Assembly: GCA_964252035.1 (NCBI GenBank)
Contig: CAXUOO010000157.1
Strand: one strand, 5' to 3'
Length of the DNA stretch: 64,000 nucleotides
Source: Podarcis erhardii
Taxonomy: Eukaryota
The notes beneath the pieces were generated by a model, which worked only from the letters and a program-made list of their open reading frames with translations, was not told the DNA's origin and did not search any database. The position numbers and the translations under genes were made by a program. Of the stretch, positions 1-64,000 are shown one piece after another (the first letter of the stretch is position 1; each line of letters starts with the position of its first letter).

Positions 1-850
1 GGCATATGCTTCAACTGCGGAAGTTCGGATCATATATTAAAAAATTGTAAACAGGAGAGGAAGCAAGTAAGCAGCTCGAATAATCGTTAACGCATTGCCT
101 TGTATGCGCTGCTGATGTGGGTAGGGCAAGAGAAAGCACGCAATAAAAAGAGTTTGAACAGCATTTCGATGTTACTAAACAGTTGAAAGGTACATTTTCG
201 TAAAGGAGAGTACATTCATCAGATCTATGGCTCTATACGCGCACTCTGTGGCAGGTGCGTGAGTAAAAATGTAAGTGTATGAATTTTTGTTTCCTGAAAA
301 TTTAAAACTCACTTAGACCTTTTTTCATTTCAAATTTTGGATAAAATTACAGAATTTGCAGTGTTGTCATTTGTGTTCACATGTGTTAATATTTACAGGA
401 TGGTAGTTTGCCATACGCTCTCTGCTTCATATGCGATGGAAAAGGCCATATCTCTTCAAGTTGTCCTAAATCAACTACAGGTGAGATAGGAACGCTTACT
501 GGCTACAATTTGGCTCAATGTGTATGAGACGTGATTCATTGTTTTGCGTGAGTCCCGTGAGCAGCAGATATACCTTTGTTTCGCGCGGCTGCATTTGTCT
601 TACCTATCCAGGCAAGTATCCAAAAGGCGGGTGCTGCCGCACGTGCGGAAGTATATTCCACCTTCAAAGCAAATGCCCCGATTTTCGCAAGCAGCAAGAA
701 TCTGTGCAAAACACCTCCGGAGATGCATTGAAAAAGCGGCGGGTTAAGAATGCTGTTGTTCAAAGTCTAGCATCAGCAGCATCGGCTACCTGTGCCAAAG
801 AATCCACAGAAATTGACCCCGACGAATTTTGGCTGTCCCGCCCTGCTTAA
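1..850 (+). CDS. ZCCHC9: CCHC zinc-knuckle protein, ZCCHC9-like; 5'-truncated at the window edge; exons 1-66, 399-480, 612-850
   Basis: Splicing GTAAGC(67)..TTACAG(398) and GTGAGA(481)..ATCCAG(611) gives GICFNCGSSDHILKNCKQERKQ-DGSLPYALCFICDGKGHISSSCPKSTTG-KYPKGGCCRTCGSIFHLQSKCP...*. This contains three CX2CX4HX4C knuckles, with the LPYA-CFIC and GKYPKGGCC linker pattern I recall from ZCCHC9-family proteins. Phases 0 and 1 match. Confidence 0.85.
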
Positions 851-2883
851 TCTTTTCGAGTTGTTTCCTCTTTTTCATCTTAATTATGTGCTTCTTCCAT
901 TTTTTTTTTCGATTTACCAGATGTGGCATGATCGATCAATTACAGTATACAAATCTATATGCGTATATTTATGCGAAATATATATATATATATATTACTC
1001 TTAGGTTTAAAATAACTTGCTTTTAAAAACGTTGTCTGAGAATTTCTCTATGCAATTGCAGGTTTTCTTATTGTCGTAGATGCCAATTTGCCAGCGTGAG
1101 CGGTATTCTCCCCGTAGAGACAGAATGCGTTCTTTTTATTGGTCTGTCGCTTGCCGACTTGAAACAGATAGTATCCTGAACTTCAACAACGAGCGCAAGC
1201 ATGCGACGGTTTATCAAAGCTACACACATGTATTTATATATATATATATATATATTACATATGCACATATATGATTATCACGCGTTTGAATGTAGCTATA
1301 ATGTTTGAAGCTGCTTCCCCATTCAATCAACTTTTGTCGTCTGCAACTAGAATACTCTATTCAGATAATGCGGAGAAACAAGGATGCCGCGCGTAAGGCA
1401 ACACAATTTAGACGTCTGCAGGAGGGTTTGAAACCCTGACGGTTACAAATTCAACCGACTCTATAATATTGAGTTATATGCAGCATGTGAGCGCTCTGTT
1501 CTGGTATAAAAACAGTCGCAGATGCTTTGGGTCTTGAATCGTTCGTCAGATAAACGTCTACTCGCGAAGCCTTTTCAAAACTTATCAGGCATGGACAGCG
1601 CTGCACGAAGAGGCCGATAATTTCAACCCTCATAAAGCTGCCCCTTGCGTTTCCTTCCATTGTTTCTCAACATAGCCTCGCAGTGTCATGTTGTGTAGGA
1701 GTCAGTGTATACAGGACTACTGTTTTCTAGTTCGCACTGACGATGATTTTAATTGCATTTATTCTTTCAGATCGAGTGCCTTGCATGAATGTAAACAAAC
1801 AGTCAATTCATGCTATTCATGAAACTTTGTAGGGTAAAACTAAGTTTGTGATTTACATCATGCGGCACATAGCAAGCTTTCTGCTATTACAACTGCGTGC
1901 ACACTTAACGTAACTTTTACCTCATGTTGACGGATAACGATATCTTTGCTGATCTACCCTTGAGCTTTTGCCAGTTAGGCGGTAACAATCAAGCAGAGAA
2001 TGACGCATATGTCTTAATAATATCTGAGATGCAGTTGAAATTGTCTACAGTATTTGGTATCTTTCCTTATACGAGTTACATACTATTTATCTCGCTCAGC
2101 GGCTTCGGACTCCTATTTTTTTCTACATGTCGTGCCGGAACGAATGGCCATTCGACAATTTTCGAATAAACCTTTTTTAAAAAAATGCGGCTTCAGTCTT
2201 GCACTTTATTCCTGACAGTCGACTACTAATTTGTTTTTAATATATTTGATAACCAGTGTGCTGACCCTTGTGCACGTTAGTACATTCTTGACCAGGGAAC
2301 GAGCATAAACGATACTATAAAATTAGGGCCGATTAGCGTCAAGACGCGCTTCCGAAGCTGCTGCCTTCAGTGCTATTCGAGCGAGCTAGAAGTTTGAAGG
2401 CCAGACAAAATCCTGCCTTTTACACGTGGTAAAAAGCGTTTTAGTGCGCACTCCCTGCTGCGTTTTTGTGTTATTTGAGCAAATAATTTTGAAGGCCAGA
2501 CACGTAGGCTAGCTGGAAGAAGTTTTTGTGCGCAGTCATATAAGTCGTTTCGAAAACTACAAAGTAAAGCGTCCTGCATTTTCCGCACAATCCAAGGCAT
2601 CGGCAAGCCTCATTCAGGTCAAATACCTTTTGACGTACGAATTGGTAATTTATGAGAGCGGATTCTAATATGAGGTAAGTTTTCTGGAACTTGCCGTTCC
2701 CGAGTCAAATCATTCTAGATGTAGACACGAGCCTGCCATGGCATATAGCCAGAATGTCTAGTTCAACCCGTCATCGTTTTCAAAACGATTCCGTAAATCC
2801 GTACGGAAATCAAAGCGACATCCGATTGTTTGCACCTGGCTTGTGCTGCCACTCAGTGCACCTGTTGTAGCAGTAGCATATAT

Positions 2884-2974
2884 AGAACTGTGAATTGAAG
2901 CGTCCTTGCTGCTGTGTTTTACATAGTATAAACAGAACTGTGAATTGAAGCGTCCTTGCTGCTGTGTTTCACAT
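2884..2974. repeat. Two-copy tandem duplication, 50-nt period
   Basis: AGAACTGTGAATTGAAGCGTCCTTGCTGCTGTGTTT at 2884 and 2934. Confidence 0.9.
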
Positions 2975-4499
2975 CAGAGGATTCCACGGTAAAACTGCTA
3001 GACAGGTTGGCACGTCAGGGAACGAGTTTTGAAACTATTCTACCCAAGGCGAAGAAGAAGCCGCTAGATATTTCGGATCATGGATCAAAATCAAAGGAAG
3101 AATAGAAGTTACCATCCTGGCTCCAAATTGGAGCCTCGATAAATTAGTCCAAGAAGGACTTCCGTGGGGGAACGCCCACTCAACATCATACTCACCGACC
3201 CATAACTCTGCCCACTTCTTTAGCAGCGGTTGCTGTCTTGAAAGTACGTTGCAAAGTTCTCTTCTGCCCGACACGAATGAGTAACGAACTACCCCCCCGT
3301 CACCCAGCTGCTGCTTCGCTCACCCACCCGTAGTCACTATTTGAGGACTGCTGGCAAAAGCCTGTTATGGCTTCGTGGAGTTTACAAGTAAGGGCAACTT
3401 GTCTGTACATAACACTGTAATTTGCAACATTTATAGGATCTTGTCATAATTGGGAAAAGGTGCTACATCAATCCGCATTACCGCATTGCACACGCCTAAA
3501 TCCACCAGTCGACGTTGCTTGAATAAACGCATTAGTGCTCTCAATGTGATATGCGACAATATCTACCACCACTGCAAATTTGAATCGTTGTTACATCAGA
3601 ACTGAATGCAAGGGCAGTGTTCTGTGCATCGGTGTATGAATTTAGGTTTCTGGAAGCAGAACACAATCAAATAAACGTGAAGACACACTGTCGTACTCTA
3701 TAATCAGCAATGCCGTGACGCATAATAGCACTGTACATAAGTATAAGGTTGTTATTTCAACTGATTGTACAATTATACCAATTTATGCAGTGCCACACAT
3801 CGGTGACTGTATTATTTTTCCGCGCTGAATGGAAATGATTGATAAAGCAATTTGCTGCACTCCATTCAAATCTTGAGGCGATACAGTGTCAAAGACGTAA
3901 TTACTGGAACGATATTTCTTGAGGCAGATTCAGCTAGGCACAAAAAGTAACTGTTCCGGTCGTGCACACCACCATTGTTTAGATCTTGTTTCCAAATCGT
4001 ACAGAATTATTTCGACGACCTGGGTCAGCGTGTGAAACGCACGTTGGTGCAAATACAACTAGATTTTCCATACGGAATTTAATAAGCGTTTGAGGTGTTG
4101 TCTGTCGCTGTGACGGTGAATAAGGCGATCTACTATAGAAGTCATCCTGTTCGAATACAGTCGACTGCTCTGACCGACTGCGCATTACCAATATTGTCAA
4201 TCGAATTTTGAAAGCCTCCCGTCTTGGTGAATTCCTCAGATCGCCGCTCAAATTCTGTCAAAGCGCTACCGTTAAGTGCCTAACTTTTCCCTTCCAATTT
4301 GTAAGCACTTATACATATGAGGGGTCACATCTCTTTACAAACGTGCAGGCGACACACTTGAAGTACACAGAAGGGCTCTGTGCTGATTGAAAGTCTTTAC
4401 CGTATAGTAATGTGGCACCACAGGCATATGGCCATGACACAAGTAGTCGCCTAGAGCTTCCGTACACGGTTCACCGCAGAATGTAGTCTGAATTGTTGT

Positions 4500-7236
4500 A
4501 TGTATATGTATGTACCAGAGCAGGAAAAATTTGGGATTGAAAAACTGCACAGTCATTCCGCAGGCATTTTGACATTCAGTCGATGTTTTCCTTCCTCAGG
4601 TTCGTCAACCTCTAGACAACAACCCTCACATGCTCTGAAAGCGATGAAAAAAAAGTGCGAAAGCACAAGCAGGGGCTTGTTCTATCATGGAAAAACAGCG
4701 GCTCTGTCGAATACTCCGATGAGTCCTGAAATTGCTCTGAAGAGCTCTTCAATCACTAAATGGCACAATGAGACGTCTGCAGCACGTTACACCGAGGGGT
4801 TTGAAACCGCGTATGGCATCGCAAAAAGTAATTACTCAGAAAGACCCACCTGTGCAGGTGGTTCGTGTGAGGCACTTGATTTGGAGTTCTGTGATACAGG
4901 CTACGCACAAGCTTCGACTGTATCCTCGCGGTTGCTGCAAACCCTGACCGCAAAGCTTTCTGGCACGCAGTCTGAAGACCCTCGTATCTCGTCTTTGTTC
5001 CTAAAATTGCTCGCTAAAGAGCTCTTCTGTGCTCGTCCCCCCGCACGTAATGTCTTTCGCGACTCGAATGGAAACGAGACGTCAATGGGAGAAAAGCAAA
5101 TTCTGGTAACAAAAGCTGCAGCGGCTCTCGGACAACTTTTGTTAAAACTACCAGTTTTAAATACCGCAGAAAGCCAAAAATCACACCCTCAGCAGCCGCC
5201 ACGGAATCAGCCGCCGGGACAAAGCGCTATTAGTAGTACTGCTGGTTCAAGGTGTTTCGACAAAATGGATAGTTCAATCCAGAATAGATACACTTCCACC
5301 TTTGATTGTTCTAAACATATACTCACACACAGACAGGAGACGGGCATGAGGGTCAAAGAGCTAGACAAAACGAGTTCGTCCTTTACTAAAGTGAATGATA
5401 CCAGCGGCGCGGTTGTTTTAGAGCGTCCGCGTCGTTACATTAGAAACAGCAGTAAGAGCAACAGGAGTTACATCAAATCAGCCTGTGAGTACACAAGGGC
5501 GGAGCGGATGGCTTCTTCCAGAACCGGGATTTCTGGAAATTCACGGTTACCCAACACCGCTCTCATGCCATTAGGTTCCTCACTGTCATTCAGAGAAGAA
5601 GCCGCGGAAGACTTTGTGTACTCAAAGCTGCAGGTTCTATCTTTGTGTGCACAACTAGGACAGAAACAGCAACAGCAAGAATGCATGAACGGCGGCAGAC
5701 TCAGCGAGGCTGTAGCAAGTAATAAAAGTAGGGAATCAGAACTTGAAGGGCTTCGGCTGATCTCATGGAATGTCACTACTCCAGAGAATCCTGAAAGATG
5801 TGAACAAGTTGAAAAATGTAGCAATCATTTCGGAAGTAGATCTAACGTAGGGCACACTAGCACAGAGCGACCTGTGATTCCAGGAAGAATATTACTCTGT
5901 ACATCACCCGAACCCCTCAACATTCATGCTGAGACGTGCTGCCCGCAAATGAACTACCGCTCAGCTACATACCCGACAGCCGCACTTCCGCTTGGATTTG
6001 CTGCAGAGACAGAATTAGAGAGCAAGTCATCATGTGTCAGATATGAAGCAGTGGCTAGTGATGAACAGTCATGCAGCAATGAAGGGAGCAGCAATCGCAG
6101 CTACACAACGAATGAAGCGTTTCAAAAGAGAATCCTCTCAAATTTCATGACGCACGGGTGTATGGATACCGTAGCTAACCAGTTTCATGCCGCTTCTGTC
6201 AGTGTGCCAGCACGGCCGCAAATACATATGGCACGTGAGTTTGCTGATTTATCTGATGCGTATCACTCATCGCAAGGACGTAGTTCCGTGGTGACATACA
6301 ATTTTGACGAAGTCGCGGAAGAAACACCTATCATGAAAAGAGACCCTTTCAGCAGTATAGGCTCAAGCGAACCGCCAGCAAAATTATCTGAACACCCAGA
6401 AAGACCTTGCGAGGTGGGGTCATACACAAGCGCCGATGCATTGGCTGTAGATCCAGCTATATATAACAGTTCTCAGAAAAGCGAACAGCATGTCAACGTT
6501 ATGAAAATGGTCGCCCTGCAAGCACTTTGCAGACTTACGGATCAGCCACAACAGGAGCCGTCATCGGCACATTATCTCATGACAGAACTATTAGATATAA
6601 CGCCACAGGAATTCCAAAGTGCGTTGCAGCTTCTCCTGTCTGAAGTTGCTTGCAATGTGCGGCGTCTGCAAAACCCCGCAGGAGGTTGTAAAACCACAAC
6701 GAAAGGTGAAGATGAAGTGCTACCCTCAACAGAAGAATGGACTGTTGATCTTCAAGTGTGGGCACAGCTCGTGGCGGTCTCCCTAATACTTTATGGGTTT
6801 AACTATGATGATGAGCAGGTGAGCTAGATTTTTTCCTGGAAGCACACCAGTTTCCAAACTCGCACTGTCGTAGTGAATCAAAGCAGGAGTGAATCTTTGC
6901 TGTCCTTCGGTATGCAAGAAATACAGTTCCTAATTGCTGCGGCTGCTGTATTGCTGTCCCTGCCTGACACGAGCGCCGTTCCATTACTGAGAATGAACTT
7001 CCAGCTTCATATATAAGCAGTCTCCGGGCTATACCTTATTCTTTTAGACATGTTTATATCAACAACACGCCACACGGACCGTCTACACCGTAAGAAGGAA
7101 GAGCAATCTGCAGAGCTCAAGGCGTATCCACGACAGGTTCGCGGGCTTGCATTTCTTCATGCAGGTGAATAAAATACTACGAACCTCGCATACGGACGAG
7201 CCCATTAAGATCGTATTGACACAAGAGCAGCAATAG
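4500..7236 (+). CDS. Hypothetical Ser-rich protein; large exon ~4600(or 4500)-6818 plus putative last exon 7165-7236
   Basis: A 775-codon ORF in non-repetitive DNA is far longer than chance. It has an acceptor-like TTTTCCTTCCTCAG at 4599 and a donor CAG|GTGAGC at 6819. A phase-0 acceptor TTCTTCATGCAG at 7164 continues as VNKILRTSHTDEPIKIVLTQEQQ*. No family recognised. Confidence 0.7.
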
Positions 7237-10200
7237 CTGCAAGGGATTCAATCAAATTCGGCTGTGAGAAACAAGGGTTGGAACTTGAACGCTGTTTGAG
7301 CTCCGTGGCTCAGCATCGCTCGTGTGCATGCAGTCAATACTAAGACTCTACTGTTACAACGAACGCTCGCGCAACGCCGACTTTGGACAGCTTTGGTGCT
7401 TGTAGCTTGAAACTCGCAGAAAAAGCCGGAAGTTCAGATCAATTGCAAAAAATTTCAAATCTTGAATGGACCGGATAATACTACCCCGATGTTCGGCAGA
7501 CGCTGCGGAAGTCACAATTGAGTCGAAGTGGATAATTTTACACTATGGAAATGCCAAGACCATTTTTCGAAAAATTCTGCTCACCGATCAAGCAAGCCAG
7601 ACGCTGTTACAGTTATAGAATACTGTGATTTACCAAGGAGACAATGCCAACCCTCTTCTGTACAAATCAAAGAGGCTAGATGTTTTGAATCCCGAGTGGG
7701 TATAATTGCAATAAAAGCATATGGGCATTCTACGGGAAAAGGAATGTACATACTGTGCGTTGCACGATACCTACTGGGAAAGCAGACATCATTGACAAGC
7801 ACAATGGCCGTGCATAGGGAAAAATCCGCTGGAAAAAAGGTGGAACGCAGCAGGACGGAAAAAACAAACAGGTACTGCTATAGAATGCCCGGCCAGGGTT
7901 TTGTTGAAGAAGATGCGCCGTGCATGGCTGTAGGCTGTCTTCAAGACTATTTAAGCCGAAGAATGTTCGGCAAGCAGTTAAGAGCTCTTTTCGAGAAAAA
8001 TGCTAAGAACGTATAATAATACGGTTAACTTTGTGTTTGTGTGATTCATATTTGTGCGACACGCATCTATAGCTTGAAAAAGCGCCTGTCTATACAAGTT
8101 ACATTTAAGTAAGCAGATTCTTCTGATGTAGCTTCCGTATCAAGAGTGGCTTCGTTTCAATCTATTCATCAAGAAATTATACTGCATCGATAGCCAGGGA
8201 AAATATGCGTCATAGCACATTGCCTCTTCAGCATTGTGTAAGTCTTACTTGAGATTTTCCTCATTTGACTTTTCATCAGGTTGTACTGCTGTGTATGCGT
8301 TGTTCTCACTGAGCGAGTGATAATGATACTGGGCAGGAAACACAATTCTGCCGTATGTGTTCAAGGGCGGGCGGCAAAAAGTATTGTCCTTTTCTTTCTC
8401 CACTTTCATATCGTACCAGCGTGTGAAAAACGATTCGTGTTCGGTTCCGTAGTGCAGGCCGTCACGCGAAAGGGACTTCGAAAGCGATCAAGCATATATT
8501 TCCGCGTAAGCGGAAAAAGAGATAAATGGCTCGATAGAATTATGTTTGCAAGCGTGTGTGATTCATATTCCGTTAAGGCATGTGTACATGTTAGCGCAGG
8601 TAGGAAAAACTTAAAGAAACGGTGTAGAACCTCTGTTTACAGCTATAATAGTGCAAATTGCACGAACTTCTATGGGCCCTCGATATGCCTATTAACTCTG
8701 TACTGTATCATCGCTAGCATTGGGCTATACTTGTGGCTCATTCGCTTGCAATAAAAGTGTGGACTGACGGAGAGTGCTACATATTTTTCTCTTACCCCTA
8801 GTATGTACTAGGCGTAATCTTCCATTGTGCTTGTGGAGGTGGGTTTTTTTTCAGCAGACAGACAAAGAGTAGGCTAGTTGTCAAACACGTCGGCGCGTTA
8901 TCAATGCGAAAATAGTTTAAGTTGTGTGTATAACTTTCGCAAGTGAGTGCAGATAAGATATTTTTAACAGTGTGAGAAAGAGATGGCAGACGAAGAAACT
9001 TTCGCCAGCAACGAAGCACTTTAAAAAAAGACTTCCGCTGCACCTTTGACAAACAGAGGAAGAACCTTGCTGGGCAACAAGTAAATCTGATTTGCTTATT
9101 TTCTCTGCATAACTCCCTGTCTGGCTCCGCAGATGGTTGCACACACATAGTTCGTTACATTTTCACGTCTCAAGTTATTTTCTATCAAACCAGAAACTTT
9201 ATCATTCGTTTAAAGACTAGTTATTTCGGCTTCCTGCTAGCAACGCCATATAAAATGATCGTTCAATATAAACATTTTTAGACTGCATATTCCATCGCAC
9301 AACAGCCTACTGATGCAGCGCTCAGCGTTTGAATCAGAAGGCCGTCCAAATGAGTGCACACACCGTTTCGGTCAAAGCCAGACAATTCCCGTGACGAGTC
9401 TTCCGCTCACAGTCTAAAGTTGGGCTTACCGGCAGTCAAAGGTTTTGCTACCGATTATAGAAGTCCACATGCATTGCAGTACACCTACACATACGCCATA
9501 CTTCTTTTATAAATTAAATGCAGGAAAATCAACTGGTGAGACAGAAAAAAAGAACGTGTGAATCTAGACCTTTTAACTTGACTGTGCGATATTGCCGAAG
9601 AAGAAATTTGTTTTTGCAGCAGAACACATGTACCATTTGCTGCTCAGGCGTGCAAGTACACGCGGAAGTAAATCGAACGCACTTCTGTAAAACCTTGAAA
9701 AATTGATCTTTTAGTCGTGAGTATTCAAGTCTAAATCACAAAATCATATCAATTACTGGATTTGTACAGTTACCTCTCTTGCTGTAATGACAAATCAATC
9801 CTGAGCTATGCGTGGTCTTTGGAGCGTCAGCATGGAGGGGCTAGCCTGTGAGTATACAGTCTCATACAAAATAATTGAGGTTTAAGGAATGCGACCAGGA
9901 AGAGTTAATTCACAGTATACTTTGATACACGGCACCTTCAATGGATTGCAACCATACTTTTTCCTCTGAGAAATACACTTGCGGCGGTAGAGCTCCAAAA
10001 TTGATGGTCAACATGATTGTGAGACAATACGAACTGTACATCAAATGCAAAGATATGCAGGTGATTAACGAAAAAAAGTACTATTTTTTGGATCGTTGAA
10101 TGTCAGCTTTGCTATCAGCTAACCCACATTAGTTCAAAGACATGGATATAGCATGCTATAGTAACCAGGTGCTGTAGAGACATATTGAGAGGCGACACCA

Positions 10201-10480
10201 AGCTTATCAAAAGCACCGTCGTCTTTTCGTTGCTAATATCGATCCAAAAACGTTCTAAGAAAGCCGCCTTGCAACCACCCAGCGGGGAGTGAAGTGAATG
10301 TGCAAATGGCGGTAAAGGCGGCAATTCCAACTGCACTTGGCATTACGTCGCTTCATAGTTTTAAAAAAGCCGAAAATCAAGCTGAAGTAATTGAAAAAGT
10401 AAAACAAGTTTTTTAAACTCAGAAATATCGTGCATCTCTCTATATCAAGTTCAAGCAAACTCCGGCGCAAATCCGCATTC

Positions 10481-11644
10481 TCACCGTACTATGTGAACAC
10501 GTCCGCTACGTATTTTCCGCTCGAGTTTTTCACGCTTTCGCTGCATTGCAGATTCTTGGGGACTTCCCACGAAAGACGTGTCAGGCGTGAACACCCACGC
10601 AAGTATATAACGAACAGCGCGATAGACCATATATGCGGGTACTACAACCCACAGCCACCACCCAGCTGGGTGAATTCCTCCTACAAACTGCGCTGCACAG
10701 GCAACGATAAAGATATCAGTGGTCAAAGAGTGCGAGACACCCAGCAGAAGACAGCGGTATATGGACTTGTACGTGCCGTAGTACAGCACGTAAGTAAAGA
10801 GTAGGGCCGCCGTTTCTACAGGCGGCGGCATAGGGAAAAAGTCTTTGAACTGATTCCGGAAGATATATAGACGGAAGAAGAGAAAAGCCACCTGAAAGGA
10901 AAAAGTTGACAAAGAATGTAACGAGGAAAGAAACACATCAGTCGAAGCAAAGCTCTTCTGAGCACAGAAAATTGTGAGCGTATCAAGACGTCAAAGCAAA
11001 TTTAGCTTCTTTTTTATGAACATCACCACAAATGAAAAGCAGCGGGAAACCCAAGTAATTGAGGGTAAAACATTTTCCGTGCATGTTCACTCCGATCATA
11101 GAACCTGTCAAGCGCATTGTCACTCTTTTGAATATCATCACATATAGAAAATAGCAAGCAGCACACGTAATCAGTAGTAAATCGTTCTCATTGCATGTTC
11201 ACTCCGCTCATAGATTCTCTCAAGCGCATTGTCTCTATAAAGAAACTTTTTTACAGACGGACACTTAGTCATGAGCATGCCGTTCGAACCTACAAAGCGT
11301 ATGGTGGCTTGCGGAGACCCCAAATGTCGTCGCAAAACATATTAAAAGAAACCATTACATGTATACTATGATCAGCAGCTTCGATACTCAAGGCTAGCGT
11401 GCCATATTATAGAATATCATGCCTTGGAAAAAAGAGTTGAAGTTTACAGCGTAACATATACACAATTCAATGAAATGGACGCAACGACGTGGCGAAGGCT
11501 TTTCCAGTATATGCTTCGTTCCACATGTGCTGAGTTTCGCAGATTCAATGGTAACGTACAGTAACAATTGAAACGGCCAAGGCGTGTTTTCGACAATATT
11601 CGGAAGCTTTGAGCTGGCGTTTTTTGTCTGCTTGTCCCCGCCAT
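10481..11644 (-). CDS. TMEM208: TMEM208/SND2 (DUF788)-like ER membrane protein; exon 1 11644-11560 (one extra G), exon 2 10891-10481
   Basis: Exon 2 encodes ...LTTDIFIVACAAQFVGGIHPAGWWLWVVVPAYMVYRAVRYILAWVF...MQRKREKLERK..., the TM helices, W-x-W-x3-P-x-Y motif and basic tail typical of DUF788. Acceptor TTTCAG at 10892; donor ACT|GTACGT at 11559. Removing one base from the G4 run (plus-strand C 11636-11639) gives MAGQADKKRQLKASEYCRKHALAVSIVT, a typical N-terminus; total 164 aa. Confidence 0.85.
11081..11236. repeat. Imperfect ~45-nt direct repeat (112-nt period) in the TMEM208 intron
   Basis: GCATGTTCACTCCG(A/C)TCATAGA..CT..CAAGCGCATTGTC at 11081 and 11193. Confidence 0.8.
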
Positions 11645-14600
11645 ACTGAGAAGTGTGGTAGCGATTGTTGTGTCCTTTGGCGCGTACGCAGCCGTACGTT
11701 GAAGCCGGAGGGCAAAACAGCTTATTTTATACAACAACTAAACAACGAGATCTGACGTCGGCAAAGGCAAACACCATTTGTGCTTGTAGTCGTCCTCTCG
11801 GAAAGAAAAACACCACGTGCTAGATACCGCATATATGTCGAGACCACGCCAGAGCTGCTATACAATGATCATTCCAAAGTTGCATTACATTACGTGAGGT
11901 ACTAGGGATGTTCTAGCAATCTGCTGTTATGTAGGCGACGGTGAGTAAAGCCACCAGTCAGGACACACACGCATGCAACGTAATAAACAGTCTATAAGGA
12001 CGACAGAAGCGGAATTTGATAACTGACTACAGAATAAAGCTACGTTGAATCGCGTTGCAAAGATAAATGCAAGCGGCTGAGAGGGCAATATACCACAACG
12101 GTGCCACTCTCCATCCTGAAATGCGTTAAAGCATGCACGCTACCTGAAATCTACGCCAACAATTTTTCAGCAAAAGACAAAGGGAATTAAAATAAAGAAC
12201 CGTCGTAAAAAATCACAAAAAAAAGAAAAAAAAGGAAAAACTAGGGACATTTTCGATTCAAACTCCCGCCCCTAATAACATCCAGCTAGTGATTCTACAG
12301 CGCAAACCGAACACACAGAAAATAAATCAACATTTTTGCCTGCTTTCGTCTCTCCTCTTCCTCTTGCGGATTCAGTCTTCGAAGAAGTTCTGAACTTATG
12401 GCGCATTTGATATGAAATGATAATGAGTGACTACAGTTACCGGTCGCTGCATCCGCATACCGTACGCGGCACGGCTTCTGAGAAAGCAGTTTTGCGAAGG
12501 AAAACTGTACCGCGAAAAAGTGACCAAAGCGCATGCTACCTAAAGTCACTTGCAGCGTCTGCCTTGAGCAGAAGGTCTTTGCACAGTACAATGCTCCTTG
12601 GGCACAAGATAGAGGTTTATATACATAAGTGATGCACACCTATATTCTATGAACGTGAAGGATTTGACAAGTATTGATATGGAAAGTTGAGTCCGCTGTA
12701 ACGTGTTCGTTATACAATACTAAGAGCATAGCAAATACGATAGATACATACATACATACATATATATAGATGTTTGCAGGAAAATCAACTCAAGTATGGC
12801 TCCGCCTTCTTTGCAGCATTCGTCAACCATCGTATATCAATGAACATAGTAGCTACTGCTATCGTGGTCTTTGCGCTATCAGGCGTGAACACGGCTACGT
12901 CTAATGCCTCACCGTTATAAATCACCTTGAACCATATATAGTGAATGAGATGTAATATATATAAACCGGCGCCACAGAAAAAAATGATTGATTACATGAA
13001 CGTCACTGTGATTGGGGTATGCTGTTGAACTAGGAGACTGAAACGAGTGAGCAATTCAATCTCGCCGGTTACGAATCAAAAGATCGTTGTTGTTTCATCG
13101 TAATTCAATAAGCCCATACTCATAATTATATAGGCGGCTTGGTTGTGTTCTGCTACATATATATGTATGTGCGTGTGTAGTCGTTTTTAAGCGGATTTTG
13201 TCTGTTTGTGTGTGTGACTTTGTAGTTTTTTTACATATATTTAAGCCTTGCAAATACAAATTCTACAATGTGCACATTTGTATAATTTCTTAGTATCCTG
13301 TAGATCTGTGTTTTAGGTACATTTACGTCTTGCAGATGCAATTTCTACAGTGCAAGTCTCCATTCTTATAGATGGTATCCTAGTGGACGACAAACGCGCT
13401 TACGCATTAACTCGGTTATTGTTACAACTTTAGGAATATCAAAGTCATCCGTTGTGCATCTTATATGAATTACGCGCCCAGATACATTTCCGGTCCGGAA
13501 CGGACTAAGCTAACGGTGTGTCTAGTCGTTAAGGCTATATAGCATTCCGTCCTTTCTTAGGACCATTGGACTTTAAAATGACGCAGAAAAAGAGGAGCTT
13601 GCACATGAACTTTACAGTGAAGCAGATCTTGAACCTTACTGAGCCTCATATGTACGGTTAGCCTATAGCAAGAGGAGAAGGGTTGATCGTTCTAAAATCA
13701 TGCCTAATTGAATACTTTTTGCACCTGCTCCAGGTGTAGTACGTTGAAGAAAATTTGTCGGGCTCGCACGACAAACAGGGCCACAATTCCCAGGGTATGC
13801 GTTGGGATCAGCTGAATTTGAAACTCAGGTTGCTGTTTTCTCAGCTTGAGCAGCGTGTGTTCGCTTGTGACTCAAAGTCGAGCACAATTTTGAACGTCTC
13901 AAGTCCGGTACAAGCAAATTACCATTCAGTAACACGCCCCAAAATTGAAAGTTAACAAAAGACGTACAAATATTCGAACACTTTTGATATATGAATGCAT
14001 CTCTAATTCTCCATTTCATTGCAACATGCGCCCGCTTGAAAAGACAACAAAGAGCTGAGGTGACTTAGAGACAGCACGTCAAACACTCAAATTACAAGCT
14101 GCATATAGACTGCATAGATGTGGCTCTGAAAATTCCTTGGTTGAAGGGTCTATTCGCACGCAGTTTGGTCGAAAGCTAGCTCCGCGGTTTTCCACACTCA
14201 AAATGCGCTCATTTCCTACGGAATCTTCTTTTGAGCTCAGTTGGACCGTCAACCCACGCATGTCACTGGCTTTCTATCAGTGATCGGAAACAACCTTTTC
14301 TCTTTACTCTGCATCGGGCGCCAATTCGCTGTGACGATTTTGTTCTTGTCAAGTTGCGATGACGTTCGCACATAAGTTTACCAGTCTGTCGACAGATTCT
14401 AGTTAGACTCGCAGAAATGTCTCTGATATACATTGTTCCCAAAAACTGATACCCCTAGGATATTTTGCTTTTGGATTCTGATTTGTCGGCACTTCAACTT
14501 TTTCTCATTGTCTTTTCCTTCACAAGTTTGTGGACGATAGCTAGCATGACCTCTTTACTGATTTTGCGCGCTTTGCATCAGAGCGTATTGAAGTCGTCGC

Positions 14601-15150
14601 GGCTTGTGTTGGCCTGCTAGTTATTTGTTTGTCAGTTTTATTTGAGTATTCTCAGTCTATTGTTCACATGCTCAGGATGTGGTATGTGTTGCTTGTTTGG
14701 CTTTAACCACTTGTGTGCTTCTTAGCACCACGTCTTTGTGGATATTTCCCGATATGTTGTACAACTTCACCAGCAAGTGACTTGATTCTATTGCTTTCAG
14801 AATTCTCTCGTTTAAAGGTTCCATTCCGCCGACGGACCGCTCGAGGTTACCAAACCAGAATCCTTACTCGTTCATGATCGTCTAATTTTGAAGGGGTAAA
14901 TACTCAGTTTATCTAAACTCCTTGAACAAGTCTCCTTCATCTACGAGTGTCCACATTCGCCGTGTGTTGCTGATCATTTTGGTATCGTAGTAGGAGTGTT
15001 CCCGGTTGATCCAGTTCAGCGCAATTGTGTCATGAACCGGTTTCGGCCTGGTATGTCGAGAGCAGCCTTTGATAGAATAATTTTTCTTGTCGTTTTTGTG
15101 ATTGAATTCAGGCTGGGGACATTATTATCCTTCGTTGAACATTTGTCATC

Positions 15151-17431
15151 CTACGGACAACAAGCTGAGTCCGTGAGCAACTCTTTTGGACCCGTTGCTG
15201 GAATTGGTTGATTTGCTGATATGGTTGATTTTGTCGCAACATCTGTCATACCTTCATTCAACTCAATCTTTTTTCCCTTTGCTGTAACGATGCTGGCAGT
15301 TACCTTCGCGTCATTTGCAACCTTCGCAGAACCATTCAGCTCACCTGTTCTATTTCTCGCGCTGTTTATTGTCTTAGTTTTGTTTTTCGCAGCGTCCATT
15401 GCATTATTACTTGTTGTGTCAACCACAGCATTCGTTCTAGGAATAACAGTATTGCTTGTACTGTTAGCGCTCTTCTTTAAATTTTTAGAGTTATGTACCG
15501 TGTGGCTCGCGTCCATTCCTATGTCTTTTCCTGAATTGTCCTTATTCTTTGAGATAGTATCACAGGTCTTCGCTGTATTAGTGGATCTTAGAGAATTAGG
15601 TGAATGTGTGACATCGATTGCAATCATCTTCACGTTACTCGAACTCGCAACCGTACTTCTCGTAGCCCCATTTGCTGTTGAGTTCAACTCAAGCTTCTCG
15701 ATTTTGTTGATGTACCCCCATTGGCTGTTGTGTTCAACTCAAGCTTCTCGATTTTTGTTGATGTAGCCGTCGCGACCGTGTTTGTAGTAATCGCGGTCAA
15801 CCGCATGTCTTTCGAACACTTTGGTATGCTCGCATCAAGGTTGTTTTTCGCATCTTTCTTTATAAAGTGCTCGTTAATCGTTGCGTTACACGTGTCAGCT
15901 TTCTTTCTGTCGCAATTGTCCTTGTATTGCCTGCGTCTACTGCTGAACTGCGCGCTTCCGTCCCCGATAAATTTGCACCGTTCGCATCATCCGTGTTCTT
16001 CAAGCAGGAATCTGAATGCTTCGTAGTGGTGTTCGCGATCTTTGTCGTAGAAGTAGAATTCATATCTGTTGATTTTGCCAGGCTGACCGCCTTCACCAGC
16101 GATTCGTTCAAATCTGCAGTCGCACCCTTCGTATCGTCCTTTGATATTGGTATGTTCATCTCACACTCTTTAATGCTTATTGATTTAGTTGTCGTATCTC
16201 TGAGTCTGGGATCTGCAGTCACTATTTTGTTACTCACCTTGTGTTTTCTATTCAAATCGACCACGAAGTCAGCTTCATTTGATAATGCTCTTCTGTTCCA
16301 GTCGGTCGCCGATTTACTTGCATTCGTTAAGGAGCATTCCAAATCTACGGTTGTTTGACTATCCTTCATCATGTGAATCACTGCATTCAATGTAGAGTTT
16401 TGGGATTCCGTCGTTGGCTTCAAATTGCTTGGATGTGTTATTGTTTTGCCTGCCTCTGCAGGCGAATCGTTCGCTTGTCCTATTGACTTATTCGCAGTCG
16501 TCAGCAAATTATTTTCAGTCAGTATCTGTGTGTTCGAGCGCGACTTTGAATCGGCGTCGTTCTTCAAGTGATTAGTTTGTTTTCGCATTGTATGTTTCGC
16601 GCTCAACATGGAATTGCCATTTGTTATTGCATTGGACTCAGAGTTTGTCTTTTGCAAGGGATTCATTGCAGTCTTTATTATGCATTCTGAATTCGTTGAT
16701 AATATTGCAGTTCTCTCCATCGTTATACTGTTTACACTTGTTGTTGAGTAGTCGGTAACTACCTTTTTATCCGCATACGCTTCGCTGTCCGCTTTGTACG
16801 CATCCAGCGATTCACGGACTTCACCTATCGTCTGGCTGTCACAACGTACCGGACTTGCAGTGTTTCCTTGATTTCTTGCTGCCTTGATTGTAGTCAGCGC
16901 TTTCACCACTCCTGGACCGTGGCTTGTTTCCGAAATTGTTTCTTTCGTTGAACCCCGGTGAACAGATGAAATCATTGTATCACTCGTACACTGCGCCAAT
17001 GCTGTCGTGTTTTTGTTTGCTGCCTTCGAGAAAGAGTTCAGCTTTGTGATTTCCTTGGAGCGAGTTGTGTCCTGAGACTTGTCCTCTTCTCTTGTCTGCT
17101 TTGAACCTGTTGCGGCCATACCTCTTGCAGAAGGCTCTCCCAACGTAGGGTGGGTGTTTGCTGGCATCCTTTGATCGCCTGCTAGTCTCATTTTCTCTCG
17201 AATGTCCAAGACGGGAGGATGGTTGACATTCGTCATATGTAGTTTATCCACCATATTGCAGATTCTGAAAACTTGTATGTTGATGCGCTCTTGCTTCCAG
17301 GCTGTGCGATTCTGGTGTTCGAGTTCCTCAATGTAGATTGCAGCGACACCTCTCTTTACACTTGCTGGAGTAAAGCAATTTTTTGAAGGCAGAGCATTCA
17401 AGGCCAGATACTTGCTTCGTGCACAGCGCAC
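15151..17431 (-). pseudogene. Ser/Thr/Asn/Lys-rich low-complexity coding region broken by two 1-nt frameshifts (pseudogene or assembly indels)
   Basis: The 523-aa ORF (17431-15860), an unannotated middle frame (KADTCNATINEHFIKKDAKNNLD...TSTKIEKLELNTTANGG) and the 178-aa ORF (15687-15151) share composition. They join if one base is added at the T runs 15900-15906 and at T4 15702-15705, giving ~760 aa. Confidence 0.6.
15671..15764. repeat. Internal two-copy coding repeat (TSTKIEKLELN[T/S]TANG); 50-nt period, 51 if the missing T is restored
   Basis: GCTGTTG.GTTCAACTCAAGCTTCTCGATTTT(T)GTTGATGTA at 15674 and 15724; the copies differ by T4 vs T5. Confidence 0.85.
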
Positions 17432-18260
17432 AAAGTACGTCCACTCAGACTGTTTTTGGTAAAAATTTCAATGTGGCTGTCGACCTGAATTTGGGGAAAC
17501 GCAGATAAATCGGCGGCACGGTGCTCGTATCGAGTTTTGTACGTGGTTTGGTTTGACTACCTGAGTGGCTGATTGAAATGTTTCGAGTTGTTTGTTGAAG
17601 ATTGCACAGCAGAATCGTGCTGCTTGACCTTTTCTTTTAATTTTAAAGAGTTGGGAAGTGCATCTAGGCATATATGTATAACAAGGTTGCGGTTAAATTT
17701 TTTCCTGCGTAAAGCACTGTTTGGGCTACCAAGTTTCGACAGTAGTATATAAGTGTTGTGTTGTCGTATGAGTAATGATGTCAAGAATTCACCTAGATTG
17801 AGCAACGCAGCCAATGATATTAACAACGTGTTCTGGCGATCACGTCTGTATCAGTCGGAGCCCCAAAGCTGCTGAGAACTGACACTGGACCCTGAACGCT
17901 GGCTCGGTGGTTGCCCATGCCTGACGAGGGAAAAAATGGAGTATTTTGGCTGATGTGTAAGGGGGGAGCGGTACACGGCATGAACAGTTCCACACATTGC
18001 GGCTCAAAACAGTTATGCGGTTGGAAAAACAAATTGTGAGCCATAGACAACTAGCGAAATTTCCGCAGTCTCATGGCAATAAGCGATCTGAAACAAAAGA
18101 AACCATGGTGCACCATGTCGGCCTGACGCAAATTCGTGAATAATTCTCCAAAAACTGCCGGAGAGACACCATCCTCACTTCTTTCCAAATCGATTAGAAG
18201 CTGACGTGCTGGAAGAGAAAATGTTGCTGCAGCGGCACAAGTATGCGTAAAGATATATAT

Positions 18261-18309
<49 letters not shown>

Positions 18310-21300
18310 CTCTTCGTTGCATTGCAAAAGCACTGCGAAAAATATGAGGTGATATTGAAAAATCTGACATATACTACATAGAATTTTCGGTATGCACTAT
18401 AATTGTTTCCTAGAACGTTTAAAGCTCGGGCGTGCTCGTTGAACTTGATAAAATGGATGTATAGCGCAAAATGTAAATATCCTACTATGTGGCAGGTTAG
18501 GCGTGACTGTATTTACTCAGCGCCGCTAGGTGACTAATCAAAATTTCGAATCACAGTCTCTATCCGGGCGTGTAACGGCGTATTGAAGTATGTGAATTGT
18601 CGTAGAAGGTATAGAGCTGTATTTGCTGACTCCTCTCTTCTCAGTTAAAACACTAACCTAAAATAAAAGTGGATTTTATAATCCAGGCTTCAAAAACTTG
18701 CAATGCTTGGCGTGGTTCGTTGAGAAAAAATTCAGCCACGTCCACGTAGGCGTCCACGTACAAGTGCGTCATTGTCTATTGCATTACCTGTGACATCATC
18801 TGAGGCTTGATGCCCACTGTCCGTAAAGTATTACTTCCACGGTAGAATTGCTTCCGGATTAAGAATGACACATTAGAATTTCCAAATTGCTCGGAAAGCT
18901 GGGTGATTGTTCTTTTCGTCCACTGATTATCGACTCTACATCCATAAACCACGTACATTAGAGCTGTGTCGCGTACGACTAGTATACAGGTTTCCGTGCA
19001 TACTTATATACATATATAAACAGTGTGGACATTGGGGTGTAGGCGTATACACTTGTAACTATGAATGTATATGCACATAAAAAATTAATTTTATACAATT
19101 GTGCAGTTAGATTTGATTGAAATTGACTGAAGGTCCCAACACAAGTTCATAGTATGAGAAGAAATGGCTATACACTGTGGATCTACATACGTAAAATACT
19201 TTTACATCTGTAATCGATATATATATATATATATATACATATGTAATTATGTACTTTCGCATCACTTCCCAATACATGATTATTATTGATGACGCTCTAG
19301 ATAGGTATGATATACGTATATATATATATATATATACACACACAGGTATATAATACATAAATGTACACATATGAATACGTTTATGACTTTATGTGTATAA
19401 ACCTACCATACAATGTATGTATATATATATATATATATACATATATCTTCATATGTCTTTTCATGTACGTTTAAAATATGTTGTGGCGAGACAGATGATT
19501 GACAATCCTGAAGTCAACAGCCTTACGCCTAATCGGAAGCGTGAGTAGAATGATTGTTTGTTTCGTGATTTACTAATTTCGTATAACTTAGAAATACAAT
19601 CCGGTCTGCCTCGGCAGTGGCCCAAGTACCTCATTTCCTGCGTAGATCTTTGGGTGACGAAACCTTCCAATATAAAATCGTACCATCTCTTATGTCGCAT
19701 CTCAAGCATATATGCTTGTTTTATCAATGCTTACTTCAGTACGCTATAAATTGATTAGTATTGCATATGTGTGGAGCGGCAAGAAATGGGTATCTTGCCT
19801 ATCGAAGCTCGTATCAAAACGCCAAAAACCACTGGAAGCGCAGCGTCCCCACAACAAACAAATACTCCTGTTTAATTGCTTCCGCCAGATGAGGTCAAGT
19901 GTATGCTACACGTCTGATTTTCTCCTATCGTTTGGAAAAGCTTCGGCGGCGTAACATAGGATTCTTATGCTCTCAATGCCATCAGGAGCACAGCCGTTCG
20001 TCAATGACAGGTAGAGGATGTAGAAATTCTATACAACAGGTCCAAGGACGTATGAATCAATTTGCGGTACTTTTAAAAAGAACAACAGAATAGGATGTTG
20101 CCCGCATAAGAATTTATGCGCAGTCCTACTTTTTTGTGTCATTTTTGCTGGTGATTGCGGGACTAGGTTTCGAGCAAATATTTATAACCGCTGAGTAGAG
20201 ATAGATAATTCAAGCTGAACTACACTGGAGGTACAGTCAAAGTGAGCTCACTTGTTAAAGATACAGCATTTTGCCAGGAAAAATGTGGAAGATTCGATTA
20301 TCTCGTGATGCACCTAGATCCCCCAACGGTTATATAGCATGTGTGTAATTTCCCGGATGTTGAACAAACTGCGGAATACGGGAGAAGCTTCAATTGCTTT
20401 TCCCATTATACTCGAGAATCTCTTACACGAGTAGCGGCAAAGTCAGGCACAGCACAGAAATTTTTATATTCATCCTCACAGTGTTAAAGAGCGAACTATT
20501 CTATGCAAAAGATTGCAATTTTTGTAGTGCAAGCTGGGGTTATCATCGTCGAATGGAGCTGTCTCACTGTAAAGTCTCATCTGGATGGAAAGAAGAAAGG
20601 AGAGAGCTTGGACTTGCTTCTGTACATTTGAAGTGATGTGTTATTATAAAGACCCTTGCGTCATTGGAGTAAGAGATTGCTTATATGCACAGAGGCGCAC
20701 ACCATGGACGAGAATGCATTCGAGTGTCGGACAGAAATGAAATTAACTGGGCTCCCTCCAAGAGGCGGACGGGCGTTGTGACTTTCCATCACCGCGCACG
20801 TTCAGATGAGGAGCTGCTTGTTGTTTTCGTTCCCACTTACAGTATGTCCACTGTTTCCTGCCCTATCCCCTTGAGGTCTACTTGACAATGCATTGCTTTC
20901 CAGGTCACCGAGCAAAAGCTTTTTCTCCCTTATCCGCATTTTACTTTGTAGCGCTGCAGATTCTGGCTTCCCACGTCAGCAGTAATTTTGGCTCGCTGCC
21001 GCACCGGTGCACAGGCCGCGAGTAGTACCAGTATTCAGGTTGGCGACTAGTTTTTAAACGCCATAAGCACAGTATATTTTCTTCAAAGCTAGTATTCTTT
21101 TTCATTAGCAATCTGGGTAAGCGGTCAAAATTTGTTTGAGCCGCAGCTGTCTGGTCGGGCGCGCATTTTTCGAGGCGTCAAAAGCTGCCTTATGATGCAC
21201 AGCACAATGACTTTTGTGCTTTGTACAGGGGCAAACGCCGCACAGTAGCAAACCACGTAGAAATTGTAATGTTGACCTTCATGAATAAAGCACTTTGCAG

Positions 21301-21820
21301 AACAAATGTTGAGAAGGTTTTCTTCATGACTTTTAAGCGCGTTGGTCATTGCTCAGCACAAGTTCTGCTGTGTTCTGAACAAGACTATCTCGATTAGGAC
21401 TTGAACACTGGCTCTATTTTCTCATTTTCTTTACTGCTCAAACGCGGTCCATCCCGTCAAAGTTTTTCCTCCACGATTAGAGTAACTCGACTTGTATTGT
21501 CACGGCTGCCCTGACACTACATAAACGTAACATTCCTCTCTTCATCACCCACTCCAACAGCAGAGACTGCTTTCGACTACGAATTCATTGCGCGTATGCC
21601 TTTACTCTTTGTTTTTTTGACATCAAGTGCAAACGAAGACCTTGAACTGCAGCGTTGCACTAGATCAGACTTATGAATCTGTCTATACCAGGGTGAACAG
21701 CAGGTGTACCTTTTTCTATTCGCCCGTCGCGAGCCGCTAATTAGTAGTAACAAAACATCAACACCTGATAATTGTTTAAGACATTTGCGTCTTGCTGAAA
21801 GCGGAAAATCTGCTGCTGTT

Positions 21821-21935
21821 GCGATCTTTATGAGAAGGTTTTTTGTGATGGACCTGCTATTACAGGTGCGTCACATGCGATTTTTATGAGAAGGTTTTTT
21901 GTGATGGACTTGCTATTACAGGTGCGTCACATGCG
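21821..21935. repeat. Two-copy tandem duplication, 56-nt period
   Basis: GCGAT(C/T)TTTATGAGAAGGTTTTTTGTGATGGAC(C/T)TGCTATTACAGGTGCGTCACAT at 21821 and 21877. Confidence 0.9.
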
Positions 21936-23890
21936 TCTTGATACACCGTCAACCAGTGTGCATATCTACGTAGACTACATTGGGAACGAGCCTATCAAGT
22001 GCGACGGTTTTGCGACCGAGGACACCTTTTTCTGCTAATAGAGATCCGTCGGGAACTCTGCGTTTTGTGAGCCGCTGAAACACCTCAGGGGGGAAGCATC
22101 ATATAGAATTTACGGCTGCCCAGAACTGAAGCTGAGCACGCAAGAAACGACGTGATAGCAGTGAAATGTTTATATTTCGAAAGGTGACAAAGGAATGGCT
22201 TGCCAGGTTACATTGAAGGGACCGTTGTTGGTTTTACCATTACTTTTTTCCTAGTCCCAGAGGGCTAACATATCTATACGTCGTAAGTTCTTCACCAGCC
22301 TCCAATATTTGTACGCACAAATGATTGATACTAAGTGTTTGAACACAGTGGCTTCAGCCTAAATAAACTGTATGTGCTTGATAGGAATTGCTCAGTCGCA
22401 CCCTATCATGCGATTTCACCTGAGACGGTTTCTTTGCCAGGTTTCCCCTAAAATTTGCATTGTGGCCTGCGCAGCGGTGCCAAATCATCCTTGCTAGACC
22501 TACCGTCTGCTCCGCTTCCCATCAGAAGACCCTTATTCGTTGACATCGGCAGTACGGAAATCAAGCTCGTAGTGCTACTGTGGAATTGGTTCAGATGCCT
22601 TGATCGATCATGTGCACAAGCTGATAGCAGTATGCAAAGCAGGAACGCGCTTTTATTCGTCGTGTTGATTCGGTTTCATAGTCGCTTAGCTGAGTGGTTT
22701 CTGATTTAGCTAACCGGCATACCCTCATGTAGTCCGAATACTATTCCAAGCAGTGTGACGTTATATTATTCCCGTTATGTTCAATGCTTTTCTTCTAGCT
22801 TATTAGTGACACATCGAATAATGACCGTTCCAGTCAAACAAGCCACAATATGGCTCAATGCTGTTCTGGTCATTGTGAACTAGATTTAGAATTTGAGAGA
22901 AAGGGGTCACGGATGACATGCAGTGTTCCCAGCACTATGGTTTAACACATGCCACACAGAGTAGGTGAGAGCTTTTCGATAACGTGCACTGTATCTACTC
23001 AACATAAAAGTCTTCATACAGCGGCCCCACCATTACAGCTGCTGCGACCAAAAAACTTGGCAGCACTCAACTACACGAATTCGAGTCGAGTGCGACTCTG
23101 CAAGATTAGAAAAACTTATTTTAGTCCTGTACTTCCATATCTATCTTTCCGGGGACGGTCTGTTTCGGTTGACAACTTTGTATCGAGAATATTTTCACAA
23201 TACGACGGCCTTGATTTGCACACAAGAAATCGATACGCCTACGACGCGGCATTTGCCTTATATTTCCTATATTTCGCCGCGGATCAAAAACGTGGTTGCC
23301 TGTCCTCAATTGTATGTTTGGTCAGATACATTTACGTATCTGCGCATTATCCTTTTTCCAGCTGTGAAAGCGCTAGCGAAGCGGCTGTACATGGTTGGTC
23401 AAAAAAACGAGCGCATACAAGTACTAAAATACATGTCCTCAACTTCCATCTTTCGTAGTAGCACTTGCCAAACTGTTTTGTTGATATCCCCTACTTTCTT
23501 ATGATGAATTCGCAAAATATATGTCTGATTCTATGTTTACCGGCGAGTTGTAAACGTGGGATAGGCCATGAGCGTGTGCGGATCCGTGTATCGTACGCAT
23601 GCACACACATAAACGATAGCGCTACTGAAACGCAAGCGAATTCGTTCTATTACTCAGCTTGTCTTCTGACACCATCGGTGCTAGATATCTGAAGCGGAGA
23701 CCGTTCTTCAGTTGGAAAATAAATCATATTCGTAGCGTATACACGAACCACGTGTGCGACTCTGATGCAACGCTGATCGCCGTTTTCGTGTCTAATACTC
23801 GCATGAGAGTGTCATTGGAAATATAAATTTTTCGTACGTGTACATTGCGTAAGACCGGGCCTATATGAACAGCTTTTACACTCATATGCT

Positions 23891-24013
23891 GGTCTAAGTG
23901 TCTACTCAAGTATATACTTCATGAAAATATGTACAGGTTGATGTGCTTATAGGTCTAAGTGTCTACTCAAGTATCTACCTTATGAGAATATGTACCGGTT
24001 GATGTGCTTATAG
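23891..24013. repeat. Two-copy tandem duplication, 61-nt period
   Basis: GGTCTAAGTGTCTACTCAAGTAT...ATATGTAC.GGTTGATGTGCTTATAG at 23891 and 23952. Confidence 0.9.
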
Positions 24014-24899
24014 TTTGCTAGTTGTAGTTTTCGCGTTTTGGCGTGTACACACTTACACGCCTATGCTTTTTGCACGTATTAACCCTCTTCTGCTTCCTAT
24101 ATTCAAGCGGGTTATTAGCATCTGCCCACGCTCTAAACTAGTTACGTTGCACATTGTGACAGTTCAATGTCATTTATCTGATAGTTCATTGTGATTTATT
24201 TGAAAGTTCGTTGTAATTTATGAGCCCTTGAGAATGCCGAGCCCTTCGTCTTTGTTGTGGTGCATATGCAGCGTTAAGCTTTTTCGGGAAGAGGAGCTGT
24301 AGGAATTTCATCAGTGAGGTACGGAAGAGATTGATATCCTTATTATGGTGAAGTAGACTCATATATAATATACACGGACATCCTTGACGTTAGATTCTGT
24401 GCATCTTTTTTTTACCAAGGCGAATTTTTTTCAGAAGAACATTAGTTTCTTAGGGGCCTAATTCTCCGTGTAGCCACATATATGCTTTACATGAAGTGTA
24501 AATTCAAAAAAGTTTGATGCTGTGACCCTTTCGGGACTTTTTCAATCAAGTTAGAAGCAAATTAGGCTGCTCAACATCTTGATCGCAATAGCCCTAAATT
24601 TTCTAAAGCCTATGACGGTTTTTTGCTCGCCAAAGCTTCATTGCTTGATGGAAACATATACTCGCCTTTATTTACCAAAGGAATCTGTGAGTGATGATCG
24701 TTGAGCGATGTTGCAATGGTCTACTTTTGTTGATATGTGCAACGATATAAAGCAGTAGCTTTGACTTGATCCTGTCGTCTCATATCCGTGTGTAGATTTC
24801 AGCTGTCTCGATAACTGCTCAACCCGAGTACTCGAGGTGACGGGTATGACACACATAAGTAACACGCACTACATCCGTGGTTTGGGCTAAATTTCTTAC

Positions 24900-24973
24900 T
24901 GTCAGTTTTCTTGCCTACATGTATTAACAGCGTAGTTGTCAGTTTTTTTGCCTACATGTATTTACAGCGTAGT
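24900..24973. repeat. Two-copy tandem duplication, 37-nt period
   Basis: TGTCAGTTTT(C/T)TTGCCTACATGTATT(A/T)ACAGCGTAGT at 24900 and 24937. Confidence 0.9.
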
Positions 24974-26151
24974 ATAAGAAGCAACGCATAGTTTGCCTGA
25001 CTCGTCCGTTGAATTTTGAGACACAAACTTGTCTGGACCATCGATTGAAGCTTATCAGCATGGTCCAAAACACTGCAGCTGCGCTCAAAGTCCATTACAT
25101 TCATCCGCTGTATACATATTATATAGAGAGATAATTTCACACGTCTCTCTCTCTTGTGTATGTGGGTGTAATTGTGGGGCTAGGTTTTTTCTCTCGGTCT
25201 AAATCTTTTTTTTTGTGTGCGTGTGTGTAACTGTGTGCTTCTATAATTTCTCTGTCTATCTGTAAGTTTCCCTGTCTGTCTGTCTTACACTTTCTCTTTG
25301 TATCCGTCTTTTCGAGTATACATATGCATGTGTATACGAAAGCATACGCTTGTGTTTTGTCAGCTGTTCATACAAATCTATGAAGGTGCACCGTACGTCG
25401 CTTTCATGCTTTCTCCCTCTGAGAGACCCCACTGCTCTCAAAAGGCTTCAGCTGAGGTACATATAATATATATATACCAGCAAAAGAAGAAGTCGATTTT
25501 GCGCAACGCAATTATACGAAGCATTTCATGAGCCCAATATCTTCGCGAGCCCAACCGTGTGTCTGTAACGACAGTACTCTCTCAGCCTCTCGCTCACCAC
25601 CGCTAGATATATATATATATATATATATATGCTTTTTTTGCTGGCGCTATGGGCGACATGTTTATACATATACTTACATATGATATAAATAGGCGTATGC
25701 ACTTCTGTCATTTTTTCTTTTCTTTCACTCTAGCATATACCTTTTGATGTATTTCTATACATAGGAATTCTTTCTCTCTGATACGTAGAAGTCAATAATC
25801 GTACGTATCGCGCAATAATAGAGCATCATGCCAATGTATAGCACTTTCCGCGTGCTTGCGGCCGCAATGGGCGGCGCAAACTGATGCTGCGCCTGCTAAG
25901 TTGAATCTTGAGCTTTTCAACCTACCTCGATAGCATTAGTCCCAGGCGGTTTTGAACACTTGGATTTCTTTTAGGGAAGCTCGCATGTGCGACTACTATT
26001 GTCGATGTTGATGGTATGCTTCTATCGATTTATTCTGAGTCTTCTGCAGCTGATCACGCTGCCAGCGACTTTCCAGTCGAATTACTAGCACGAATGGCTT
26101 CTAGACAGGCTTACAACATATACATATATATATATATATGGATATGTATAC

Positions 26152-26379
26152 CTAAGAGCATATGCTGAAATACCGTGTATCTAGAAAACGCAGACTTGGG
26201 ACATTATCGAACGAAAAACGTAGTCCTTTGCGTAGGTGCAACCAGACAGCCTTGTGAAATATGTCGCCATCATCCGCTGCTGCTAGCGGAAGAGTTTTGC
26301 TGCGCGCTCGCGACTGATCAATACATACTGCCTCTTTAAGAAGACCTTCAGCGCTGCTCTTCACCCGGCTTCTTTTCTA
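26152..26379 (-). CDS. Possible isolated exon of an unidentified minus-strand gene
   Basis: Protein-like open frame (LLKEAVCIDQSRARSKTLPLAAADDGDIFHKAVWLHLRKGLRFSFDNVPSLRFLD) following TTGGTAG; no homology recognised and no partner exons established. Confidence 0.2.
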
Positions 26380-28579
26380 CCAAGTGTCAAAAATTCGATT
26401 TCGCTGTTGTTTTTGGTGCCGATACACTCCTTCTGCTGATGCTCTCTCAACCCTTTTTCATTCGTGTGAATGGTTTGAAATTGTGCTCCTGCACGAGTCT
26501 TCACGCTGCTGGTGTTTATGCGTTTGAAGCGTGCAGAAAATTATGCAAAATTTAGCGCTGGTGCTGCGGTGTAGTGCAGCAATCCTAATGCTTTAGAAAG
26601 ACTCTCGTCTACACCTGCGACGCTTTTCCACGTGCTTCTGCGGACGCTTTATGTCCATTCACTACTTCAGTAGTAGTAGCTGTTGCAGGTTCTCCACCTT
26701 ATGCGACCGCCAGTCGACGACTTGCACTATTCTGGTATTTCTGGTGCTGTTGTTTTGTTTGCTGCCATATATGCTGTTGTAGAACTTTTCGCCTAGCTGG
26801 AGCTGTGGCTTTTTTCCAACACCAACGCAGACTTGCTAGAGCTGCACATTTCAACTGCTGTTGGTCTCTAGTATTCTTATGTCGTCTCCGCTGCTGCTCT
26901 TGCAGCGTGTTTGTTTTTGATACAAATGCATGAAACTCCTTCTGCTGTATATACATTGTCAATGGGTGACCATGCAGCGAGTTTTTTCTGCAAAAAGAGT
27001 GAGCTGTGACGATGGGTGACTCAGCGAAATGTCTGCTGTTTGTATATCTGCAGCTTCTTCAATCGCTCGAATTTTCCTTCAAAACAAGGAGAACTCCAAG
27101 CAGCAACCGCAGAACATTAGCACCAAGCAGCACCAGCACCTATGTAGAAATCAGCAAAAGTGTAGCAGCGGCAGTACGTTATATGCCAAACTGGAACTTC
27201 ACACTTGCGTAGACAGAGAGAGTGCTAGTTTCTAGTGCCCGCTTCGAACTATTCACCAGGAGTAGCAGCTGCGGCATAAAACCTCAACAGCAGCAGCAGT
27301 AGCAGGTGCTCTCTCTAAGTCCACCATCTCTGGACTGTTTGACAGCACACAAACTTAGTAGACTTTTTCCTCTTCGCAACCAACTTCAGCAGCATTGGAA
27401 CGAGAAAAGAAGCAGCGACAGCAGCAGAGTTATCAAAGCCTGCAGTATTTTTTCCCAAAGCCGACTTAAAAGCTGAGAAAGGCAGTCGAAAAGCATCAGC
27501 AGTAGTAGTAGCGCCACAGACATCTCGTGAAGAACGTATGACCGTTTTTTCCTCGCGTCTCGACTGCACTGCACACACACGTTGTGCAAAGCAGTGCAGC
27601 TGCAGTATAGCAGAGAGAACACGAAAGAATCTGGCTGTCTGTGTAAATTGTCTAGTGTCTTTACACACACGATAGAGAGATCAGAGACGCGGACGTGAAA
27701 AACGCAGTTTTGACTTTCTTCAACAGTCGCATGCGCACACGAGTAGGATCTGAATCGCGTCAACTGAGAAAATACAACACTCGTGCACAATCACCACCTC
27801 TTTTTTGTTGTAGTAGTAGTAGTAGTAGAGAAAACGAAGACGACTCTGTTAGTTGTGTTTGCACCTCGAGACGAAGCTATCCCACGTGTTTTTTTTTTGA
27901 AGCACTGGTTGTGTGTGAGTTCTTTTTTCTTTCCCGAGTAGACTCCTCCTTTCTCTCTTTCCACCAGACTTTGGTTTTTTCGTAGCCATGCTTCTCTCTA
28001 CTCCAAAACTTCAGCACGGTGGTTCGTCTGACTCAGCTCTGCAACCCTCGCGTGTTTCCCTTCTCTGCTGTAGTTGCTGCCTTTCTTTTTTCGAGCCTCG
28101 CCTCCCTTTTGCCTGTCTTTTTTTCGTCCTTTCCTCGTTCAACTTCGAACGCCAACAAAGCGGAAACCAACAACAACCACAACCACAACAACAACGAAAA
28201 AAGGAGAAGTTGATTTTTTCTGGTGCTTCTGCCCACTCTGCTGCAGCTTTCGCTGTCGCTTCTTCGCCTGGGGCTGTCTCAGTGCACAGCAGCTCAGCAG
28301 GGAAAAAGATTCAAACAACAGTGCTGCAAACTAAGAAAGCCACTTTAAAAAAAGGGAAATTCGAACGAAGCAGCTGCGGACCACCACCTTTTTACCACTA
28401 CTACTGCAACGCGTAGCTGCAGCAGCAGCCATGACTAACAAATTCTGAAAAAGAGCGTTTTTCTGTGCGAGCGCAGTGGGCAAGTGCTGAAGAAGCGAAG
28501 CCAAGCAACTTGCAGTAGTGGTGGTGGCGAGGTGGTGGTGGTCTCTTTTTACTGAGGGAAAAGAGAGCGACTGCGAAAC

Positions 28580-28668
28580 TGAAGCAAAAGAAGAAGCAAA
28601 AGAAGAAGCAAAAGAAGAAGAAGAAGCAAAAGAAGAAGAAGAAGAAGAAGAAGAAGAAGAAGAAGAAA
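28580..28668 (+). repeat. (GAA)n / GAAGCAAAAGAA purine-rich microsatellite
   Basis: GAAGCAAAAGAA units followed by a pure (GAA)n run; reads poly-Glu in one frame. Confidence 0.9.
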
Positions 28669-29017
28669 TTAGCGGAAAACGGAGCTGCGACAGACAGACT
28701 TGGCTGCTCTGTGTACAGACAGCTGCGTTGCAAAAAGGAGTTTCTCTTGAGGACTCTCGTTGAAGAATCAGAGACTGGCGAGGATGCGCGCAAACTTCCA
28801 CCACCACCACCATCACCAGCAGCAGCAGTGTAGTAGTGTGTGGCTTGCTTTTTCTGCTAGAGAAAAACTGCTGGATCCTGCTTTTTGGGTTTGGTGGTGG
28901 ACTTAGTATTGCGAGAGAGAGAAAGGCAGTCTTTTTCGGCAGAGGAAAAGAAGAAGCCCACACCCGCGCGCTGCAGAAAAGTCCACGCTGCAGAGAAACA
29001 CACAAAAGCAGCAAGAA

Positions 29018-32000
29018 ATGAAGACACCCTCTTACAGCGAAAGAAGCGAAGCCCAAAGAAAGCACCATGAAATCTCTGCTTCTTCTCCTTCTTCCGAAAA
29101 CAGCGGCTCACAGTCTCTGCTGCTTTTTCAGGCCTGCTGCTGTCGCACCTGCAACTTCGCGCCTGCTGTTCTGCAGTCGGCTCCCACGAAATCTTCCTTT
29201 CTCTCAACTTTCACTGGAAAAAAACAAACATGCAAATCCTCCACCGAAACTGCAGGTCAAGCACAGCTAGCCACAGGTGAAGCACTAAGTGAAGAAGGTG
29301 AAGCAAAAAGCGAAGCAGCAGGTGATTTAGGTGAAAAAGCAACAGCAGGTGAAACTAGTGAAGCAACCACAGGTGAAGCAACTGAAGCAAAAAGCAAAGC
29401 AGGTGATATAGGTGAAAAAGCAACAACAGGTGAAGCAAGTCAAGCAACAACAGTTAAAGCAAGTCAAGCAAAAACAGGTGAAGGAAGTGAAGCAACAACA
29501 GGTGAAACAAGTGCAGCAACAATTGAAGAAAGTGAAGCAACAACAGTTGAAGCAAGTGAAGCAACAACAGGTGAAGGAAGTGCAGCTACAATTGAAGCAA
29601 GTGCAGCAACAGTTGAAGAAAGTGAAGCAAAAAATCTAGCAGGTGAAACAAGTGAAGCAACAGTTGCAGCATGTGAAGCAGCAGTTGAAGCAAGTGAAGC
29701 AACAATTGAAGCAAGTGAAGCAACAGTTGAAGCAAGTGAAGCAACAACAGTCGAAGCAAGCGTTGTAGTTGAGGCTGCTGATGCTGCAAGAGTGAATGCT
29801 TTGGCAACTGCAGAAGAACCTGAAAATTCATCAGTTGCAGCAGTAGACGGTGAGCACAGAGCAGTTGCAGCTCAACCACCAGCTGCAGCAGCACAAGATG
29901 AAGAATTGACAGCAAAAGCAATTTCTGCGACAGTTTCCCCAGTGAATTTGACAGCCTCAGCAGCAACAGCAATAGCAACAGAAGCACCACCAACACCAGC
30001 GATTGTAAGATCTGCTGTGGAAGTTGCAGAGGCACCCGAAAAAGCGACTGAAGCAGCAGTAGTGGCGGTTACAGCATCTGCAGCAGAATCAGAAAAAACG
30101 AAAGCAGCATCTCATGTAGCAGCCCCAGCAGTAGGTTTCAACGCTCTGCGCAATGCGGCAGCTTTATCGCTCAGTTTGCCCGCTAGAAACTCCAGTGTTG
30201 ACTTCAGAGATCATGGCTACGAAGTCATCACTTTCGTAGGTAAAAAGCCGACTTCAAGATCTTGAAATCACAGTCAATGGGTGCTTCTATGATACGTTTC
30301 GTCGATTGTGAAACTTGACAAAGAGGCTGGCGACAAACGACGTACAGTCATATTACGGGGCAGCGATTTACCGAAACAGAATCTTTGCAGAGACCCCGTG
30401 TAGATTGATATACTCATATATATATGTATATGTATATATATGTCTTCAGCCACACAAGAATGCGCATACTCACCAAACAAGTAATACTGCACAAAATATA
30501 TTTATTTATTTACGTATTTGGAGATGTGATCACAGTAGCACTATGTAGCAGCACGTGCTTTCAAATACACGAAATGTGGAGGATGTCAGAAGTCGTTATG
30601 AACTGGCGATGGGTGCTCGATTTCTCTTGTTGCACACATATGTATATAATGTTTATGCAATTGAGTATTATGCCGTTTAGAATCACAAAGTAACGTTGGT
30701 TGACGTTTGAACTGAATTGGAAAGATTTTTTTCTGAGTTTGGAGCGTGTCTGCTGGTGAAAAGATAGTGAATTTCTTTTTGCAAGTATCACCTTCACTTG
30801 ACTTAGCGTCAAATTGAAAAAAGGTCATTTTCGGCGTATTCAAATGATTCTACACAAATGTCGCTTATATTGTAGGGGCGAATCAGCCGTTGGATGCCGA
30901 GCTGCCGCATGCAGCAGAGTGAACTGTGCTTGCGCTAGATAACAGAATCCTCAATTTGAGTGTTGAACAAATATCCTAGTACTAAGGAATCTTTATTAGG
31001 CTATATGTGGAATGCAGATTTGACTCTCAATACTCAACTGGCTAGTCCTACACTTGAAGGTAACTCCAGCCGTAGGCGCTAACATTGAATTTGAAGCAGC
31101 CCAACTATCTACATAAGATAACTCATCTCCTCACGCACACAGAAAAGCAGTACGTTTGCACAAAACTACGATATTGGCTGCGTGCAAGCTTATTATACGA
31201 ACAGAAAAATAAACATATTTCAAATAATACATACACATTTTTACATCTATATAAATGTAAATATGTCAAGTTCGTGAATGTATACATATATATATATATA
31301 TATGTATATTTGTATATATTTGTATATATTATATATTTGTATATATAATATATATATATATATTTATGCATGAGTCATCTGCTCGTTTAGGAAGAGGACA
31401 GTTTGGGCGAGCTTTTCGAGTGCGGCGTCTCTGCGACAGCAGTGAATGGTTGGCAAAGCAAATTGACTTGACTAGTTTAGACGAGCGTGATCGCCGTATG
31501 AGCCTTCAAGAAGCGGAAGTAGGTCCTAATAGGGTTCTGCTGTTGACTTTAGGGGACTGCAGTGAGAAAGATTTGACTGCTGATTTGTTACCGTGGTGAT
31601 AGAGCCATCTAGCTGTTTCTGCAGTTGCTGCAGCTATGAGAAATTCAGTTTCAACTGCGGTTCTTCTATTGCTGCTGCTGCTGCCGTGTACATCTCCTTT
31701 CTGCTGCTGTTGCTGCAGTTATGCTTTTTTTATGTGATGCTGCTTTTTCTGTCTCACTTGCAAAGATTTAGACACTTCGTTTTTTTCTGTCTGCACACAA
31801 CTCTGTAACGTGCAGTCGTTTCTCCCAAAGTCTCTACAATGGCTTGCATACATATTATCCACTTTGTTGTTGCTGCTTCATAAGTTTCCGTTACTGAGGA
31901 AGAAATCCTGTTTTTGCTGAAACTTTGCTCTTCTTTGTAGCTGCTGCCTCTGCTACTAGTGCTGGTGGTGCTTTTGTTAGACGCGCTGCTTATTGACTGT

Positions 32001-35000
32001 TCGGCTGCATGTGTGTGAGTAAACAGAAGCGTTGAATTTTCGTTTTTCTGTGCTTTTTTCCTGTATATTTTTCATTAGTATTTTACAGTAGTGCTATCTT
32101 TGGCAGAAAGTTTCATCAAAATGTATATTTGCCGCACGAAGTGAATGCAAGCGAGTTTTCATACTTTACCCCTGCACTTGATCGCGCTGTTCCTGCTGCT
32201 AGTCTAAAAAGCAGAGTACTCAAGTCTTAATCTCCTTTTCTCCATACACTGTTTCAAATGGACGAAAGCTTGATACATGCATCGACGCATCTATATCCAC
32301 AGATGTATACACATACAGAATCAGTTTCCAGAAATACATGCACTGTGCACTCCATTTTTCCTCATTTTTTGTCTCAACACATCCTCACGCGCTGACGTTG
32401 CTGCTGCTGCAACACCATATACATATATATATATATATATGTGTGTGTATATGTGAGCATATGTTCATGTGTACATGCCTGAAAAGTGACAAAGAGTATC
32501 TGCATATTTCGCTTTCTCCGTTTTGTCTCTGTGCGTGGTGCCAATGGGGTGCGATGAATTCAGTGTAGTCAGCAGCCCCACATCTGTTTTCGCTATTTCG
32601 GTAATAAACTGAAGCTGCATTAGAAGATGCATTGCAGCCTCAAGCCAGTGCTTTCTTTACTAATTTGCTGGTGCTGCTTGTGTTTTATCGTAGTGCAGGC
32701 ACTGCAGCACTTTTGTGGTGGTGATTTGCTGTCTGCTGCTCTTCTAGCGATCTCCCTTTCTCTTTTCGAAAAACGCCTGTGTGTGTGTGTGTGAATATAT
32801 ACTGGTATCCTCTCTAACATATATAGTTGAGTGTCTGTACAGGCCATCAGTTTCTGACTTTCACTTGTTTCTGCGACTTTCGCTGCTTCTCTTTGCTTTT
32901 TTCGGTGCGTTTGGCACTCTTTCCACCAAAACTTCGCTGTTCAGTCGAGGCTTTTCTCGTGTCTGACCTCTGTTTCTGTGCATTGCTGTTGCTGTGTTGT
33001 ACTGAGTCTGCTCCATTTATTGAATTCTGTTCAGAAACAGCCACCTGCAAAGAGACCAACGTGAAGCGCCTCAATTTCTCCGTGCTCTTCTCTTCTTCAG
33101 CAACGCACTGCACCTCTTCCTCACACACATACATACATATACATATATGTAAATACTCACATCTCCAACTTTTCCTGCTTTCTACTGCGGCTGCAATACT
33201 CCTCTACCTCTTCTCGTTGTTGCGCTTTTTGTGTGTTGGGCAGCTCATGAAGCAGCTGCAGCACCCATCAGTGGTGCGTTGTGTGGAGTCGTTTGTGCAA
33301 CACGACATGTTTCTAGTGATCGTGATGGAGTTTTGCGAACGAGGAGACTTGAGCGCGCTGCTGCAGCGAGTGCGCGTTTCTCGCTCGTTCGTGGAAGAGC
33401 ACTTGGTCGTGAAGTGGCTGCTGCAACTGACGACTGGCCTGGCGTACATACACTCGCAGCACATTCTGCACCGCGACTTGAAGCCGAGCAACATCTTGCT
33501 AGACACTGCGCAGAACGTGAAAATCGGCGACTTCGGCATCAGCAGAGTCATGAGCTCCACGACTCTCGCTCTCGCCCACACCGCAGTGGGCACTCCTCAG
33601 TACATGTGTCCCGAAATGTGTGCGAATCAGCCCTACACTTTCAAGAGCGACGTGTGGGCGCTGGGCTGTGTGTTGCACGAAGTCTGTGCCCTGAGCAGTG
33701 CCTTTGAAGGCGACTCCTTCATTGCCCTTGCTTGGAACATTGCCTTCAAACCAGTCAAAAACATTCCCTCGCACTACTCGGCCAGTTTGCAGCGCCTCAT
33801 CAACGAAATGCTCGACAAAGACCCTCACAAGCGCCCGCTGCCCAGCGTCGCACTCACTAGTTGCGCTTTCACTTCTCTGCTGCAGCAGCACGGCTTCTCA
33901 CTCTCGCCCCTCGCTGCTGCTGAAACTGCCACTTCTCTCTCTGCTTCAGAAGCTACACTCGCGGAAAAAGCGGAAAAAGAAACAACTCAGCAGTTGCTGT
34001 TTTCTCCACAGTCACTCTCTCCCTCCTCTCCACGTGAACAACGACAAGTGCGTCCAGTTCTGCTCCACCACTGCAGCCACCACACACAGCTGTCGGAAAC
34101 TCGCTCTGGGCCTCGCTCCTCCACTCACGCTCCGAAAAAGAAGAGTCGAACCAGCACTGGTAGTCGTGGTGATAGTAGTGGTGATAGTGGTGATAGTGGT
34201 GGTGGTGATAGTGGTGATAGTGGTGGTGGTCACACACGCGCTTCAGCTGATGCATGCGCTGTACATGGTGCTGGTGCTTTTTCACCACAGTCGCTGCTCG
34301 TTCTCGCTCGTTCAGTTCCCCTTCTGGTGCATGCACACTCTGCAACGAAAACGGAAACAACAACTCGCCCAGAACCCCTCGAGAAAGAACCAGCAGCTGT
34401 CACAACCTCTCCTGCCACAACAACTCCTCTTGCTCTCACTGCCACCCACCACTTTCCCTCTCCCTCTTCTTCTTCCTCTTCTTTTTCCTCTTCTTTTTCC
34501 TCTTCCTCTTCTTTTTCCTCTTCCTCTTCTTTTTCCTCTTCTTTTTCCTCTTCCTCTTCTTCCTCAGCTGCTTTCACTGGTGCAGCTCATACTGCTCAGC
34601 AATTATTACCACCACCAGTGCCACTACGAGGACATGACGCAGCAACATCACCACTATTGATATTGCCTTTTCCTGCAGCTCTTTTGCCTGCTGCTACTGC
34701 TGATAATGATAATGATAATGATAATTTTTCTGTGAAAGAAAGTCCTTCTGCTGCTGCTGTTGTTGTTGCACCAACCACCAAAAATCTGCAAAAAACTCCT
34801 CACCCAAACAATCACCCCCCAAACAACCACCACCAAAACAACCACCCTAACCACCCAAACAACCACCACCTAAACAACCACCACCACCACCTAAATAACC
34901 ACCACCTAAATAACCACCTTCACCACCCTTTTTTTGAGGGCTTTTCTTTGAAAGCCCCAGGAAAGGCCCTTTCGTTTTGCAGCAGCGCCAGCCCCACCGA

Positions 35001-38000
35001 TGAAGCGTTGGCTAGTCGCAGCAATTACCACCACCACCACCACCACCATCACCACCATTTGCTCAGAAGTGCGAGCAACCACCTCAGCGAAAAGGTGGGC
35101 TCAAAAACTCGCCACCACCACCACCACCACCACCTCGACCAACAACAACGGGGCTTGGGCCACAGACGCTCCAAAAGCCAAAGCAGCTCAGCTTCTCACC
35201 AAAACCACCACCATTTCTACCACCATTTCTACCACCATTTCCACCATTTCCACCACCACTCAGACACACTGCTCCACCCCTCGTTTTTCGACAGTGTCTG
35301 TGCTTTTGACGATAAGAACAGTGCGAATACTCTCACGAACAGCACGAGTAGACTCGGCAGTAGAGGGAGGAGCCCCACCACTAGTGCTCCTGCTAGGAAA
35401 AATAGCAGCAGCACTTGCAGTGGTAGTGGTGGGTGGAGGTGCAGCCCTTGGGTGGGTGAGGACGTGGTTCATTGTAAGCGCAGACTTTCGAGTGGTGAGA
35501 ACGAGGACGGAAAAGGCCGAGGAGGAGACGTGTCTGTTGAGGCAGAAGTAGACACAACAACGTCTAAGATTCTGCGTTTTCGCAGTGGAATTTTTCTCGC
35601 TGCAAAATCACGGCGGTTGTTGCGGCGGCAGCCACCGCGACAAGTTGCTCTTTTTCAGGCTCGCTGTTTCAGTTTTCGAGGCTCGTGGAAAAAAGCGAAG
35701 AAGAAGCGAGTTCTTCGTCCTCTTCTCCGCCTCCACGGAAACAACGCCTTTTTCGAACAAAAGAAAAAAGAAACTCCGCAGCTAGCAACAGCAACAGCAA
35801 CGCGAGTCAGCGGCACTCGCACTCGGCTCCTTTCAACTACTGGTGGCGCTTTTTCTGCACTAAAACAGTCGCGAAAAAACAGACACACACAAACCAAACA
35901 ACGAGTGGTCGTCTGGAAAACTTCCTCCTCGTTAAAGCGCAAACATCCGCGAAAGTCTGAGCAGCAGTTCCACTGCAAATATGGCTCGCAGAATGTCGGA
36001 GAGTTGAACGAGAGTGGAAAGGAGAGGTGGTTGTTTGCAGAGGACGCCAAGAAGAAGACTTCGGACTGGAGTGGAAGTGCCACGAAAACAAGTGCCTCGA
36101 AAAACAGAGCAGAAAAAAACGCAGCTTTTCTAGCCGCTAATTTCGCCTCCTCTCAAAGTTTCACACACACTGCACAGCACAGCGACACACACACTGCAGG
36201 GGCAGCAACACAAACAGAGGGGAAGCGTTTTCAAGGAGAAAAAAAGGAAGCAGTTTTTCACTGCAAGTCAACTCCTTCACCTTCTGCAGTTGCCGGCAAG
36301 CAAGCGAAATTTCGTGGCGCTGTTCCCTTCACTTCTTCTGCGAACTTCTCTTCTAGCGCTGATTCTGCTGCGACAGCACCCACCGCTGCAGAAGCAGCTA
36401 AATTTTCAATCATCAAACGCAGCAAGAAATCAAGCAGAAGTAGACACAGTCGTGAAAGCCATCAAAACAGTCAAAGTGGCTCTCTTTCTGTCTTTGCTGT
36501 TGGAGCTGTCGACGACGAGCGGTTGTACGCAAAATTCATTTTGGGAAGACTGAAGGAACAGTACGGACGAAAGCGAAAGTCTAAACCGACTGGTTTTTGT
36601 CTAGTTTTTCTGCGCGTGTTGTTTGCGACCGTTATTACTGCACATAGCCCCTACTGTCATTACGCCTTTAGTTACGTGTCAAATCTTAGAAGCTGAATTC
36701 TACTTTCGGATACACGCGTTTCAAGAGCAACATTCATATGCACCACTTCACACATGTCAGTTTTTATATGGAAGGGTTATGCTGCAATCATGCATTCTCA
36801 CCATGTGTGTGATGAACGGGGATATATTTTTTCGTGTCTATTTCGAAAAGTCAACAATCTCTCTCCTTCGCATGTGTAGACGAGCAGTTCGGCGCTCACG
36901 TCAAACTCTACGCACACACACCTACTTTATGCAAATGTGTATATATGTCTGTGTTTAGAAGAAGGAAGAAAATCAAAGACACACACGAAATTAGTATACA
37001 AATGTACACCAGATATCCGGACATTTCCATATACTCGGCCCTTCAGCTGCTCACACTCTGCAAACAGTTACCTAAATGATCTTCACGTGAATACGACGTT
37101 TCGTGTCGCTATCAGACGTGAACAACAAACGTTATGTAAGCAGTAGCTGAAGGGCATCATCAATCACGAACCCTATGCACGACTTTCTTTCGAAAATAAA
37201 TTTTGCTGGCCTGAACAAAGCACAAGTTTTGAGTTTCTCTCTGCTCTTCATTGTTCTTCTCCATAGCTGTGCATTGCACTCTCTGTATCTCTGTTTCAGA
37301 CTTTCTCTTTTTTCTATTCCTGTGTGTCTCCTTGTCTCCAAACTCGAGTATTTTCTGTCTCTCAGATTGTCTGTCTCTCATTCCGTCTTTTGTACAGATT
37401 CCTCTTCTTTGTTTTCTTCTCCTTCTTCCCTCTCTCCATCTCTGTTGTGTGATCTTGTTCTTTCAATCATCTCGAGCTGTCTCTTGTTCTTGAAGTCTTT
37501 TTCTCTCTCTCTCTCTCTGCTTCATCTCCTTGCTATGTAGACTGCTCATTTCATACATTCAAAAAGAGAGAGACACAGATACACAAAGTAGCGAAGAAGC
37601 TGCATCTAGACTCAGGTAGTCTGATAGGATCAATCAATTACAACCTGTGTTTCGAGGTACGGTTTTTCTTCCAAATAATATATTTACAAAAAAACACGGC
37701 TGCAGAGCTGCTGCGCTGTGGTGGTTGATGCTGTCCCCACACTTACTGCTGCTCAAGAAATCTTGCAAAAGCGCACTGAAACGTCTGCTTTGCTTGCGTG
37801 TACACATACAGCACTTGTAGATGGATTCAGAAATTTCCAGTATTTCTCCCTGCTGCATTTTGCCATCTCTGCTGCTGACGCTTCGAAAAAAAAGAGCCAA
37901 AAACTATATCTCTAAGTAGAGAAAACCGACCAAGCGCGGTCCTTTGTTTGCTGTTTTACACGATGAAAAACGGTGCTGTTGGCTGCTCAAACGCGTGCTG

Positions 38001-39424
38001 TTGAAAACGCGAGGCTGCTGCTCTGGTGATGTGCAGCTTTACTCTGATAAAAAAGCTCATTTGTTGTGGTGTATTGCTGCTCTACACTATGCTGCTACTG
38101 TAGTTGGTGCTGGAATAGCACACGTCAGGTGCTGTGTGTCTTTGCACAGTTTGCATTCAAATTGGGTGCTGGTGTGCTTCACACGCACAGCTGTCTGTTC
38201 TAACTGCCATATATATAAAAAGTGGGGTGTACGTAGTGGTGAGATAATATTCTTGTCAGTTGCAAATTCTGGAAGCGTAGATGAAGATGTGTAGACGTTG
38301 GTGCAGCCGCTGTGCTGTAGAAGTGCTGCTGCTTGTGCGAGTCTCACTGCGGGTGTACGTACACTGCTTGGGGTGTACGTAGTGGTGAGATAGTATTCTT
38401 GTCAGTTGCAAATGCTGTTCCAGCATCACTACCATCTACACATAACAGAAACATATATATATATATATGATGAAGATGTGTAGACGTTGGTGCAGCAGCT
38501 TGCAGTTTCACGAGTGGTTGCTGTAAAAGTGCTGCTGCTTGTGCGAGTCTCACTGCGGGTGTACGTACACTGCTTGGGGTGTATGTACAGCCTGGAGCGC
38601 AGCGGCAAGTCGTCTTTCGCGTTGCTGCAGGAGTCTTTCCTTCCCAGAAACTCGCCGGCAGCTTCTTTTTCTCAGCGCCCACGCCTGCATTTTGACTCTC
38701 AAAAGCGGCATTTCTTTGAGTCTAAAGCAGCAGCTTCAACAGCTGCAACGGCAGTGAAGCAAGTCCAGGCAGCAGCAGCAGCAGTAAGTGCAGGAAATGA
38801 AAATGAGAGTGAAGAAACGGCAGGCACAGCAGACTTTTCGGTGAATCTGCGGCTGTCGCGGAATAGTAGTAGTAGTGGTGCAGCAGCTCCCGCGTTCTCA
38901 GCTACTGAGCAGATGAGAGGAACTTCTGCAATTGTTTTTGCAGCAGACTCATTAAGACAAAGAAATTTGACTGCAGATATGACCACTTTTGCAGGAGAAA
39001 CGCTGCTGTGCAGAGCAGAGAGTAGCGAGGCGTTGACGAAGAAAGCAATGACAGCAAACGCAGCTGGAGGAGCTGACCACGTGTCTGCAGCTGTAGCAGT
39101 AGAAGTAGTAGCAGAAGCAACTGCGAATTCGACGTCGTCTTTTGCGGCTTCTTCTTCCATTTTAAGTGAGCTTTTAGAACAGGCAACCCTCTATCAGGCA
39201 ATCGCATACAGTCTACCTCTCGAATTTCGTGTGTATGTATGCTTATCTGTGTATAAGCTGAGTGTGTGGGGTGCAGAACGAACACACACAAACACTCGTT
39301 ACGAGAAACTTCATGACTCACTCTGACGACAGTTGCGTGTCTGCGCCTTGGGTGCAACCTCGTCTTGAATCTACAGAAAATATGCAACTTTTTCATATTC
39401 TTACAAATGTCAGCATAACCATAC

Positions 39425-39457
<33 letters not shown>

Positions 39458-42400
39458 ATGTGAAAAGTATATCAAGTAAGTTTTACGCTTGTGCTGAACA
39501 GAGAAACCACCAGAAGCTCGGAAGTATGCCGGCACGACTCAGGTAGCTGTGGTGTCTACATCCAACTTCGAAACAACATACGACTATATTCAAACACATA
39601 CATATGTCAGTGCAACGCTTGTGCTGTGTGCAACACTGATAATTTAATTTTGTTTTTTTGTGCGGCACTTCTTCTGCGCACGTTTCTGACGAAATCTGTC
39701 TTATATTTACCGACTTGTTAGTGGATGATTTCTGCGTAGTGTCCCTGTGCTCTGCTCTACAATCAGCTGCGGCTGTCGGTCTGAAGTAGATCATTTGAAC
39801 ATATATTTCATTCATATATATATATGAATTGTAGCGTGTTTCTTGGATTGACTTCCTCAACCTTGTCCGATTGTGCCTCTTATATACACGAAATGTGTTG
39901 AATTTGGTGTTTCTTCCTCTAAATTGGAGGTCGATTCAAAGGCATTTACGTTGGCTCTCTCAAACAAACATAATTAACGCTAACTGTCGCTCTTCTTCTC
40001 CTGCAGCGAAAGTGTTTGTGTGTGTGTGTGATGTTTCCCGTGTGGTTACCACTACATCTACTACTACTACTCTCACTACTACTACAACTACAGAGCAGCC
40101 ATTGACTCTGAAATGGCTGCTTACTTTCGCAAACCTACTTGGGGCTGGACTGAGCAGAAGCGAAGCAGAGCTTTTACTGCAGCAACTTCCCCTTGTTTTG
40201 CAGCAGCAGCAGACAAGACAGCAGTGGAAAAAAGGCGAGTTCCAGCAAAATTTCCAAAGCAGCAGTTTAGACCCCTCCAAAACCAGCAGAGCACTTTTTT
40301 TGCACCTTCTCTGCATCGATTCAAAAGCCAGGGCGACTAGCCACTGTCTAGACAGCGCTAGTGGAGAGACGCAGAGCCACAGCGAAAGCAGCAGTGGTGA
40401 TGATGGCAGCAAGAGAAGCAGTGGTGGTTGCAAATTTCCTTTTTCTGCTGCCAGTAAACCGACAGCTGCCTTTCTCGCAGGCGCTCTTGCAGACAGTCGT
40501 TTCTTTTTTTTGCAGAACTATCGCAGAGCAGTGAAGTGGGCAGCAGAAAATGTGTGGCAAGCTGCTTCTGAGTGCTTCTTTTGTTTCCAGCCAGTTCCAG
40601 CAGTCGCTTTTGCGGCTGCAGAAAAAGACTCAACAGAAGTTCCACGACTTTCGGCAGACTGTGCGCATGCATCGTCCGCGTCAATTCGAGCTCTTTCTGT
40701 CCCCTTTAAAGCAGCGAAAAACTCTGCAGCGCCAGCAAGGATGACTTGTGGGGAAAAGACTGCTTTGAACTTGAACGGCTGCGCCTCTGATTTTCTCTGT
40801 CCAACTAGTGCCCCGCTAGCTGAGCGTGGTGGGGGGAAAAATGCAGTTTCAGACAAGCAAGTTGGAGCAGTTGAGACAACTTCTTCTTCTTTTGAGCAGC
40901 TGCAGCTCCTTTTCTGGAAACACTGGAAGGCCTCGTTGTTGCGCCTCTTTTCTCAGTTCGACCAAACAAATACGCGCTGCATTTCCCGGTAATTTGCCTC
41001 AAACCTGCAGCGCTTTTTCGCTCTCCTTTTTGCAGTCTGGCACACACTTGTATTGCTGTTTCTGCTTTCTTGCATGCAAAGTGACTTGCAGCTTCAGCTC
41101 GCAGCAGACAAGTTTCCTTCTTGCTTCGGCAATCCACTCAAAAGTGCATGCAATAGCCACAAAAAACACCACTCAATCCCGTCTTCTCGGCAACCCGCTT
41201 CTTGCAGACCTTCTTACGCAGATTGTGGAAGAAGTCTTGGGCTCTATTTACTGCTGCTTTTTTGCATGTGCATAACTATATGTGCGACGAGCTTCGAATA
41301 CCTCCACTTGTCTACATGCGCATGCATGCATTGGTTGTTCAGGAAGAATTTTCACAGGGCGCTTTCAGCGCTTTCTTCAGCGTTTTCAGCGAAACAAATC
41401 AAAGTTCTCTATCGCCTTTCTCCCAAAACATACACTGGAAGTGTGCGGTAAGCATTTCTACGATGAAGAAAAGGCATGCACCACTGCACACAAATCCCAT
41501 AAACTGACAGCACAAAGTCCCAAAACTACATGCGTCCATACAGTTGACCCTATATCATCGAGGAGAGTTGTTTGTGTGTAGTGATGATGAGAGGTGTACA
41601 TCGAAAAAAAGCTTGTACTGTATGCGGTGCGTCTCAGTGCTGTCCGTAGAAAAATAGACTATATAGATATATATAGTTTATATATGTATAGAGGGGATTC
41701 TGTGTACGAAATTGTCTGTATAGATCTCCGTAAATACAGAGACATTGAAGGTAAAACGGGGGACGTGTAGAGCTGGTTTGGTGTGTGAGGAAGGAAAGAC
41801 ACAACTTTCAGACATTGTGTCAGAGAAGACTTATGTGTTTTTGTTTCGTTTTGTTTGTTTATTTGCTGCTCTGCTGTTGCTGTGGCTGCAGATATGACCA
41901 GTGGATAGAATCTTTGCAACTGCATGCGCATCCACTCCTTCTTCCTGCACCTTTTCAAGCACAAAAACAGCAGACAAAGACAAACGAGCAACTCCACCGC
42001 AAGTTTGCTGAGTCAAACTTCGAGGCAGAAAACTGCTTGGACCAACGGCTTTTGCAGCCCCTCTCTGAGGACCTGTCTGAGGCTTTTCCAGTCTTTGAAA
42101 AAAATCTTTTTCAGCAGTGCATGCATCGTCCGTCGTGTTTGAGGCAGTCCTTTTCCAGGCAAGAGTCGGGTGATTGCGACGAAAAGAAAGAGTTGTTGCA
42201 CAGAAAAGACTGGAAATCGCAGAGCAGCAGCCCTTTCTCTGAATCTGCAGCAGCTGAAGGTTTCGAAGAAGAAAGTTCAACTGCATGCGGCTCAAAAAAA
42301 GACGTCGAGCAACAGCGAAGGGCGACAGCTAGTGAAGCAGTCATCGCCACAGGGCCTGCACCAGCAAGAGCAGCAGCAAAAAAAAAAAGAGCCAAAGCAA

Positions 42401-45400
42401 ATAAGTTAGCAGCAATAACAGGAAAAGAGAAGGACTCAACACCACTAGCAAGTTTGTCTGAGCAGGCGAGTGCGATAACAGGAAATGTTTCGAGTTTTTT
42501 GAAGACTGCACCAACGGAAAAAAAGCACCAAAAGAAGGCAGGGGACTTGTGGCTAGTAGAAGGAGACGCCTTTTGCTTTTTCAAAGAAGAAAGTGGAGCG
42601 TGGAGAAAAAGCCAGGAAAACGCAGCAGCAGCCTCACCACCACTGTCTTTTTCGAAACTGGGCGCGGAGCAGTCTGTGTGTGCGAGTTCTGGTCGGCTGC
42701 AAGTGCTGAAAGAGACTGCTGAGCAACGCAGGGAAAATCGCAGACACAATTCACTTCCTCCAGTGTTCATTCCTCTCGCAAAAACTTCCCCCAATCCGCA
42801 GCCCTTCTTCCAGCACACGTACGTGGCAGCTCACGAAAAGAGAGTGGTGATTTTTGCTGCTGAAAAAAAATGTGTGGCGACCGCGTGTTTTTCTGCGTTT
42901 CGAGTGAAACTCCCAAAGCAACTTTGAAAGATTTGTGCTCTTGTTTTCGTGTGGAGAAACTGTGACTTTCCTGCACGACGATTGCTGAGTCGGTCGGCAG
43001 TGTTTCGTCGCGAAAGTGTGCTGCTTCGACTTTGTTTTTTGCATGCAGATCCAACCGAGCCTCTTCGCCACTGGCTGCTGGCCACTGCAGTTGTTGTTGC
43101 TTGGAGATTCAGCGCTCGCCTTCTCACGAAGAAGAGGAGAACTTGACGAAGCAGAGCATTAGTGGTCGCCAGCAAAGGGGTGGAGAAGAAAAGCCGCTCG
43201 ACTACTTCTTCGAAGGAGGCGACAACGACAACAACAGCAGTCCCCCCTTAGCCACAGACAGCGCAGAAGGAGGCCCAACAACGAGTGTGCAGTGTTTCGG
43301 AGAAGAGCAGCAGTGGAGCCACCACACCCCTCCTTCGCAGCGAAGCAGCGACTGCTGCAGTTTGCGGCCTCCAAAAAAGGCGCTTTCTTCTTCTTCTTTT
43401 GCAGCTGCTGCTACTTTTTCGTGTCCGACCACTAGTCGTCACTTCGACAACAACTCCCAGAGCCACAAATCTCCTCGTCACTCCTTGGAGGACTCTGAAG
43501 CAACAAGCCACTCGTCTGCATGCACCGTGAAAACGAGGCCGCTGCAGCTGGCACTGCCCCAGCAAGAGCAGCAGCGACGAGCGACGAGTCGCACAAGTGG
43601 AAAAGCAGGGGGCGCAGTGAATTTCGAAGAAGAAGAAGTGGCAGCGACGTCTGCAGCAGGCGGCTCCACTACTGCCACCGCTGAGCCGTCGACTGCAGTG
43701 ACTGAGGCGCTGACGTCTTTGTCTTCTTCAGTCGCTGCGCTACTCACTTGTCCCCACAACTCTGCGACAGACTCTCTCTCTCCTTTCTTCGGCTCTGCGT
43801 CCTCACCCCCAGTCAGTTGCTGCTCCGTCGTCACCACCACTGCCACCGTCGTCACCACTTCTGCGGCTTTTGTTCAGCCACCACCACCTCTACAACAGAC
43901 CCCAAGTAGTTGTGCAGCAGTGGAGCAAACTAACCGAGAACAACTCACGCACTCTCCAGCTGCTGCAACACCCACCGCCTTCCCTTCCCCCTCAAAGCGT
44001 CGATCGAACCAACTCCAGCCACCACAAACACTCCACCCACAACAACGCCAGACGCAAAGTCCGACTCAACCACTGGCGCTCCTTCAAGTCCCTTTTCCAC
44101 CACCTCCATCACCTTCATCACCACCTTCACCACCCCCGACTGCAGTAGACACGCTTTTTTCTCCCCTTTCCGTGGCTACTGCAGAGGCTGAAGAAAACGC
44201 CACGGAAAAGGTCCTTGCTTGTTTCCTGCCTCTTCTTCCCACCAGCGCCAGTCCGTCGCCTTCTCTCAGTGCGGCGATTTCCTGCTGCTCAACTCTCTTC
44301 GACACCAACTCACCCTGCAGCAGCACTGCCGACAAGCCCCCCCCCCCGCAGCCGACGACTGCCGGGCCGCGCTGCGGGGTGACCTCCGCCTCGCCGTCCT
44401 CGTCGGCAGCGACTCCCGCGGCGGTCGCGGTCGTTGGGCTCCAAGTCGGCGCCGCCGACGCGCGCTCGGCGCCCCGCGGCGCTGGAAGTGGCTGGGGAAG
44501 TCGTCGCTGGAGAGAAAGAAGCGGGAGACGAAGAAGAAAGCGGGGAAGTGGATTCTTCTGCAGAGAAAGTCGAAGAAGAGGGGCTGGGCAGTGGCTGGCA
44601 ACGACGACGAACTGCTTCGATCAGGAGAAGAGGGGCTGCAGTTGTCGTCGTCGCTGCTTCGTCAGGCGCAGCAAGCAAAGAACAACAGCCTGCTGCTGCT
44701 GCTGCTTCTTCTCTGCTGTTGCCTCTCTCGTTTTCAGCAGACAAAAAAGAAGAGGAAAGCAGCAGCAGCAGACGGGCCAGTGCAGACGAAGACGGTCAGT
44801 CGCTGGCTGCAGCGCTGTCTGGTGCGAACTCGCCCCCTCTAGCGACGACTGCCTCTGCTAGCAAACTTTCTTCTGCGGTGTTTGGCGTGGAAAATGACGC
44901 AGCTGCACCACACGTTCCAAGTAGACACAAACTGGCTCCAGCAACGGCTGCTGCTTTCGCTGCGTCTGCTGTTTCCTCTTCTCCACCAGAAACTACTGCT
45001 CCTGCTGCTGCTCCTTTTTCGACAACAAAAAGAAGCTCTGCAAAGCAGCAGCGATTCAGCCACTCAGTTTCCACTCCTTTACGCACGAAGGACTGGCCAG
45101 TTTTCACTGCAGAAACTTTCAACGAAGCCAGCAACGCCTCTGGCAGTTGCAGGATGCGTCGCTACTCTTACAGCTGCTTTCTTCCCGATTTCTGCGCAGC
45201 TCAACAGCCACGACGAAAACAATCGAGACTTCCGTCAATAGCAGGTGCAAGCACACTTGGTGAATGTAGAAAGACTAGACACAGGTGTCTAGTTGCCTCA
45301 CACTGAGCAGCAGTTCACAAAAGTTCAACGAACTCATAATAGAGTGCCTGCGACTTGGAAATAGAGAGTGTGTGACTGCACAAGCTCTGCAAGGTTGCAG

Positions 45401-48400
45401 CAGCACATGCAACAGCAGCAGAGATCGCTTTTTCTGCTGCATGTGTTGGTTAACAACAGCGCAAAACGTTGTAGAGAAGCCAGACAGCACTTCTTCTCTT
45501 CACATTGCATGCACGTAACTTCGAAACACACAGAAACGCAGATCTGCAATGACATCAAAGCACTAAAAAACCACACGCCAACAACACAGCACCCCTCTTG
45601 AAGAAGAGCTGACTGTGTGATTTACACGGCAGCGCTAGAAAATAGAAGGCTTCATTCTATGATGCTGCTGCTTCTTCAAAACAGCCGCTAAGTTATACTG
45701 CTGCTGCTTTTGCGAAGTTTCTCAAAGGTGAAGCAAGTCCAACGCGAAAAGGCGAGGCCAAATCAGACACACACATATACATATATATATATGTGTGTGT
45801 ATATTTTCGATTCTACAACAACACAGTAGGAACTTTTTTTCTTATGGACATGCATTCAACTTTGTTGTACTAACCAGCACACGTCTCCGAATTTGTATGT
45901 GTGTGGGGCCTTCATCATGATCACTCCACGAATTCAAAGAGAAAATATCTATGCATGTGTGTGCATAGTTTGGGAGCATCCACATAAGGAAAAGGCGCAA
46001 ACAAGAGCTCCACCAGTAGTTTGGTTTAGACAGAAGCAGGCTGCGATTGAGTTGCATGCACCACCACTTGAAGCATGTGTCGCGACGCAAGAAGAAACTT
46101 TGTTTTTTTTATTGACATGCATTTGAATGAAACCAGTCAGTCTGCAGCAGCCCCAACGTCTCTGTCCCGTTTTTCTGAAGAAAAAGGCGCCACTGCAGGA
46201 ACGCGTTTGATTTTTGCATTGTTCCACTGTTTTTTCTCCAATTTGAAGCATTCTTCTTTCAAACTCAAAGCCTCTGAATAATAATGCGAGTTGCATGTGT
46301 GTGTTTGAGTGCTGATTTTTGTGCAGGAGCGCATGCGTCTGCGAGACAAAGATTTCAGTTGTTCGACGAAACGGACCGAAGAGAAACTGCTGGAAGAAAA
46401 ACAACGAGTGAAGCAAGTCGAACTGCTGCTGTTTCTCTGCAGCAACTGACAGACGACGAGTGGCCACATTCCCCAGTATTTCTGCGGCTGGTTTCGTCCT
46501 CAAACTGCATGCAGCAAACAAATTCGCGCCCTTTTCTTCCTCCAAGCGAGAGCGACCCAACAAACTCTCCGAGCTCAAAGTTGACGCAGCAGCAGAAGCT
46601 CCTTTCTGCGTCTCCTTTGCGAGTTTCTGCAACTGCAACTAAACCAGCAGCAACTGCAGAGTTTCCTGATTCTTTTTCTGCTTTTTCTCCTTTTTCTGTG
46701 GGTGAATCCACCAGTTCGGAAGAAGAGGCTGAAGAAAGAAAGCTCTTTGCAGCCGTCGACGCTGCAGTTGATTTTCCGTGTGAAACTACTAGCACAGAAG
46801 GAGTGGCAACACTGGAAGTTTCCTCTGCTGGTGCATGCGTTTTCAGCAGCAGTTCAGAAACTCTCTCTTCAAGCGCTTCTTCTTCTGGTGCAGAGCAAAA
46901 CACTCGTGGTAAAACATGTGTTTGTAGTGAAATTGGGCTTCAACCACCAACGTTTTCGAATCGCCCTTTTTTCAAGTCTCCTTTTCGCTGCGTTTCTCCG
47001 CACTCACTCGTTGCTGGCTCAACCAGTAAGAAAACGAAAACTAAATCTATCACTGCAAATAATCATCCTTCTTCTTCTTTTGCTACTGCTGCTTCTCCAC
47101 TGATTGCAGCAACTGCCTCAGCCTCCACGACTTCCACTACTGCAAATGCTTCAACCGCCAAAACTGCTACCAGTATATATCCTGTCTCTTCTTCTTCTCT
47201 TTCACATGCTGCCCTTGCCTCGTCAAAAACAAAAATCCAAACAACTCCATTTACCACACAAAAAACGCCATTTATCACACAGAAAACTCCCATTTTCACC
47301 CCAAAACGCCAATTTTCACCCCAAAAAACGCCAACTTTCACCCAAACAACTCCTCTTTTCACCCCAAAAACTCCATTTATCACCCCAAAAACTCCATTTA
47401 TCACTCAACCCACTCCATTTATCACTCAACCCACTCCATTTATCACCCAACCCACTCCAGTTTTCAGTCAATCTACTCCAGTTTTCAGCCAAACAACTCG
47501 AAGATTCTCAGCAGCCACGGAAAGGGAGAGTCGATTGCTTTTTTCCAAAGAAGGAGGCGTGTTCAGCAGTTCTACTTCTTCACTTTCTAGTGGAGCGAAT
47601 TTAGCGTCACAAAATATCAAAAGCGTTTTTCACTCCTTTTTGCCCCTCCACCAGTCGACTTCTTTTTGCAACAGCAGCAAGTTCAACGAAACCAGCGAAA
47701 AAAAATTCAACGAAAGATCCAATAAAAGAGATAGAAGCAATTCACTCACCACATGCACTAAAAAAGATAGAAGCAACTCACTCACCACATGCAACAATAA
47801 AGATAGAAGCAATTTACTCACTACATGCACTAAAAAAGATAGAAGCAATTCACTCACCACATGCACTAAAAAAGATAGAAGCAATTCACTCACCACATGC
47901 ACTAATAAAGATAGAAGCACTTTGATCCACAGAAAAAGGATTAAAGATAGAAGCAGCAGCTGCAGCGCCGACGACGAAAGAAGCAGCGAGAGCGAAGTGG
48001 AAGAAAAAGGAGAATTTAGCTCGCGGATTTTGAGCGTTTTTGGCGCAGAAAAAAGCGAAGAAAAAAGAGCGCATTTGTGGGAGAAAGCGCCGCAGAAAGA
48101 GGGACAAACGCTTTTCACAAGAATCGACGAGAAGTGCGCAGCAACAACTACTGAAAGTGCAGCTGCTGCAATCGATGGTTTTTCCAGCCTTTCGCAGCGC
48201 TCACTAAAAACGCCAGTGTGGTGGAGCAATCGAGACAGTTCCTTTTTCTTTTTTTTTCTCAAAATAAAAACAACAAACAAGCGAGGCAAAACGCAGACAG
48301 AGCGACTGCTGCTGCAGTGCACTTGAAAGCGCAAAAAGAGACTTCAAGTGAGCCGAAAAACAACTGCATGCACCAGCACTGTTCACTGCACTGTATTGGT

Positions 48401-48748
48401 TTACGTGCAGAAAAAAGAGAGCCACAAACACAGACAGAAAAAGCGCAGAACCACCAGCAGCAGCAGCGCGGCTTTTTGTTTCGAAAAAAAGAAAGAAAGC
48501 TGCAAAAAAAGCAGCACAAAGAACTAGTGCAGGCTCAAAACAGACGTCTGTTGTCGTCTCCCACAATTCAGGCAGGCTCTTCTTCGCTTCTTTTAAGTGA
48601 GCAAGTCAAAATTCCATTTTCAGCATCGCAAAACTCTACACAAACAACTCCAAGAGACTCGATTGCTGCTACTGCTCAGGCCCTCTTTGTCTCTGTCGAA
48701 GTCATGAAGAAATCCACTTTTTCGAAAAAAGTCCTCATCTCCAACTAA
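29018..48748 (+). CDS. NEK: Giant NIMA-related (NEK family) Ser/Thr kinase with low-complexity extensions and EF-hand-like motifs; exons 29018-30239, 31391-31518, 33244-36560, 38591-39228, 40094-40988, 41343-41447, 41892-42818, 43049-45244 (or 45259), 46327-48748
   Basis: The spliced kinase domain has all key motifs: YEVITFVG|RGQFG, AKQI, LQEAE|LMKQL, HRDLKPSNILL, DFG, GTPQYMCPE, DVWALGCVLHE, DPHKRP. All eight proposed introns are GT-AG and phase-compatible (1,0,2,1,2,2,2,1). Two 1-nt frameshifts must be assumed (C4 at 44472-44475; T9 at 48249-48257). The kinase part is secure; linkage of the downstream exons into one transcript is inference. Confidence 0.7.
29270..29765 (+). repeat. Degenerate coding repeat (GGTGAAGCA/ACAACA/GAAGCAAGT units) encoding GEA-TT-EAS/VEAS peptide repeats
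   Basis: ORF 29018 reads ATGEA, ATTGEA and ATVEASE repeatedly; the Gln-rich (+) and Leu-rich (-) ORFs here are shadows of the same repeat. Confidence 0.85.
30218..33870 (+). CDS. NEK: NEK-type protein kinase catalytic domain (three exon pieces: 30218-30239, 31391-31518, 33244-~33870)
   Basis: Gly-rich loop GRGQFG, catalytic Lys (AKQ), alphaC Glu, HRDLKPSN, DFG, GTPQYMCPE and YTFKSDVWALGC are characteristic of NIMA-related kinases. The first 139 aa of track ORF 32827 are intronic. Confidence 0.95.
34460..34565 (+). repeat. (TCT/TCC/TTT) microsatellite encoding poly-Ser with Phe
   Basis: SSSSSSFSSSFSSSSSF... in the kinase-exon frame. Confidence 0.9.
34800..35270 (+). repeat. (CAC/AAC) repeats encoding His/Asn-rich tracts
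   Basis: HPNNHPPNNHHQNNH..., YHHHHHHHHHH, RHHHHHHH and HHFYHHFYHHFHHFHHH in the long kinase-exon frame. Confidence 0.9.
38224..38582. repeat. Mosaic tandem duplication within the putative NEK intron
   Basis: GGGGTGTACGTAGTGGTGAGATA.TATTCTTGTCAGTTGCAAAT at 38224 and 38370; ATGAAGATGTGTAGACGTTGGTGCAGC at 38281 and 38470; AAGTGCTGCTGCTTGTGCGAGTCTCACTGCGGGTGTACGTACACTGCTTGGGGTGTA at 38320 and 38528. Confidence 0.9.
47244..47495 (+). repeat. 21-nt coding minisatellite, 12 heptads (consensus TPFITQ/PK/P)
   Basis: ACTCCATTTATCAC(C/T)C(A/C)A(AAA/CCC)-type units: TPFTTQK TPFITQK TPIFTPK RQFSPQK TPTFTQT TPLFTPK TPFITPK TPFITQP x3 TPVFSQS TPVFSQT. Confidence 0.9.
47724..47918 (+). repeat. 36-nt coding minisatellite, 5 copies plus a partial (KKDRSNSLTTCT)
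   Basis: AAAAAAGATAGAAGCAATTCACTCACCACATGCACT-type units in the 46284 ORF frame. Confidence 0.92.
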
Positions 48749-48839
48749 CACACTACGCTTGCTTGTCCATATCTTATTCTATGATATAATATAAGCTGAA
48801 ATGCTTCAATTCTTGTCTACCAACTCCTTGCGAAACTCA

Positions 48840-48885
48840 CTTACACTCATACACATACGTAATTTACATACATACACATATAAAC

Positions 48886-48924
<39 letters not shown>

Positions 48925-48949
48925 CTGACACTCATACACATACGTAATT

Positions 48950-48997
<48 letters not shown>

Positions 48998-49027
48998 CTG
49001 ACACCGTACACATACGTAATCCAGGAC

Positions 49028-49065
<38 letters not shown>
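48840..49065. repeat. Compound minisatellite: ~40-nt unit (AACTGACACTCATACACATACGTAAT...) alternating with (TA)n
   Basis: Three related copies separated by TA tracts. Confidence 0.8.
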
Positions 49066-49067
<2 letters not shown>

Positions 49068-49548
49068 TAGATAAGTAAAGCATGCATGCTCTTTAAGTTT
49101 TCTTGTGATCAAGTTGTCGTAGCGACACCACCATGACAGGAGTTGTTATGGCTCTGGTAGTGTTATACTCTTAATAGTAACTGTGCAAATATCGTATAAA
49201 AGTATATATATATATATATATATATTTGTATATGTTTGCAAGTAGTTGATTGCTTTTTCAGTGCCTGGCTTGACTTACTTTCTACACGACTTATGATGGG
49301 CTTGGAACTTGCTTGCCAATTTCGTAAGAATGGCTTGTTGCAGTTTTACGAAGTCGCTATCTCTGCTTGTTCACTCTATATGTGAACTCAAAGCTAACGT
49401 ATCAAATTTCTGCCCCTTTTTTTTGGCTTGCCTTAGATAAAAGACTTGTTTGTGGTTGGGAAATGTATCGAAAGTGAAGAAAACACATCTTCGTTGAACC
49501 ACCTTATTCAAAACGGTCATGAATATATGTGTATATACGCACATATAC

Positions 49549-49596
<48 letters not shown>

Positions 49597-62900: not shown

Positions 62901-64000
62901 GCTGCCTCGCCTTTCTGTGCACTCGCCCGACGGACAAACGCTCTTCGCTGCTGCTCACCACAAACAAGCCCAAAGAAAAAAGTCCACTTCCCCAACTCGT
63001 CGCACTACTACTACTACTACTATAACTAGTAGTAATAATAGTAGTTGTAGTAGTAGTGCTGGAATTGCAACTGCAACTCCTTTGGGTGTGGTTTCTGCCC
63101 AAAGCTCTGCGCTCTCTGCTGCTGCTGCTGTTGCTGTTGCTTCAGCCACTCACGGAATTCGAAACAACCAAAGAAACACCCACCCCAACTTCAGTAGAAA
63201 AAACAAAAATTACCACAATCACCACAATTACCACAATTACCACATTCACCATCGCCATTTAAGCAGCAGTGAATTGAGTAGCTGCGAAGAGTCGCTGTGT
63301 TGCGCTTGTGAATTGGAGGCTCGCGGTTTTTTGCAGCTCGAAGAAGAAAGGGAGTGGAAAGGAGAGGAGAGAGAAACAGGCTCAACTCCTCACTCACACA
63401 GTGCACAGGCAAAGCAGAAGTGGGAGTCGGATTTGAGTGCGAAAGAGACTCTCTGCGGCAGTAGGGCGGAAAGTGGGGGAAAAAAGGAGTGCTTTGGTGG
63501 GCTGCAAAAGGAAGCGTCTTCGTCTCCACTGCAAGCTGTGAACGCAGCAAGCGCCTTTCTTGGGCTCCAACTTCAGCAGCAGCAGCAGCTGTTTGGAAGA
63601 AGTTGGAGCAGAAGAAGAAGTTTGCAGGAACCGTCGCGAAAAACAAGCGGTGCTGTGGAAAGTCGTTCAACACAAAACAGTCGCCTAAGCAGCACAAGCA
63701 GGAGGAAAAGAAAAAGAAGAAGAAGAAAAAGAAGAGCGTCCCTTTTTTTTTGTGGGGCGTTGGATGGTGATGACGATTGCAGTAGTAGAAAAGGCTGTTT
63801 TTCACTGGCTGAGTCTTTCTTTTCAGGCCTCCAAAAACCGCAACAGCGCTCAGTCCACGACCGCCACCAGCAGCAGCGAAAATCGACCACTGCGATGGAG
63901 TGCAAAAAACTGGCGAGTGGTGGTAGTGCAGTGAGTTTACTCAAACCACTACTGCTGCTGACTACTACTACTACTAATCGCCAGAGTCCAAGTGGCACTT
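52617..64000 (+). CDS. Large multi-exon hypothetical protein, 3'-truncated; candidate exons ~52617-52841, 55195-55316, 56493-57996, 58118-58271 (spans gap), 58837-58942, 59468-59628, 59987-?, 60899-61135, 61931->64000
   Basis: Chain of GT-AG junctions with matching phases: ...LERLAACR|HAAENCE...[16 protein letters not shown]|[18 protein letters not shown]...EQIAR|...LERRFKHV|DVKKLHSAL...PYTILYT|[11 protein letters not shown]...GALASAG|. It includes the 529-aa ORF and a stop-free frame 61879-64000. The 5' end, exons hidden in gaps and the 60.0-60.9 kb structure are unresolved; function unknown. Confidence 0.55.
53092..53351. other. Assembly gap (N run)
   Basis: 260 N. Confidence 1.
57326..57490 (+). 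repeat. 45-nt coding minisatellite ([15 protein letters not shown]) x3.7
   Basis: TC(G/A)GAATCGGAGTTTCT(C/T)GCGCATGCAAAGTCCTCCCACTCTTTT units in the 56468 ORF frame. Confidence 0.92.
58121..58248. other. Assembly gap (N run), probably inside an exon
   Basis: 128 N, flanked by an acceptor TTTCTAG (58117) and a donor G|GTGAAA (58272). Confidence 1.
58500..58810. repeat. Intronic compound minisatellite: CTCATATACATATAAATGC(T/G)TAT unit interspersed with (TA)n
   Basis: At least four copies of the unit separated by TA tracts. Confidence 0.85.
61440..61877. repeat. (TAG)n / ACTAGTCGTA intronic repeat flanking a gap
   Basis: TAGTAGTAG runs and repeated ACTAGTCGTA; opposite strand sense to the 51.2-52.5 kb array. 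Confidence 0.85.
61635..61776. other. Assembly gap (N run) within the (TAG)n repeat
   Basis: 142 N. Confidence 1.
61931..64000 (+). CDS. Long low-complexity exon (~690 codons) open to the window end; absent from the ORF track
   Basis: The frame with codons starting at 61921, 61924 etc. has no stop from 61879 to 64000 ([18 protein letters not shown]...poly-E, poly-A, poly-T/S, HN repeats, poly-R). It is preceded by TTTTG-CTGAC-TGCAG, a branch-point-like motif plus acceptor. Confidence 0.75.

What the first reader, a model, noticed from the sequence alone, without database searches (positions are those of the whole stretch)
29018..48748. A ~20-kb gene encoding a ~3,900-aa NEK kinase, assembled from ORFs that look unrelated in the track
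Nine exons join with canonical GT-AG sites and matching phases: 30239|31391, 31518|33244, 36560|38591, 39228|40094, 40988|41343, 41447|41892, 42818|43049 and 45244 (or 45259)|46327. Junction peptides read naturally (ILGRLKEH|LERSGKSSFALLQESF; CISR|KNFHRAL; GSVR|YDQWIESL). NIMA-related kinases control mitotic entry, centrosome and flagellar biology (established) and are usually far shorter. The size and the downstream helical/EF-hand-like region suggest a coccidian-specific architecture.
Basis: partly seen in the sequence, partly recalled or inferred. Interest (0 to 1): 0.7.

Follow-up and report, generated by a model that had tools for sequence, protein, structure and literature searches.

The report
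Giant coccidian NEK kinase gene
The gene is real but wrongly delimited: a parasite's NEK cell-cycle kinase of more than 5,000 amino acids spread over at least 35 kb, and its far end carries a bacterial-type NIT sensor domain that the published gene models of Toxoplasma's relatives seem to cut off.

Summary
All nine quoted GT-AG junctions exist. Exons 1-7 (29018-42818) are confirmed by collinear homology to coccidian and Rhytidocystis NEK proteins. As written, the model fails after that. Exon 8 runs through a stop at 44859, because the reading frame changes near 44.45 kb. Exon 9 mixes two frames, and 48748 is not the gene's end.

An independent DNA contig of run X1 has one letter fewer at 44472. 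That is exactly where codon statistics place the frame change, so exon 8 is probably one exon broken by an assembly indel.

Conserved exons continue at 52.7, 55.2, 56.5-58.0, 59.5, 60.9 and 61.9-64.0 kb. Their phases are consistent and the last is still open at the window's end. That gives about 15 exons, at least 35 kb and at least 5,159 aa.

The architecture is NEK kinase, then a degenerate EF-hand pair, then a C-terminal NIT domain. In orthologs the NIT domain scores above the Pfam threshold, and a predicted structure matches NasR at Z 22. The architecture is not coccidian-specific, because Rhytidocystis transcripts carry it in one ORF.

Giant NEKs of 2,880-3,322 aa are already annotated in Toxoplasma, Hammondia, Besnoitia and Sarcocystis. 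The three models I could read (the first three) all stop in mid-NIT domain. No RNA data exist for this organism. The scan had already noted the EF-hand pair on this window.

The parts
29018..30239 (+). Exon 1: start codon, about 380 aa of low-complexity N-terminal extension, then the conserved pre-kinase motif and the first kinase strand
   Evidence: Stop-free, donor GTAAAA. The last ~30 aa match Hammondia and Besnoitia at 72-86% identity.
31391..31518 (+). Exon 2: glycine loop and catalytic lysine of the kinase domain
   Evidence: 89-91% identical to Hammondia and Besnoitia over 45 aa. Phase fits.
33244..36560 (+). Exon 3: rest of the NEK kinase domain (HRD, DFG, APE-type motifs present), then about 800 aa of low complexity
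   Evidence: Pfam Pkinase 171.7 bits. Best PDB matches are NEK1/7/2. 66-70% identical to Toxoplasma, Besnoitia and Cystoisospora.
38591..39228 (+). Exon 4: linker
   Evidence: GT-AG and phase fit. The ungapped continuation across 36560|38591 resembles T. gondii and Rhytidocystis at collinear positions, but the match is weak (z about 2).
40094..40988 (+). Exon 5: helical region and the first half of the EF-hand-like pair
   Evidence: Head matches Hammondia 1075-1104 (z 9.2) and tail matches 1260-1276 (z 3.7), both collinear. The T. gondii FOU partial model ends at exactly this exon end.
41343..41447 (+). Exon 6: middle of the EF-hand-like pair
   Evidence: z 3.1-4.4 against four orthologs at collinear positions, with no gaps.
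41892..42818 (+). Exon 7: end of the EF-hand-like pair, then low complexity
   Evidence: Phase and GT-AG fit. The head is collinear with Hammondia 1313-1324 (weak).
43049..45244 (+). Exon 8: low-complexity exon, broken in the window by a one-letter frame change near 44472 (alternative donor at 45259)
   Evidence: Codon scoring shows one frame best at 43000-44200 and the next frame best at 44500-45100. A contig of run X1 has one letter fewer at 44472 (depth 3). Each half is stop-free.
46327..48133 (+). Exon 9: low-complexity exon with in-frame 21-nt and 36-nt tandem repeats. The donor is unresolved; candidates are 48076, 48133, 48156, 48217, 48220 and 48316.
   Evidence: 682-codon open frame at 44% GC with a codon-score signal. 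Repeat periods are multiples of 3. Donor list.
52692..52841 (+). Exon 10: NIT helix 1 (the Q-x-E-R signature). The acceptor is tentative; the donor is firm.
   Evidence: z 15 against Rhytidocystis P0003 1197-1219 and z 5-9 against four others. Donor CAG|GTGAAA.
55195..55316 (+). Exon 11: NIT helix 2
   Evidence: z 4.0 against P0003 1221-1251, collinear. This is the only acceptor that restores the conserved Arg codon, and the donor is GTAAGA.
56493..57996 (+). Exon 12: NIT helices 3, 4 and the first half of helix 5, with long low-complexity inserts between them
   Evidence: The middle motif (z 5.3) and the tail motif (z 7.7-11.5) are collinear. The T. gondii, Hammondia and Besnoitia models all end at this exon end.
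59468..59628 (+). Exon 13: second half of NIT helix 5, and helix 6
   Evidence: z 12.7-18.2 against four orthologs. It has the only phase-fitting acceptor, and the donor is GTAAGC.
60899..61135 (+). Exon 14: NIT helices 7-8
   Evidence: z 7.8 against P0121 1991-2028 and z 4.5 against P0003. It has the only acceptor that fits the phase of 59628.
61931..63999 (+). Exon 15: low-complexity tail with the two conserved C-terminal motifs. Still open at the window's last base, so the stop codon lies outside the window.
   Evidence: 707-codon open frame with a positive codon score. The weak motif matches fall at collinear positions in P0121 and P0005. Acceptor has a good pyrimidine tract.
51206..52469 (.). 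Degenerate (ACT)n repeat of 1.26 kb inside the proposed intron 9. It is open in some frames, so a coding role is not excluded.
   Evidence: TRF reports period 3, 422 copies, 75% matches. GC is about 0.30, against 0.45-0.59 in the exons.

Best explanation
The window holds nearly all of one plus-strand gene of a coccidian parasite, from 29018 to beyond 64000 (about 15 exons, at least 35 kb, at least 5,159 codons).

It encodes the orthologue of the annotated giant 'NEK kinase' of Toxoplasma, Hammondia and Besnoitia. By the Sarcocystis kinome paper's description of SRCN_3151 (size, kinase-domain position, best hit), that S. neurona gene is probably an orthologue too, and the paper groups it with TgNEK5 (TGME49_218400). 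I did not compare that sequence myself.

The protein has these parts, in order:
- a lineage-specific low-complexity N-terminus;
- an apparently active NEK catalytic domain;
- a linker;
- a degenerate EF-hand pair that probably does not bind calcium;
- about 2,000 residues of low complexity;
- an eight-helix NIT domain (the NasR fold) split over exons 10-14 and interrupted by inserts;
- a low-complexity tail with two conserved C-terminal motifs.

Inferred mechanism: the NIT domain acts as an intracellular small-ligand sensor or as an autoregulatory module that controls the NEK catalytic domain. Bacterial and algal NIT modules control their attached output domains in the same way. The output would be NEK-type phosphorylation of centrosome or microtubule targets.

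Shown here: the gene structure by homology and phase, the NEK identity, and the NIT identity in orthologs. Inferred: the splice usage (no RNA is available), the ligand, and the coupling between NIT and kinase.
For: Kinase. Pfam hit; all catalytic motifs present; NEK1/7/2 are the top PDB sequence hits with a gap of about 40 bits to the next sequence (EGFR, 109.9 bits); the named hits of the protein search are NEK/NIMA kinases.

One gene. Transcript-derived Rhytidocystis ORFs (P0003, P0006, P0121), plus P0005 (a gene call on an assembled contig of unknown origin) and P0011 (a transcriptome ORF whose species I could not identify), hold the kinase, the EF-hand region, the NIT domain and the tail in one frame. 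The coccidian models link the kinase through exon 12. The window shows the same modules in the same order on one strand.

Splice chain. Five successive junctions from exon 10 to exon 15 were chosen by homology and all fit in phase. The 57996|59468 and 59628|60899 junctions had only one phase-fitting acceptor each. Every exon is stop-free.

Exon 8. Codon scoring places the frame switch at 44.3-44.5 kb, and an independent contig lacks one letter at 44472.

NIT domain. Pfam PF08376 scores above the 24.9-bit cut-off in P0011 (46.5), P0005 (37.7) and P0003 (26.9), covering profile positions 1-227 of 239. The nearest protein-language-model clusters are bacterial NIT (0.92-0.93). The AlphaFold model of P0011 residues 601-873 matches NasR 4akk_B at Z 22.2 over 253 residues, and the next hit is at Z 10.4. 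All eight helices have counterparts in window exons 10-14.

EF-hand region. Sub-threshold Pfam EF-hand hits appear in five orthologs, and the predicted fold gives EF-hand-like matches at Z about 9-10.
Against: There is no RNA evidence for this organism. The only public run that holds the stretch is DNA.

The large low-complexity exons 8, 9 and 15 rest only on open frames and codon statistics, and parts of them could be intronic. The exon 9 donor and exon 10 acceptor are unresolved, and further small exons could lie in 48.3-52.6 kb or in the N gaps.

The one-letter difference at 44472 rests on a single contig at depth 3.

The window's NIT exons give no Pfam hit when searched one by one. One Rhytidocystis paralogue (P0006) and the Chromera kinase (P0138) also give none at E 0.01. 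One residue invariant in the five orthologs (Arg in helix 6) is Gln in the window.

The annotated Toxoplasma-group models end at the exon 12 boundary. That could mean the transcript really ends there in that group.
Confidence: 0.82

Rival explanations
1. One reading: nine exons, a stop at 48748, about 3,900 aa.
For: All quoted splice sites are GT-AG, and seven of the eight junctions are phase-consistent.
Against: There is an in-frame stop at 44859 and 35 stops follow it. The last ~425 bases lie in another frame with no coding signal. Strongly conserved exons follow at 52.7-61.1 kb (z up to 18).
Confidence: 0.02
2. There are two or more genes. The NEK gene ends earlier, either near 36.7 kb or at 57996 as in the Toxoplasma-group annotations. 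The downstream conserved exons then belong to a separate gene.
For: The Cystoisospora model ends at the exon 3 boundary, and the T. gondii, Hammondia and Besnoitia models end at the exon 12 boundary. No RNA is available here.
Against: Rhytidocystis transcript ORFs are continuous across all these boundaries. Ending at 57996 would cut NIT helix 5 in half. The junctions 57996|59468 and 59628|60899 each had only one phase-fitting acceptor. Those annotated ends coincide with intron positions, which is the usual mark of a missed intron.
Confidence: 0.1
3. It is a decaying pseudogene. The frame change in exon 8 is real and the long open frames are left-over low-complexity sequence.
For: The window as given is frame-shifted, and the contig that differs has a depth of only 3.
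Against: The codon signal is strongest just after the shift. Fifteen exons totalling 15.5 kb are otherwise stop-free. The conserved motifs are intact through the last exon. The independent contig removes the shift at exactly the predicted place.
Confidence: 0.04

Closest known systems
Annotated coccidian 'NEK kinase' genes: T. gondii GT1 EPR63810.1 (2880 aa), Hammondia hammondi XP_008889337.1 (3026 aa), Besnoitia besnoiti BESB_039270 (3322 aa). From the literature only, not compared here: Sarcocystis neurona SRCN_3151 (3186 aa, grouped with TgNEK5 TGME49_218400).
   Same: The first three are orthologous. The kinase domain is 66-70% identical, with the same pre-kinase motif, EF-hand-like pair and NIT helices 1-5 in the same order. 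Intron positions appear shared, since the partial models end at the window's exon ends.
   Different: The window's gene is longer (at least 5,159 aa) because of bigger low-complexity inserts. It also shows exons for NIT helices 5-8 and the conserved tail, which the three models I read lack. No function has been published; the two T. gondii papers only list TGME49_218400/TGGT1_218400, which is linked to this family only through the Sarcocystis paper, in omics tables.
Rhytidocystis spp. transcript ORFs (GHVS01053596, GHVS01053600, GHVQ01042777; 1,718-2,591 aa)
   Same: The full architecture (NEK kinase, EF-hand pair, NIT domain, conserved C-terminal motifs) sits in one ORF derived from RNA.
   Different: They have much shorter low-complexity spacers and no long N-terminal extension. 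They come from agamococcidians, not coccidians proper.
NIT domain, PF08376 (NasR of Klebsiella oxytoca, PDB 4AKK)
   Same: Eight helices in two four-helix bundles. Ortholog P0011 matches NasR at Z 22.2 over 253 residues and matches the Pfam profile above its cut-off. The Q-x-E-R type signature of helix 1 and its echo in helix 5 are present in the window.
   Different: In NasR the NIT domain controls an ANTAR RNA-binding domain and binds nitrate or nitrite. Here it sits at the C-terminal side of a eukaryotic NEK kinase, thousands of residues from the catalytic domain, is interrupted by inserts, and has no known ligand.
Eukaryotic NIT fusions: pelagophyte NIT-Ser/Thr kinases (PMC9481584) and animal NIT-guanylyl cyclases (PMC7400543)
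   Same: A bacterial-type NIT sensor fused to a eukaryotic signalling enzyme. In Pelagomonas two such proteins are cytosolic NIT-kinase fusions.
   Different: The kinase class and the lineage differ, and I did not test for any relationship. [quoted passage not shown]
Human NEK1, NEK2, NEK7 catalytic domains
   Same: They are the best solved-structure relatives of the window's kinase exon, at 149-163 bits.
   Different: Human NEKs are far shorter than this protein (general knowledge, not a tool result) and pair the kinase with coiled coils, RCC1 repeats or other modules, never with a NIT domain. Only the RCC1 pairing in NEK8/9 was seen in a paper read here; the rest is from my own knowledge.

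Membership tests
NEK (NIMA-related) protein kinases | Complete eukaryotic protein-kinase catalytic core (glycine loop, catalytic Lys, alpha-C Glu, HRD, DFG, APE-type motif) | tested here: met
   All motifs are present in the translation of exons 1-3. Pfam Pkinase scores 171.7 bits for exon 3 alone.
NEK (NIMA-related) protein kinases | The catalytic domain is closer to NEKs than to any other kinase group | tested here: met
   The 16 best distinct PDB sequences are all NEK1, NEK7 or NEK2 (149-163 bits), and the next kinases score about 100-110 bits. The named hits among the best proteins are NEK/NIMA kinases. No tree was built.
NEK (NIMA-related) protein kinases | Role in mitosis, centrosome or cilium control | not testable with these tools
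   No functional study of this orthologue group was found.
NIT domain (PF08376) | Match to the Pfam NIT profile at or above the gathering score | tested here: inconclusive
   Met in orthologs P0011 (46.5 bits), P0005 (37.7) and P0003 (26.9), against a cut-off of 24.9. There was no hit for the window's exons 10-14 searched singly, nor for the truncated coccidian models.
NIT domain (PF08376) | Double four-helix-bundle fold as in NasR | tested here: inconclusive
   Met for ortholog P0011: Z 22.2, rmsd 4.3 A, 253 residues against 4akk_B, with pLDDT 60-90 in that region. The window's own domain could not be folded without joining exons. Its exons align to all eight helices.
NIT domain (PF08376) | Binds nitrate or nitrite through conserved arginines of helices 1, 5 and 6 | not testable with these tools
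   The arginines of helices 1 and 5 are kept in the window. One position in helix 6 that is Arg in all five orthologs is Gln. The role of the arginines is taken from PMC7496416.
EF-hand pair | Match to Pfam EF-hand profiles at the gathering score | tested here: not met
   The orthologs reach only 15-21.4 bits for EF-hand_11 (cut-off 21.7) and 17.8-20.4 bits for EF-hand_7 (cut-off 30). The window's exon 5 gives no hit. The fold of P0011 residues 234-418 resembles EF-hand proteins at Z about 9-10.
EF-hand pair | Canonical 12-residue calcium loop (Asp at 1, Gly at 6, Glu or Asp at 12) | tested here: not met
   The first loop in the window (end of exon 5 and start of exon 6) has Arg at position 6 and Asn at position 12. 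The Rhytidocystis loop has His at position 12. It has an EF-hand-like shape but probably binds no calcium (inference).

The most novel reading that the evidence does not exclude
Apicomplexan parasites, from Rhytidocystis to Toxoplasma-like coccidia, keep a cytosolic NEK kinase whose NIT domain senses a small anion such as nitrite or nitrate. These are the stable products of host nitric oxide. Such a sensor would link the host's NO defence, or nitrogen status, to the parasite's centrosome and cell-cycle machinery or to stage conversion. The current Toxoplasma-group gene models hide this because they stop in the middle of the domain.
Probability: 0.1. Interest if true: 0.85.

Novelty: new member of a known kind. 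Interest (0 to 1): 0.5.

Why it matters
The gene itself is the counterpart of giant NEK kinases already annotated in Toxoplasma's relatives, so its size is no surprise to specialists.

Three points are useful.

(1) The true gene is about twice as long on the DNA as proposed and runs off the window.

(2) The family's conserved C-terminal module is a NIT domain. This sensor fold is rare in eukaryotes, and I found no paper that describes it in Apicomplexa.

(3) The public models of T. gondii, Hammondia and Besnoitia all end at one exon boundary in mid-domain. That suggests a shared annotation error, which existing Toxoplasma RNA data could check.

A ligand-sensing module on a cell-cycle kinase of an intracellular parasite would give a concrete, testable handle on how such parasites couple division to their chemical surroundings.

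Tried and rejected
RNA evidence. The run search found one holder, and it is DNA contigs at depth about 3, so no junction could be tested with reads. The two 'joints' seen in the contigs (44718>47185 and 45419>48447) have non-intron ends and short sides of 24 and 21 letters, one of them beginning in a CTG-type repeat. I take them for assembly artefacts.

I therefore could not check synteny or look for the missing last exons in Toxoplasma.

C11 run. I first suspected the C11 run at 44337-44347 as the site of the frame error. I rejected this because the downstream frame has a stop at 44380-44382, so the change must lie after 44382. The contig difference at 44472 fits.

Short intron. A short GC-rich intron could in principle explain the frame change. 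Many GT..AG pairs exist, but none resembles the gene's other introns, which are AT-richer, at least 230 nt long and have pyrimidine tracts.

Exon 9 donor and exon 10 acceptor. I listed the candidates but could not choose among them.

The (ACT)n block at 51.2-52.5 kb scores as 'coding' by codon statistics. Its GC of 0.30 and its simple-repeat nature make that unreliable.

Low-stringency tblastn over 45-64 kb mostly gave low-complexity noise.

Foldseek on the full P0011 model returned only kinases. The all-against-all structural search was needed to see NasR.

Not done. The big representative-protein search was not run, because it was costly and the protein was not left open. Scripts joined exon DNA only to translate it and check frames and stops; phases were otherwise checked by arithmetic and exon-by-exon translation.


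Full report
OBSERVATION.

Joining the nine exons as written gives 11,850 nt, but the translation hits a stop at 44859-44861 and has 35 internal stops after residue 3014. There are two causes. Exon 8 (43049-45244) opens in the frame that is open at 42966-44858 and closes in the frame that is open at 44383-45303. Exon 9 (46327-48748) follows a 682-codon frame that stops at 48324-48326 and then jumps to another frame. So the splice sites are real, but the 'matching phases' claim holds only for the first seven exons.

EXONS 1-7.

Exon 3 holds a protein-kinase domain that starts at Pfam profile position 50 (E 2.6e-50). Exon 2 supplies the glycine loop and catalytic lysine, and the end of exon 1 supplies a conserved pre-kinase motif.

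The word search found these relatives: T. gondii 'NEK kinase' (72% identity), Cystoisospora nek kinase, and long ORFs from transcriptomes. A second search with a long query found Besnoitia BESB_039270 (3322 aa) and the Hammondia NEK kinase (3026 aa). The T. gondii GT1 protein has 2880 aa.

tblastn and Smith-Waterman alignments with shuffle controls place window exons 1, 2, 3, 5 and 6 at collinear positions in these proteins. The heads of exons 4 and 7 match more weakly. For example, the exon 5 head has z 9.2 against Hammondia, and exon 6 has z 3.1-4.4 against four orthologs without gaps. The partial T. gondii FOU model ends exactly at the window's exon 5 end, and the Cystoisospora model ends at the exon 3 end. 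Those intron positions are therefore probably shared.

The kinase is a NEK. The 16 best distinct PDB sequences are all NEK1, NEK7 or NEK2 at 149-163 bits, and the next kinases score about 100-110 bits.

EXON 8.

A codon-frame score trained on the confident exons shows one frame best from 43.0 to 44.2 kb. The next frame is clearly best from 44.5 to 45.1 kb, which is the strongest signal in the region. The change must lie after the stop at 44380-44382 in the second frame.

The only public run that holds this DNA (X1, contigs, depth about 3) has one letter fewer at 44472. That is what is needed to make 43049-45244 one open exon. The evidence is a single low-depth contig, so this remains probable and not proven. 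The same contigs show a one-letter insertion after 47302 and a one-letter loss at 47323, which cancel each other.

With that reading, 45244 (or 45259)|46327 fits in phase.

THE GENE DOES NOT END AT 48748.

The C-terminal conserved region of the orthologs maps to the plus strand at 52.8, 57.9, 59.5 and 60.9 kb. A further small exon lies at 55.2 kb.

I chose splice sites by homology and then checked the phases:
- Exon 10 ends at 52841 with two letters left over.
- 55195 is the only acceptor that restores the conserved Arg codon. Exon 11 ends at the GTAAGA donor after 55316.
- 56493-57996 is a 1.5-kb exon that carries three conserved motifs in order.
- 57996|59468 and 59628|60899 have only one phase-fitting acceptor each. 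61135|61931 also fits in phase and has a good pyrimidine tract.

All exons are stop-free. The model sums to 15,477 nt, or at least 5,159 codons, and is still open at base 63999.

Shuffle z-scores are as follows: exon 10 z 15, exon 12 tail z 7.7-11.5, exon 13 z 12.7-18.2, exon 14 z 7.8. The two C-terminal motifs of the family fall at collinear positions in the last exon, but their scores are weak.

Still unresolved are the donor of exon 9 (six candidates), the exact acceptor of exon 10, and whether anything in 48.3-52.6 kb is coding. That stretch includes a 1.26-kb degenerate (ACT)n repeat. Three N gaps lie in the proposed introns, and I did not touch them.

WHAT THE PROTEIN IS.

Pfam scans of the compact orthologs show the kinase domain and sub-threshold EF-hand hits. 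They also show PF08376 (NIT, nitrate and nitrite sensing) above its 24.9-bit cut-off over nearly the whole profile: P0011 46.5 bits, P0005 37.7 bits, P0003 26.9 bits. Protein-language-model neighbours of P0011 residues 610-870 are bacterial NIT clusters at 0.92-0.93.

An AlphaFold model of P0011, built on a five-sequence alignment, has eight long helices at 607-871 with pLDDT of about 60-90. A search of 48,161 PDB representatives puts NasR (4akk_B, the type NIT domain) first at Z 22.2, rmsd 4.3 A over 253 residues. The next hit scores Z 10.4. That is well above the noise the tool itself quotes for helical bundles.

The region 234-418 resembles EF-hand proteins at Z about 9-10. The window's first EF loop lacks the glycine at position 6 and the acidic residue at position 12.

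The window's exons 10-14 correspond one by one to the eight NIT helices. Searched singly, they give no Pfam hit.

DISTRIBUTION AND WHAT IS KNOWN.

GHVS and GHVQ are transcriptomes of Rhytidocystis species, so the architecture is not coccidian-specific. Only the huge low-complexity spacers are.

The Sarcocystis kinome paper lists SRCN_3151, a 3,186-aa NEK with its kinase domain at residues 352-656, and groups it with TgNEK5 (TGME49_018400, cited in later papers as TGME49_218400). Two papers list that T. gondii gene only in omics tables. I did not show directly that this identifier is the GT1 protein used here.

NIT-kinase fusions are described in pelagophyte algae, and NIT-guanylyl cyclases in animals. 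Searches for NIT in Apicomplexa found nothing.

The T. gondii, Hammondia and Besnoitia models all end at the equivalent of 57996, which is half-way through NIT helix 5.

ORGANISM.

The kinase domain is 66-70% identical to those of Toxoplasma, Besnoitia and Cystoisospora. Earlier notes of the scan say that this assembly is a wall lizard with a co-assembled coccidian. The depth of about 3 in run X1 fits a minor component. I did not test the host claim.

VERDICT.

This is a real single gene. The first seven exons are right. Exon 8 is right only if the indel is allowed for. Exon 9, the gene's end and its size are wrong. The gene is a new member of an annotated but unstudied family of giant coccidian NEKs. 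The un-annotated NIT domain is the part worth following up.

Noticed in passing
P0238, P0123, P0122 (T. gondii GT1, Hammondia, Besnoitia NEK models); window 57996: All three public models end at the same residue, which is the equivalent of the window's exon 12 end. That cuts the NIT domain in mid-helix 5 and looks like a shared missed intron. The T. gondii model also starts inside the kinase domain, at the exon 2 equivalent.
   Followed up: partly
window 44472, 47302, 47323: Contigs of run X1 differ from the window by single-letter indels: one fewer at 44472, one more after 47302, and one fewer at 47323. The first removes a frame shift, and the last two cancel each other. Depth is only about 3.
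   Followed up: partly
window 51206-52469: A 1.26-kb degenerate (ACT)n trinucleotide repeat (422 copies, 75% matches). It is open in two frames as Thr/Ser/Asn-rich or Leu-rich peptides. GC is about 0.30. It is probably intronic, but a coding role is not excluded.
   Followed up: partly
window 47237-47499 and 47723-47955: In-frame tandem repeats inside exon 9: 21 nt x 12.5 copies and 36 nt x 5.5 copies, giving 7-aa and 12-aa peptide repeats.
   Followed up: no
window 10481-10936 (-): An ORF with a TMEM208/SND2 (SRP-independent targeting) Pfam match, E 2.2e-10. It is probably one exon of a neighbouring gene.
   Followed up: no
window 4500-6827 (+) and 15860-17431 (-): Long ORFs of 775 and 523 aa with no Pfam match. 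They are probably exons of unknown neighbouring genes.
   Followed up: no
window 53092-53351, 58121-58248, 61635-61775: Three N gaps, all inside proposed introns of the gene. The last is flanked by AGT-type simple repeats. I left them untouched; a small exon hidden in one cannot be excluded.
   Followed up: no
whole window: Introns and flanks are full of TA/CATA-type microsatellites. Introns in the 3' half are long (0.8-4.6 kb) and AT-rich (GC 0.32-0.39), against 0.45-0.59 in the exons.
   Followed up: no
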